The notes under the pieces: model-generated
Database searches by the model: none
Told to the model about the DNA's origin: nothing
What the model saw: the letters and a program-made list of their open reading frames with translations, nothing else
Source of the DNA: Escherichia coli
GTDB lineage: Bacteria > Pseudomonadota > Gammaproteobacteria > Enterobacterales > Enterobacteriaceae
Assembly (NCBI RefSeq): GCF_024502345.1
Contig: NZ_JALDNN010000001.1
Reading direction: 5' to 3' (one strand)
Length of the DNA: 64,000 nucleotides
Shown: in pieces, positions 1 to 64,000 of the stretch
How the letters are laid out: each line of letters opens with the position of its first letter
Numbering within the stretch: the stretch's first letter is position 1
Position numbers and translations under genes: made by a program

Positions 1-276
1 AGAGTTGATATCACTACAACAGAAACATGCATGTCATTTGTTTACTTCTCTTTTTACTACAGAAAAATTTATCTATTTTTCTAAACATCAGTGAAATACT
101 CATAAAAGGTAACTATTATGTCTATGCCATTAAGCAATGCCCTTCAGAGTCAAATTATTACAGATGATCACTTCCTTCATCACCCAATAGTCGACAGTGA
201 GTTAATACGTAAATATGAACGTACACGCCTGGATACGGAAAATATCTATCTTCTGCCTCTTGTTCGTGGCAATAAC

Positions 277-1333
277 GGCTTTGTTGAATAAATCAGATTT
301 CGGGTAAGTCTCCCCCGTAGCGGGTTGTGTTTTCAGGCAATACGCACGCTTTCAGGCATACCTGCTTTCGTCATTTTGTTCAGCGCTCGTACCAGGGCCA
401 TAGCCTCTGCAACCTGACCATCGTAGTCACGCAGTGTCAGTGAACCCCCGAACAGCTGTTTTACCCGGTACATCGCCGTTTCCGCTATCGAGCGACGGTT
501 GTAATCTGTTGTCCATTTCCACCGCGCATTACTCCCGGTCATTCGCTGATTAGCCACTGCACGGTTACGGTCTGCATATTCACCGGGCCAGTAACCCGCA
601 CCTTTTCGGGGAGGGATAAGCGCGCTGATTTTCTTACGCCGCAGTTCATCGTGACATAGCCGGGTATCGTAAGCGCCATCGGCGGCGGCTGACCTGATTT
701 TCCGGTGGGTTTGCCGGATTAACCCGGGGAAGGCCTCTGAGTCCGTAACGTTGTTCAGCGACAGGTCAGCGCAGATGATTTCATGTGTTTTACTGTCAAC
801 GGCGAGATGCAGCTTACGCCAGATACGGCGGCGTTCCTGGCCATGCTTTTTGACTTTCCACTCGCCTTCACCGAAGACCTTCAGCCCGGTGGAATCAATT
901 ACCAGGTGTGCGATTTCACCCCGGGTGGGCGTTTTGAAACTGACATTAACCGACTTTGCCCGCCTGCTGACACAGCTGTAATCCGGGCAGCGTAGCGGAA
1001 CGTTCATCAGAGAAAAAATGGAATCAATAAAGCCCTGCGCAGCGCGCAGGGTCAGCCTGAATACGCGTTTAATGACCAGCACAGTCGTGATGGCAAGGTC
1101 AGAATAGCGCTGAGGTCTGCCTCGTGAAGAAGGTGTTGCTGACTCATACCAGGCCTGAATAGCTTCATCATCCAGCCAGAAAGTTATGGAGCCACGGTTG
1201 ATGAGGGCTTTATTGTAGGTGGGCCAGTTGGTGATTTTGAACTTTTGCTTTGCCACGGAACGGTCTGCGTTGTCGGGAAGATACGTGATCTGATCCTTCA
1301 ACTCAGCAAAAGTTCGATTTATTCAACAAAGCC
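277..1333 (-). mobile_element. IS903-group insertion sequence (IS5 family), copy 1, 1057 bp
   Basis: 18-bp terminal inverted repeats GGCTTTGTTGAATAAATC at 277..294 and its reverse complement at 1316..1333; single transposase ORF inside; ends match the IS903 ends known from Tn903. No flanking 9-bp direct repeat (ggcaataac vs cccttgccg). Confidence 0.9.
333..1301 (-). CDS. IS903-type DDE transposase (322 aa)
   Basis: ORF MKDQITYLPDNADRSVAKQKFKITNWPTYNKALINRGS... occupies nearly the whole IS; identical to the protein at 16576..17544. Confidence 0.9.
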   Translation of the reverse strand: MKDQITYLPDNADRSVAKQKFKITNWPTYNKALINRGSITFWLDDEAIQAWYESATPSSRGRPQRYSDLAITTVLVIKRVFRLTLRAAQGFIDSIFSLMNVPLRCPDYSCVSRRAKSVNVSFKTPTRGEIAHLVIDSTGLKVFGEGEWKVKKHGQERRRIWRKLHLAVDSKTHEIICADLSLNNVTDSEAFPGLIRQTHRKIRSAAADGAYDTRLCHDELRRKKISALIPPRKGAGYWPGEYADRNRAVANQRMTGSNARWKWTTDYNRRSIAETAMYRVKQLFGGSLTLRDYDGQVAEAMALVRALNKMTKAGMPESVRIA

Positions 1334-1690
1334 CCTTGCCGCATTACTTAATGCTAATATTGAGTTGGGTAATGACCCAATAATTGGTATAGAAGCCTAT
1401 CCCGGTACCGCGGAGATCCATGCAAAAATGGGATATAAAGTTATCCCGGGTGATGAAAATGCACCACTCAAACGTATGACTCTGCAACCGTCATCTCTTC
1501 CAGAACTGTTTGAATTAAAAAATGGTGAATGGAATTATATTGGTAAATAACTACCAGGAACAATGAGTACTAATATTCAGGTTATACAGATATTTAAACA
1601 ATACCCTGCAATTTACAAAGTAATACTCATTGCGACTTCTTAATTTAAGAAAGCGCAAGGAACGTTTACCCTTGCGCTTATTATAATAAG

Positions 1691-2464
1691 TCAGGCGTCG
1701 ACTTTATCCAGCGGCCATGAATCAAACAGATAGCCATCAAAATAAATATCGTCAACGTTCGAGAATTCCAGCAGACGTTGCTTAACGTTTTCCAGATGCT
1801 GCCACATTGCCAGCTTCGCCGCTCGGGCATCTTTTTTGATTAACGCGGCGAGGATCTGTTTGTGATCGCCCAACCACTCTTTGCGATACAGGCTGTCATC
1901 CAGATGGCTGTGCAACTGGATCCACATTGGATTGTTTTCCCGCCACTGCCAGGACTGACGGAACAGCTCCACCAGCATGCTGTTATGCGTTGCTTCGGCA
2001 ATAGCGAGATGGAACTGCATGTCACCGCTTTCGCTGCTGCCCGGCGCACTGGAAGCCAGTTCACACTCTTCCAGTTGCAATGCCTGACGCATTTTGACGA
2101 TATCTTCGCGGGTAGCCTGCAAAGCGGCAAACTCGGCGATGTTGCTCTCCAATAACTGCCGCGCCTGTAACAGCTCAAAAGGACCGGCATCGTTGCAGAC
2201 GTTGGCATCCGGACTGTCTGTGTTCTGGCTGCCTGAGTTATCAAGAACATAGATACCGGCACCCCGGCGTACTTCCACCAGCCCTTTGATCTCCAGCATG
2301 ATCAGCGCTTCACGTACCACCGTCCGCGTGACATCAAGCATTTCTGCAATTTCACGCTCCGGCGGCAGCCGTTCGCCAGGGTTGTACGGCGTCTTTATGA
2401 TCAGATCGCGGATCATCGCCCCGACTTCCTGGTAAGGTCTTTGCGCAGAGGTGGCAGATTTCAT
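1691..2464 (-). CDS. uxuR: GntR-family repressor of the hexuronate regulon, UxuR (257 aa)
   Basis: Translation MKSATSAQRPYQEVGAMIRDLIIKTPYNPGERLPP... recognised as E. coli UxuR; sits downstream of uxuAB. Confidence 0.9.
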   Translation of the reverse strand: MKSATSAQRPYQEVGAMIRDLIIKTPYNPGERLPPEREIAEMLDVTRTVVREALIMLEIKGLVEVRRGAGIYVLDNSGSQNTDSPDANVCNDAGPFELLQARQLLESNIAEFAALQATREDIVKMRQALQLEECELASSAPGSSESGDMQFHLAIAEATHNSMLVELFRQSWQWRENNPMWIQLHSHLDDSLYRKEWLGDHKQILAALIKKDARAAKLAMWQHLENVKQRLLEFSNVDDIYFDGYLFDSWPLDKVDA

Positions 2465-2500
2465 GGTGTTGTGTCCGTTAGGTGCGGTTAATCAAATTTT

Positions 2501-2540
2501 TGCCGGATGCGGCGTGAACGCCTTATCCGGCCTACAACGG
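2501..2540. repeat. REP element between uxuR and uxuB
   Basis: tgccggatgcggcgtgaacgccttatccggcctac matches the E. coli REP consensus. Confidence 0.6.
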
Positions 2541-2678
2541 GCAATTTTACGGCCCCCGTTAATCTCAAACTATACCATTAGCACTGGAAGTTGGCACGTA
2601 CAGGTGGGCAAAAAAACGAAAACTGGTCAACCAAATATCAGTTTGATTGACCAGTAAGTCTGTAGGGTAATCAGTTAG

Positions 2679-4139
2679 TTACAGCGCAGCCACACACTCG
2701 CGCGCACCGCGTTCGCACAGCTGCTGATATGCCGCCGTCACTGCGCCAACAAAGTCGGCATTCTGCGGCAGATCATCGGCAAAAATACCGCTCAGGCCCA
2801 GCAGCGCTTTCACACGGTCTGCGCCCTGATACTGCGCGTTGATCTTCTGGAACTCCGCCAGCATCGGGTCGACCACGTCAATGGCATTACCCTGCTCATC
2901 CACGCCCTGGGTGTAACGCATCCAGCCAGCCACGCCCAGCGCCAGGTGACGCCAGCTGCCGCCGTTTTGCAGGTGCAGACGCACCGGGTCCAGCAGACGC
3001 TGCGGTAACTTCTGGCTGCCGTCCATCGCAATCTGCCAGGTACGGTGACGCAGAGACGGGTTGCTGAAACGCTCGATCAGCAACGTCGCATAGGCGTTCA
3101 GGTCCGTACCTTCCGGCATCGACAGCGTTGGCGCTTGTTCCTGCATCATCAGGGAGAAGGCCGCTTTGCGATAATCCGGGTTAGTCATGGTGTCGGCAAT
3201 AGTTTCATAGCCGCCGAGGTAACCGAGGTATGCCAGGAAAGAGTGGCTGCCGTTCAGCATACGCAGCTTCATCATTTCGAACGGCACAACGTCTGCAACG
3301 AACTGTGCGCCCACTTTATCCCAGTCCGGACGACCATTAACGAAGTTATCTTCAATCACCCACTGACGGAACGGTTCGCAGGCAATGGCGCACGGGTCGT
3401 AAACACCCAGCTGGTCAGCAATTTCCTGTAAGGTTTCTGGCGTCGCCGCCGGAACGATGCGGTCAACCATGGTGCACGGGAAGGTGACGTTCTCTTCAAT
3501 CCATGCCGCTAGCTGCGCGTCACGCGCCTGAGCCAGCCCCAGTACCGCGACCTTCGCCACATGACCGTTTTCACGCACGTTATCGCAGGACATCACCGTA
3601 AATGCTTTCAGCCCTTTTTCACGACGCAGACGCAAGGCTTCGACGATGTAACCAATCGCGGACTTCGGCGCAGTTGGGTTTTCCAGATCGTGCTTGATCA
3701 GCGGGTTATTGAGATCCAGTTGACCGCTTGCCGCATCAGCGCAGTAGCCTTTTTCCGTGACCGTTAGAGAGACAATCGCCGTTTGCGGACGCGCCATCGC
3801 GTTGAGAATACCTTCGCAGCCATCGATTTCCGGATGCAGCGCTTCTTTCATCGAACCGATAATTTTCAGCTCGGTGCTCTCTGCGCCTTTTTCCGCTACG
3901 GTGTACAGCAGTTGCTGTTTTTTCAGGTTTTCGATCAGCACGCGGTCGTTGCCTGGCATCAGGTTAACTTCGCAGATGCCCCAGTCGCTGTCGGTGCTTT
4001 CCAGCAGATGATGGGTATACAGCGCCTGGTGCGCGCGGTGAAACGCCCCGCAACCGAGATGCACAATGCGTGATTCCAGACGAGAATGATCCCATGACGG
4101 GCGGGCAACCGGCAGATTGCTGTCAACAATAGTAGTCAT
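2679..4139 (-). CDS. uxuB: D-mannonate oxidoreductase UxuB (486 aa)
   Basis: 486-aa ORF immediately downstream of uxuA, same strand; sequence recognised as UxuB. Confidence 0.9.
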   Translation of the reverse strand: MTTIVDSNLPVARPSWDHSRLESRIVHLGCGAFHRAHQALYTHHLLESTDSDWGICEVNLMPGNDRVLIENLKKQQLLYTVAEKGAESTELKIIGSMKEALHPEIDGCEGILNAMARPQTAIVSLTVTEKGYCADAASGQLDLNNPLIKHDLENPTAPKSAIGYIVEALRLRREKGLKAFTVMSCDNVRENGHVAKVAVLGLAQARDAQLAAWIEENVTFPCTMVDRIVPAATPETLQEIADQLGVYDPCAIACEPFRQWVIEDNFVNGRPDWDKVGAQFVADVVPFEMMKLRMLNGSHSFLAYLGYLGGYETIADTMTNPDYRKAAFSLMMQEQAPTLSMPEGTDLNAYATLLIERFSNPSLRHRTWQIAMDGSQKLPQRLLDPVRLHLQNGGSWRHLALGVAGWMRYTQGVDEQGNAIDVVDPMLAEFQKINAQYQGADRVKALLGLSGIFADDLPQNADFVGAVTAAYQQLCERGARECVAAL

Positions 4140-4219
4140 CGTAAACTCCAGAATCCGTCTTCAAAGAGTGACGGCAAGGAAGAAGGAACCGGCACGGCGC
4201 GCAGCCATGCCGGTGGATA

Positions 4220-5404
4220 TTAACGGCTAAAGAAAGCGCGCTGGATCGCCAGTTCGACACCGCGAACTTCGGCCAGGCCTTTCAGACGACCAATTGCGGA
4301 GTAACCTGGGTTGGTTTTCTTCTTCAGGTCGTCCAGCATCTGATGACCGTGGTCCGGACGCATCGGGATCAGGTCTTCTTTGCCTTCCGCTTTACGACGG
4401 TGTTCTTCTTCAACAATCGCTTTCACCACTTCGTACATATCAACGTCACCGTTCAGGTGCGCCGCTTCGTGGAAGGTTTTCGGGTTATCTTCACGCATGG
4501 TGGAGCGCAGATGGGTGAAGTAAATACGCGGACCGAACTGCTTGATCATATCAACCAGATCGTTGTCAGCACGCACGCCGTAGGAACCGGTGCACATGGT
4601 AAAACCGTTTGCCATGCTGTTTACGGTATCAACCATCCACTGCATATCTTCAATGGTGGAAACAATGCGCGGCAGGCCGAGGATCGGGCGCGGCGGATCG
4701 TCCGGGTGAACAGCCATACGCACGCCAACTTCTTCGGCAACCGGAATAATCGCTTTCAGGAAGACGGCAAAGTTTTCGCGCAGTTTGGCTTTGTCGATAT
4801 CTTTGTACAGCTCCAGGTGTTTACGGAACTGGTCGAGGGTGTAGCCTTCTTCCGCGCCCGGAAGACCAGCAATGATGTTACGGGTCAGACGCGCTTTGTC
4901 TTCGTCGCTCATAGTGGCGAAGCGAACAGCAGCCTGAGCAATTTCTTCTTCGGTGTAATCCGCTTCCGCGCCTGGACGTTTCAGGATATGCATTTCGAAT
5001 GCAGCGAATTCGATCTGGTCGAAGCGCAGCGCTTTGGAGCCGTCTGGCAGCACGTATTCGAGGTCAGTACGGGTCCAGTCGAGCACCGGCATGAAGTTGT
5101 AGCACACGGTGCGAATGCCACACTGCGCCAGGTTGCGCAGAGTCTGCTGATAGTTAGCGATCCACTGCTCATAGTTGCCAGTGTGGGTTTTGATATCTTC
5201 GTGAATTGGTACGCTTTCTACGACAGACCACACCAGGCCTGCGTCTTCAACGATCGCCTTGCGTTTGAGGATCTCTTCTACGGACCATACTTCGCCGTTC
5301 GGGATATGGTGCAGCGCGGTAACCACGCCAGTTGCGCCCGCCTGACGGACATCAGCTAAAGAAACCGGATCGTTTGGGCCGTACCAGCGCCAGGTCTGTT
5401 CCAT
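4220..5404 (-). CDS. uxuA: Mannonate dehydratase UxuA (394 aa)
   Basis: ORF contains [28 protein letters not shown]...; start set to the internal ATG at 5404, preceded by gaaagaggaaaaatc (Shine-Dalgarno). Confidence 0.9.
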
Positions 5405-5564
5405 GATTTTTCCTCTTTCACATAGTGGGTTCCACAGCAAAGAGACGCGGAACCCTGGAGTTGTTTAGGTATCCGGATGAACAACCAGACCGCAGCCGTG
5501 GCGTTGCATCGGATGAGATGGCGTATAAGTTCTACCTTTTGGTAAGACATGTCAACCCGAATTC

Positions 5565-5582
5565 TGAAATTGGTTAACCACA
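5565..5582. promoter_or_regulatory. Putative UxuR/ExuR operator upstream of uxuA
   Basis: aaattggttaaccaca contains the perfect palindrome tggttaacca and resembles the AAATTGGT..ACCAATTT hexuronate operator consensus; lies ~160 bp upstream of uxuA. Confidence 0.4.
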
Positions 5583-5741
5583 TCACAAGAATTTCACTCT
5601 CCTGGTTGTTGCTGCAAATTGCAGCAAAAGGTTATCGATGGTTATTGATCAGAGGATGTGACATTCATCGCAACAATGGTTGACCAATTTACATAACATG
5701 TCGCCCAAAATAACAACGGTTCAACCAGGTAAGGTAAAACG

Positions 5742-5947
5742 TTATGCATGTGCTTAACATTCTCTGGGTAGTATTCGGTATCGGCCTGATGCTGGTACTG
5801 ACAAAGACCGCAGGTTCAGACACATTCGCTGCATTAGCAATGCCTCTTAGATAATTTTGACCTGTCAGTAAAAGACACGTTGAAAACCTGGGGTCTGCTG
5901 GAGCTGGTCAACTCCGTGGTTGGGCTGATTATTAGCAAGGTAGCGTA
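5742..5947 (+). pseudogene. gntP: Remnant of gluconate-family permease gene (gntP position): N-terminal ~36 codons plus C-terminal ~30 codons, internal ~1.1 kb missing
   Basis: ORF MHVLNILWVVFGIGLMLVL... hits a stop after 36 codons; a different frame ends ...[25 protein letters not shown] at 5947; both look like the ends of a GntP-type permease divergent from uxuA. Assignment is from recall and synteny. Confidence 0.4.
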
Positions 5948-5949
5948 AA

Positions 5950-6120
5950 AGAACACCAGAGCCTGCCAATGGCAGGCTCTGACTGATGACAAAGTCTAAA
6001 AATGTGCCCGGACAGTCCCCTCGCCCCTCCGGGGAGAGGGTTAGGGTGAGGGGAACAGACCAGCAAAGTGCGCTTTGTTTATGCCAGATGCGACGCTGAC
6101 GCGTCTTATCTGGCCTACAA
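5950..6120. repeat. Intergenic repeat cluster: terminator-like hairpin, GC-rich BoxC-like palindrome, and REP
   Basis: agagcctgccaatggcaggctct hairpin; cccctcgcccctccggggagagggttagggtgagggg; gccagatgcgacgctgacgcgtcttatctggcctac (REP). Confidence 0.5.
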
Positions 6121-6264
6121 AGGGCTAACGTGCAGGTTTTTAGCTTCAGGTAATATTGCGTAACTGCATTAGCAATGCCCTGTGATTTCTTTATTGATAA
6201 ACAAAAGTCGGTGATGCTGCCAACTTACTGATTTAGTGTATGATGGTGTTTTTGAGGTGCTCCA

Positions 6265-6540
6265 GTGGCTTCTGTTTCTATCAGCTGTCCCTCCTGTTCA
6301 GCTACTGACGGGGTGGTGCGTAACGGCAAAAGCACCGCCGGACATCAGCGCTATCTCTGCTCTCACTGCCGTAAAACATGGCAACTGCAGTTCACTTACA
6401 CCGCTTCTCAACCCGGTACGCACCAGAAAATCATTGATATGGCCATGAATGGCGTTGGATGCCGGGCAACCGCCCGCATTATGGGCGTTGGCCTCAACAC
6501 GATTTTCCGCCATTTAAAAAACTCAGGCCGCAGTCGGTAA
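6265..6540 (+). CDS. insA: IS1 InsA (91 aa)
   Basis: [40 protein letters not shown]... recognised as IS1 InsA. Confidence 0.9.
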
Positions 6541-6962
6541 CCTCGCGCATACAGCCGGGCAGTGACGTCATCGTCTGCGCGGAAATGGACGAACAGTGGG
6601 GATACGTCGGGGCTAAATCGCGCCAGCGCTGGCTGTTTTACGCGTATGACAGGCTCCGGAAGACGGTTGTTGCGCACGTATTCGGTGAACGCACTATGGC
6701 GACGCTGGGGCGTCTTATGAGCCTGCTGTCACCCTTTGACGTGGTGATATGGATGACGGATGGCTGGCCGCTGTATGAATCCCGCCTGAAGGGAAAGCTG
6801 CACGTAATCAGCAAGCGATATACGCAGCGAATTGAGCGGCATAACCTGAATCTGAGGCAGCACCTGGCACGGCTGGGACGGAAGTCGCTGTCGTTCTCAA
6901 AATCGGTGGAGCTGCATGACAAAGTCATCGGGCATTATCTGAACATAAAACACTATCAATAA
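6459..6962 (+). CDS. insB: IS1 InsB (167 aa; normally expressed as InsAB' by frameshifting)
   Basis: 167-aa ORF overlapping insA within IS1. Confidence 0.85.
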
Positions 6963-6977
6963 GTTGGAGTCATTACC

Positions 6978-7415
6978 GATTATGTAATCGCCTAAACTCT
7001 TTGATAGCCGACGTTTCAAGCAACATGGATTTGCCTGAATTTAAAGCAGCCATTAATTTATCAAGGGACTGTGCGAACTTACCTGCTGGGTCTGTCGGTG
7101 TATCACGTGTTGTCGAAACAAAATGATAGATGTACATTTCATCTTCATGCTTCGTATTAATGTAAGTAAGATGAATAGCAACCGCATACGCAGGGCCACC
7201 GGACTCACTAAATTCATCACCAACAATTAAGAAATCACCAAAACCATTCATACCCTCTTCTTCATAATTAAGATGAAGATCTGAAAAGAACTCAGAATCG
7301 GGATGGTCAGCATTTCGTCTTTTTTCAAAGCCATCTTTAATTAAAATTCTTTCTGAACCCGAAAAATGTTTTCGATAAGCTTTAGAACAATAGTTAGAAA
7401 TAAATACATGTTTGT
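6978..7415 (-). pseudogene. Partner gene B, C-terminal segment (separated from the N-terminal segment by IS3; 3' end cut by IS1)
   Basis: ORF ...HVFISNYCSKAYRKHFSGSERILIKDGFEKRRNADHPDSEFF...EFRRLHNR is in frame with segment 8674..9082 once IS3 and one TGT copy are removed; the last codon and the stop codon lie inside the IS1 terminus (6973..6977). Confidence 0.7.
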
Positions 7416-7445
7416 TGATCCTACCCACGTAATATGGACACAGAC

Positions 7446-8312
7446 CTAAGCGAGGTTCTGGTTTTCAAATTGTTCCGGACTGAGGCCGCCACACCAACTG
7501 TGCCGCCGCCACCGATTGTAATCACATTCGATATAATTAAACACCGTTGCCCGCATTATTTCCCGGCTGATAAAGTGTTCTCCATGGATACATTCCACTT
7601 TCAGCGAATGAAAGAAGCTTTCCACGCAGGCATTATCGTAGCAGCAACCTTTTGCGCTCATACTTCCACGCAGATTATGCCGCTTCAGTTGCGCCTGATA
7701 ATCTGCTGAACAGTACTGGCCTCCACGGTCCGTGTGAACGATAACGTTCCGGGGCCTCTTACGCCGCCACAGCGCCATCTGCAGGGCATCGCAGGCCAGT
7801 TGCGCCGTCATGCGTGGCGACATTGACCAGCCAATAACGGCACGTGACCACAGGTCAATGACCACTGCCAGATACAGCCAGCCTTCATCTGTACGTAAGT
7901 ACGTGATGTCTCCTGCCCACTTCTGGTTCGGGCCACTGGCGTAAAAATCCTGCTCCAACAGATTTTCTGACACAGGCAGGCCGTGTGCGCGGTAGCTGAC
8001 CGGGCTGAACTTCCGGGAGGCCTTTGCCCTCAGTCCCTGACGGCGCAGGCTTGCCGCCACGGTTTTTACGTTAAAGGGGTAACCCTGAGCACGCAGTTCA
8101 TCCGTCAGGCGTGGGGCACCGTAACGCTGTTTTGACCGGGTAAAAGCCGCGAGGACAACGCTGTCGCAGTGTTGGCGGAACTGCTGACGCGTGCTTATCC
8201 TTGTCCGCCGCTGACACCACGTATACCAGCCGCTGCGGGCCACCCGGAGCACGCGGCACATTGCTTTGATGCTGAACTCAGCCTGATGTTTTTCAATAAA
8301 GACATACTTCAT
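7446..8312 (-). CDS. insF: IS3 transposase OrfB / InsF (288 aa)
   Basis: [36 protein letters not shown]... recognised as IS3 InsF with integrase-core motifs. Confidence 0.9.
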
Positions 8313-8608
8313 TTCAGGCGCTTCGCGAAGTATGTCGCGGCCTTTTGGAGGATAGCCAGCTCTTCATCCCGTTCTGCCAGCTGGCGTTTGAGACGTGCAA
8401 TCTCGGTAGACATCTCCAGTTCACGTTCAGAAGACGTCTGCTGATTTTGCTGTTTACTGCGCCAGTTGTAGAGCTGTGATTCATACAGGCTGAGTTCACG
8501 GGCTGCGGCAGTAACACCGATGCGTTCAGCAAGCTTCAGGGCTTCACTGCGAAATTCAGGCGAATGCTGTTTACGGGGTTTTTTACTGGTTGATACTGTT
8601 TTTGTCAT
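8309..8608 (-). CDS. insE: IS3 OrfA / InsE (99 aa)
   Basis: ORF contains [32 protein letters not shown]...; start set at the MTKTV methionine. Confidence 0.85.
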
Positions 8609-8673
8609 GTGAGTCACCTCTGACTGAGAGTTTACTCACTTAGCCGCGTGTCCACTATTGCTGGGTAAGATCA

Positions 8674-9082
8674 TGTATCCATCCCCAAATCTTTCATGTA
8701 AAGCTTTTGGCTCATCAAACCCGGCATGAATAAAGGTGACTTCATGAACGAGATCTGAATGAAGGAGATTATCAACCTTAGCAATAGTCATACTCTTATC
8801 AAGAAGTATTCCTACAGAAATTTTTTCATACTTACTAAATTCATTTTTTAATAATTGAGCTATACTTTGTCCATCGGTAGAGTGATCACCACATGCCGGA
8901 TTAATGATGACAATAGCCCTACCATCATTTTCTTTTATTGTTTTCAGTGTTCGCTCAAGACCATTGAGAGCCTCTCTCACAGGCTCTATAATTGGAGTAA
9001 AACCTGCCTCAGCCATTACATTAGCAGTGTCTCTAATAGCCAACAGTTCAAATTGTTTCCCACGAAAATAAGGATAATACAT
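8674..9082 (-). pseudogene. Partner gene B, N-terminal segment (136 codons) interrupted by IS3
   Basis: MYYPYFRGKQFELLAIRDTANVMAEAGFTPIIEPVREALNGLERTLK...HERFGDGY then reads into the IS3 end; starts 6 nt after the stop of gene A on the same strand. Confidence 0.7.
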
Positions 9083-9088
9083 AGTTTG

Positions 9089-17920: not shown

Positions 17921-18730
17921 CTAGAAAGAGCCGAGTTCAGAAATCGGTATGTTGAGGAGATGGCTGTTTTTGCTGATAAAGTATTCGAGACTACGGGTTG
18001 TTTCTCCATTCAATGACTTCTCTGCAACAGGCCTGTCTGTATCTTTAATGTGATCTTCTCCTCTGATCTCACTTGTAAAGTCGGGATACAAGACACGAGA
18101 CAGGACCATATTTGAGATTTTTACTTTTTTAAATTTTGCCCAAATCAATAGATCCATCATTGGGATAATATTGTAATCGACAAGTTTTCTTATCTTTGCC
18201 AGTCCAATTTTTTCTGTTTTTACTGGCTCAATTTCATATTCTTTCCTGAGAATGGGTAGCATCGTTTGTAAGGCTGTTATAATTTCTTCATCGCTAGACA
18301 TTCCTAAATCAAATGAAACATACATCTTGCTGCTATTTTGGTTAAGAAAAAAGTCTCTCATAGTTTTTGTTATTGGTTTATTTTTCAACTCTTTTTTGAA
18401 ATCACCATTTTCTTCAAAAAAATCCATGCTAAACATTATTAACTTGTTCTCTAATTTTTTTATATCACCAAAGCTAACCTGAGCAACATGTCTTTGGCCC
18501 TTGCCAAAATGGCCATGATTATTATCTTGTCTGCTTAAAATAGGATTACCTTCAAGGATAGACCTTAAATTTTGATTATCATCTTCCCATCCAAAATTTA
18601 CACTGTCGAAAATCGCTTCTCTAAAGGCAAGCTCGGTATGCAGTTCTTTGATTGTAAGTGATTTTAACTGCTCATAGCTTTCGAGACTAAACCAGATTTT
18701 TAATTCTTCATAAGGGCTTACTACTTTCAT
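17921..18730 (-). CDS. Hypothetical protein (269 aa), AT-rich island cargo between integrase and alpA
   Basis: ORF MKVVSPYEELKIWFSLESYEQLKSLTIKELHTELAFREAIF...; strong Shine-Dalgarno (aggaggg) before the ATG; no recognisable motif. Confidence 0.6.
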   Translation of the reverse strand: MKVVSPYEELKIWFSLESYEQLKSLTIKELHTELAFREAIFDSVNFGWEDDNQNLRSILEGNPILSRQDNNHGHFGKGQRHVAQVSFGDIKKLENKLIMFSMDFFEENGDFKKELKNKPITKTMRDFFLNQNSSKMYVSFDLGMSSDEEIITALQTMLPILRKEYEIEPVKTEKIGLAKIRKLVDYNIIPMMDLLIWAKFKKVKISNMVLSRVLYPDFTSEIRGEDHIKDTDRPVAEKSLNGETTRSLEYFISKNSHLLNIPISELGSF

Positions 18731-18841
18731 TAATCCCTCCTCTGTATTCGAAGCTTGAATGAGTTAACACTGCTTATTTGAATTAATTCTCCCTTAACAA
18801 GGTTGATAAGGGAGAACGATTAATTAACTACTTATTCATAG

Positions 18842-20092
18842 TTAAGTCTTTTTAAAATCAAATGGTGAAACTTGTCGTATTCTAAGGAGGTCAAGGTAAT
18901 CGGCCCACCACTGCAACATAAGCTTTCTCTCATCAAGGTGCTCTGCTTTATGTATGTAGGCAGCACGAACTGAGTTCCGCTCCTGATGGCTCATTTGCCG
19001 TTCAACAGCATCTTTCGACCACAAGCCGGATTCAATCAAGGCACTACAAGCCATAGCCCTGAATCCATGTCCACAGACCTCCACGGTTGTGTCATAGCCC
19101 ATAGACCTCAAAGCCTTGTTTACCGTATTTTCACTCATAGGCTTTCTGAAATCATGGTCGCCAATGAACACAAGTTCATGGTCACCGCTGATCTCTTTAA
19201 TTTCCATCAACACAGCCAATGCCTGACAACTCAAAGGAACAAGGTGTGGAGTTCGCATTTTCGAACCACGGTGCGAATGTTTCACTCCGGGTAATGGCTC
19301 TCGCTCTGCAGGAATAGTCCACATAGCATTCTCTAAATCGATTTCCGACCATCTTGCGAATCTGAGTTCACTGGAACGAATGAAAATGAGCAATGTCAGC
19401 TTTACGGCTAACTTCGTGAGTTTTCTACCCTTGAAACTATCAATTCGTTCTAAAAGTTCTGAGAATCGTTCGAATGGCAAAGCTGGCCTGTGGACTCTTT
19501 TAGCTACCGCAATAGCTCCTGCCATCTCCTGGGCAGGGTTGTAATCTATCAGACCATTCTGGACAGCATATCTCATTACTGCCGTTGTTCTTTGCTGTAA
19601 TCGGGAAGCAACTTCCAGTCGCCCAGAAGCTTCAACAGCTTTGATAGGGGCAAGAAGATCTCTGGTATTAAGTTCGGATATTTTTCTTTTACCAATAGCA
19701 GTAAAGAGACCATCTTCCATGCTTTTTAGAACTCTTTCGCTGTGGGAATTTGACCATTTCCTTTTACAGGCAGTATGCCAGTCTCTCGCAACAGCTTCGA
19801 ATGTCAGGGCTTCGCTTTGCTCAATCTTATCTGCTTTTTTCTTCTCAGAAGGGTCGATACCATCAGATACCAACTTTTTGGCTTCATCTCGCTTCCTGCG
19901 GGCTTCACCAAGAGAGACCATTGGATAAACACCTAATGCTAAAACTTTCTGCTTGCCCCCGAAACGGTATTGGAGTCGCCAGTATTTTGAACCATTGGGG
20001 TTGATCAGCAGGTGCATACCCTGCCCATCTGTGAGTTTGAAAGGTTTGTCGGAGGGCTTGGTAGTCCTAACTTTGATATCAGTGAGTGCCAT
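18842..20092 (-). CDS. P4-like tyrosine integrase (416 aa)
   Basis: MALTDIKVRTTKPSDKPFKLTDGQGMHLLINPNGSKYWRLQYRFGGKQKVLALGVYP... is the typical P4-family integrase N-terminus, with catalytic-domain R...H..R...Y pattern toward the C-terminus; adjacent to the 3' end of leuX. Confidence 0.85.
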   Translation of the reverse strand: MALTDIKVRTTKPSDKPFKLTDGQGMHLLINPNGSKYWRLQYRFGGKQKVLALGVYPMVSLGEARRKRDEAKKLVSDGIDPSEKKKADKIEQSEALTFEAVARDWHTACKRKWSNSHSERVLKSMEDGLFTAIGKRKISELNTRDLLAPIKAVEASGRLEVASRLQQRTTAVMRYAVQNGLIDYNPAQEMAGAIAVAKRVHRPALPFERFSELLERIDSFKGRKLTKLAVKLTLLIFIRSSELRFARWSEIDLENAMWTIPAEREPLPGVKHSHRGSKMRTPHLVPLSCQALAVLMEIKEISGDHELVFIGDHDFRKPMSENTVNKALRSMGYDTTVEVCGHGFRAMACSALIESGLWSKDAVERQMSHQERNSVRAAYIHKAEHLDERKLMLQWWADYLDLLRIRQVSPFDFKKT

Positions 20093-20281
20093 CAGTTGAT
20101 ACCTCCGCTGTTGGTATCAAAATCAATCGAACCGAAGATACCACCAGTTATACCATCATTCGTTGGTATATGTGGATAGAAGTAAGTAGACGTGGACAGA
20201 CTAAGAAAAGCCAAAACTCTGCTTAACTTACTGTTTTTGTGGACTAAAGTAGACGTTAGTAGACTTGAAAAAAACTTTTTA

Positions 20282-20366
20282 TGGTGCCGAAGGCCGGACT
20301 CGAACCGGCACGTATTTCTACGGTTGATTTTGAATCAACTGCGTCTACCGATTTCGCCACTTCGGC
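20282..20366 (-). tRNA. leuX: tRNA-Leu (anticodon CAA), leuX
   Basis: Reverse complement reads GCCGAAGTGGCGAAATCGGTAGACGCAGTTGATTCAAAATCAACCGTAGAAATACGTGCCGGTTCGAGTCCGGCCTTCGGCACCA (85 nt with CCA). Confidence 0.95.
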
Positions 20367-20561
20367 ACTGAAGAGGTATGCGGAAAACGTTGTGGATTAT
20401 ACCTGTCGCACGCCACCATGCAAGCGCCAGCTTGCTCGCACCTCGCTAAGTGCTGAAATTTTCAGCATTGCATACAGCGATGTGTAACCTTTGTCACACT
20501 CCAGGCACCCCGCCCTGCCATGCTCTACACTTCCCAGACAACACCAGAGAAGGACCAAAAA

Positions 20562-21581
20562 ATGTCGATGATAAAAAGCTATGCCGCAAAAGAAGCGGGT
20601 GGAGAACTGGAAGTTTATGAGTACGATCCCGGTGAACTGAAGCCACAAGATGTTGAAGTGCAGGTGGATTACTGCGGGATCTGTCATTCCGATCTGTCAA
20701 TGATCGATAACGAATGGGGATTTTCACAATATCCACTGGTTGCCGGGCATGAGGTGATTGGGCGCGTGGTGGCGCTCGGGAGCGCCGCGCAGGATAAAGG
20801 TTTGCAGGTCGGTCAGCGTGTCGGGATTGGCTGGACGGCGCGTAGCTGCGGGCATTGCGATGCCTGTATTAGCGGTAATCAGATCAACTGTGAGCAAGGT
20901 GCGGTGCCGACGATTATGAATCGCGGCGGTTTTGCCGAGAAGTTGCGTGCAGACTGGCAATGGGTGATTCCACTGCCAGAAAATATTGATATCGAGTCCG
21001 CCGGGCCGCTGCTGTGTGGTGGTATCACGGTCTTTAAACCACTGTTGATGCACCATGTCACTGCTACCAGCCGCGTTGGGGTAATTGGTATTGGCGGGCT
21101 GGGGCATATCGCTATAAAACTTCTGCACGCAATGGGATGCGAGGTGACAGCCTTTAGTTCGAATCCGGCGAAAGAGCAGGAAGTACTGGCGATGGGTGCC
21201 GATAAAGTGGTGAATAGCCGCGATCCGCAGGCACTGAAAACTCTGGCGGGGCAGTTTGATCTCATTATCAATACTGTGAACGTCAGCCTCGACTGGCAGC
21301 CTTATTTTGAGGCGCTGACCTATGGCGGTAATTTCCATACGGTCGGTGCGGTACTCACGCCGCTGTCTGTTCCGGCCTTTACGTTAATTGCGGGCGACCG
21401 CAGCGTCTCTGGTTCAGCAACCGGCACACCTTATGAGCTGCGTAAGCTGATGCGCTTTGCCGCCCGCAGCAAGGTTGCGCCGACCACCGAACTGTTCCCG
21501 ATGTCGAAAATAAACGACGCCATCCAGCATGTACGCGATGGTAAAGCGCGCTACCGCGTGGTCCTGAAAGCCGACTTCTGA
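20562..21581 (+). CDS. ahr: NADPH-dependent aldehyde reductase Ahr/YjgB (339 aa)
   Basis: [45 protein letters not shown]... zinc-ADH signature; start set at the internal ATG at 20562. Confidence 0.9.
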
Positions 21582-21710
21582 TCCCTTTGCCGGGTGCCTG
21601 TCGCCCGGCACTTAAATCTCTTTGGAAGGCGTCTCGCAATCTGCTGAATTTAGCGGTGAAGAGTGCGCAGCCGTTGCCTATACTCCAGGCAGGAAACTGG
21701 AGGATATCTC

Positions 21711-23213
21711 ATGAGCGAACCCCTGTTAATTGCCCGCACGCCGGACACAGAACTGTTTTTAATGCCGGGAATGGCTAACCGTCACGGGCTGATTACTGGC
21801 GCAACGGGGACGGGTAAAACCGTTACGCTGCAAAAACTGGCAGAGTCATTGTCGGAAATCGGCGTGCCGGTGTTTATGGCTGATGTGAAAGGCGATCTGA
21901 CCGGCATCGCGCAGGCAGGAACGGCATCGGAAAAACTGCTCGCAAGGCTTAAAAATATCGGCGTAAATGACTGGCAACCGCATGCCAATCCGGTGGTGAT
22001 GTGGGATATCTTTGGCGAGAAAGGCCATCCGGTGCGGGCGACGGTTTCAGACCTGGGGCCGCTGTTGCTGGCGCGTTTGTTGAATCTCAACGATGTGCAA
22101 TCTGGCGTCCTGAATATCATCTTCCGCATTGCTGACGATCAGGGGCTGTTACTGCTCGACTTTAAAGATTTGCGGGCGATTACCCAGTACATCGGCGATA
22201 ACGCCAAATCTTTCCAGAATCAGTACGGTAATATCAGTAGCGCATCGGTTGGTGCCATCCAGCGCGGATTACTGTCGCTGGAGCAACAAGGTGCGGCGCA
22301 TTTCTTTGGCGAGCCGATGCTGGATATCAAAGACTGGATGCGCACCGATGCCAACGGTAAAGGCGTTATCAATATCCTCAGCGCCGAGAAACTTTATCAG
22401 ATGCCGAAACTGTACGCCGCCAGCCTGCTGTGGATGCTTTCAGAGTTGTATGAACAATTGCCGGAAGCGGGCGATCTGGAGAAACCAAAACTGGTGTTTT
22501 TCTTCGACGAGGCACATCTGCTGTTTAACGATGCCCCGCAGGTACTGCTGGATAAGATTGAGCAGGTGATAAGGCTTATTCGCTCAAAAGGCGTGGGCGT
22601 CTGGTTCGTTTCGCAAAACCCGTCTGATATTCCAGATAATGTGCTCGGCCAGCTCGGTAATCGCGTTCAACACGCTTTGCGGGCTTTTACGCCAAAAGAT
22701 CAGAAAGCAGTGAAGGCAGCGGCGCAAACCATGCGGGCCAATCCGGCATTTGATACGGAAAAGGCAATCCAGGAACTGGGGACCGGCGAGGCGTTAATCT
22801 CGTTTCTCGATGCAAAAGGAAGTCCTTCTGTGGTGGAACGGGCGATGGTGATTGCGCCTTGTTCGCGGATGGGGCCGGTGACGGAAGATGAGCGTAATGG
22901 CTTGATTAATCACTCTCCGGTGTATGGCAAGTACGAGGATGACGTGGACCGGGAATCCGCCTATGAGATGTTGCAAAAAGGCGTACAGGCAAGCACCGAG
23001 CAGCAAAATAATCCTGCCGTGAAAAGGAAAGAGGTAGCGGTAGATGACGGCATTCTTGGTGGATTGAAGGATATTTTGTTTGGCACTACCGGACCACGCG
23101 GCGGGAAGAAAGATGGTGTTGTGCAAACAATGGCGAAAAGCGCCGCCCGCCAGGTGACGAATCAGATTGTGCGTGGAATGTTGGGGAGTTTGCTGGGGGG
23201 GAGAAAAAGGTAA
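21711..23213 (+). CDS. yjgR: HerA-like ATPase, DUF853-family protein YjgR (500 aa)
   Basis: [39 protein letters not shown]... with Walker A motif GTGKT; start at the ATG after ggagg. Confidence 0.85.
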
Positions 23214-23233
23214 GCCAGGTGCGATTTGTCTTT

Positions 23234-23270
23234 GCCTGATGCGACGCTGGCGCGTCTTATCATGCCTACA
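23234..23270. repeat. REP element
   Basis: gcctgatgcgacgctggcgcgtcttatcatgcctac. Confidence 0.55.
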
Positions 23271-23373
23271 CCACTGCAATACATTGGATTTTCATGATTT
23301 TTCAGGCATGAATGAAGCACACTTTGCTAATAATAATAAAGGGAGCTTTCGCTCCCTTTATTCGTTCATTCGG

Positions 23374-24456
23374 TTACGATTTTCTCATTAACAGCCACAG
23401 GCTGATTAAGAAGAAGCTGGCGCTTGGCAACAGTGCGCCAATGATCGGCGGGATGCCGTAAACCAACGTCAGCGGACCGAAGATCTGGTCCAGTACGTAG
23501 AAGACAAAACCGAAGCTGATACCGGTGACCACACGCACGCCCATCGGTACGCTACGCAGTGGGCCAAAGATGAACGACAGCGCCATCAGCATCATCACCG
23601 CCACGGATAGCGGCTGGAAGATTTTGCTCCACATGTTGAGCTGATAACGTCCGGCATCCTGACCGCTCGACTTCAGATACTTCACGTAGTTGTGCAAACC
23701 GCTGATTGAGAGTGCATCCGGGTCCAGCGCCACCACGCCCAGTTTGTCTGGCGTGAGGTTGGTTTTCCAGGTGCCGCTCACCGTCTGCGAACCGGTAATC
23801 TGTTTCGGATTGGTCAGATCAGATTCATCAACCTGCGACAGACGCCAGACTTTATGTTCCGGGTCAAACTTCGCAGTAGCGGCATAGCGTACGGATTGCA
23901 GACGACGATTTTCGTTAAAGGCATAAATGCTGATGCCACCTAACTCTTCGTCACCTTTAACCCGCTCAATGTAAACGAAGTTGTTGCCATCTTTCGCCCA
24001 TAAGCCTTGCTGGGTAGAGAGCAACGAGCCGCCGTACATCGCCTGCGCACGGTAGTTACGCGCCATCTGCTCGCCCTGCGGCGCGACCCATTCACCAATC
24101 GCCATCGTCAGCAAGACCAGCGGAATGGCGGTTTTCATCACCGACAGCGCAACCTGCATACGGGTGAAACCAGAAGCCTGCATCACCACCAGTTCGCTGC
24201 GCTGCGCCAGCATCCCAAGACCAAGCAACGCCCCAAGCAGAGCCGCCATCGGGAAGAATATTTGCACATCTTTCGGCACGCTCAGCAAGGTATACATTCC
24301 TGCGCCTAACGCGTCGTAACTCCCCTGCCCGGCTTTTTTCAGCTGATCGACAAATTTGATAATGCCCGACAGCGACACCAGCATGAACAGCGTCATCATG
24401 ATGGTGGTGAAAATAGTTTTACCGATATAGCGGTCAAGTACGCCAAAAGGTTGCAT
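23374..24456 (-). CDS. lptG: LPS export permease LptG
   Basis: MQPFGVLDRYIGKTIFTTIMMTLFMLVSLSGIIKFVDQLKK... recognised as LptG; overlaps the lptF stop. Confidence 0.9.
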   Translation of the reverse strand: MQPFGVLDRYIGKTIFTTIMMTLFMLVSLSGIIKFVDQLKKAGQGSYDALGAGMYTLLSVPKDVQIFFPMAALLGALLGLGMLAQRSELVVMQASGFTRMQVALSVMKTAIPLVLLTMAIGEWVAPQGEQMARNYRAQAMYGGSLLSTQQGLWAKDGNNFVYIERVKGDEELGGISIYAFNENRRLQSVRYAATAKFDPEHKVWRLSQVDESDLTNPKQITGSQTVSGTWKTNLTPDKLGVVALDPDALSISGLHNYVKYLKSSGQDAGRYQLNMWSKIFQPLSVAVMMLMALSFIFGPLRSVPMGVRVVTGISFGFVFYVLDQIFGPLTLVYGIPPIIGALLPSASFFLISLWLLMRKS

Positions 24457-25556
24457 CACACCGCTCCTTTACGCGAAAAACTGGCGCGCAGGCGGCGGAC
24501 CGGCACGGTGTCCCAAAGGTTGAGAACAATCGCCAAAGCCAGATAAATCAGGTTAACGGTCCACATCCACAGCGTCGGGTCCAGCTTACCTTTACCGCCG
24601 TTCGATTTCAGGGAGGTCTGGATCAGGAAGAACAACAGATACAGCAGCATGGCTGGCAGCATCGATAGTACGCGCCCCTGACGCGGGTTAACCACGCTCA
24701 GCGGTACGACCATAAGTGCCATCATAAACACGGTGAACACCAACGTGATACGCCAGTTCAGTTCTGCGCGAGCACGATCGGTGTCAGTGTTCCACAATGT
24801 GCGCATGTCCATCTGGTCGGTATCGTTCGGGTCGAGCGCCACCGCCTGGTGACCAATGATCGCCTGATAATCCTGGAAATCCGTAATGCGGAAATCACGT
24901 AACAGTGCAGTGCCTTCGAAGCGCGTTCCCTGGTTGAGAGTGACGACCTGGGAGCCGTCGCGCAGCTGGGTTAAATGTCCGGAATCGGCCACCACCACAG
25001 AAGGAAGTGCATTACCTTTTGGTCGAATTTGCGCGAGGAACACATCTTTGAAATCGCTGCCGTCAACGCTTTCGATGAACAGCACCGAACTGCCATTAGT
25101 CGCTTGCTGGAATTGCCCTTGCGCCAGCGCCGCCATGCCAGGGTTCGCTTTCGCTTCTGCTAACACTTCATCCTGATGACGCGATGACCACGGTCCCGCC
25201 CACATCACGTTAACCGCCGCGACGATTGCCGTGAATACCGCAAGGATCATTGCCGCTTTCACCAGAACCGCTTTGCTCAGGCCGCAGGCATGCATTACCG
25301 TAATTTCACTTTCGGTATACAGTTTGCCCAGCGTCATCAGCAGCCCGAGGAACAGGCTTAATGGCAGGATAAGCTGCGCCATTTCCGGCACGCCCAACCC
25401 GAGAAGGGAGAGCACCAGATTCGCCGGAATATCGCCGTCAACCGCTGCGCCGAGGATCCTCACTAACTTTTGACAGAAGAAGATCAAAAGCAAGATGAAG
25501 AGTATCGCCAGCTGGCTTTTGAGCGTCTCCCGCACCAGATATCTTATGATTATCAC
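24456..25556 (-). CDS. lptF: LPS export permease LptF (366 aa)
   Basis: MIIIRYLVRETLKSQLAILFILLLIFFCQKLVRILGAAVDGDIPANL... recognised as LptF. Confidence 0.9.
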   Translation of the reverse strand: MIIIRYLVRETLKSQLAILFILLLIFFCQKLVRILGAAVDGDIPANLVLSLLGLGVPEMAQLILPLSLFLGLLMTLGKLYTESEITVMHACGLSKAVLVKAAMILAVFTAIVAAVNVMWAGPWSSRHQDEVLAEAKANPGMAALAQGQFQQATNGSSVLFIESVDGSDFKDVFLAQIRPKGNALPSVVVADSGHLTQLRDGSQVVTLNQGTRFEGTALLRDFRITDFQDYQAIIGHQAVALDPNDTDQMDMRTLWNTDTDRARAELNWRITLVFTVFMMALMVVPLSVVNPRQGRVLSMLPAMLLYLLFFLIQTSLKSNGGKGKLDPTLWMWTVNLIYLALAIVLNLWDTVPVRRLRASFSRKGAV

Positions 25557-25819
25557 TTTAAATACGCCCGTAAAAACTCGTCTTTTGCAGGATTTTAGCT
25601 TGTTTCATGGCTTAAACGTCATTTATTCTCTTGAGTCGTCGAAATCGTCGCTAAGATAATTATACTCAACGGATTCACCTCTCAGATTTTGTTCTGACGT
25701 GCCAATGCCGTAATAACGTTAAGATTAACACGAAGTCATCGCAACAGCGGACATGAGTTACGAAAGCTTGCAATTCTATCTGTAGCCACCGCCGTTGTCT
25801 TTAAGATTCAGGAGCGTAG

Positions 25820-27334
<1,515 letters not shown>

Positions 27335-27344
27335 TTGCGTCAGG

Positions 27345-27655
<311 letters not shown>

Positions 27656-27687
27656 CGTATTTAAATCCACCACAAGAAGCCCCATAT

Positions 27688-28131
27688 ATGAAAAACGCAA
27701 CGTTCTACCTTCTGGACAATGACACCACCGTCGATGGCTTAAGCGCCGTTGAGCAGCTGGTGTGTGAAATTGCCGCAGAACGTTGGCGCAGCGGTAAGCG
27801 CGTGCTCATCGCCTGTGAAGATGAAAAGCAGGCTTACCGGCTGGATGAAGCCCTGTGGGCGCGTCCGGCAGAAAGCTTTGTTCCGCATAATTTAGCGGGA
27901 GAAGGACCGCGCGGCGGTGCGCCGGTGGAGATCGCCTGGCCGCAAAAACGCAGCAGCAGCCCGCGCGATATATTGATTAGTCTGCGAACAAGCTTTGCAG
28001 ATTTTGCCACCGCTTTCACAGAAGTGGTAGACTTCGTTCCTTATGAAGATTCTCTGAAACAACTGGCGCGCGAACGCTATAAAGCCTACCGCGTGGCTGG
28101 TTTCAACCTGAATACGGCAACCTGGAAATAA
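27688..28131 (+). CDS. holC: DNA polymerase III chi subunit HolC (147 aa)
   Basis: [57 protein letters not shown]... recognised as HolC. Confidence 0.9.
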
Positions 28132-30986
28132 TGGAAAAGACATATAACCCACAAGATATCGAACAGCCGCTTTACGAGCACTGGGAAAAGCAGGGCTACT
28201 TTAAGCCTAATGGCGATGAAAGCCAGGAGAGTTTCTGCATCATGATCCCGCCGCCGAACGTCACCGGCAGTTTGCATATGGGTCACGCCTTCCAGCAAAC
28301 CATCATGGATACCATGATCCGCTATCAGCGCATGCAGGGCAAAAACACCCTGTGGCAGGTCGGTACTGACCACGCCGGGATCGCTACCCAGATGGTCGTT
28401 GAGCGCAAGATTGCTGCAGAAGAAGGTAAAACCCGTCACGACTACGGCCGCGAAGCTTTCATCGACAAAATTTGGGAATGGAAAGCGGAATCCGGCGGCA
28501 CGATTACCCGTCAGATGCGCCGTCTCGGCAACTCCGTCGACTGGGAGCGTGAACGCTTCACCATGGACGAAGGCCTGTCCAATGCGGTGAAAGAAGTTTT
28601 CGTTCGTCTGTATAAAGAAGACCTGATTTACCGTGGCAAACGCCTGGTAAACTGGGATCCGAAACTGCGCACCGCTATCTCTGACCTGGAAGTCGAAAAC
28701 CGCGAATCGAAAGGTTCGATGTGGCACATCCGCTATCCGCTGGCTGACGGTGCGAAAACCGCAGACGGTAAAGATTATCTGGTGGTCGCGACTACCCGTC
28801 CGGAAACCCTGCTGGGCGATACTGGCGTAGCCGTTAACCCGGAAGATCCGCGTTACAAAGATCTGATTGGCAAATATGTCATTCTGCCGCTGGTTAACCG
28901 TCGTATTCCGATCGTTGGCGACGAACACGCCGACATGGAAAAAGGCACCGGCTGCGTGAAAATCACTCCGGCGCACGACTTTAACGACTATGAAGTGGGT
29001 AAACGTCACGCGCTGCCGATGATCAACATCCTGACCTTTGACGGCGATATCCGTGAAAGTGCCCAGGTGTTCGATACCAAAGGTAACGAATCTGACGTTT
29101 ATTCCAGCGAGATCCCCGCAGAATTCCAGAAACTGGAGCGTTTTGCTGCACGTAAAGCGGTCGTTGCTGCGGTTGACGCACTCGGCCTGCTGGAAGAAAT
29201 TAAACCACATGACCTGACCGTTCCTTATGGCGACCGTGGTGGCGTGGTCATCGAACCGATGCTGACCGACCAGTGGTACGTGCGTGCCGATGTCCTGGCG
29301 AAACCGGCAGTTGAAGCGGTTGAGAACGGCGACATTCAGTTCGTACCGAAGCAGTACGAAAACATGTACTTCTCCTGGATGCGCGATATTCAGGACTGGT
29401 GTATCTCTCGTCAGTTGTGGTGGGGTCACCGTATCCCGGCATGGTATGACGAAGCGGGTAACGTTTATGTTGGCCGCAACGAAGACGAAGTGCGTAAAGA
29501 AAATAACCTCGGTGCTGATGTTGTCCTGCGTCAGGACGAAGACGTTCTCGACACCTGGTTCTCTTCTGCGCTGTGGACCTTCTCTACCCTTGGCTGGCCG
29601 GAAAATACCGACGCCCTGCGTCAGTTCCACCCAACCAGCGTGATGGTATCTGGTTTCGACATCATCTTCTTCTGGATTGCCCGCATGATCATGATGACCA
29701 TGCACTTCATCAAAGATGAAAATGGCAAACCGCAGGTGCCGTTCCACACTGTTTACATGACCGGCCTGATTCGTGACGACGAAGGCCAGAAGATGTCCAA
29801 ATCCAAGGGTAACGTTATTGACCCACTGGATATGGTTGACGGTATTTCGCTGCCAGAACTGCTGGAAAAACGCACCGGCAATATGATGCAGCCACAGCTG
29901 GCGGACAAAATCCGTAAGCGCACCGAGAAGCAGTTCCCGAACGGTATTGAACCGCACGGTACTGACGCGCTGCGCTTCACCCTGGCGGCGCTGGCTTCTA
30001 CCGGTCGCGATATCAACTGGGATATGAAACGCCTGGAAGGTTACCGTAACTTCTGTAACAAGCTGTGGAACGCCAGCCGCTTTGTGCTGATGAACACGGA
30101 AGGTCAGGATTGCGGCTTCAACGGCGGCGAGATGACGCTGTCGCTGGCGGATCGCTGGATTCTGGCGGAGTTCAACCAGACCATCAAAGCGTACCGCGAA
30201 GCGCTGGACAGCTTCCGCTTCGATATCGCCGCAGGCATTCTGTATGAGTTCACCTGGAACCAGTTCTGTGACTGGTATCTGGAGCTGACTAAGCCGGTAA
30301 TGAACGGTGGCACCGAAGCCGAACTGCGCGGTACTCGCCATACGCTGGTGACCGTGCTGGAAGGTCTGCTGCGCCTCGCGCATCCGATCATTCCGTTCAT
30401 CACCGAAACCATCTGGCAGCGTGTGAAAGTACTTTGCGGTATCACTGCCGACACCATCATGCTGCAGCCGTTCCCGCAGTACGATGCATCTCAGGTTGAT
30501 GAAGCCGCACTGGCCGACACAGAGTGGTTGAAGCAGGCGATCGTTGCGGTACGTAACATCCGTGCAGAAATGAACATCGCGCCGGGCAAACCGCTGGAGC
30601 TGCTGCTGCGTGGTTGCAGCGCGGATGCAGAACGTCGCGTAAATGAAAACCGTGGCTTCCTGCAAACCCTGGCGCGTCTGGAAAGCATCACCGTGCTGCC
30701 TGCCGATGACAAAGGTCCGGTTTCCGTTACGAAGATCATCGACGGTGCAGAGCTGCTGATCCCGATGGCTGGCCTCATCAACAAAGAAGATGAGCTGGCG
30801 CGTCTGGCGAAAGAAGTGGCGAAGATTGAAGGTGAAATCAGCCGTATCGAGAACAAGCTGGCGAATGAAGGCTTTGTCGCCCGCGCACCGGAAGCGGTCA
30901 TCGCGAAAGAGCGTGAGAAGCTGGAAGGCTATGCAGAAGCGAAAGCGAAGCTGATTGAACAGCAGGCTGTTATCGCCGCGCTGTAA
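28131..30986 (+). CDS. valS: Valyl-tRNA synthetase ValS (951 aa)
   Basis: [26 protein letters not shown]...; class I HIGH-type motif ([13 protein letters not shown]) and KMSKS present. Confidence 0.95.
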
Positions 30987-31010
30987 TCAAAACACAGTGA
31001 TGAAAACGAA

Positions 31011-31037
31011 GGCCGGAGCATGCTCCGGCCTTTTTTA
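31011..31037 (+). terminator. Rho-independent terminator after valS
   Basis: Hairpin ggccggagcatgctccggcc followed by tttttt. Confidence 0.65.
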
Positions 31038-31041
31038 TCTC

Positions 31042-41523: not shown

Positions 41524-44220
41524 TTACTGCCAGCCGTAACGACGGCTATAAAATCCTTTCACCAACTGGGTTAACGTCATATACCCTGCCAGAATCGCAA
41601 CCAGCCACGGGAAATAGCTTAACGGCAGCGCCTGTAATTGCAGATAACTGGCCAGCGGTGAAAACGGCAATGCGATCCCGACAATCATCACGATCACGGT
41701 CATGATCATTAACGGCCACGATGCACAGCTCTGAATAAACGGCACACGGCGGGTGCGGATCATATGCACAATCAGCGTTTGCGACAGTAATCCCACCACA
41801 AACCATCCCGACTGGAACAGCGTTTGCGTTTCCGGCGTGTTGGCATGGAATACCCACCACATCAGGCAAAACGTCAGAATATCGAAGATCGAGCTGATCG
41901 GTCCGAAGAAGATCATAAAGCGCCCCAGATCCGCTGGATTCCAACGCTGCGGCTTTTGAATTTGCTCGTCGTCGACATTATCAAACGGGATCGCCACCTG
42001 TGACACATCGTACAGCAGGTTCTGAATAAGCAAGTGTAACGGCAACATCGGCAGGAAGGGCAAGAAAGCACTCGCCACCAGCACGCTGAACACATTACCG
42101 AAGTTAGAACTCGCCGTCATTTTGATGTATTTCAGCATGTTGGCGAAAGTGCGACGTCCCTCAATAACCCCCTCTTCCAGCACCATCAGGCTTTTTTCCA
42201 GCAGGATGATATCAGCCGCTTCACGGGCAATATCTACCGCGCCGTCCACAGAAATGCCGATATCCGCCGCGCGTAAGGCGGGCGCATCATTAATACCATC
42301 GCCCATAAAGCCAACCACATGCCCTTCGCGCTTCAGTAAGGTCACAATGCGTTCTTTATGCATCGGCGTCAGGCGGGCAAACAGCGTGGTGCGCTGTGCA
42401 AGATTTGCCAGTTCGTCGTCAGATAGCGTTTCAATATCACTACCAATGACCACCTCTCCCGCGTCCAGCCCCACTTCATGGCACACTTTCGCTGCAACTA
42501 ACTCACTGTCGCCAGTAAGGATTTTTACGGTAATTCCACTCGCTTTTAATGCCTTCAGTGCCGGAGCGGTTGTCTCTTTTGGCGGATCAAGAAAAGCAAT
42601 ATATCCTTCAAGGATCAGGTCGGATTCATCCGCCCGCTGGTAATCTCCTTCACGCGCTGGCAGGTATTTCGTCGCCACCGCAACCACGCGCAGCCCCTGA
42701 CGATTCAGCGTATCAGTAACCCGCTTAATCTTACGCAGCATGATGTCATCGAGCGGCACAATCTCGCCATTGTGACGCACTTGCGAACACACATTGAGGA
42801 TTTCCTGCAATGCGCCTTTGCAAACCAGCTGATGGTGCTCGGTATTTTCTGCCACTACCACCGACATCCGGCGACGCTCGAAATCAAACGGAATCTCATC
42901 GATTTTTTGCCAACGACTGGCCAGCGAGCGCGCTGACTCTTCATCCGTACCTTCGAGCACCGCTGTATCGAGCAGGTTTTTAAGTCCGGTCTGATAATGA
43001 CTATTCAACCACGCGCTATGCAGCACGCGTTCGCTGGTTTTACCGGAGATATCGGTATGATTCTCCAGCACAATTTTATCCTGTGTCAGGGTGCCGGTTT
43101 TATCAGTGCACAGAATATCCATTGCGCCAAAGTTCTGAATAGCATCCAGATGTTTGACGATCACTTTCTGTTTCGACAGCTTTACTGCGCCGCGCGCCAG
43201 CGTCGAGGTAACAATCATCGGCAACATTTCCGGCGTTAGGCCTACCGCGACCGAAAGCGCAAACAGCGCCGCTTCCCACCAGTCGCCTTTGGTGTAACCA
43301 TTGATTAACAGCACCACCGGTGCCATCACCAGCATAAAGCGAATCAGCAGCATACTGACGCGGCTGATCCCTTGCTGAAAGGCATTCGGCTCGCTTTCCT
43401 GCTCACTAACACGCCCCGCCAGTTGACCAAACCAGGTATTGGCACCTGTAGCAATCACCATTGCTTGTGCTGTGCCGCTCACCACGGTGGTGCCCATAAA
43501 ACACAGCGTGTCGCACTCCAGCGGATTGCTGTGCTCCGGCTGGCGAGTGGTAGCGGCTTTTTCCACGGGCAGAGACTCACCGGTTAACGACGCCTGAGCG
43601 ACGAACAGATCCCGCGCCTGCAAGATACGTAAATCTGCCGGGATCATATCTCCCGCCGCCAGTTTTATAATATCGCCGGGCACCAGCTGGTCGATCGGGA
43701 TCTCCAGCCAGCCATTTTCGCCTTTGTCGTTAATTACGCGCAGCACCGTCGCTGTATTGCTGACCATCGCTTTCAGGGCATCTGCCGCTTTAGTGGAACG
43801 TGCTTCCTGAATAAAGTTCAGCAACGTTGAAATAGCGACCATTAGCGCGATAACGCCCGCGGCAAATAAATCTTCCGTGGCGTAAGAAATAGCGCCGAGA
43901 ATGGTGAGTAAAATATTAAAGGGGTTGCGATAGCAGACCCATAAATGTACCCACCACGGCGACGGTTGTTGTGCGGGTAATTTATTTTCACCATGTTGTT
44001 CGCGGGCAGATTCCACTTCCGCCTGATTTAACCCTTCCGGATGGGTGTCGAACGTTTTCCATAATTCTTCTTCGGGCATCACCGCCATTTTCAGGCAATG
44101 CGAACTTAAGGACGGCGGGACCGCCGTATTCACTGTCTGCTGCGCGCCAGGCAATGGATCACGATGAACCAGACGGGAAGGTAAATGGCGAATGAGCCGG
44201 GTAAAAATTTCTTTAAACAT
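41524..44220 (-). CDS. mgtA: Mg2+-importing P-type ATPase MgtA (898 aa)
   Basis: 898-aa ORF with the P-type ATPase phosphorylation motif DKTGTLT and TGD/GDGxND motifs. Confidence 0.95.
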   Translation of the reverse strand: MFKEIFTRLIRHLPSRLVHRDPLPGAQQTVNTAVPPSLSSHCLKMAVMPEEELWKTFDTHPEGLNQAEVESAREQHGENKLPAQQPSPWWVHLWVCYRNPFNILLTILGAISYATEDLFAAGVIALMVAISTLLNFIQEARSTKAADALKAMVSNTATVLRVINDKGENGWLEIPIDQLVPGDIIKLAAGDMIPADLRILQARDLFVAQASLTGESLPVEKAATTRQPEHSNPLECDTLCFMGTTVVSGTAQAMVIATGANTWFGQLAGRVSEQESEPNAFQQGISRVSMLLIRFMLVMAPVVLLINGYTKGDWWEAALFALSVAVGLTPEMLPMIVTSTLARGAVKLSKQKVIVKHLDAIQNFGAMDILCTDKTGTLTQDKIVLENHTDISGKTSERVLHSAWLNSHYQTGLKNLLDTAVLEGTDEESARSLASRWQKIDEIPFDFERRRMSVVVAENTEHHQLVCKGALQEILNVCSQVRHNGEIVPLDDIMLRKIKRVTDTLNRQGLRVVAVATKYLPAREGDYQRADESDLILEGYIAFLDPPKETTAPALKALKASGITVKILTGDSELVAAKVCHEVGLDAGEVVIGSDIETLSDDELANLAQRTTLFARLTPMHKERIVTLLKREGHVVGFMGDGINDAPALRAADIGISVDGAVDIAREAADIILLEKSLMVLEEGVIEGRRTFANMLKYIKMTASSNFGNVFSVLVASAFLPFLPMLPLHLLIQNLLYDVSQVAIPFDNVDDEQIQKPQRWNPADLGRFMIFFGPISSIFDILTFCLMWWVFHANTPETQTLFQSGWFVVGLLSQTLIVHMIRTRRVPFIQSCASWPLMIMTVIVMIVGIALPFSPLASYLQLQALPLSYFPWLVAILAGYMTLTQLVKGFYSRRYGWQ

Positions 44221-44480
44221 AAGGAGTCCCTCCGCACTGTCTGAAACAGTACAGAAATGTCTTCAGGCGTGGCGAAGCCTTACCTGAAGGTAATAAAGCT
44301 GAGCAGGGACGTTAAAACGTCACGGCCTTACGCATCCGGTAACGCCGTGAAAAGACGGGCTTACCGGAAAAGTTTTAATCTCCGTCGAGGGAGAGGCGTG
44401 GGATCAGGTTCCATATAACCTCCGGTAAGTGAAAAAAGCGCCGCAAATAATAAGGAGAATCCAATAATATTCGTAGCATC
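44221..44480 (-). promoter_or_regulatory. mgtA 5' leader (Mg2+/proline-responsive attenuation region)
   Basis: Long untranslated region between the mgtL peptide and mgtA start; assignment from established knowledge of the mgtA leader. Confidence 0.55.
44361..44414 (-). CDS. mgtL: mgtA leader peptide MgtL (17 aa)
   Basis: The last 17 codons of ORF 44361..44627 read [17 protein letters not shown], the proline-rich leader peptide. Confidence 0.7.
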
Positions 44481-44598
44481 TATGGCGATATAATACCTGC
44501 TGGCAACTAAACCAACGATAAACCAGACTTTACCCATTGCTGAATGCACGGGTAAAGTTAGGCTCAAATAATTAAACAACACGTTACGGGACAACAGG

Positions 44599-45546
44599 AT
44601 GCAAAATCGGCTGACCATCAAAGACATCGCGCGCTTAAGCGGCGTGGGGAAATCTACGGTTTCCCGGGTGCTGAATAACGAAAGCGGCGTGAGCCAGCGT
44701 ACGCGCGAGCGTGTTGAAGCAGTGATGAATCAGCATGGATTTTCCCCTTCCCGTTCTGCACGCGCTATGCGTGGGCAAAGCGATAAAGTGGTCGCCATCA
44801 TTGTCACCCGTCTGGATTCGTTGTCAGAAAATCTCGCCGTTCAAACCATGCTGCCAGCGTTCTATGAACAAGGTTACGATCCAATCATGATGGAAAGTCA
44901 GTTTTCCCCGCAATTAGTTGCCGAACATTTGGGGGTGCTGAAACGGCGTAATATCGACGGCGTAGTGCTGTTCGGTTTTACCGGCATAACCGAAGAAATG
45001 TTAGCCCACTGGCAGTCATCGCTGGTTCTGCTGGCACGTGACGCTAAAGGCTTTGCTTCGGTCTGTTATGACGACGAAGGGGCAATCAAGATCCTGATGC
45101 AACGGCTGTATGACCAGGGGCATCGTAATATCAGTTATCTCGGCGTGCCGCACAGTGACGTGACGACCGGTAAGCGACGTCACGAAGCCTACCTGGCGTT
45201 CTGCAAAGCGCATAAACTGCATCCCGTTGCCGCTCTGCCAGGCCTTGCTATGAAGCAAGGCTATGAGAACGTAGCAAAAGTGATTACGCCTGAAACTACC
45301 GCCTTACTGTGCGCAACCGACACGCTGGCACTTGGCGCAAGTAAATACCTGCAAGAGCAACGCATCGACACCTTGCAACTGGCGAGCGTCGGTAATACGC
45401 CGTTAATGAAATTCCTCCATCCGGAGATCGTCACCGTAGATCCCGGTTACGCCGAAGCTGGACGCCAGGCGGCCTGCCAGTTGATCGCACAGGTAACCGG
45501 GCGCAGCGAACCGCAACAAATCATCATCCCCGCCACCCTGTCCTGA
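44599..45546 (+). CDS. treR: Trehalose operon repressor TreR (LacI family, 315 aa)
   Basis: MQNRLTIKDIARLSGVGKSTVSRVLNNESGVSQRTRERVEAVMNQHGFSPS... helix-turn-helix N-terminus. Confidence 0.9.
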   Translation: MQNRLTIKDIARLSGVGKSTVSRVLNNESGVSQRTRERVEAVMNQHGFSPSRSARAMRGQSDKVVAIIVTRLDSLSENLAVQTMLPAFYEQGYDPIMMESQFSPQLVAEHLGVLKRRNIDGVVLFGFTGITEEMLAHWQSSLVLLARDAKGFASVCYDDEGAIKILMQRLYDQGHRNISYLGVPHSDVTTGKRRHEAYLAFCKAHKLHPVAALPGLAMKQGYENVAKVITPETTALLCATDTLALGASKYLQEQRIDTLQLASVGNTPLMKFLHPEIVTVDPGYAEAGRQAACQLIAQVTGRSEPQQIIIPATLS

Positions 45547-45664
45547 TCGTTTCCTGAACGATAAATTGTGATCTTCGCTGCGTTTCGGGAACGTTCCCGT
45601 TTTTAAATTTTTCCGCGCAATATATTCTGCAACCAACCAAAAATGTCATCTGCCATGGGGCTTT

Positions 45665-47086
45665 ATGATGAGCAAAATAAACCAAACGGATATCGATCGG
45701 TTGATTGAACTGGTCGGCGGGCGCGGCAATATTGCGACGGTGAGCCACTGTATTACTCGCCTGCGCTTTGTCCTCAACCAACCGGCCAATGCCAGACCGA
45801 AAGAAATTGAGCAACTCCCCATGGTGAAAGGCTGTTTCACCAATGCCGGGCAATTTCAGGTGGTGATTGGCACCAACGTGGGTGATTACTATCAAGCACT
45901 GATAGCGTCAACCGGACAGGCGCAGGTTGATAAAGAGCAGGTAAAAAAAGCCGCCCGGCAGAATATGAAATGGCATGAGCAGTTGATCTCTCATTTCGCG
46001 GAGATCTTCTTCCCGTTGCTGCCCGCGTTGATCAGCGGCGGTTTGATCCTCGGTTTTCGCAATGTGATCGGCGATTTGCCCATGAGCAACGGTCAAACGC
46101 TGGCGCAAATGTACCCTTCCCTGCAAACGATCTACGATTTTCTGTGGTTGATCGGTGAAGCGATCTTCTTCTACCTGCCGGTCGGGATTTGCTGGTCAGC
46201 GGTGAAAAAAATGGGCGGCACGCCGATCCTTGGTATCGTACTTGGCGTAACGCTGGTTTCTCCACAGCTGATGAACGCTTATCTGCTCGGACAGCAGCTG
46301 CCGGAAGTGTGGGACTTTGGCATGTTCAGCATCGCCAAAGTGGGCTATCAGGCGCAGGTGATCCCGGCACTATTAGCCGGGCTGGCGCTGGGCGTTATTG
46401 AAACTCGCCTTAAACGCATCGTGCCAGATTACCTCTATCTGGTGGTGGTGCCCGTCTGTTCGCTGATCCTCGCGGTGTTCCTCGCCCATGCGCTGATTGG
46501 TCCGTTTGGTCGCATGATTGGCGATGGCGTTGCCTTTGCGGTACGTCACCTGATGACCGGCAGCTTTGCTCCGATTGGCGCGGCATTGTTTGGCTTCCTG
46601 TACGCCCCGCTGGTGATCACCGGGGTACACCAGACCACGCTTGCTATTGATTTGCAGATGATTCAAAGCATGGGTGGTACGCCAGTGTGGCCGCTGATTG
46701 CGCTGTCGAATATCGCTCAGGGCTCCGCCGTGATAGGCATTATCATTTCCAGCCGCAAGCACAATGAACGCGAGATCTCCGTGCCTGCGGCGATCTCCGC
46801 CTGGCTTGGGGTCACTGAGCCTGCAATGTACGGCATCAACCTGAAATATCGCTTCCCGATGCTGTGCGCGATGATTGGTTCTGGTCTGGCAGGATTGCTA
46901 TGCGGCCTGAACGGCGTTATGGCGAATGGCATCGGCGTAGGCGGCCTGCCGGGAATTCTCTCGATTCAACCGAGCTACTGGCAGGTGTTTGCGCTGGCAA
47001 TGGCTATCGCCATCATCATCCCGATTGTACTCACCTCGTTTATCTACCAGCGGAAATACCGCCTGGGCACGCTGGACATTGTTTAA
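45665..47086 (+). CDS. treB: PTS trehalose-specific EIIBC component TreB (473 aa)
   Basis: MMSKINQTDIDRLIELVGGRGNIATVSHCITRLRF... EIIB cysteine motif followed by a multi-pass EIIC domain. Confidence 0.9.
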   Translation: MMSKINQTDIDRLIELVGGRGNIATVSHCITRLRFVLNQPANARPKEIEQLPMVKGCFTNAGQFQVVIGTNVGDYYQALIASTGQAQVDKEQVKKAARQNMKWHEQLISHFAEIFFPLLPALISGGLILGFRNVIGDLPMSNGQTLAQMYPSLQTIYDFLWLIGEAIFFYLPVGICWSAVKKMGGTPILGIVLGVTLVSPQLMNAYLLGQQLPEVWDFGMFSIAKVGYQAQVIPALLAGLALGVIETRLKRIVPDYLYLVVVPVCSLILAVFLAHALIGPFGRMIGDGVAFAVRHLMTGSFAPIGAALFGFLYAPLVITGVHQTTLAIDLQMIQSMGGTPVWPLIALSNIAQGSAVIGIIISSRKHNEREISVPAAISAWLGVTEPAMYGINLKYRFPMLCAMIGSGLAGLLCGLNGVMANGIGVGGLPGILSIQPSYWQVFALAMAIAIIIPIVLTSFIYQRKYRLGTLDIV

Positions 47087-47135
47087 TTTTCTTCGGGGCG
47101 CAATTGCGCCCCCTCGCATTTGCAGGAATAACGTA

Positions 47136-48791
47136 ATGACTAATCTTCCCCACTGGTGGCAAAACGGCGTTATCTACCAGATTTATCCAAAGAGTTTTCA
47201 GGACACCACGGGTAGCGGCACCGGCGATTTACGTGGCGTTATCCAACGCCTGGACTATCTGCATAAACTGGGCGTTGATGCCATCTGGCTAACCCCCTTT
47301 TATATCTCTCCCCAGGTCGATAACGGTTACGACGTAGCGAACTATACGGCGATTGATCCCATCTACGGCACGCTGGACGATTTTGACGAACTGGTGACGC
47401 AGGCAAAATCGCGCGGGATTCGTATCATTCTCGATATGGTGTTTAACCATACCTCTACCCAACATGCCTGGTTTCGCGAGGCGCTGAACAAAGAAAGCCC
47501 TTACCGCCAGTTTTATATCTGGCGCGATGGCGAACCAGAAACGCCACCGAACAACTGGCGTTCAAAATTTGGCGGTAGTGCGTGGCGCTGGCATGCGGAA
47601 AGCGAACAGTACTATTTGCATCTCTTTGCACCAGAGCAGGCGGATCTCAACTGGGAGAATCCAGCGGTACGCGCAGAGCTGAAAAAAGTCTGTGAATTCT
47701 GGGCCGATCGTGGGGTCGACGGGTTGCGCCTGGATGTGGTGAATCTGATCTCCAAAGACCCGCGTTTCCCTGAAGACCTGGATGGCGACGGGCGTCGCTT
47801 CTACACCGACGGGCCACGAGCACACGAGTTTTTGCACGAGATGAACCGCGATGTGTTTACGCCACGCGGGTTAATGACCGTAGGTGAAATGTCCTCCACC
47901 AGCCTTGAGCATTGCCAGCGATACGCGGCACTGACAGGCAGTGAATTGTCGATGACCTTTAATTTTCATCACCTGAAGGTCGATTATCCCGGTGGTGAAA
48001 AATGGACGCTGGCTAAACCTGACTTTGTGGCGTTGAAAACATTGTTCCGCCACTGGCAACAAGGAATGCACAACGTGGCATGGAATGCCTTGTTCTGGTG
48101 TAACCACGATCAGCCGCGCATTGTTTCTCGCTTTGGTGATGAAGGTGAATACCGCGTGCCTGCGGCAAAAATGCTGGCGATGGTGCTGCATGGCATGCAG
48201 GGAACGCCGTATATCTACCAGGGCGAAGAGATTGGCATGACCAACCCGCATTTCACGCGCATTACTGACTATCGCGACGTGGAGAGCCTCAATATGTTTG
48301 CCGAGCTGCGCAACGATGGGCGTGATGCCGACGAGTTATTGGCAATCCTCGCCAGTAAATCCCGTGACAACAGCCGCACGCCCATGCAATGGAGCAACGG
48401 CGATAATGCCGGGTTTACGGCTGGCGAACCGTGGATTAGCCTGGGCGATAACTATCAACAAATCAACGTAGAAGCCGCGCTGGCCGATGATGCCTCGGTG
48501 TTTTACACCTACCAAAAGTTAATCGCACTGCGTAAGCAGGAAGCCATCCTGACATGGGGCAATTACCAGGATCTGCTGCCAAACAGCCCTGTATTGTGGT
48601 GCTATCGCCGTGAATGGAAGGGGCAAACCTTGCTGGTCATTGCCAACCTTAGCCGTGAGATCCAACCCTGGCAGCCAGGGCAAATGCGCGGTAACTGGCA
48701 GCTTGTGATGCATAACTACGAAGAAGCCTCACCACAACCCTGTGCCATGAATTTACGGCCTTTTGAGGCTGTCTGGTGGTTACAGAAGTAA
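47136..48791 (+). CDS. treC: Trehalose-6-phosphate hydrolase TreC (551 aa)
   Basis: MTNLPHWWQNGVIYQIYPKSFQDTTGSGTGDLRGV...; GH13 motifs (DAIWLTPF, GVDGLRLDVV); start set at the internal ATG. Confidence 0.9.
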   Translation: MTNLPHWWQNGVIYQIYPKSFQDTTGSGTGDLRGVIQRLDYLHKLGVDAIWLTPFYISPQVDNGYDVANYTAIDPIYGTLDDFDELVTQAKSRGIRIILDMVFNHTSTQHAWFREALNKESPYRQFYIWRDGEPETPPNNWRSKFGGSAWRWHAESEQYYLHLFAPEQADLNWENPAVRAELKKVCEFWADRGVDGLRLDVVNLISKDPRFPEDLDGDGRRFYTDGPRAHEFLHEMNRDVFTPRGLMTVGEMSSTSLEHCQRYAALTGSELSMTFNFHHLKVDYPGGEKWTLAKPDFVALKTLFRHWQQGMHNVAWNALFWCNHDQPRIVSRFGDEGEYRVPAAKMLAMVLHGMQGTPYIYQGEEIGMTNPHFTRITDYRDVESLNMFAELRNDGRDADELLAILASKSRDNSRTPMQWSNGDNAGFTAGEPWISLGDNYQQINVEAALADDASVFYTYQKLIALRKQEAILTWGNYQDLLPNSPVLWCYRREWKGQTLLVIANLSREIQPWQPGQMRGNWQLVMHNYEEASPQPCAMNLRPFEAVWWLQK

Positions 48792-48803
48792 ATCTTCCCT
48801 AAG

Positions 48804-48836
48804 CCCCGGTAATGCCGGTCATTCCGGGGTTTTGTC
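48804..48836 (+). terminator. Rho-independent terminator after treC
   Basis: Hairpin ccccggtaatgccggtcattccgggg followed by ttttgt. Confidence 0.6.
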
Positions 48837-49184
48837 TGTCAGCATGTTGTTTTTGTTGATTTTTCAACCAGAAAATTCATTAAAAAATTTACATAACGCT
48901 GTAGCGCCCGTCATCCGTACGCTCTGCTTTTTACTTTGAGCTACATCAAAAAAAGTTAAAACATCCTTGATGCAAAGCACTATATATAGACTTTAAAATG
49001 CGTCCCAACCCAATATGTTGTATTAATCGACTATAATTGCTACTACAGCTCCCCACGAAAAAGGTGCGGCGTTGTGGATAAGCGGATGGCGATTGCGGAA
49101 AGCACCGGAAAACGAAACGAAAAAACCGGAAAACGCCTTTCCCAATTTCTGTGGATAACCTGTTCTTAAAAATATGGAGCGATC

Positions 49185-51323
49185 ATGACACCGCATGTGA
49201 TGAAACGAGACGGCTGCAAAGTGCCGTTTAAATCAGAGCGCATCAAAGAAGCGATTCTGCGTGCAGCTAAAGCAGCGGAAGTCGATGATGCCGATTATTG
49301 CGCCACTGTTGCCGCGGTTGTCAGCGAGCAGATGCAGGGCCGCAACCAGGTGGATATCAACGAGATCCAGACCGCAGTTGAAAACCAGCTGATGTCGGGT
49401 CCATACAAACAACTGGCTCGTGCTTACATCGAGTACCGTCACGATCGCGACATTGAACGTGAAAAACGCGGTCGCCTGAACCAGGAGATCCGTGGTCTGG
49501 TCGAGCAGACCAACTCCTCGTTGCTCAACGAAAACGCCAACAAAGACAGCAAGGTGATTCCAACCCAGCGCGACCTGCTGGCCGGGATCGTGGCTAAACA
49601 CTATGCACGCCAGCACCTGCTGCCGCGTGACGTGGTGCAGGCACATGAGCGTGGCGATATTCACTATCACGATCTCGATTACTCGCCGTTCTTCCCGATG
49701 TTCAACTGCATGTTGATCGACCTGAAAGGCATGCTGACCCAGGGCTTTAAGATGGGGAACGCCGAGATTGAACCGCCGAAGTCGATCTCTACGGCAACCG
49801 CGGTAACTGCGCAGATTATTGCTCAGGTCGCCAGCCATATTTATGGCGGCACCACCATTAACCGTATCGATGAAGTGCTGGCGCCGTTTGTCACCGCCAG
49901 CTACAACAAACATCGCAAGACCGCAGAAGAGTGGAACATCCCGGACGCCGAAGGCTACGCTAACTCTCGTACCATCAAAGAGTGCTACGATGCCTTCCAG
50001 TCGCTGGAGTACGAAGTAAACACCCTGCACACCGCCAACGGTCAGACGCCGTTTGTAACCTTTGGTTTTGGTCTGGGCACCAGCTGGGAATCGCGCCTGA
50101 TTCAGGAATCGATCCTGCGTAACCGTATCGCAGGCCTCGGTAAAAACCGTAAAACTGCGGTGTTCCCGAAACTGGTGTTTGCGATTCGCGATGGCCTGAA
50201 CCATAAAAAAGGCGATCCGAACTACGACATCAAACAGCTGGCGCTGGAGTGCGCAAGCAAGCGCATGTATCCGGATATCCTGAACTACGATCAGGTAGTG
50301 AAAGTCACCGGTTCGTTTAAAACCCCGATGGGCTGCCGCAGCTTCCTCGGCGTGTGGGAAAATGAAAACGGCGAGCAGATCCACGATGGTCGTAACAACC
50401 TCGGCGTGATCAGCCTGAACCTGCCGCGTATTGCTCTGGAAGCAAAAGGCGATGAAGCCACCTTCTGGAAGCTGCTGGATGAACGTCTGGTGCTGGCACG
50501 TAAGGCACTGATGACCCGTATCGCTCGTCTCGAAGGCGTGAAAGCGCGCGTGGCCCCGATCCTCTATATGGAAGGTGCTTGTGGCGTACGTCTGAATGCT
50601 GACGATGATGTTTCTGAAATCTTCAAAAACGGTCGTGCGTCTATTTCGCTGGGTTACATCGGCATCCACGAAACCATTAACGCGCTGTTCGGCGGCGAGC
50701 ATGTTTACGACAACGAGCAGCTTCGCGCGAAAGGTATCGCCATTGTTGAACGTCTGCGTCAGGCAGTGGATCAGTGGAAAGAAGAAACGGGTTATGGTTT
50801 CAGTCTCTACAGCACGCCGAGTGAAAACCTGTGCGACCGCTTCTGCCGTCTCGATACTGCTGAGTTTGGCGTGGTGCCGGGCGTGACCGATAAAGGTTAC
50901 TACACCAACAGTTTCCACCTTGATGTGGAGAAGAAGGTGAACCCGTACGACAAGATCGACTTTGAAGCGCCTTACCCGCCGCTGGCGAACGGTGGTTTCA
51001 TTTGCTACGGCGAGTATCCAAACATTCAGCACAACCTGAAAGCGCTGGAAGATGTCTGGGATTACAGCTATCAGCATGTACCGTATTACGGCACCAATAC
51101 ACCGATTGATGAGTGCTACGAGTGTGGCTTTACCGGTGAGTTCGAGTGCACCAGCAAAGGCTTCACCTGCCCGAAATGTGGTAACCATGACGCCTCCCGT
51201 GTGTCGGTAACTCGCCGCGTGTGCGGATATTTAGGTAGCCCGGATGCACGTCCGTTTAACGCCGGCAAGCAGGAAGAAGTTAAGCGCCGCGTTAAACATT
51301 TGGGAAATGGGCAGATAGGTTAA
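49185..51323 (+). CDS. nrdD: Anaerobic ribonucleoside-triphosphate reductase NrdD (712 aa)
   Basis: MTPHVMKRDGCKVPFKSERIKEAILRAAKAAEV...; C-terminal glycyl-radical region and CxxC...CxxC zinc ribbon. Confidence 0.95.
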   Translation: MTPHVMKRDGCKVPFKSERIKEAILRAAKAAEVDDADYCATVAAVVSEQMQGRNQVDINEIQTAVENQLMSGPYKQLARAYIEYRHDRDIEREKRGRLNQEIRGLVEQTNSSLLNENANKDSKVIPTQRDLLAGIVAKHYARQHLLPRDVVQAHERGDIHYHDLDYSPFFPMFNCMLIDLKGMLTQGFKMGNAEIEPPKSISTATAVTAQIIAQVASHIYGGTTINRIDEVLAPFVTASYNKHRKTAEEWNIPDAEGYANSRTIKECYDAFQSLEYEVNTLHTANGQTPFVTFGFGLGTSWESRLIQESILRNRIAGLGKNRKTAVFPKLVFAIRDGLNHKKGDPNYDIKQLALECASKRMYPDILNYDQVVKVTGSFKTPMGCRSFLGVWENENGEQIHDGRNNLGVISLNLPRIALEAKGDEATFWKLLDERLVLARKALMTRIARLEGVKARVAPILYMEGACGVRLNADDDVSEIFKNGRASISLGYIGIHETINALFGGEHVYDNEQLRAKGIAIVERLRQAVDQWKEETGYGFSLYSTPSENLCDRFCRLDTAEFGVVPGVTDKGYYTNSFHLDVEKKVNPYDKIDFEAPYPPLANGGFICYGEYPNIQHNLKALEDVWDYSYQHVPYYGTNTPIDECYECGFTGEFECTSKGFTCPKCGNHDASRVSVTRRVCGYLGSPDARPFNAGKQEEVKRRVKHLGNGQIG

Positions 51324-51344
51324 TCTTCACTCTGCGCTAAGCAA

Positions 51345-51445
<101 letters not shown>

Positions 51446-51480
51446 CAGTCTACACGCGGACTGATAAGCCAGGCGAAATA

Positions 51481-51945
51481 ATGAATTATCATCAGTACTA
51501 TCCTGTCGACATCGTCAACGGCCCCGGCACTCGTTGCACCCTGTTTGTCTCCGGGTGTGTTCATGAATGCCCCGGTTGCTATAACAAAAGCACATGGCGG
51601 GTAAATTCCGGTCAGCCATTTACTAAAGCAATGGAAGACCAGATCATTAACGATCTGAATGACACTCGTATCAAACGCCAGGGTATTTCCCTCTCCGGCG
51701 GCGATCCGCTGCATCCGCAAAACGTGCCGGATATTCTGAAACTGGTACAACGCATCCGCGCCGAGTGTCCGGGTAAAGACATCTGGGTGTGGACAGGCTA
51801 TAAACTCGACGAACTCAACGCAGCGCAAATGCAGGTTGTTGATTTGATTAACGTGCTGGTCGACGGCAAATTTGTGCAGGATTTAAAAGACCCTTCCCTG
51901 ATCTGGCGCGGCAGCAGCAATCAGGTGGTGCATCATTTGCGATGA
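51481..51945 (+). CDS. nrdG: Anaerobic RNR activating protein NrdG (154 aa)
   Basis: MNYHQYYPVDIVNGPGTRCTLFVSGCVHECPGCYNKSTW... radical-SAM cysteine cluster. Confidence 0.9.
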   Translation: MNYHQYYPVDIVNGPGTRCTLFVSGCVHECPGCYNKSTWRVNSGQPFTKAMEDQIINDLNDTRIKRQGISLSGGDPLHPQNVPDILKLVQRIRAECPGKDIWVWTGYKLDELNAAQMQVVDLINVLVDGKFVQDLKDPSLIWRGSSNQVVHHLR

Positions 51946-51950
51946 TAAGT

Positions 51951-51980
51951 TCCCTGTTACCTGAGTGCAGGCAACAGGGA
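51951..51980. terminator. Bidirectional terminator-like hairpin between convergent nrdG and cybC
   Basis: tccctgttacctgagtgcaggcaacaggga (8-bp perfect stem); no strong T-run. Confidence 0.4.
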
Positions 51981-51989
51981 AATGAGGAA

Positions 51990-52379
<390 letters not shown>

Positions 52380-52559
52380 TCACTTCCTTTTTTATTTACA
52401 CTTCATCCTTCACACTGCCTCATCGACGACTACGCTCATTCGACCGGGTCACGTACTGCGAGTACGCTCCCCGGCCCTCATTCACTTTCCGTCTCGATGC
52501 AGTGCGAATGATTTTGTGTAATTTTTTAGTTTATAGCGCGGCAGGTCGCGCCAGTTTTT

Positions 52560-64000: not shown

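Follow-up and report, generated by a model that had tools for sequence, protein, structure and literature searches.

Organization of the locus

The window, that is, the whole stretch of DNA analysed here, comprises 64,000 nucleotides of contig NZ_JALDNN010000001.1 from Escherichia coli assembly GCF_024502345.1, and the entire interval from leuX to uxuA lies inside it (Table 1). On the left side of the locus, the products UxuA, UxuB, and UxuR are full length with more than 99% identity to K-12, which agrees with the initial annotation that uxuAB-uxuR are retained. Alignment to K-12 MG1655 and ATCC 8739 revealed collinearity from uxuR through uxuB, uxuA, the gntP region, and the following spacer, and on into the final 19 nt of fimH. 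IS1 starts directly where this fimH tail stops, and gntP is untouched by IS1. The initial annotation had placed gntP next to the IS1 junction; however, the true left breakpoint is 19 nt from the end of fimH, and the normal spacer lies in between. The tail, which reads GACTTTTGTTTATCAATAA as the reverse complement, is the sole fim sequence remaining in the window; the rest of fimH (ACAAAAGTCACGCC) is absent from it.

Table 1. Features between uxuR and leuX in the window
Feature	Position	Strand	Remarks
uxuR	1691..2464	-	Intact, 257 aa, Cys134 allele
uxuB	2679..4139	-	Intact, 486 aa
uxuA	4220..5404	-	Intact, 394 aa, 99.5% identical to K-12
gntP remnant	5744..5948	+	Delimited by alignment to K-12 gntP
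gntP nt 1-58	5744..5801		
Diverged 54-nt stretch in gntP remnant	5802..5855		Reduced identity to gntP codons ~397-413
gntP 3' end	5856..5948		Last 105 nt minus a 12-nt deletion, out of frame
fimH-gntP intergenic spacer	5949..6190	.	Normal, 242 nt, with repeat elements; collinear with K-12
fimH, last 19 nt	6191..6209	-	G ACT TTT GTT TAT CAA TAA; collinear with K-12 and ATCC 8739 to the IS1 end
IS1	6210..6977	+	Complete, 768 bp; at the probable deletion junction; no flanking 9-bp duplication
IS1 insA frame	6265..6540		
IS1 insB' frame	6459..6962		
Gene B ORF as read into IS1	6973..7428	-	
Distal sce7725-family fragment (gene B)	6978..7415	-	Lacks the last 89 nt (29 residues and stop)
IS3	7416..8673	-	1,258 bp, in the sce7725 gene; 3-bp duplication TGT, simple insertion
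Proximal (N-terminal) sce7725-family fragment	8674..9082	-	
sce7726-family gene	9089..9889	-	Intact upstream partner in the sce7726-sce7725-RES module
P4-type integrase of the leuX island	18842..20092	-	Near the leuX-proximal end
leuX, tRNA-Leu(CAA)	20282..20366	-	Attachment site, far boundary of the island; Rfam

On the right side, IS1 abuts a gene fragment (gene B) that matches internal sequence of intact sce7725-family genes at 100% identity, beginning 89 nt before their stop codon. The truncation of its 3' end was read correctly from the start: the minus-strand ORF ends with ...CAT AAT CGG TAA (...HNR*), with IS1 contributing the complete stop codon as well as two of the three bases for Arg. 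Against the sce7725 family model NF033831 (curated cut-off, 60 bits), the two fragments separated by IS3 scored 177.8 and 126 bits, with alignments to model positions 141-287 and 1-133 of 312, respectively. An intact protein of this family has 310 aa, and the copy in the window is split by IS3, lacks 29 C-terminal residues, and has no RES partner. Where the island is intact, sce7726 is followed by sce7725 and then by a gene for a RES-domain NAD+ phosphorylase, and this RES gene is absent from the window. PADLOC gave no model match for the sce7725 protein, and the papers that mention the family give its name in lists only. An exact-protein look-up of a 1,062-aa autotransporter returned no record, and an Rfam scan of positions 1..21000 detected leuX only.

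The IS1 element at the junction is bounded by the termini GGTGATGCTGCCAACTTACTGAT and ATCAATAAGTTGGAGTCATTACC, the second of which reads GGTAATGACTCCAACTTATTGAT as the reverse complement. InsA matched positions 1-81 of the IS1 transposase model NF033558 and the InsB' frame matched positions 76-199; jointly, the two frames are intact and span positions 1-199, and the A6C frameshift motif TTTAAAAAAC is present. Its identity to four annotated IS1 copies ranges from 97.7 to 99.3%, and to a fifth it is 92.4%. The left (ACAAAAGTC) and right (GATTATGTA) flanking 9-mers do not match, and the 9-bp target site duplication is thus absent. As controls, two simple IS1 insertions, in strain 2017.17.03CC and in L010, were flanked by perfect 9-bp duplications (AGCAATGCC and TGGTCGGCG, respectively), and none of three IS1 copies at obvious deletion junctions had a target duplication. 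An absent duplication is expected if a rearrangement came after the insertion, and is no argument against the identity of the element as IS1.

Nature of the gntP remnant

The ~447-aa GntP permease is absent, and only residues 1-20 and 414-439 of K-12 GntP align to the remnant, in different reading frames. The initial annotation had described pieces of ~36 N-terminal and ~30 C-terminal codons. Both do align to the GntP termini; however, only the first 19-20 of the 36 codons represent the GntP N-terminus, the remainder aligning poorly to codons ~397-413, and the C-terminal piece consists of 30 codons and a stop in the other frame. The main gap in gntP, of ~1.1 kb, lies between two copies of the 11-nt repeat TGCTGGTACTG, and the remnant would have arisen by an internal deletion of that size between these repeats, plus small indels. 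An origin of the diverged 54 nt from a foreign gntP homologue was unsupported: a degenerate search pattern encoding the peptide of this stretch gave 0 matches in 100,044 species-representative genomes.

The initial annotation ascribed the reduction of gntP to the IS1 junction, and this part did not hold. The 810-nt stretch at 5400..6209 was found with full coverage and 99.3% identity in 846 of the 5,426 complete E. coli genomes (~16%). Among the listed carriers of the remnant (e.g., O26, O103, and ATCC 8739), fimH is annotated alongside, and genomes with the exact UxuB allele of the window, which occurs in 136 collection blocks, have the gntP remnant and a complete fim operon together. Because the same remnant occurs in those 846 genomes and because the spacer and the fimH tail are intact between it and IS1, the remnant is separate from the IS1 event; to judge by these alignments, it is an older, common species-level allele, independent of the IS1 deletion. 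It should not be taken as a product of neighbouring IS elements, a correction of wider use.

Extent of the deletion

Using blastn and tblastn, we detected neither fim nor nanC in the 64-kb window apart from the 19-nt fimH tail, which bears out the earlier claim that the fim operon is missing by synteny between leuX and uxuA. Likewise, no gntP was present elsewhere in the window. In the fim-positive strain AHS8C65RI, the order is uxuRBA, gntP, fimH to fimB, nanC, nanM, defence islands, integrase, RES, and sce7725, which puts the breakpoints at a distance of 36,001 bp. The island of the window has its closest relative in L016 (99.9% identity over window positions 8674..16543); there, the breakpoints are separated by 8,431 bp, and the interval between them holds RES, IS1, nanC, nanM, truncated fimD, fimF, fimG, and fimH. 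The size of the loss is therefore bracketed between 8.4 and 36 kb, by two relatives only.

The flanks of IS1 are distant from each other in relatives, they lack a matching target duplication, and fim is gone from the window. Taken together, these observations point to an IS1-bounded deletion, as the initial annotation had proposed from the mismatched 9-mers. We estimate a probability of about 85% that IS1 unites the extreme 3' end of fimH with the interior of sce7725, which are not neighbours in fim-positive E. coli, by a genuine deletion. Judged from the compared gene orders, the deleted DNA would comprise fimH minus 19 nt, fimG to fimB, the nanC/nanM region, the island cargo beyond, the RES gene, and the last 29 codons of sce7725. 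The initial annotation had recognized neither that gene B is an IS3-split member of the sce7725 family nor that the RES-domain gene and nanC/nanM would have been deleted as well.

Junctions in other assemblies and order of events

The right junction was recovered on six independent short contigs (five from ENA metagenome assemblies and one from an NCBI genome), which were 100% identical across both the IS3/sce7725 and the sce7725/IS1 boundaries. The left junction between the fimH tail and IS1 was found on a contig of GCA_024502245.1, with 99.98% identity over 5,138 nt (window positions 1333..6470) and with yjiC intact. Such short-read contigs cover each junction singly, and the two are linked through one IS1 in the window alone. 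Neither junction occurred among 5,426 complete RefSeq E. coli genomes, and none of these had IS1 as a simple insertion at one or the other breakpoint, as a progenitor would. The left-junction 36-mer had 0 matches in JGI metagenome contigs, a result that is uninformative, since the matches of this lineage came from ENA, NCBI, and Logan.

A metagenome contig (L026) differs from the window by 1 mismatch in 4,877 nt from uxuR to the fimH tail, and continues into fimH, fimG, fimF, fimD, fimC, fimI, and fimA. Because this contig is near-identical yet fim positive, it suggests that the deletion is recent and that fim was not primarily absent. Besides, a 282-aa protein from an sce7725 gene truncated by IS1 but free of IS3 is recorded in SRR21938201; the contig L036, too short to reveal a progenitor, has the IS1 junction without IS3. 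The gntP remnant would be the earliest lesion, followed by the IS1-bounded deletion and later, in either order, by IS3 in sce7725 and an IS903-type insertion plus deletion in yjiC; this order is suggested by the gntP remnant in fim-positive relatives, the IS1-truncated product without IS3, and the left junction with intact yjiC. The window contains two IS903-type copies, which are inverted relative to each other and both without target duplications. We rejected an inversion between these two copies, given that the flanking sequence runs collinearly with K-12 and the 9-mers at the ends show no cross-match. The fusion ORF of yjiC and the IS903-type element had no record in an exact-protein look-up.

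Mechanism of the deletion

IS1 promotes adjacent deletions. A copy of IS1 would first insert at one of the breakpoints; intramolecular replicative transposition would then produce an adjacent deletion that retains the element and removes the DNA up to the new target, with no matching duplication left. We consider this the likeliest mechanism, with a confidence somewhat above even, and the stepwise route is the one we infer. The product is also what homologous recombination between two directly oriented IS1 copies, one at the 3' end of fimH and one in sce7725, would leave after excision of the interval, namely, one hybrid IS1 with mismatched flanks. Loss of target duplications by adjacent deletion or by IS-IS recombination has been documented, and the end products of the two are indistinguishable (PMC11708052). 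Recombination is a plausible though less probable explanation: other strains often carry IS1 in this interval, in and beside fimH, and L016 has an IS1 just downstream of RES in the same relative orientation. However, that copy is a different variant (92.4% identical) at a different position, no genome was found with IS1 at either exact site, and a comparison with five IS1 copies, which is a weak test, revealed no obvious two-parent mosaic. Adjacent deletion is favoured because it takes fewer events, two as against the three (two insertions and a crossover) that recombination needs. All routes other than these two are, taken together, unlikely.

Among these other routes, the arrival of IS1 might have been coupled to the deletion in one step, leaving no duplication, if the element inserted into a double-strand break while the deletion formed. 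Such a route has been suggested for an IS903-group element in E. coli C (PMC11708052), and it would accord with the lack of target duplications at both IS903-type copies in the window and with the failure to find a simple-insertion intermediate. An unsampled intermediate is weak evidence, however, and we regard the one-step route as quite improbable. An assembly artefact, in which two IS1 copies were collapsed, the intervening DNA was skipped, and fim is really present, has to be weighed since IS1 is a multi-copy repeat and the independent short-read contigs break within it, so that the junctions are confirmed only separately. Against this, two simple insertions would show 9-bp duplications and complementary junctions, and the FimH-IS1 fusion predicted for a simple-insertion progenitor had no record in an exact-protein look-up; neither insertion occurs in any of the complete genomes. 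Furthermore, the contiguous window traverses three other IS copies cleanly and each junction recurs in several samples, which makes an artefact very improbable. Finally, a single IS1-associated event that also hollowed out gntP is suggested by proximity only, the remnant being 261 nt from IS1, and is hardly credible: the spacer and fimH tail in between are intact and K-12 collinear, the 846 genomes with the remnant retain fimH and have no IS1 there, and near-identical fim-positive relatives already have the remnant.

Comparison with known fim losses

For all groups of Shigella and EIEC, independent losses of the fim cluster of the leuX island, by deletion or by IS disruption, have been described (Bravo et al. 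2015, PMC4374849). Those alleles resemble that of the window in that the same interval from leuX to gntP/uxuABR is affected, fim is lost wholly or partly or is broken by IS elements, and IS1 is a frequent agent, whereas their breakpoints and surviving cargo are different. In the window, the yjhATS/nan and fec genes are absent and uxuABR is retained, and no structure in PMC4374849 matches this arrangement. An origin of the window from Shigella was unsupported, as the 64 kb contain no more than four complete IS copies, every one of them within the first 18 kb.

Within E. coli, DX6 and many others have IS1 within fimH joined to leuX-island DNA, ATCC 8739 has an IS3 within fimG that borders an integrase remnant and runs to a leuX remnant, strain 2017.17.03CC has an IS1 that connects fimG with the nanC side, and L016 has IS1 between the RES gene and nanC. 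All of these, like the window, carry an IS element without target duplication where a truncated fim gene meets leuX-island or nan DNA. The window, however, has its own breakpoints, and more of fimH has been lost, 19 nt being left. Strain 2017.17.03CC has a further IS1 in the fimH-gntP spacer, in the same orientation as that of the window, ~30 nt from the position of the left junction, and in a gntP-remnant background. Unlike the IS1 in the window, that copy is flanked by its perfect 9-bp duplication and fimH is intact, and it thus offers a picture of an insertion at this site without a subsequent deletion.

The deletions described in PMC11708052 are similar in that the IS element is kept, flanking DNA is lost, and no duplication remains, and they proceed stepwise and can be extended over time. 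They differ in having time-resolved progenitors and in involving mostly IS150, whereas the element in the window is IS1 and its progenitor is unsampled. Across the 5,426 complete E. coli genomes, 4,737 had at least 80% of the region from fimA to fimH in one place, 623 had part only, and 66 had no match. Total loss of fim is therefore uncommon (~1%) in complete E. coli genomes, yet not new. The window adds an allele, not catalogued before, to a well-known class of IS-mediated deletions, and reveals no new mechanism or system.

Implications

The gene content predicts a strain without type 1 fimbriae and without RES-module proteins at this locus. Such a strain would show no mannose-sensitive adhesion and would offer no FimH type for typing. 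In addition, the fructuronate transporter would be absent, and catabolism of glucuronate and fructuronate via uxuAB would be kept.

The loss of fim and sce7726-sce7725-RES might be adaptive and not neutral in a host-circulating lineage of gut E. coli, whose junctions are shared by several independent assemblies of genomes and metagenomes. That the loss was adaptive, or that the arrival of IS1 was coupled to the deletion with no duplication formed, is improbable. If the loss were adaptive, the locus may stand near the beginning of the kind of convergent loss of surface structures, driven by IS elements, that Shigella and EIEC are known for, with IS3 in sce7725 and the IS903-type element in yjiC as later lesions. 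The allele should be of use in the annotation and phenotyping of this lineage, and it adds one more independent case of IS-mediated erosion of the leuX-fim region.

Insertion sequences around the IS1 junction

The IS1 junction, at which the fim operon was lost, is not the only trace of transposition in this part of the window. An IS3 element lies inside the sce7725-family gene of the leuX island and is flanked by a 3-bp duplication (TGT). Because the SRR21938201 assembly has the IS1 junction but no IS3 at this site, we infer that IS3 inserted after the IS1 junction had formed, into an sce7725 gene that was already truncated. A simple IS1 insertion was also found in strain 2017.17.03CC (L004, NZ_AP027829.1), on the same gntP-remnant background as in the window. 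It lies about 30 nt from the position of the window's left junction, in the identical orientation, with a 9-bp duplication and an intact fimH. The AT-rich fimH 3' end and the adjoining spacer look like a recurrent IS1 target.

Two IS903-type elements are further present, and the 9-bp target duplication was absent at both copies. The first stands in place of 454 bp of yjiC, so that YjiC residues 54 to 189 are missing in the window; yjiC is intact in the close relatives L026 (a fim-positive metagenome contig), L032, and L033. The possibility that the segment between the two copies had been inverted was rejected.

Locations of features
Feature	Location	Details
IS903-type (IS5-family) elements	277..1333 and 16544..17600	Inverted relative to each other; 1,057 bp each, 100% identical
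uxuR	1691..2464
16-mer CTGCATTAGCAATGCC	5829..5844 and 6164..6179	Spacing, 335 nt
sce7726-sce7725-RES module	6978..9889; L001, 18885..21651
IS3	7416..8673	3-bp duplication
Decayed island cargo	11500..13254
Core genes right of leuX	21000..45900
IS1 in L004	L004, 9481..10248	9-bp duplication

Allelic variation in the flanking genes

The 16-mer CTGCATTAGCAATGCC is present twice in the window, once where the gntP remnant is diverged and once in the fimH-gntP spacer. Since this two-hit outcome was obtained in 0 of 100 shuffles and the K-12 gntP counterpart of the first site is similar, not identical, the repeat may reflect a brief stretch of templated change or gene conversion within the gntP remnant allele, which is also present in ATCC 8739. 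Residue 134 of UxuR is Cys in the window and Arg in K-12, in ATCC 8739, and in those near-identical relatives that were compared; the Cys-134 allele is recorded on a variety of backgrounds, in 69 collection blocks.

Among 5,426 complete E. coli genomes, the best match to the core genes right of leuX was only 98.6% identical overall. The divergence is patchy, with ahr-yjgR and part of valS at 95.9 to 96.9% identity versus 99.8% elsewhere, a pattern that would mean either that few complete genomes represent the lineage or that the lineage carries imported segments.

Cargo of the leuX island

The island cargo is decayed: a 267-aa hsdM fragment, whose alignment is limited to positions 102 to 336 of a 932-aa methyltransferase model, adjoins an IS3-family integrase-core fragment. 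The sce7725 protein had no match in Pfam or PADLOC, the sce7726 protein is listed by 725 blocks of the collection, and the literature searched held no characterization of the module to which they belong. This three-gene module, sce7726-sce7725-RES (RES, NAD+ phosphorylase), has a wide distribution among E. coli leuX islands, where it stands amid defence genes, and could represent a toxin or defence system that has yet to be studied.

Follow-up and report, generated by a model that had tools for sequence, protein, structure and literature searches.

In E. coli, deletions between short direct repeats arise by slipped mispairing or by RecA-independent illegitimate recombination, lacI being the classic case. 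Sequence may also be altered by templated mutagenesis, with template switching at microhomology; quasi-palindrome-templated mutation and the complex junctions of the FoSTeS/MMBIR type are known forms. The locus described here, the interval between uxuA and fimH in a 64-kb stretch of E. coli DNA (the whole stretch analysed, hereafter the window), resembles both kinds of event in part. As in deletions between short direct repeats, a 1113-bp deletion in gntP joins 11-bp repeats and keeps one copy, a 12-bp deletion joins a second pair of short repeats, and a metagenome contig (L109) has lost 280 bp between 11-bp cores. Unlike these, the 16-bp direct repeat that drew attention to the locus represents an unused substrate: both of its copies are present in the window, and one of them was absent before the first deletion. 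As in template switching, a cluster of base changes lies beside a microhomology junction and in part matches nearby sequence exactly; a 5-nt run, CATTA, is found at the proposed switch point, and the changes perfect a small quasi-palindrome. Unlike in the known cases, the template can be traced for just 8–13 nt, leaving about ten other substitutions with no identifiable donor. Moreover, in contrast to quasi-palindrome templating, the donor for gntP would be a direct and not an inverted copy. Our overall reading, which we hold with about as much belief as reserve, is that the two 16-mers are a passive by-product of pseudogene decay, in which the core of one copy was written as a templated patch, and that they represent neither a breakpoint marker nor an IS1 footprint nor a functional motif.

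The 16-mer CTGCATTAGCAATGCC has two exact copies in the whole window, both on the + strand, at 5829–5844 (copy 1) and 6164–6179 (copy 2), 335 bp apart. The preliminary description had correctly seen two exact copies but placed the second at 6163–6178, one base off. Copy 1, the derived one, lies inside a scar tract of the gntP remnant and within a short ORF (5744–5854) whose start corresponds to the first 19 GntP codons. Copy 2 is part of the native 3′-UTR spacer of fimH, 12–27 nt past the fimH stop. We surveyed the whole window for direct repeats with copies of at least 13 bp no more than 500 bp apart and found that nearly all of them fall within three arrays, tandem or REP, located at 15.46 kb, 27.4 kb and 35.7 kb. 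The isolated close pairs, window-wide, are the 16-mer pair and a 13-mer pair at 30669, so that the former is the sole isolated close direct repeat of at least 14 bp in the 64 kb. A pair as close as the 16-mer copies is expected about 0.01 times in 64 kb of random sequence. The repeat is real and unusual for the window. It does not belong to a dispersed family such as REP or BIME, two exact copies being all that the 64 kb contain. Elsewhere in the window there are five matches with up to three mismatches versus 1.1 expected, which is chance level (five were reached in 3 of 100 shuffles). A near-copy had also been reported at about position 127 (gccattaagcaatgccc, the first codons of an ORF called yjiC), but it shares only the 9-mer GCAATGCCC with the repeat and needs indels to align, a likeness no better than chance. 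A REP-like extragenic palindrome at 6077–6115 (no strand assigned), a sub-threshold match to the REP-derived naRNA4, does not include the 16-mer. As to the arrays themselves, the one at 15460–15560 is a tandem repeat of the CCCTGACAAC type with a 9/18/27-bp period, probably coding; the one at 27360–27640 is REP/BIME-like, with a 96–98-bp period and copies identical over up to 64 bp; and the one at 35640–35820 is an 18-bp tandem array, CTTCTGTAGATTATTTAT / ATTATTTAACTCCTGTAG, with at least five copies.

The window was aligned with four intact gntP alleles, those of K-12, ECJXMCRH7, AHM8C212RI and O157:H7. The uxuA gene runs leftward (− strand), its start reaching to 5404. The gntP start codon is at 5744 (+ strand), and the first 19 codons of the gene, its native 5′ end, are retained at 5744–5800. 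They end in the 11-bp microhomology TGCTGGTACTG (5790–5800), present as a single copy at the deletion junction. Next come the scar tract (5801–5855), colinear with gntP codons ~391–415, and the undiverged 3′ end of the gene (5856–5948), comprising its last ~31 codons and the stop at 5946–5948. Between gntP and fimH, a strong terminator-like hairpin with its T-run on the fimH strand (5955–5983, − strand) follows. The 5′ fragment differs from the intact alleles at one to three positions, depending on the strain, and from 5856 up to the 12-bp deletion the sequence does not differ from them at all. In K-12, TGCTGGTACTG is found at gntP codons 16–19 and again 1113 bp downstream. AHM8C212RI likewise has two copies, and all remnant alleles have one, at the junction, as a deletion between direct repeats would leave it. 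The deletion comprises 371 codons and is in frame; the break in the frame comes later, with a 1-bp deletion just 5′ of copy 1. In the window haplotype, the gntP 3′ end (5856–5948) has in addition one substitution and has lost 12 bp between GCTGATTATT repeats. As a reconstruction from these alleles, the comparison establishes that the 1113 bp of gntP were lost via the 11-bp direct repeats in a common ancestor from which many lineages of E. coli and Shigella descend.

A clean gntP deletion allele retaining a native tract was not found. HH45 (NZ_CP116411.1, 701–1217) was considered as such an allele and rejected, since its gntP deletion, although the 3′ tract is native, has another junction, CTGAATGAGTCC(G)14CGCGACGG, whose poly-G run is probably an assembly or sequencing artefact. 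Upstream of the remnant, an inverted repeat (AAATTGGTTAACCA / TGGTTGACCAATTT, at 5567–5580 and 5677–5690) has been kept in the divergent uxuA–gntP promoter region despite the dead gntP; we take it to resemble UxuR/ExuR operator half-sites.

The position of the true junction bears directly on the proposal, made in the preliminary description, that the 16-mer marks the breakpoint of the rearrangement that removed most of gntP, possibly one linked to IS1. Copy 1 is indeed missing from intact gntP, lies only 29 bp downstream of the TGCTGGTACTG junction and sits directly 3′ of the 1-bp deletion that breaks the frame; its placement at the frame break was well observed, and the copy is specific to the deletion allele. 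However, it was TGCTGGTACTG at which the gene was joined, the parental gene has no copy of the 16-mer at site 1 (the position of copy 1), and the DNA between the two copies was kept, not lost. A deletion between direct repeats leaves one copy, whereas here two flank the remnant, and the 16-mer is therefore not the breakpoint. Nor does the link to IS1 hold, as hundreds of E. coli genomes carry the identical remnant, both 16-mers included, and most of those listed have no IS1. All in all, a role of the 16-mer as the short homology of that rearrangement seems to us improbable in the extreme.

The IS1 element (768 bp, 6210–6977, + strand) begins 30 bp past copy 2 and truncates fimH, of which the last 19 nt (the stop, five codons and 1 nt) remain at 6191–6209 on the − strand and match the fimH 3′ end of L001 and L003. 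Its flanks, ACAAAAGTC and GATTATGTA, contain no target-site duplication, that is, no ~9-bp repeat abutting both ends. In contrast to such a duplication, both 16-mers are left of IS1 (30 and 365 bp from its end), are 16 bp and not ~9 bp long, and are present in genomes without this IS1. What the element does resemble is the product of an IS1-mediated adjacent deletion or of IS1–IS1 recombination, in that it has no target duplication and ~15.8 kb is missing on one side. On its right, IS1 adjoins an internal piece of an sce7725-family gene (the two together occupying window 6210–7445), after which comes IS3 (7446–8617). In E. coli CUVET19-2242, the sce7725-family gene is located ~16 kb from the same gntP remnant, separated from it by fimHGFDCIA, fimE, fimB, nanC, nanM, an esterase fragment, an HNH gene and a RES-domain gene. 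IS1 in the window therefore marks a separate deletion of ~15.8 kb. By this comparison, IS1 came later and independently of the gntP deletion, truncating fimH with the loss of ~15.8 kb, including the fim operon. Shigella and EIEC are known to have lost fim repeatedly (PMC4374849), and such an event is consistent with that pattern; in that account of fim loss in Shigella, gntP figures only as a flank. The local history is thereby corrected: in this strain, gntP and fim were lost in separate events, and IS1 drove the loss of fim alone. E. coli 2017.17.03CC (NZ_AP027829.1, 3036–3733) has an independent IS1 in the stretch of spacer that separates the gntP remnant from an intact fimH, and a second IS1 in fimG, which suggests that the interval is repeatedly targeted by IS1.

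The gntP remnant is widespread. A full-length match to the interval 5400–6215 was found in 846 of 5426 complete E. coli genomes, and the number of those carrying the remnant is 846–852; of the remnant-bearing records listed or examined, all have fimH and most lack IS1. An 87-bp probe spanning the junction and the tract matched 854 of the 5426 genomes, at a single site in each save one genome with two. The remnants fall into two types. B1-type remnants, to which the window haplotype belongs, were found in 664 genomes at 99% identity or above (among the matches listed are E2865, O103 and O111 strains), and B2-type remnants in ~183 genomes at 93–94% (among the matches listed, LF82 and the NC101-derived JA0072); UTI89 has a B2-type remnant too. 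Within the tract the two types differ by ~9%, and change therefore went on after the event that produced it. The tract was also present in 22 metagenome contigs, 15 of LF82 type, four of window type, one of JA0072 type, one intermediate and one special case, L109. RefSeq already annotates the allele as a partial pseudogene in hundreds of genomes, including UTI89, LF82, NC101, O103 and O111, under the labels ‘GntT/GntP/DsdX family permease, incomplete’ or ‘hypothetical protein, missing N-terminus’; these annotations span the 3′ fragment alone. In the searchable literature we found nothing specific to the gntP deletion allele, nor did we find its junction, its scar tract or the repeat described. 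Judging from this distribution, the loss of gntP is an old and common E. coli polymorphism, with B1- and B2-type haplotypes, separate from the IS1-driven loss of fim. In a contig scan of Escherichia species representatives, intact GntP was returned only from E. albertii, Escherichia sp. MOD1-EC7003 and E. coli E69; it gave none for E. fergusonii, E. marmotae, E. ruysiae or the main E. coli representative, which may have either the deletion allele or no locus.

Which of the two copies is the original one is clear from genomes with an intact gntP. The spacer containing site 2 (the position of copy 2) is present in all Escherichia examined, reading CCAGCATTGGCACGTTC in E. albertii, CCAGCATTAACAATGCCC in a cryptic-clade strain and CCAGCATTAGCAATGTCC in K-12, and the exact 16-mer at this site is a common derived variant (T-type, CCTGCATTAGCAATGCCC). 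In intact-gntP genomes the fimH-proximal site is either the exact 16-mer or a 14/16 variant; O157:H7 FRIK944 and AHM8C212RI have the exact 16-mer at this site only. Over the 85 bp that surround site 2, 693 genomes match the window at 100% identity, compared with the 664 that have a window-type remnant. The candidate donor thus pre-exists in genomes without the gntP deletion, as a templated patch would demand. The suspicion that the 16-mer is native to one site only has been borne out: upon alignment, intact-gntP genomes carry the fimH-proximal copy alone, not both, and their gntP site reads CCACATTAACGATGCA. Copy 2 is accordingly best described as a native, polymorphic variant of the spacer.

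The conserved position of the spacer site across Escherichia might also be taken to mean that the 16-mer has a function and that its duplication served some purpose. It contains a perfect 5-3-5 palindrome, GCATT-AGC-AATGC, which could be a protein-binding site or form an RNA or DNA hairpin, for example at the 3′ end of fimH, and the changes at site 1 complete this very palindrome. Yet the hairpin folds only weakly, at −2.9 to −3.5 kcal/mol (z about −1 relative to shuffled sequence), the 16-mer matches no RNA family in Rfam, the stem positions are polymorphic (AATGT in K-12, GGCACGT in E. albertii), and copy 1 lies within a dead gene. The actual terminator would be the strong hairpin at 5955–5983. 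A functional role for the 16-mer is unlikely, and its purposeful duplication we consider very improbable.

If copy 2 is the native one, how did copy 1 arise? In intact gntP, site 1 (CCACATTAACGATGCA) matches the 16-mer at 11 of 16 positions, or at 10 of 13 over the core, and encodes part of LTHINDASFW, a segment invariant in the 15 orthologues examined, out to Yersinia and Gilliamella. In B2-type remnants it reads CTACATTAGCAATGCC, a 15/16 match with an exact 13-bp core, and in the window type one further A-to-G change makes the match 16/16. The haplotypes of copy 1 thus form a series from JA0072 through LF82/UTI89 to the window type. The least derived of them, that of JA0072, differs from native gntP by 14 substitutions over 58 aligned positions and by deletions of 1 bp and 13 bp; the B1-type branch afterwards acquired five or six substitutions and the 12-bp repeat-mediated deletion. 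The substitution density in the tract, ~24–29%, is sharply bounded, with few differences at most within tens of bp on either side, and the changes are biased towards AT (GC→AT versus AT→GC, 11:4). Within the 13-nt core, CATTAGCAATGCC, all three changes are toward the spacer and none of the ten positions that already matched it was altered; relative to the common derived T-type variant of the spacer, CCTGCATTAGCAATGCC, the corresponding count is four changes of four. The alignment score of the tract against site 2 was not reached in any of 2000 shuffles.

These observations suggest a specific, though conditional, sequence of events. The 1113-bp deletion between the two TGCTGGTACTG copies would have been accompanied by a switch of the nascent strand, through the 5-nt microhomology CATTA, to the spacer that lies 335 bp downstream. 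From there, 8–13 nt (GCAATGCC) would have been copied before the strand switched back, probably within the same error-prone, microhomology-driven event as the deletion itself. The later A-to-G change in the B1-type lineage stretched the identity to 16 bp, and the resulting pair is now a substrate for slipped-strand deletion of the gntP 3′ remnant together with the spacer. The longest run common to both sites before the event is the 5 bp of CATTA, which is too short for RecA-dependent conversion; therefore, of the two, only a microhomology template switch would fit. We consider it an evenly balanced proposition that the core stems from such a switch, copying GCAATGCC during the deletion event.

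A caveat is that the spacer accounts for just 3–5 of at least 14 substitutions in the tract. Since most of the substitutions did not come from the spacer, another process must have altered the tract, and that process would have been able to yield the match by chance. The alternative, then, is convergence: the tract may have been changed by something unrelated to the spacer, such as prolonged neutral decay within an old pseudogene island, a bout of error-prone synthesis or the import of an unsampled diverged allele, with the prior 10/13 likeness of the core helping the match along. The GC→AT bias and the small deletions are what pseudogene decay would produce, and the ~9% difference between B1- and B2-type tracts points to change that continued after the event. 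When we placed 14 random substitutions on the native segment and looked for a match of at least 13 nt across the 4.5-kb locus, 0.9% of the runs gave one (p ~0.009, post hoc), and the repeat had been picked by a reader scanning for repeats. On the other hand, the partner is on the same strand and just 335 bp away, and with the partner so limited (same strand, at most 400 bp) the chance falls to ~0.001; the significance of the match is thus p ~0.001–0.01, again post hoc. It also counts against convergence that all core changes went toward the spacer and spared the matching positions at a substitution density of ~24%, and that a divergence of 24–29% on one lineage, between near-identical flanks, would be hard to reach by in-situ neutral decay within E. 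coli. Counting against the patch, spacer variants that have 11 bp in common with the deletion allele and those that have 13–16 bp are equally linked to it. Taken together, convergence by chance is a plausible account, although one that we would place on the doubtful side.

The k-mers of the tract match the local region at chance level, the 13–16-mer excepted, and outside the core the tract has no significant fit to the spacer. A permissive alignment in which the tract was pieced together throughout from native gntP and spacer ‘explained’ 11 of the 14 substitutions, but shuffled or random genomic donors did equally well in ~10% of cases (p ~0.1), and this mosaic was rejected as over-fitted. That the spacer and the native 3′ end of gntP are anciently homologous was likewise dismissed, their similarity being no better than chance. 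We also considered copying of the tract from a functional orthologue or paralogue. This does not fit, as invariant residues are altered and as no second tract copy or other donor was found in the 5426 E. coli genomes, beyond the remnants at the uxuA–fimH locus, or in plasmids. Other short templated pieces, sought in the locus and the window, were just 9–12-mers at chance frequency. At its start, the JA0072 tract reads GCAATGACC, which is like the core GCAATGCCC at 8 of 9 positions (window 5801–5812 versus 5835–5844 and 6170–6180); all four substitutions there are at positions that mismatched the core, three of them toward it, which is not significant once corrected for offset (p ~0.04–0.3).

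What could have produced a tract of this kind as a whole is more speculative. It may be the fossil left in a wild E. coli ancestor by one complex event of replication or repair, in which the microhomology-mediated 1.1-kb deletion, localized hypermutation and the 8–13-nt patch from the spacer occurred together, an MMBIR-like ‘templated scar’ that has since spread to ~16% of the species; or it may be the relic of a pseudogene allele older than the species. We put this forward as a suggestion that would rather surprise us if correct. The sole unusual feature of the locus is the dense, sharply bounded scar with its possibly templated core. The scar beside the junction is a minor curiosity, but if it was templated or hypermutated in one step, it would show complex repair mediated by microhomology as it occurs naturally in bacteria. 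The 16-mer pair itself is essentially ordinary and carries little weight for biology at large.

The fate that such a pair may meet is illustrated by L109, a metagenome contig (OIEU01002450.1, 3509–3640) in which the 280 bp between the repeat sites, comprising the gntP 3′ remnant and the spacer, have been lost. The junction reads ...CACATTCCCTA-CATTAGCAATG-TCCTGCGATTTCTTTATTGATAAAC, where the one remaining CATTAGCAATG is the shared 11-bp core. Compared with the otherwise near-identical, parent-like contig L094, exactly 280 bp are gone, as a deletion between direct repeats would have it, in this one contig; the same type of deletion is found in none of the 5426 complete E. coli genomes. Among repeat-mediated deletions at the gntP locus it is the third, known from a single contig. 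The locus, a textbook example of reductive decay through losses at short direct repeats with an IS1-mediated deletion beside it, records a small series of reductive deletions, each at a 10–11-bp direct repeat. The deletion in L109 is the expected fate of such a repeat and the only visible consequence of the pair.

Follow-up and report, generated by a model that had tools for sequence, protein, structure and literature searches.

The question raised by this locus is whether a copy of IS3 which interrupts a gene of the sce7725 family in Escherichia coli arrived by one simple transposition, and in what state it found the gene. The window, i.e. the whole stretch of 64,000 nucleotides which was analysed here, contains a complete IS3 at 7416..8673 (minus strand, 1258 bp), which is oriented like the gene that it interrupts. 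We are close to certain of the following explanation: IS3 transposed cleanly into a sce7725-family gene of a leuX-adjacent island, and that gene had most likely already been truncated by IS1. The identity of the element, its target site, the interrupted gene, the order of the events and the spread of the insertion are described below, together with the other readings which the same data might allow.

Thousands of E. coli genomes contain elements with the annotation IS3, with which the segment 7416..8673 aligns end to end (100% coverage, 99.9% identity); the sole mismatch to the common E. coli IS3 is an A for G at window position 7444, in the non-coding end. The element starts with TGATCCTACCC and finishes with GGGTAAGATCA, and thus has TG...CA ends. 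Its terminal inverted repeats (approximately 7416..7454 and 8635..8673) are imperfect, with matches at 27 of 39 positions. Both ORFs are intact and are found on the minus strand. The first, orfA (8309..8608), encodes 99 amino acids, of which the N-terminal part matches NF033516, and its translation is identical to that of reference copies. The second, orfB (7446..8312), encodes the catalytic part of the DDE transposase (288 amino acids) and matches the NCBIfam model NF033516 (transpos_IS3) with an E-value of 3.3e-101 and 339 bits, the cut-off being 160. The two ORFs overlap by 4 nt, and the orfB protein is identical to reference copies which carry the RefSeq annotation ‘programmed frameshift’. 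An A-AAA-G motif is located within orfA at approximately 8343..8347, which we take to be the known frameshift motif of IS3. Members of the IS3 family produce a fused OrfAB transposase via −1 frameshifting and move by copy-out/paste-in through a circular intermediate; the window copy has all the parts required for this in intact form, and its sequence shows nothing to the contrary. All the features of IS3 membership which a sequence can display are present in the window copy: it is like the IS3 of E. coli in its length, its ends, its two overlapping ORFs, the A-AAA-G motif, the NF033516 match and the 3-bp duplication. It differs by the A at 7444 and by its insertion site, which is absent from 5,426 complete E. 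coli genomes; an exact match to the 1258 bp is also absent among these genomes. Because the single difference is non-coding and both proteins are identical to the reference, the element is a canonical and apparently functional IS3.

The left copy of the target-site duplication, TGT, is located at 7413..7415 (ACA on the gene strand, where it spans codons 136/137 of sce7725), and the right copy at 8674..8676, both being read directly from the sequence. The original prediction had placed the TGT flanks at these positions, and it was correct to the base. The layout of the junctions is ...AAATACATGTT-TGT, then TGATCCTACCCACG ... CTGGGTAAGATCA, then TGT-ATCCATCCCC.... A 3-bp target duplication is the normal footprint for IS3, which is supported by a sample of eight other copies; our literature search retrieved no explicit passage giving a 3-bp duplication for IS3. 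These eight full-length copies (L026..L033) have a flanking repeat in three cases (3 bp in two and 4 bp in one). Since only three of the eight keep a repeat, the target duplication is typical of fresh IS3 insertions and not of every copy.

The five copies without a duplication could be taken in favour of a different reading, in which the flanking TGTs are coincidental and IS3 marks a recombination or rearrangement junction of two older copies. A 3-mer matches by chance with a probability of 1/64; hence, empty-site alleles were sought. The reconstruction, in which 6978..7415 is joined to 8677..9082 (IS3 and one TGT removed; 844 nt), was searched in the 5,426 complete E. coli genomes, and 18 of them match it in one ungapped piece with 97.4-99.8% identity. 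All 18 have an uninterrupted ‘sce7725 family protein’ annotated at the site, and the empty site reads ...AAATACATGTTTGTATCCATCCCC..., with one TGT. Strain AHS8C65RI follows the 844 nt position for position, with two mismatches approximately 260 nt from the join, and its site reads ...ACATGTTTGTATCCATCC..., again with a single TGT. The flanks are thus directly contiguous in the 18 complete genomes, as they are in the Logan contig described next, which refutes a coincidental match; we give that reading practically no weight and treat the two TGTs as copies of one target.

Concerning the lineage of the window itself, the query for an empty site was the exact 282-amino-acid protein predicted for the IS3-free window allele, which ends in an IS1-encoded arginine. 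This protein was found on a 1916-bp Logan contig from SRR21938201 (L019). The contig is 100% identical to 6951..7415 and 8674..10127 of the window; the two blocks overlap by exactly 3 nt, TGT, and the contig starts with 27 bp of the IS1 end. Based on its complete identity to both flanks, its one TGT and its IS1 end, L019 is the empty-site allele of the same lineage. Given such an allele, the comparison proves that IS3 arrived by simple insertion: 3 bp were duplicated, nothing was deleted or rearranged, and nothing else changed. It had also been claimed that no deletion was associated with the insertion, and the uninterrupted homologues (the 18 genomes and L019) agree, as they have no extra sequence at the junction.

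The intact sce7725 protein has a length of 310 amino acids, and IS3 is located between its codons 136 and 137. The 5′ fragment (8674..9082, minus strand, codons 1-136) matches positions 1-133 of the 312 positions of the NF033831 profile (E 2.5e-36); the ORF at 8636..9082 consists of this fragment and 12 codons read into IS3 (MILPSNSGHAAK), which gives 148 amino acids. The 3′ fragment (6978..7415, minus strand, codons 137-281) matches positions 141-287 of 312 of the same profile (E 4.3e-52), is 100% identical to 6001..6438 of the related locus L001, and ends at the IS1 boundary. The scores of the two fragments are 126 and 178 bits and that of the intact allele is 362 bits, with a cut-off of 60. 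After removal of IS3 and one TGT the fragments are joined in one frame on the minus strand (...HERFGDGY-KHVFISNYCSK...), as had been predicted, and across the join the frame agrees with that of homologues: the 310-amino-acid allele has the same residues 136-140 (YKHVF), and F140 is invariant in an alignment of 30 sequences of the sce7725 family. The prediction had further spoken of an exact reconstruction of the interrupted ORF. This is true at the join, but the product is a 282-amino-acid, 3′-truncated ORF and not the 310-amino-acid gene: instead of a complete CDS of approximately 310 amino acids, removal of IS3 yields 281 native residues and one IS1-encoded residue. The C-terminal 29 amino acids of sce7725 were not found anywhere in the window by tblastn, and these lost residues include 12 positions which are invariant in the 30-sequence family alignment. 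The family comprises 5,549 clusters and is approximately 60% identical across phyla. The AlphaFold model of sce7725 (pLDDT 85.6) has a generic TIM-barrel-like fold, and the profile search assigned no Pfam family to the protein.

The truncation is found at an IS1 of 768 bp (6210..6977, plus strand), both ORFs of which have NF033558 matches. On one side of this IS1 are the last 19 bp of fimH and on the other is codon 281 of sce7725; it is without a target duplication, its flanks being ACAAAAGTC and GATTATGTA. In the intact genomes a RES-domain gene (341 amino acids) starts 1 nt after sce7725 and is followed by an integrase. Based on collinearity with strain W409, what is gone at the IS1 relative to related genomes is the fim operon, an integrase, the RES gene and the 3′ end of sce7725; the RES gene was not found in the window. 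Judged by this collinearity, the IS1 is the mark of a large deletion.

Because L019 carries the IS1 junction but no IS3, the IS1 deletion most likely came first and the IS3 second, and IS3 would then have landed in an existing pseudogene; this order is read from one short Logan contig of an uncharacterised sample. The order of the events is not readable from the window alone and just one empty-site contig of the lineage was found, so that the reverse has to be weighed, namely that IS3 entered the complete gene, that the IS1 truncation came later and that L019 is the product of a precise excision of IS3. Such an excision would have had to restore exactly one TGT using only the 3-bp repeats, whereas precise excision via 3-bp repeats is very rare, and L019, with its IS1 junction, is in all other respects 100% identical to the window. 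The intermediate which the reverse order calls for, an IS3-interrupted product with an intact 3′ end, is not on record, although this is a weak negative since it comes from an exact-protein look-up only. We therefore consider IS3 before IS1 highly improbable, and the order IS1, then IS3, is followed below.

Regarding the spread of the insertion, the IS3 junctions were found in none of the 5,426 complete RefSeq E. coli genomes (the best coverage was approximately 60% of either 300-nt junction query), and, as none of them carries the insertion, the age and spread of the lineage are not datable from this set. A neighbourhood of IS1, IS3 and hsdM in strain JS316, which was retrieved with a 7-kb query, is an unrelated locus. 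The insertion is present, with identical junctions, in approximately ten other assemblies and metagenomes. The 148-amino-acid fusion (136 native and 12 IS3-read residues) has the database entries WP_249440326.1/MCQ7032134.1, from an E. coli contig of 4.74 Mb, and is encoded on 13 contigs, among them those of GCA_001484235.1 and of several ENA metagenomes. The 151-amino-acid 3′ product is found on seven contigs of approximately 540-720 bp, which are bounded by IS1 and IS3 as a consequence of short-read assembly. All the junction-bearing contigs match the window across the junctions and have A at 7444, an A which is common to all metagenome contigs of the lineage. The lineage contigs are essentially identical to the window at 8534..11000, and the positions at which they differ are concentrated at 11000..13200, around hsdM.

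Misassembly is a well-known problem with IS elements, and an error of repeat resolution could in principle have placed IS3 here. However, both junctions are crossed by independent short-read assemblies, which run 54-140 bp into IS3 before they stop and have the same sequence as the window. In six samples, the 438-bp piece which separates IS1 from IS3 was assembled as a contig of its own; the chance of an assembly artefact is accordingly negligible. With the insertion taken as real, its distribution makes it a lineage marker. It had also been called recent. This is correct in so far as 1.9 kb of flanking sequence shows no substitution relative to the empty-site allele. Yet some ten independent assemblies and metagenomes already have the insertion, so that ‘recent’ is to be understood in a relative sense only. 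Judged by these two observations, the insertion is too young for its flanks to have diverged from the empty-site allele by even one substitution, but it has had time to spread.

The original prediction contrasted this insertion with the IS1 and IS903 copies of the window, and the contrast is justified: those copies are without target duplications and are found at deletions or rearrangements. IS903 is present at 277..1333 and at 16544..17600, in two copies of opposite orientation and 100% identity, and a 9-bp duplication is absent in any combination of their flanks. Copy A sits in yjiC, of which approximately 455 bp are missing; the flanks of copy B are contiguous in no complete genome. An inversion between the two copies was considered and rejected, as the swapped 9-bp duplications were not found, and so was a composite transposon of the two, the outer duplication of which was not found. 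The inverted pair brackets 15 kb containing uxuRBA, IS1, the IS3 locus, the hsdM remnants and an autotransporter gene. Among the sampled IS3 copies of other genomes, two from different strains have the same right flank and different left flanks, which suggests IS3-mediated rearrangements at those sites.

Concerning the genes which accompany sce7725, its upstream operon partner in the window is an intact sce7726-family gene of the P4 cII family (9089..9991, minus strand), which matches NF033832 (E 4.3e-52) and the PADLOC model ‘cll’ (E 7.5e-20); P4 cII itself matches NF033832 at 2.5e-44. The intact sce7726-sce7725-RES operon is found in L001 (4885..7651) and in L002, and the remnant in the window covers 6978..9991. 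The trio recurs in distant Proteobacteria, namely in Enterobacterales, Xanthomonadales (Pseudoxanthomonas) and Halomonas (among the loci L021, L023 and L025), while a Rhodobacteraceae genome has the sce7726-sce7725 pair and no RES gene was called there. In the unrelated genome of Halomonas piscis CP119391.1 (L023, 5936..9464), the trio is likewise disrupted, as two transposase genes are located between sce7725 and RES. PADLOC 2.0.0 has no model for the sce7725 or the RES protein of the trio. Our literature search found sce7725 and sce7726 mentioned only in passing, and no paper retrieved by it characterises them.

The gop-beta-cII locus of satellite phage P4 has been reported to act against phages (Rousset et al. 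2022, PMC9122126; bioRxiv 10.1101/2023.04.06.535777). The sce7726 of the operon and P4 cII are assigned to one NCBIfam family, and both loci consist of three genes in a defence-rich island, beside a P4-type integrase and a tRNA gene. They differ in gene orientation and in the third gene, which encodes a 341-amino-acid RES-domain protein in the operon but the 133-amino-acid Gop in P4. The possibility that sce7725 is a divergent P4 beta (PF14350) was rejected: BLASTP gave an E-value of 7, there was no PF14350 hit and the hhalign probability was 0.2%. Searches of Pfam and NCBIfam at E-values up to 10 also gave no link between the two proteins, and just a short N-terminal YYPxxR...E motif aligns. 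Looking at the components separately, the cII family is present, beta is absent, and in the place of Gop the intact alleles have RES, which is absent from the window. Because sce7725 has no detectable relation to beta and the third gene is RES and not gop, the locus, by its gene content, is not a member of the P4 gop-beta-cII system. A RES domain (PF08808, E 7.8e-18) is present in the product of the downstream gene which was lost, and the RefSeq name of this product is ‘RES family NAD+ phosphorylase’; a match to a HEPN/RES N-terminal domain is weak and below the Pfam cut-off. It shares the RES domain with the Xre-RES toxin-antitoxin systems, but the trio is without an Xre antitoxin, and RES is paired instead with sce7726 and sce7725. 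Based on these resemblances, it is conceivable, at somewhat less than an even chance in our estimate, that the trio is a module, so far uncharacterised, for anti-phage defence or abortive infection, which would be distantly related to P4 gop-beta-cII and have RES as its NAD+-degrading effector.

The island itself is recognised by a tRNA-Leu(CAA) gene, leuX, at 20282..20366, which adjoins a P4-type integrase of 416 amino acids (region 18842..20366); it follows that the IS3 locus is inside a leuX-integrated island. The leuX-side integrase is 72.6% identical to the second integrase flanking RES in AHS8C65RI. In related genomes the island also holds Kiwa-like, Pycsar-effector, TIR and caspase-family genes. 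In the window, hsdM (12128..13254) is split into ORFs of 91 and 267 amino acids, and no hsdS or hsdR ORF follows; in the related metagenome contig L004 both hsdM and hsdS are intact.

The course of events which we propose begins with the IS1-associated deletion, which removed the last 29 codons of sce7725, the RES gene, the integrase and the fim operon. IS3 would then have inserted between codons 136 and 137 in the orientation of the gene. TGT would have been duplicated when the target was cut in a staggered manner and the gaps were repaired, the normal outcome in the IS3 family, this chemistry being taken from what is known of the family. As the gene was already truncated and RES lost, the insertion was probably neutral, and it has since been inherited by the lineage which is seen in several isolates and metagenomes. 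A selective explanation can be put beside this, in which the insertion was favoured because it silences what is left of a toxin-like or defence operon, where this does harm to the cell; the sce7725 fragment, for example, might be deleterious without RES. The operon does resemble toxin-antitoxin-like defence modules (a P4 cII-family gene and an RES NAD+ phosphorylase-type gene), IS elements interrupt the trio in the Halomonas genome as well, and the insertion is fixed in a lineage. Nevertheless, the presumed effector, RES, was already lost, at least one sample (L019) still has the allele with IS1 alone, and independent insertions at the locus are not recurrent in the 5,426 genomes. Selection is thus unlikely, and a neutral insertion is the reading which we prefer.

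An IS3 insertion with a 3-bp duplication is a textbook event, and as such it is of little wider interest. Its practical use is as a precise lineage marker, recognisable in metagenomes, which is made up of the IS1/IS3 double junction and the A at 7444. The locus also documents the stepwise, IS-driven decay of the leuX-adjacent island. The sce7726-sce7725-RES trio is the sole potentially new item and the sole lead which might be worth experiments, and it concerns the target gene and not the IS; if the trio is indeed an anti-phage module, the window would show such a module dismantled by IS1 and, later, by IS3.

Follow-up and report, generated by a model that had tools for sequence, protein, structure and literature searches.

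The DNA next to leuX in the E. coli contig analysed here (a window of 64,000 nucleotides) is an IS-eroded and presumably immobilised remnant of a mobile genomic island of a known type, inserted in leuX; with its anti-phage cargo broken, it is nothing out of the ordinary except for holding part of an uncharacterised three-gene cassette. The remnant occupies positions 6978–20281, base 6978 being the first island base after an IS1, and is very probably what is left of an integrative mobilizable element (IME) of about 20–27 kb that was destroyed by four kinds of event and is now presumably fixed and inert. Read from leuX, it comprises an integrase gene, a DUF6387 gene, a truncated alpA, an IS903-group element and an autotransporter gene, and then an hsdM remnant, an IS3-family remnant, an AT-rich slot, sce7726, an IS3-split sce7725 and IS1. 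All elements listed in the first-pass annotation, from leuX through the three IS types (IS1, IS3 and the IS903-group element), were located, and its view that a decayed island sits at leuX, with defence-type cargo, a P4-type integrase and a far boundary lost by deletion, is supported. The ORFs left intact are those of the integrase, the DUF6387 protein, sce7726, the autotransporter and one protein of 133 aa. The AT-richness reported for several segments is evident: non-IS island DNA has 40.6% GC (32–48% by segment), compared with 53.7–54.9% (about 54%) in the flanking core. Coverage of the region stays below 80% in every one of 5,426 complete E. coli genomes; in megablast, the int-DUF6387-alpA module is covered at 80% or more in 25 of them and gives any match in 99, and sce7726/sce7725 were found in 18. 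A gene content so far from universal speaks against core DNA, which universal conservation at leuX would have indicated.

The leuX element of E. coli ET210 (NZ_CP100987.1, approximately 4,233,980–4,260,656, annotated from leuX to RES) was the best intact reference found. At the leuX end, intact relatives carry attL, int, the DUF6387 gene, alpA, small genes, a MOB relaxase gene and ankyrin genes, and at the distal end variable defence cargo, sce7726, sce7725, RES and attR. In several genomes, DUF6387 and alpA come after the identical integrase, with a relaxase gene some 5 kb beyond them. Cargo slots of the relatives hold a complete type I restriction-modification (RM) system, KwaA/KwaB (Kiwa) or ThsB_TIR with caspase and PycTM, and AbiEi/AbiEii lie near the element in UTME-14. 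The MOB relaxase, together with the lack of P4 replication and capsid-redirection genes in relatives with the identical integrase, identifies the element as an IME. The ET210 element shares with the window the integration site, the int-DUF6387-alpA module (98.6% nucleotide identity) and, at 96–97% identity, the hsdM region, the IS3-family remnant, sce7726 and sce7725. Of the ET210 content, the relaxase region, the ankyrin genes, hsdS, hsdR, RES and attR are missing from the window, which has gained the autotransporter and three IS elements.

The leuX gene, tRNA-Leu(CAA), lies at 20282–20366 on the minus strand (ARAGORN; Rfam tRNA, 59 bits), and its 3′ end forms the attL core (20282–20305). The final 24 nt recur as attR in ET210, 107 bp beyond the RES stop codon; the distance from the RES gene to attR is about 107 bp in six relatives, and in L011, L013, L014, L016 and L017 the copy directly after RES is of 23 nt, with one G missing. 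Within the 64 kb, probes of 16–25 nt with up to three mismatches matched leuX alone, in agreement with the earlier failure to find a distal copy. The attR of the relatives sits in the stretch removed here at IS1, so its absence, and with it the deleted far boundary, would be due to the IS1-associated deletion. This IS1 (6210–6977, plus strand, 768 bp, 99.9% identical to IS1B) is flanked on the left by the last 19 nt of fimH and on the right by the inside of sce7725, with no 9-bp duplication at its flanks, and appears to mark a deletion of the sce7725 tail, RES, attR and all DNA up to those 19 bp.

The neighbouring fimH end also bears on the possibility that the region is simply a decayed classical K-12/Shigella-type "GI-leuX" (KpLE2-like; fec, yjhATS/nan, fim) with no separate element, the whole leuX-to-gntP interval having been described as a single island that decays differently across Shigella/EIEC lineages (PMC4374849). 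The fimH end is kept, but the fec, yjh/nan and sgc genes are all absent from the window, the relatives' element has its own attR right after RES with the nan and fim genes outside the repeat, and the integrase module is as rare as stated above; we consider this reading unlikely. It would be compatible with the IME if the latter had inserted beside an older fec/nan/fim region that was later deleted through IS1.

The P4-type tyrosine integrase (18842–20092, minus strand, 416 aa) is intact, with the Pfam domains Arm-DNA-bind_3, Phage_int_M and Phage_integrase, and shares 58% identity with P4 Int along its entire length. In the indexed assembly collection, 1,247 blocks contain the identical protein, which adjoins leuX at each of the six places shown among them. 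Around the integrase start, a 313-bp segment (19857–20169, strand unassigned) contains 6 of the 19 matches to ATACCANC in the 64 kb, and similar GATACCATCA repeats adjoin attR in ET210 and L014; the cluster may represent arm-type integrase binding sites. The adjacent gene (17921–18730, minus strand, 269 aa), earlier taken for an orphan ORF, is no orphan, being an intact, full-length member of the DUF6387 family (Pfam, 1.7e-76). The identical protein carries the annotation multispecies Enterobacteriaceae, no relative was found in the PDB, and most of the fetched relatives in which this end is preserved have the gene between int and alpA; it is, judging by this conserved position, a backbone gene of the element. 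The alpA gene (17601–17754, minus strand; Pfam Phage_AlpA, 1.1e-15), encoding an AlpA-family excisionase/regulator, is indeed truncated: it keeps 51 of the 68 codons present in relatives, is cut by an IS at 17600, and homology to relatives ends at 17601. At least 23 other contigs contain the same shortened ORF.

The integrase, the leuX core that is the same as that of P4, and the membership of sce7726 in the family of P4 cII, which adjoins int in P4, could also point to a P4-like satellite prophage of which a remnant is left, hsdM and sce7726/sce7725 being cargo carried at the P4 int-psu defence hotspot. Against this, neither the window ORFs nor the family scans contain P4 alpha, cI, epsilon, sid, delta or psu, and in all five fetched loci where the DNA downstream of the identical integrase is preserved, what follows is a relaxase-type backbone without P4 genes (L009, where an IS directly follows that integrase, is outside these five). 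Moreover, a true P4-like satellite sits separately in ET210, in tandem beyond the element's attR, and its integrase matches over only about 500 bp, at 66% nucleotide identity. The satellite origin is thus already largely refuted and has very little probability left; of the label "P4-like", the integrase and attachment core stand, and the rest of the element, with its MOB relaxase and no P4 genes in relatives, does not.

In the IME remnant, the truncation of alpA coincides with the IS903-group (IS5-family) element (16544–17600, plus strand, 1057 bp). Its 9-bp flanks differ, so there is no target-site duplication; a 100% identical inverted copy lies at 277–1333 of the window, and IS5-family copies in L007, L009 and L015 are 87–93% identical. 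Such elements are called IS903B or ISKpn26 in E. coli annotations. On its other side, an acquired segment (13302–16543) carries an intact AIDA-type autotransporter gene (13318–16506, plus strand, 1062 aa) with a (PDN)n linker and complete autochaperone (Pfam AC_1) and beta-barrel (Pfam Autotransporter; NCBIfam barrel match 8e-101) domains. The segment is also present, IS3-split, in the pheV island of E. coli 2021CK-01361. A 152-bp junction (13150–13301, strand unassigned), without a match in the hsdM reference or in the pheV autotransporter locus, joins it to the hsdM remnant and is shared at 99.94% with L006, which retains the relaxase. The hsdM remnant of the type I RM system (12128–13149, plus strand; Pfam HsdM_N and N6_Mtase; PADLOC MTase_I, 6e-101) was correctly recognised as such: compared with the intact gene in L014, it is frameshifted by a 1-nt deletion near 12373, homology ends after nt 1023 of 1548, and neither hsdS nor hsdR accompanies it. 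Window positions 8674–13149 are colinear, at 98.4%, with a locus in which hsdM runs into hsdS and hsdR. The reported transposase remnant (approximately 11647–11916, minus strand) is likewise real, matching colinear IS3-family "integrase core" pseudogenes annotated upstream of hsdM in ET210 and JS316. The AT-rich variable cargo slot (10141–11235, 32% GC, strand unassigned), which contains the 133-aa ORF (10534–10935, minus strand), gave no match in Pfam, NCBIfam, PADLOC or PHROGs; its content is also present in L014–L017, and the slot holds a PycTM/TIR/caspase gene set instead in ET210, L011, L013 and L018.

The sce7726 gene (9089–9991, minus strand, 300 aa) is intact and is the first gene of a conserved, uncharacterised three-gene cassette, sce7726-sce7725-RES, whose members are kept together in distant bacteria, which suggests that they work jointly. 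It is assigned to NCBIfam sce7726_fam (4e-52), PADLOC "cll" (7.5e-20) and, in precomputed annotation, Pfam Phage_P4_cII, and is 34% identical to P4 cII over 98 aa, with a D...EIK motif common to both. The second gene is represented by a 5′ part (8674–9082, minus strand; codons 1 to ~136, NCBIfam sce7725_fam profile 1–133), colinear with the intact gene in L001, and a 3′ part (6978–7415, minus strand; profile 141–287 of 312) without its final ~25 codons, homology to the intact gene stopping at the IS1 boundary. Between them lies an IS3 (7416–8673, minus strand, 1258 bp, 99.7–99.8% identical to annotated IS3 copies) with the target duplication TGT on both sides, and the reference sce7725 coordinates overlap by 3 bp across it, as expected of a simple insertion. 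With sce7725 split and truncated and RES absent, the cassette is broken here. Of the "nuclease-like pair" reported previously, only sce7726 looks nuclease-like, by its D...ExK motif, and sce7725 is a TIM-barrel protein, split by IS3 into two pieces; two genes are present, but they are two-thirds of a three-gene cassette. Although sce7726, the 133-aa ORF and DUF6387 are intact and sce7726 matches the PADLOC model of the gop-beta-cII system, a still-working island in which the surviving genes, sce7726 and the split sce7725 among them, protect against phage is very improbable. Against it stand the frameshifted and truncated hsdM with hsdS and hsdR absent, the interruption of sce7725 by IS3 and its truncation by IS1, the absence of RES, and the joint working suggested by the conservation of the three cassette genes side by side in distant bacteria. 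The "defence-island hallmarks" hold for the type of cargo, but all defence cargo in the window is inactivated.

The IME would have entered the leuX 3′ end by means of its P4-type tyrosine integrase, using the phage P4 core. Subsequently or in another order, hsdM would have been frameshifted and its 3′ third, hsdS and hsdR replaced by the autotransporter-carrying segment; the IS903-group element would lie at a deletion that begins at alpA codon 51, takes in the relaxase region and ends shortly beyond the autotransporter; IS3 would have inserted cleanly into sce7725; and an IS1-associated deletion would have removed the sce7725 tail, RES, attR and all DNA to the last 19 bp of fimH. Breakpoints, structure and missing parts were read from the sequence; we infer the order and mechanism of the IS events and, since target duplications are missing at IS1 and the IS903-group element, their role in the deletions. 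The ancestral arrangement is a reconstruction from L006, L016 and ET210, because no single fetched relative has both the relaxase and the full autotransporter. With no attR in the 64 kb and no full excisionase or relaxase, the island can presumably no longer excise or transfer, and with the RM system and cassette also broken it would be fixed and inert.

Among known systems, the Shigella/EIEC leuX island of Bravo et al. 2015 (PMC4374849) shares the locus, leuX-yjgB(ahr) to gntP-uxuABR, and IS-mediated fim loss; L016 fits its "fimD'-fimFGH only" pattern. That study tracks fec, yjh and fim, leaving IS and "phage remnants" undrawn, and the IME backbone and sce7726-sce7725-RES cassette are not described in it; the window's own source is listed as E. 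coli by NCBI. The EARL (ROD21-like) excisable islands, e.g., ICEKp258.2 and ROD21, share an AlpA-family excision factor beside a DUF6387 gene, a relaxase and variable defence-type cargo (PMC10763509); their AlpA-type protein binds att regions, and SEN1998 is the recombination directionality factor of ROD21 (PMC8844411). They differ in lying at Asn tRNA genes, in having TraD and a MOBQ relaxase, and in carrying the alpA-DUF6387 pair at the end opposite int. P4 (NC_001609) shares, besides the related integrase, the identical 20-nt core, its annotated attP core being the final 20 nt of leuX, a cII/sce7726-family gene, and repeated motifs around the integrase start resembling its arm sites. These repeats are equivalent in position but differ in sequence (ATACCANC in the window, TTGGGGGCAT in P4), the cII-like gene is at the far end of the element rather than next to int, and the window lacks the P4 replication, immunity and capsid-redirection genes. 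The P4 gop-beta-cII system (PADLOC/DefenseFinder "gop_beta_cll") has one component in common with the cassette, sce7726 being in the cII family, and is likewise a three-gene set on a leuX-integrating element. Homology of sce7725 to Beta_protein was rejected (no Pfam match; hhalign probability 0.5%), and the RES-domain protein, which has no PADLOC match, takes the place of gop. The cassette is a co-directional operon, whereas gop-beta and cII are convergent in P4, and the gene order differs as well.

The island inserted at leuX (window 6978-20281) is an ordinary decayed island, and the reading offered in the first-pass annotation is both supported and sharpened by comparison with intact relatives, which were recovered via exact-protein look-ups and searches of E. 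coli genomes. The window is oriented in reverse to the K-12 E. coli chromosome and comprises, in order, yjiC', uxuR, uxuB, uxuA, a deleted gntP allele, the last 19 nt of fimH, the island, leuX, ahr (yjgB), yjgR, lptFG, and further core genes. All the elements of the island listed previously were found. Starting from leuX (minus strand, 20282-20366), the DUF6387-int-leuX block (17921-20366) contains the integrase gene, whose start is 189 bp from leuX (18842-20092; 416 aa, with the arm-binding Arm-DNA-bind_3, central Phage_int_M, and catalytic Phage_integrase domains), and the former orphan ORF, now assigned to DUF6387 (17921-18730; 269 aa). Of alpA (17601-17754), 51 of the 68 codons are kept, in an alpA-like ORF of 54 codons abutting an IS903-group element (16544-17600). 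Further on are a segment encoding a 1062-aa autotransporter (13302-16543), a junction of unknown origin (13150-13301), hsdM (12128-13149) with a 1-nt deletion and truncated beyond nt 1023 of 1548, an IS3-family remnant (~11647-11916), a variable slot of 32% GC with a single unassignable 133-aa ORF (10141-11235), and the nuclease-like pair, i.e., an intact sce7726 (9089-9991) and the 5' (8674-9082) and 3' (6978-7415, without ~25 terminal codons) parts of sce7725. The IS3 separating the two parts (7416-8673) is bordered by a TGT duplication and is therefore a simple insertion. IS1 (6210-6977) has no 9-bp duplication; its left flank is the fimH end and its right flank lies within sce7725. As noted before, the island is AT-rich compared with the core, the GC content of its non-IS DNA being 40.6% vs 54.9% in the uxu genes and 53.7% in the core to the right of leuX. 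Apart from leuX, an Rfam scan of 5400-21000 gave only a weak REP-type match.

The intact reference element is that of E. coli ET210 (NZ_CP100987.1, ~4,233,980-4,260,656). Bordered by att repeats at both ends, and thus defined as ~26.7 kb long, it contains, in order from leuX, int, the DUF6387 gene, AlpA, small genes, a relaxase gene, ankyrin genes, hsdRSM, the same IS3-family remnant as in the window, a TIR/caspase set, sce7726, sce7725, and a RES-domain gene. As it encodes a MOB relaxase and none of the P4 functions, it is an integrative mobilizable element (IME). An identical integrase is followed by the same backbone in several genomes, with a PF03432 relaxase ~5 kb past it in ET210 and in three other relative loci (L005, L006, and L008). 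The window sequence from 8674 to 13149 is colinear (98.4%) with a locus in which hsdM continues into hsdS and hsdR, and the hsdM'/autotransporter junction is shared (99.94%) with one genome still holding the relaxase. A sister layout, int'-IS5-autotransporter'-IS5-sce7726-sce7725-RES-attR-...-fimD', was found in locus L016. No relaxase gene is present in the window, and since its relatives do encode one, the island is a derivative of an IME and not a functional IME; the oriT-bearing region would lie in the stretch deleted from the window.

The earlier failure to find a distal copy of the leuX 3' end was reproduced: probes of 16-25 nt, with up to three mismatches allowed, matched nothing in the 64 kb other than leuX. 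In ET210 the leuX 3' end recurs, as a 24-nt copy, 107 bp beyond the RES stop codon, and in five further loci (six relatives in total) attR follows RES with one G missing. The stretch of the window expected to contain attR is deleted at IS1. The position of attR in the relatives together with the IS1-marked deletion thus explains its absence to within ~1.3 kb, so that the proposed loss of the far boundary holds. A by-product of this comparison is the definition of a family of leuX islands with attR 107 bp beyond the RES gene, which should aid the annotation of such islands. Six of the 19 matches to ATACCANC in the window are clustered at 19857-20169, around the integrase start, and related repeats also adjoin attR in the relatives. 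We read these repeats as candidate arm-type integrase sites, P4-like in position and different in sequence.

The present structure probably arose from an intact element of this family in four steps. The 3' third of hsdM, hsdS, and hsdR would have been replaced by the segment carrying the autotransporter, which is also present in a pheV island elsewhere. The IS903-group element would mark a deletion that begins at alpA codon 51, ends shortly after the autotransporter, and took away the relaxase region. IS3 was probably inserted into sce7725, and IS1 appears to mark the deletion of the sce7725 tail, RES, attR, and everything up to the fimH end. AlpA-type proteins are excision factors in related islands (PMC8844411). 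With attR and the relaxase gone and the excisionase gene truncated, the island is predicted to be incapable of excision and of transfer. The only intact ORFs left are int, the DUF6387 ORF, sce7726, the 133-aa ORF, and the autotransporter gene. Of little importance in itself, the window illustrates how three insertion sequences have reduced a mobile island with defence genes to immobile junk DNA, and the same analysis accounts for the far attachment site not having been found. The tRNA gene leuX is among the classical hotspots for islands, and a decaying leuX-gntP interval that has lost fim has been described for Shigella and EIEC (PMC4374849).

The IS903-group copies at 277-1333 and 16544-17600 are 100% identical, inverted, and 15.2 kb apart, both lacking a target duplication, and within yjiC a 454-bp deletion accompanies the left copy. 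Such a pair could allow inversion of the whole uxu-to-autotransporter segment. That an inversion had taken place between them was considered and rejected, as the flanking 9-mers do not show swapped duplications and the uxu-gntP-fimH order is ancestral. Of gntP (5745-5950) only the first ~57 bp and the last ~90 bp are left, separated by ~54 bp of unaligned filler (5802-5855). Over the whole of 1333-6209, across this allele too, the sequence runs colinear with that of E. coli 20KM2222 (99.1%), indicating that the gntP allele predates the decay of the island. An exact 16-nt direct repeat, CTGCATTAGCAATGCC, occurs in the gntP filler (5829-5844) and near the fimH 3' end (6164-6179); it may represent templated filler, or chance. 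In the autotransporter linker a 9-nt tandem repeat (15439-15591) encodes (PDN)n, and it is ~90 nt longer than in the copy from E. coli 2021CK-01361. An exact match to the autotransporter protein was absent from the protein collection; together with the ~90-nt difference this argues that the repeat number varies. One hsdM fragment likewise had no exact-protein match. It is also worth mentioning that within the core to the right of leuX there is a stretch of 31-43% GC (31000-37000, annotated in E. coli as the yjgL region); 2,983 of 5,426 complete E. coli genomes cover at least 80% of the surrounding 21000-45999, the best identity being 98.6%.

The island does not belong to the universal core of the species, and its presence varies among strains. 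The whole region 6500-20900 was found, at a coverage of at least 80%, in none of the 5,426 complete E. coli genomes, the integrase module in 25, and sce7726/sce7725 in 18 of them. NCBI has proteins identical to the chimeric ORFs of the window, labelled E. coli and from a single contig, and exact matches to the C-terminal fragment of sce7725 come only from contigs shorter than 1 kb. At least 23 short contigs, mostly from metagenome assemblies, contain exactly the same alpA'::IS903 junction ORF. All four such contigs examined (L030-L033) come from ENA metagenome assemblies; three stop ~40 bp or less past the ORF, presumably at the IS. This recurrence indicates that the decayed form belongs to a circulating lineage. 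A Shigella origin was suspected on account of the fim deletion, the dense IS elements, and a core identity of at most 98.6-99.0% to any complete E. coli genome; it was dropped, the chimeric ORFs being labelled as E. coli at NCBI.

The defence-island hallmarks ascribed to the island are real in the leuX island family and only vestigial in the window, where the known defence features are limited to the remnant of hsdM and a PADLOC-matching cII-family gene. The corresponding slots of the relatives contain a complete type I RM system, Kiwa, and TIR/caspase genes. In the window both the type I system and the sce7726-sce7725-RES cassette are broken: hsdM carries a frameshift and is truncated, and hsdS, hsdR, and the RES gene are all missing. 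Between hsdM or Kiwa and sce7726, ET210 and the loci L011, L013, and L018 carry four genes, encoding a protein with a weak PycTM match, a 262-aa unknown protein, a ThsB-type TIR protein, and a caspase (Peptidase_C14); in the window the same slot holds only the AT-rich 133-aa ORF.

In the leuX islands of the fetched E. coli relatives (ET210, UTME-14, L011-L018) the cassette lies at the end bearing attR. It is conserved across Proteobacteria, the order cII-like/sce7725/RES being kept in Enterobacter, Bradyrhizobium, and Halomonas, in the last with IS elements between sce7725 and RES. Its first protein, sce7726, belongs to the P4 cII family: the two proteins are related by BLASTP (E 9e-13) and have a D...EIK motif in common, NCBIfam places both in sce7726_fam (P4 cII scoring 151 bits against a cut-off of 70), and sce7726 matches the PADLOC 'cll' model at 7.5e-20. 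The RES protein of the relatives matches Pfam RES (1.3e-17) and, weakly, a HEPN/RES N-terminal domain; neither it nor sce7725 matched any PADLOC v2 model. A shared N-terminal 'YYP..R..E' motif suggested that sce7725 might be a remote homologue of P4 beta. This was rejected, since full-length sce7725 did not match Beta_protein (PF14350) at E values up to 10, BLASTP was not significant, and hhalign gave a probability of 0.5% (31- vs 30-sequence profiles). Searches by sequence retrieved no PDB relative of sce7725, sce7726, or the DUF6387 protein, and the literature on sce7725/sce7726 contained only passing annotation mentions, with no functional study found. It is reasonable to regard the cassette as a candidate defence or toxin system, so far uncharacterised. 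A more specific proposal, which we hold to be rather doubtful, is that sce7726 (D...ExK), sce7725 (TIM-barrel), and RES constitute an uncharacterised three-gene anti-phage or abortive-infection system with RES as the toxic effector; its link to the gop-beta-cII system of satellite phage P4 would then run only via the cII-like component, and the window would hold a naturally inactivated copy. The pointer to this widespread cassette is the only lead worth keeping from the window.

As regards phage P4 itself, the integrase was rightly called P4-type: it is 58% identical to P4 Int, and the last 20 nt of leuX (GAGTCCGGCCTTCGGCACCA) are the annotated P4 attP core. The description of the island as P4-like stands for this integrase and attachment core and fails for the remainder, as the element of the window is not a P4 satellite. 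Neither the window nor those fetched relatives in which the sequence downstream of the identical integrase is preserved contain the P4 alpha primase, cI/epsilon, or sid-delta-psu genes. In ET210 P4 genes occur only in a separate element, a true P4-like satellite with a different integrase, located in tandem past attR. This satellite (locus L020, ~5107-15980) contains the alpha primase, delta, and psu genes, two hotspot cargo genes, and an integrase gene split by IS1; its integration at that attR shows that elements have been added serially at one and the same 24-nt core.

Among known systems, the excisable ROD21-like islands (EARL), in which the AlpA-DUF6387 pairing is found together with a relaxase, have only the alpA-DUF6387 pairing in common with the window (PMC10763509); they differ from it in using an Asn tRNA site instead of leuX and in carrying TraD and a MOBQ relaxase. 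Compared with P4 gop-beta-cII, the cassette has no Beta_protein partner, and in the relatives its third gene, where P4 has gop, is the RES-domain gene without a PADLOC match; what the two systems have in common is the cII-family protein, here sce7726.

Follow-up and report, generated by a model that had tools for sequence, protein, structure and literature searches.

Which protein reads the short direct repeats that lie between the leuX tRNA gene and the neighbouring integrase gene in this Escherichia coli DNA is the question raised by the locus. The window, which is the whole 64,000-nucleotide stretch that was analysed, holds them in a 189-bp leader (20093-20281) that extends from the 3′ end of the leuX tRNA to the start of int. 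In the attachment site of a P4-family leuX island, this leader makes up the int-proximal (P) arm; the features that border it are as follows.

20282..20366, minus strand: leuX, tRNA-Leu(CAA), called by ARAGORN and by the Rfam tRNA model (59 bits).
20282-20301: the 3′ 20 nt of leuX, TGGTGCCGAAGGCCGGACTC, identical to the annotated P4 attP core (X51522 4078-4097).
18842..20092, minus strand: int, a P4-family tyrosine integrase of 416 aa (Pfam), with its ATG at 20092.

Int consists of an N-terminal Arm-DNA-bind_3 domain (PF13356, 1e-27) followed by Phage_int_M (PF22022) and Phage_integrase (PF00589), as assigned by Pfam. Past int, the gene order is a DUF6387 gene (17921-18730), a truncated AlpA-family gene, and an autotransporter gene with IS remnants, after which the chromosomal genes uxuA, uxuB and uxuR follow. 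The autotransporter ORF (13318-16506, 1062 aa) contains about 12 tandem 9-bp units, CCTGACAAC, at 15439-15591, which code for Pro-Asp-Asn.

The two strings singled out in the initial annotation, aagtagacgtgga (20184-20196) and aagtagacgttagtagac (20247-20264), are present within 1 nt of where they had been placed, and their assignment to the attachment-site arm adjoining int is borne out by their position in the leuX-int spacer. Their common element, AGTAGAC, occurs three times on the plus strand within 80 bp (20185-20264), at 20185, 20248 and 20258, and a single further copy is found on either strand of the window beyond the leader (9940, minus strand). The total of four copies is unremarkable against the 2.8 expected in 64 kb. 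Three same-strand copies within 80 bp were encountered in none of 150 Markov-simulated 64-kb sequences, and the expected number of such clusters is ~1e-5. Read along the int-sense strand, the leader displays five GTCYAC hexamers in one orientation and in two blocks 63 bp apart; in plus-strand coordinates they occupy 20259-64, 20249-54 and 20239-44, with 10-bp phasing, and 20192-97 and 20186-91. The opposite strand of the leader has no copy. The expectation for GTCYAC is 0.04 per 189 nt, and none of 5000 simulations matched for composition yielded five copies. The GTCTAC at 20186-91 has a degenerate companion in phase with it, GTCTGT, 10 bp away (20196-20201). Both blocks sit in an imperfect duplication of 26 nt, whose copies (20184-20209 and 20247-20272) are offset by 63 bp. 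The blocks are termed Box II and Box I.

20239..20264, minus strand: Box II, core-proximal, GTCTAC-taac-GTCTAC-ttta-GTCCAC, direct repeats with 10-bp phasing; candidate AlpA (RDF) sites.
20186..20201, minus strand: Box I, int-proximal, overlapping GTCTGT/GTCCAC/GTCTAC, adjoining the candidate int -35; candidate AlpA sites.

Box II includes two of the three AGTAGAC copies, and Box I contains the first string of the initial annotation, AGTAGACGT. The hexamers of Box I overlap at 4-6-bp offsets and are less regular than those in relatives. A lack of conservation in related junctions, which had been named as the observation that would refute the arm-type reading of the motif, is not what the alignments display: five int-leuX junctions, with overall identity as low as 68%, have invariant GTnGAC cores. 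Where the window has GTAGAC, the homologous positions of the EC0430/E19 lineage read GTTGAC, a concerted change across the copies.

A second repeat class, TG(N)TGGTAT, is present in four copies between the boxes and int (20109-20172), intermingled with the expression signals of int.

20161..20172, plus strand: arm-type copy CGTTGGTATATG, inverted relative to int, with the same consensus as the tandem pair.
20135..20158, minus strand: tandem arm-type pair TGATGGTATAAC + TGGTGGTATCTT, 12-bp spacing, the positional equivalent of P4 repeats 3942-3965.
20126..20133, minus strand: conserved GGTTCGAT box (ATCGAACC on the plus strand), between the tandem and inverted arm-type copies.
20109..20120, plus strand: inverted arm-type copy TGTTGGTATCAA, corresponding in P4 to the repeat overlapping the start codon of int.
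20102-20106: Shine-Dalgarno CCTCC of int, just downstream of the inverted arm-type copy 20109-20120.
20176..20147, int strand: candidate int promoter, -35 TCCACA at 20176..20171, 18-nt spacer, -10 TATAAC at 20152..20147.

The TGGTA-N7-TGGTA pattern of the tandem pair is expected 0.04 times by chance, and its first copy contains the candidate -10 hexamer. The candidate promoter matches the consensus at 9 of 12 positions and was not called by a consensus promoter scan. The GTTGGTA of the copy at 20161..20172 is invariant in the leuX-junction alignment, as is ATCGAACCG of the box at 20126..20133. Almost all lineages have an inverted copy at the int start, and it always matches the tandem repeat of the same lineage. 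We also note that the GGTTCGAT/GTTCAAT box, which resembles a tRNA T-arm, is conserved in almost every int leader of the P4 family that was inspected, regardless of arm type and of the tRNA targeted.

Three lines of evidence identify the TGGTAT repeats. The P4 GenBank record annotates 12-mers of the TTGGGGGCATAT type as “attP arm sequence repeat”, in the arrangement of the TGGTAT copies: two tandem 12-mers immediately before int, one inverted 12-mer where int starts and, past the core, another tandem pair. The P4 arm repeats were reportedly described by Pierson and Kahn in 1987. A comparison with these repeats had been proposed as a check of the AGTAGAC motifs; it reveals that the positions in question are filled by TGATGGTATAAC/TGGTGGTATCTT and TGTTGGTATCAA, not by AGTAGAC.

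The second line is the occurrence of TGGTAT in both arms. Genomes were scanned for TGGTA-N7-TGGTA with the leuX core 40-70 nt further on, and 44 loci matched; 42 of them are clear P′ arms joined to a leuX core copy in Enterobacterales genomes (Proteus, Providencia, Serratia, Pectobacterium, Citrobacter, Kluyvera, Pantoea and others); in these 42 genomes the pattern lies ~55-65 nt from the core copy. The island of E. coli E19 carries TGTTGGTA tandem repeats at both ends, in the leuX-proximal leader and at the distal junction 56 kb away. A tandem array on a viral contig shows a similar pattern with GAGTATA: repeats from the P arm of one element recur in the P′ arm that precedes the next core copy. 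The same P′-arm pattern yielded four chance matches only in a scan of the viral contigs, and a search of the 10-kb flanks of viral loci found no downstream core copy. The P′ arms could not be paired with their own int, as all Int matches in the P′-arm loci belong to the next element of a tandem array. Upstream of the P′ tandem arm repeats, many elements (L133-L176, e.g. L146 13540-13630) share GATTCGAGTCCCAAAATCAACGATTTAATG, which contains a perfect IHF consensus, AATCAACGATTTA, together with a T-arm-like string, GTTCGAGTCC. An odd short tandem repeat at the att junction is seen in L170, where the core 3′ end is followed by three copies of CACCTTCG and then CACCA.

The third line is co-variation with the N-terminal domain of Int. 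In lineages that keep TGGTA, the N-terminal 90 residues are conserved at least as well as the rest of the protein (L036: 74% vs 66%), whereas a switch of arm type is accompanied by a disproportionate loss of N-domain identity (L017, GAGTATA: 60% vs 78%). A strand motif of Int also tracks the arm repeat, RLQYR (WR(L)QYR) being paired with TGGTA, RLRYR with CGGGTA, and RMKYR with GGGGGCAT. Because of their P4 arm positions, their occurrence in both arms and their co-variation with the Int N-domain, we conclude with high confidence that the TGGTAT repeats at 20109-20172 are the true integrase arm-type sites.

The GTCYAC repeats behave differently from the TGGTAT repeats in each of these settings. 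They are confined to the P arm, between the core and the arm-type sites; GTCYAY has 3 matches, counted on both strands, in 43 P′ arms, which is the background level. The GTCTA core of the middle Box II copy is invariant in 9 leaders, including those of elements at other tRNAs. GTCYAY persists alongside GGGGCAT, GGGGGTAT/C or TGTGTATAG arm repeats and with Int proteins that are 35-50% identical. Elements at argW-type tRNA genes with GGGGCAT or GGGGGTAT arms carry four or five sense-strand GTCYAY copies, at -171/-161/-108/-98 or -149/-139/-86/-76. In these elements, which encode class-A AlpA (defined below), the pairs at -171/-161 or -149/-139 are equivalent to Box II and those at -108/-98 or -86/-76 to Box I.

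The element itself encodes, 1.1 kb beyond int in this lineage, a protein of the family that could read such boxes.

17602..17754, minus strand: alpA′, codons 1-51 of 68, the 5′ part of an AlpA-family RDF gene (tblastn, 98% identity to L006:15225-15431).

The intact relative, L006:15225-15431, matches Pfam PF05930 Phage_AlpA (2.5e-19), and the AlpA of the window lineage gives weak PDB matches to a solved AlpA-family protein and to TorI. The full-length AlpA of E. coli PapRG-04-4 (WP_004200782.1, 68 aa) has 98% identity to the part left in the window. Class-A AlpA proteins are defined by the recognition helix (S/G)(K/R)AW(I/V)Y. Their loci contain 4-5 sense-strand GTCYAY copies at fixed positions, in contrast to 0-2 copies for the other AlpA classes. 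The helix-to-box pairings are (S/G)(K/R)AW(I/V)Y with GTCYAY, SKAWLYKQL with GTCT(C/T)T, SR(T/A)RIYEDI with GTCCCAC or TCTCGTT, and the Vis-like proteins of P4 relatives with RTCCG. In a second, independent sample, drawn with AlpA as the query and composed of co-oriented modules, 17 of the 18 modules with an AlpA at least 58% identical have 2-4 sense GTCYAY copies and none antisense, whereas all four modules with an AlpA at most 51% identical have 0 copies. Two of those four (L230 and L239) combine the TGTTGGTA arm type of the window with boxes of a different kind, CGTCC and GTTTC. An unbiased count of the most-repeated 5-mer per leader follows the helix class as well (GTCTA/TCTAC, GTCCG, TCTCG, CGTCC, GTTTC). 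One module whose AlpA is 62% identical (L217) has NTCTAC repeats rather than GTCTAC.

These correlative data, from two independently drawn samples, indicate that the boxes co-vary with the AlpA recognition helix at the level of classes. Part of the association could reflect shared ancestry, since AlpA, leader and int are inherited as one module; the conservation of the boxes amid diverged flanks and switched arm types argues against such an origin. Within 10-20 kb of int, no AlpA gene was found in the box-bearing elements L008/L073 and E. coli DEF2, nor in EC0430. Upstream of alpA, GTCYAY is absent in four lineages, and there is no sign of autoregulation.

We therefore consider that the AGTAGAC/GTCYAC repeats are probably binding sites of the AlpA-family RDF (winged-helix excisionase) of the island, laid out as two P-arm blocks between the core and the arm-type sites. 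The geometry is that of an RDF array, with same-strand sites at 20264/20254/20244 and 20201/20191 spaced 10 bp apart, as is the location in one arm only, between core and arm-type sites; a cognate RDF gene, alpA, belongs to the element, with 51 of its 68 codons left in the window. In this scheme, AlpA monomers would occupy successive same-strand repeats head-to-tail, each offset by one helical turn, and the segment that separates the core from the TGGTAT arm-type sites would be bent as a result. The bend would bring the core within reach of Int molecules anchored at the arm sites through their N-terminal domain, so that the excisive complex could form. Box I adjoins the candidate -35, and the candidate -10 lies inside the tandem arm pair; transcription of int would therefore be repressed as well, by AlpA bound at Box I and by Int bound at that pair.

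Such an arrangement has parallels in other elements. The Xis protein of phage lambda (sites X1, X1.5 and X2) and Apl of phage 186 are small winged-helix RDFs that bend DNA from head-to-tail direct repeats, spaced by about one helical turn and located in one arm only. Lambda and 186 differ from the present case in their unrelated integrase subfamilies and motifs, and the lambda Xis sites form a single block. P4 shares with the window the Int family, an identical 20-nt leuX core, and the order of elements: core, two blocks of short GTC-containing repeats, tandem 12-bp arm pair, inverted arm copy and int start. The two differ in the arm repeat (GGGGGCAT in P4, TGGTAT here) and in the box motif (RTCCG in P4, GTCYAC here); furthermore, the window has an extra inverted arm copy (20161-20172) and a separate Shine-Dalgarno sequence, whereas an arm repeat of P4 overlaps the ATG. 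Vis of P4, an AlpA-family RDF, was reportedly found by Cali et al. (2004) to bind two boxes (Box I and II) between int and the core. The parallel between those boxes and the present ones is positional. In the P4 sequence, GTCC[GA] reaches its highest density in the int leader and in front of vis, although the counts are small. Both Int and Vis of P4 down-regulate int (PMC7286903; PMC2951348).

The closest experimental counterpart is KplE1 (CPS-53). Its attL contains five footprinted TorI sites, with the cores GTTCG, GATCG and GTCCG, in two blocks between argW and intS (PMC2951348). The IntS arm-type sites overlap the -10 and the TorI sites adjoin the -35 of PintS, and both TorI and IntS repress intS (PMC2951348). 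The window shares with KplE1 two blocks of RDF sites between the tRNA 3′ end and int and short cores of the G-T-C type, and TorI is a weak sequence relative of the window-lineage AlpA. KplE1 differs in its integrase lineage, its target tRNA and its site spacing (12 nt and 2 nt), and its sites were established by footprinting and mutagenesis, whereas those of the window are deduced from sequence. A direct-repeat arrangement with a period of one helical turn is typical of RDF sites (PMC7498355). Publications consulted on AlpA, ICEKp1 and ROD21 do not list the sequences of such sites.

The reading put forward in the initial annotation, that the AGTAGAC repeats are arm-type sites bound by the Int N-terminal domain, would account for direct repeats that lie in the int-proximal att arm and are kept in close relatives, and Int does have an arm-binding domain. 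We nevertheless regard it as very unlikely. TGGTAT holds the arm-type role: it occupies the P4 arm-repeat positions, recurs in P′ arms from 42 genomes as well as at either end of the E19 island, and tracks the Int N-domain both in the identity of residues 1-90 and in the strand residues. GTCYAC departs from arm-type behaviour in three tests; the P′ arms are without it, and it is retained where Int and the arm type differ. Another factor altogether, be it an element-encoded regulator, a host nucleoid protein or a protein acting on an int-promoter operator unrelated to excision, is an explanation to which we give a minor though appreciable probability. It would suit those box-bearing relatives in which no AlpA is detectable nearby, and Box I is inferred to abut the candidate int promoter. 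A host protein is difficult to reconcile with the lineage-specific motifs (GTCTAC, GTCAAC, RTCCG) that occupy the same position within Escherichia, and for IHF in particular the consensus WATCAANNNNTTR is absent from the leader at up to one mismatch. As for the element's own products, DUF6387 was considered as a common box-binding factor and rejected: it is confined to the lineage of the window, and the class-A AlpA elements L037, L043 and L055 lack it and yet keep the boxes.

It is highly improbable that the repeats lack a function and simply record the decay of a leuX terminator hairpin or a neutral duplication of 26 nt. The two blocks do look like an ancient duplication, and other leuX-island lineages have an AGACGTC-containing terminator hairpin directly after the core; nevertheless, the repeats are direct and not inverted, and their cores are kept while the flanks diverge, even in elements at argW-type and other tRNAs. 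A rho-independent leuX terminator was rejected, with no terminator-like site on the minus strand and an RNA fold of 20170-20290 that is no better than that of shuffled sequences (z = +0.36). Rfam reported only the tRNA over the spacer. The hairpin of the other lineages lies right after the core in L177, L156 and L139, as AGACGTC..GACGTCT-T5 or AGACCTCAACTGAGGTCT-T7, and the window lineage has none (20265-20281); transcription of leuX might therefore read through into int. The inverted arm-type copies also allow an 11-bp hairpin in the int 5′UTR just before the Shine-Dalgarno sequence (20087-20160, minus strand), the stability of which is not above that of shuffled controls (z = -0.21). This hairpin would mimic RNA covariation across lineages, and protein sites at the DNA level explain it.

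If AlpA is indeed the protein that binds the boxes, a broader proposal can be framed: GTCYAC may be the shared “excision code” of one widespread AlpA clade, with the helix (S/G)(K/R)AWIYRL, whose members act on elements that differ in tRNA target (leuX, argW-type and others) and have unrelated arm types. We hold this extension only tentatively and think it rather doubtful. Were it true, one AlpA could trigger or repress several otherwise independent islands in a cell, and islands with a destroyed alpA and intact boxes and int would stay controllable in trans.

The present copy of the island is itself such a case of a destroyed alpA: an IS903-like element (16544-17603) interrupts the gene and leaves the first 51 of its 68 codons. 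On the far side of uxuR, at a distance of 16.3 kb, is a second IS903-like copy (277-1336) in inverted orientation. Neither a second leuX core copy nor TGGTA-N7-TGGTA, either of which could mark the distal att, was found on the island side of the window. Between int and uxuA there is no distal core copy or P′ arm, and the island (5441-20281) runs via IS remnants into uxuA. The distal att and P′ arm of the related island in E. coli PapRG-04-4 were likewise not found within ~70 kb. The fim region, which lies between leuX and uxuA in E. coli PapRG-04-4, is absent from the window. The region looks deleted or rearranged and the island immobilised. With a truncated alpA and no distal att site, the boxes and arm sites in the window are probably idle relics; the intact int, arm sites and boxes could at most serve int autoregulation or a response to a related AlpA in trans.

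The practical consequence for this module is small, as it is a decayed remnant, and the biology is expected from P4 and KplE1, the att layout being ordinary though cleanly resolved. What the analysis contributes is the separation of two classes of protein-binding repeats in the att site of a common family of leuX islands, and with it testable site predictions, TGGTAT for the Int N-domain and GTCYAC for AlpA. It also provides a simple comparative rule for annotating the att arms of tRNA-borne islands, in which arm-type sites follow the integrase and occur in both arms, and RDF boxes follow the excisionase and occur in one arm.

Compared with 5426 complete E. coli genomes, the core genes ahr and yjgR (20520-23213), on the other side of leuX, reach no more than 97.4% identity. 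By this sequence divergence, the host may belong to a divergent Escherichia lineage.

Follow-up and report, generated by a model that had tools for sequence, protein, structure and literature searches.

The idnK and idnDOTR genes of Escherichia coli (GntII; L-idonate and 5-ketogluconate) form an already recognised accessory cluster. In the annotated genome of K-12 MG1655, idnK, idnD, idnO, idnT and idnR are located between ahr and yjgR, within a chromosomal neighbourhood that runs leuX, ahr, yjgR, lptG, lptF, pepA, holC and valS. The first gene of the cluster, idnK, is convergent with ahr and is followed by idnD, idnO, idnT and idnR. In ST131, idnK was not detected in H30 and H22 and was present in H41 (PMC5369007); idn genes were found in 83% of pks+ genomes as against about 31% of pks− genomes (PMC8545132), and GO terms for L-idonate catabolism were enriched in HUS-associated STEC (PMC4216125). 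Here, we report on the ahr-yjgR locus in a 64-kb stretch of E. coli DNA, hereafter the window, in which the two genes are directly adjacent. The locus is well known to vary in the presence of idn, and the window harbours its common empty-site allele. With high probability the interval is an ordinary spacer between two genes on an E. coli chromosome with the idn-less ahr-yjgR allele, one of two old alleles of which the empty form is most likely the original. The initial annotation of this DNA had described the locus as a known variable one that is noted for strain typing. The literature agrees with the first part, in that idn is treated as accessory, but our literature search found no paper in which the ahr-yjgR junction serves strain typing.

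The gene order around the locus in the window is leuX, ahr, yjgR, lptG, lptF and pepA, with a P4-type integrase gene beyond leuX, and this neighbourhood is the K-12 one in reversed orientation. The tRNA-Leu(CAA) gene leuX (20282..20366, minus strand) was identified by ARAGORN, by the Rfam tRNA model (59.4 bits) and by the K-12 annotation. The ahr gene (20562..21581, plus strand) encodes an NADPH-dependent aldehyde reductase of 339 aa that scores 553.6 bits against the NCBIfam AldhRedAhr equivalog NF047908, for which the cutoff is 470. The yjgR gene (21711..23213, plus strand), with its ATG at 21711, encodes a P-loop ATPase of 500 aa with a HerA-like C-terminal domain (DUF853; Pfam HerA_C, E = 1.4e-254). 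In matching genomes the RefSeq names 'ahr' and 'yjgR' lie under the respective matches. Both genes being on the plus strand, the interval 21582..21710 is their exact intergenic spacer; it measures 129 bp, which agrees with the separation of some 130 bp first given, and the MG1655 annotation likewise bears out the original placement of idnK/idnDOTR between the two genes in K-12. Just 3' of yjgR, at 23233-23265, lies a REP-like element with a partial naRNA4 match (E = 0.022, below the gathering threshold), and this element explains the many extra places per genome returned by BLAST.

The alignment to MG1655 that had been named as a check on the initial annotation was carried out and delimits the two alleles precisely. 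It matches up to the ahr stop codon, ends exactly there (21581) and is taken up again at 21672, with 39 bp left to the yjgR ATG. The TGA at 21579-21581 is thus the left-hand breakpoint of the polymorphism, and 90 bp of the window take the place of an idn segment of 5,087 bp in K-12. The spacer of the window (21582..21710, plus strand), defined from its sequence as the idn-less or empty-site allele, opens with the 12-mer TCCCTTTGCCGG (21582..21593, plus strand). When alleles were compared, this 12-mer was found in idn+ alleles, as TCTCTTTGCCGG, at the end of the cassette that is remote from ahr and faces yjgR. The sequence TCTCTTTGCCGG follows the TGA in O157:H7 and 88-3493, and in K-12 and CFT073 it stands just before ACGTTGCCTATACT; in general form, the motif TC(C/T)CTTTGCCGG is found behind the stop codon of ahr when idn is missing and at the cassette's yjgR-side end when idn is present. 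Chance is an unlikely explanation for the identity of a 12-mer at these two junction positions, and its location at the yjgR-side end places the cassette immediately after the ahr stop codon. Remnants of idn were also sought in the 90 bp and the idea was rejected, as a short-word blastn search against the K-12 segment gave matches at chance level except for the 9-12-mer CTTTGCCGG at the right end of the cassette, which we interpret as displaced target sequence and not as an idn remnant.

The next 78 bp (21594..21671, plus strand) are specific to idn-less alleles. They are not found in the K-12 segment, they align with sequences from E. albertii, Citrobacter werkmanii and Enterobacter cloacae, and they are missing from every idn+ allele examined, where a single A occupies their place. 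The segment includes the 3' half of a hairpin and a block, CTTTGGAAGGCGTCTCGCAATCTGCTGAATTTAGCGGTGAAGAGTGC, that is conserved as far as Citrobacter and, in part, Enterobacter. The remaining 39 bp (21672..21710, plus strand), recognised from the alignment to K-12, are common to idn+ and idn− alleles and show almost no variation in any of the E. coli, E. albertii or Citrobacter sequences. The K-12 locus is organised identically to the window over these last 39 bp before the yjgR ATG, whereas it lacks both the 3' half of the hairpin and the conserved block of the 78 bp that the window has.

All counts of the two allelic states were made in a collection of 5,426 complete E. coli genomes. In 3,211-3,212 of these (59%) ahr and yjgR are contiguous with a spacer of the type found in the window, while the idn cassette is present in 2,055 (38%). 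At least 80% of the cassette is present in 2,038 genomes, the ahr-idnK-idnD junction likewise in 2,038, and about 159 genomes (about 3%) have no match to the 3' end of ahr. Where the position of idn was checked it was the ahr-yjgR locus, and the two equal counts, compared as totals, are consistent with idn always being positioned there. Strains without idn include O157:H7, O145 and B2 strains such as SF-088, and those with idn include K-12, B, CFT073 and NCTC86. K-12 thus displays the minority form at this locus and the window its commonest state. The absence of idn that was first noted therefore stands insofar as the cassette is missing between the two genes in comparison with K-12, but it is an absence relative to K-12 only, the idn-less state being that of the majority. 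A deletion restricted to idnK, as suggested by the report of ST131 genomes with idnK absent and other gluconate genes present (PMC5369007), was considered and rejected, because the matches listed show either the full ahr-idnK-idnD junction or the ahr end only; the other gluconate genes scored as present in that report are probably paralogue matches.

Some genomes depart from both arrangements. The roughly 159 genomes without the ahr 3' end represent a third state of the locus. One of them, STS63-1-E, keeps only a frameshifted pseudogene stub of ahr (8746-9078 of the extracted locus), and homology of its spacer to the window starts only at TCGCAATC. In E. coli MLI104K2 (NZ_CP116925.1) the ahr-yjgR interval of about 850 bp (8990-9830 of the extracted locus) is annotated with a LacI pseudogene and a hypothetical protein. 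This interval resembled an idn allele in decay, with part of an idnR pseudogene, but that reading was dismissed, since the interval is made up of long poly-C and poly-G runs; an artefact of assembly or polishing in a RefSeq 'complete' genome is almost certain. Finally, E. coli proteins of 556 aa (P0071, P0073) combine a LacI HTH domain with HerA_C, and look like idnR'-yjgR fusions that would have arisen by internal deletion in some idn+ strains.

The arrangement in the window could in principle have been generated by a fresh deletion, in the recent ancestry of the strain, which stripped a chromosome like that of K-12 of its idn cassette. The cassette does sit exactly at the ahr-yjgR site in K-12 and in 38% of E. 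coli, and other deletions at the locus exist, as illustrated by the roughly 159 genomes without the ahr 3' end and by the ahr stub of STS63-1-E. However, the 78 bp at 21594-21671 are in the window and in no idn+ allele examined, and the empty form is therefore not obtainable from those alleles by deletion. The spacer is furthermore only 1-3 nt away from the spacers of five unrelated E. coli strains without idn, recurs in contiguous form in 3,211 genomes and is 6.2% diverged from that of E. albertii, all of which speaks against a recent origin. In a search with 521 bp, the non-adjacent matches listed all start at query position 293, except that of an ahr-deleted strain, and the junctions show no flanking direct repeats. 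A fresh deletion is accordingly judged very unlikely. That the idn genes have been relocated, either elsewhere on the chromosome or to a plasmid, is extremely unlikely. Nothing direct favours relocation, the nearest indication being that the cassette occurs in other genomic contexts in other genera. Against it, the 64-kb window contains no idn DNA, with no match in a blastn comparison with the K-12 cassette, and a tblastn search of the same 64 kb with the idn proteins returned only distant paralogues of 21-33% identity elsewhere in the window. Across the 5,426 complete E. coli genomes, moreover, idn matches were never on plasmids, their median was one place per genome, and the count of cassettes equalled that of junctions (2,038); the collection offers no precedent for idn at another site.

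The comparison was extended beyond E. coli with YjgR as query against one representative genome per species, which yielded a handful of outgroup genomes among the matches listed. Within these, the E. albertii representative NBRC 107761 has an empty site with a spacer of 129 bp, and the Citrobacter werkmanii representative has a homologous empty spacer of about 136 bp. Citrobacter sp. FP75, on the other hand, carries idnK-idnDOTR at the ahr-yjgR site, with junctions homologous to the E. coli ones. Between K-12 and FP75 the cassette DNA is 79% identical, as compared with 91-94% for the flanking Ahr and YjgR proteins, and because the cassettes are only 79% identical the idn+ allele must be regarded as old as well. 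In Enterobacter cloacae DSM 26481 ahr and yjgR flank the site as in the window and part of the yjgR-proximal conserved sequence is kept, but the interval between the two genes, free of any insert in the window, is occupied there by a Dak1/Dak2 dihydroxyacetone-kinase-like gene on the opposite strand (548 aa; 8217-9863 of the extracted locus). The ahr-yjgR site has thus been used by different cargo across genera.

The idn module is also found away from this site. Trabulsiella odontotermitis (3980-8999) and Mangrovibacter yixingensis (3955-8999 of the extracted loci), whose loci were reached via close IdnR orthologues, harbour a complete idnK-idnD-idnO-idnT-idnR in the order and orientation of K-12. 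Their modules are 70-76% identical to K-12 at the DNA level and reside in unrelated contexts without ahr or yjgR, with the homology to K-12 stopping at the idnR stop codon. Found in unrelated contexts, idn behaves as a transferable module that moves as a unit. The cassette lacks the marks of an integrative mobile element or a genomic island: according to the K-12 annotation it contains only idnK, idnD, idnO, idnT and idnR, without integrase or transposase, and direct repeats were not seen at its junctions in K-12, CFT073 and FP75. Exchange by flanking homologous recombination fits better. A Salmonella 'IdnR' match (P0075, 56% identity) was rejected as an idn orthologue on account of its unrelated, nar-linked context. 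Carriage of idn by Salmonella at the ahr-yjgR site is accordingly not used as evidence here.

Each allele has sequence that is missing from the other, and either polarity requires two events, a change of the cassette and a change of the 78 bp. Taking together the varied contexts of the module, the recurrence of ahr-yjgR adjacency across genera and the 78 bp, we infer that the empty allele is more likely the original. The locus has two old alleles. In the empty one, the ahr stop codon is followed by a likely terminator hairpin and a conserved yjgR upstream region, and this uninterrupted form most likely represents the original arrangement. In the occupied one, an idnK/idnDOTR module of ~5.1 kb stands directly behind the ahr TGA, and the spacer lacks 78 bp. 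On this reading strains change from one state to the other by homologous recombination in ahr and yjgR, and not by fresh deletion.

Comparison of strain 2A (idn−) with CFT073 (idn+) is instructive in this regard. The two are near-identical through leuX and ahr, save that 6 positions differ within the final 70 bp of ahr, and differences are dense over the initial ~400 bp of the common yjgR-side sequence, which starts 39 bp before the ATG. This pattern is what allele replacement by homologous recombination with crossovers nearby leaves behind. We also considered whether flank alleles sort by idn state and found that they do not, 2A (−) and CFT073 (+) being 99.3% identical in ahr and O157 (−) and K-12 (+) 97.9% identical in yjgR. 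The pairwise identity of ahr and yjgR within E. coli is 92-98%, and that of lptG (23374-24456) is 97.6-99.5%. Over the 2.9 kb of ahr-yjgR the best match of the window to a complete genome is 97.1%, as against 99.4% for the adjoining lptG-valS, and the lack of any closer match over the 2.9 kb is explained by ahr and yjgR being generally hypervariable. The ahr-yjgR region looks like a diversity or recombination hot zone beside the leuX island site and the idn polymorphism.

Within these variable flanks the spacer itself is strongly conserved. Compared with the idn-less strains O157:H7 TX 265-1, SF-088, 88-3493, EC7072022BGR and 2A, the spacer of the window shows 1-3 nucleotide differences (0.8-2.3% divergence, 97-99% identity), and compared with E. 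albertii 8 of the 129 positions differ (6.2%; about 94% identity). These strains and E. albertii NBRC 107761 share with the window the length of 129 bp, the hairpin, the conserved blocks and the breakpoints, and differ from it by few point differences. Among idn− E. coli the divergence of the spacer is 1.65% versus about 11% at flanking third-codon positions; between E. coli and E. albertii it is 5.8% versus 26-27%. The spacer is 5-7 times less diverged than the flanking third-codon positions, a degree of conservation that fits the presence of an ahr terminator and a yjgR control region.

A terminator-like hairpin had been noted in the spacer from the outset, and folding does recover a stable GC-rich hairpin at 21588..21610 (plus strand), with stem arms UGCCGGGUG and CGCCCGGCA and the loop CCUGU. 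It starts 7 nt after the TGA, comprises a 9-bp stem and a 5-nt loop, and has a dG of −16.7 kcal/mol; 0 of 200 shuffles fold as well (z = −3.76). A consensus scan also reports a terminator-like site, at 21592-21613, drawn slightly differently from the hairpin. The tail that follows, CTTAAATCTCTTT (21611-21623), is only moderately T-rich, and under a lenient scan criterion, at least 5 T in 8, the tail CUUAAAUCUCUUU qualifies only if the stem is shifted; no U run in it exceeds 3. At the equivalent position E. albertii folds into a hairpin of −17.9 kcal/mol. C. werkmanii has one there too, whose stem differs in part of its sequence; its centroid energy is −17.4 kcal/mol, and the stretch is not distinct from shuffles (z = −1.30). 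Judged by its position and stability, the hairpin is likely to be the intrinsic terminator of ahr, although its U-tract is poor. When a 150-nt stretch spanning the spacer was folded as a whole it was not unusually structured compared with shuffles (z = −0.43), and only the terminator hairpin stood out. Rfam, searched at a permissive E-value, likewise gave nothing in the spacer, its matches being leuX and weak REP-like or sRNA-like ones 3' of yjgR.

The yjgR-proximal part of the spacer holds several candidate signals. A −10-like TATACT is found at 21679-21684, within the 39 bp common to both alleles; a sigma-70 scan of the plus strand of the spacer returned no promoter passing the threshold, and the −35 paired with this TATACT by eye (GTGAAG) has only 3 of 6 positions. 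A stem formed by CTCCAG and CTGGAG (21683-21688 and 21697-21702) overlaps the Shine-Dalgarno sequence of yjgR, GGAGG (21699-21703). Both the MFE and the centroid folds contain this stem, which hardly varies between alleles of E. coli, E. albertii and Citrobacter whether or not they carry idn, making translational control of yjgR through it possible.

Further upstream, the block CTTTGGAAGGCGTCTCGCAATCTGCTGAATTTAGCGGTGAAGAGTGC within the 78 bp is a candidate control region for yjgR. Sigma-54 promoters have the core TGGCAC-N5-TTGC, with invariant GG and GC. The element TGGAAG-N5-TCGCA (21623..21638, plus strand) shows the GG-N10-GC spacing of a −24/−12 (sigma-54-type) element, and this conserved spacing, a weak lead, is kept in E. 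albertii, in C. werkmanii (TGGAAT-N5-TCGCA) and in E. cloacae (TGGATA-N5-CCGCA). Against this general consensus, rather than a curated model, 3 of its 10 core positions mismatch, and it is not counted here as a member of that class. It is conceivable, if rather doubtful, that the 78 bp encode a distinct element through which yjgR is controlled in idn-less strains only; a sigma-54-type promoter, an operator and a small RNA would be examples. In favour of such an element are the strong purifying selection on the spacer, the two short blocks kept across genera at fixed spacing (TGGA-N9-CGCAA), and the lack of the 78 bp in all idn+ alleles examined, in which yjgR is instead situated 77 bp 3' of the co-oriented idnDOTR operon. 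The spacer has no Rfam match, however, nor was an activator site identified, and a −24/−12-like motif with 3 mismatches in 10 core positions is of a quality that is common by chance. We tentatively raise the prospect that the 78 bp may hold a conserved control element for yjgR, of the −24/−12 promoter type or an operator, which would have been lost in K-12 and all idn+ strains.

Other parts of the window also deviate from complete E. coli genomes. Between the uxu/gntP region and leuX, at approximately 7446-20092, there is a mosaic and apparently decayed island. This island near leuX includes an IS3-type transposase (7446-8312), a type I methyltransferase fragment of 267 aa (12451-13254), an autotransporter of 1,062 aa (13318-16506), a DDE transposase (16576-17544), a DUF6387 protein (17921-18730) and the P4-type integrase (18842-20092), as well as two proteins without a Pfam family. 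When positions 1-20300 of the window were compared with the complete E. coli genomes, none covered more than 37% in one place. On the other side of the locus, the pepA-holC spacer (27340-27635) harbours a 96-bp tandem repeat in 3.1 copies with 94% matches, whose unit has REP-like palindromes; the window appears to have one copy more than K-12 MG1655.

The strain is predicted to be devoid of the GntII pathway and unable to grow on L-idonate, and the use of 5-ketogluconate via GntII would also be lost; its yjgR is expected to be expressed from its own upstream region. Carriage of idn has been reported to correlate with pks+ ExPEC and with HUS-associated STEC. Beyond bookkeeping, the significance of the window allele is very small. 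The present analysis goes further than the initial annotation in three ways. At this locus it is K-12 that shows the rarer state; the empty allele is not obtainable from the K-12 form by deletion; and the empty spacer is strongly constrained, with sequence upstream of yjgR that studies in K-12 can never have examined. Should the 78 bp indeed contain a control element, regulation of the HerA-like ATPase YjgR in about 59% of E. coli would not be that of K-12, whose yjgR may be reached by read-through from idnDOTR, and regulatory maps based on K-12 would miss the difference.
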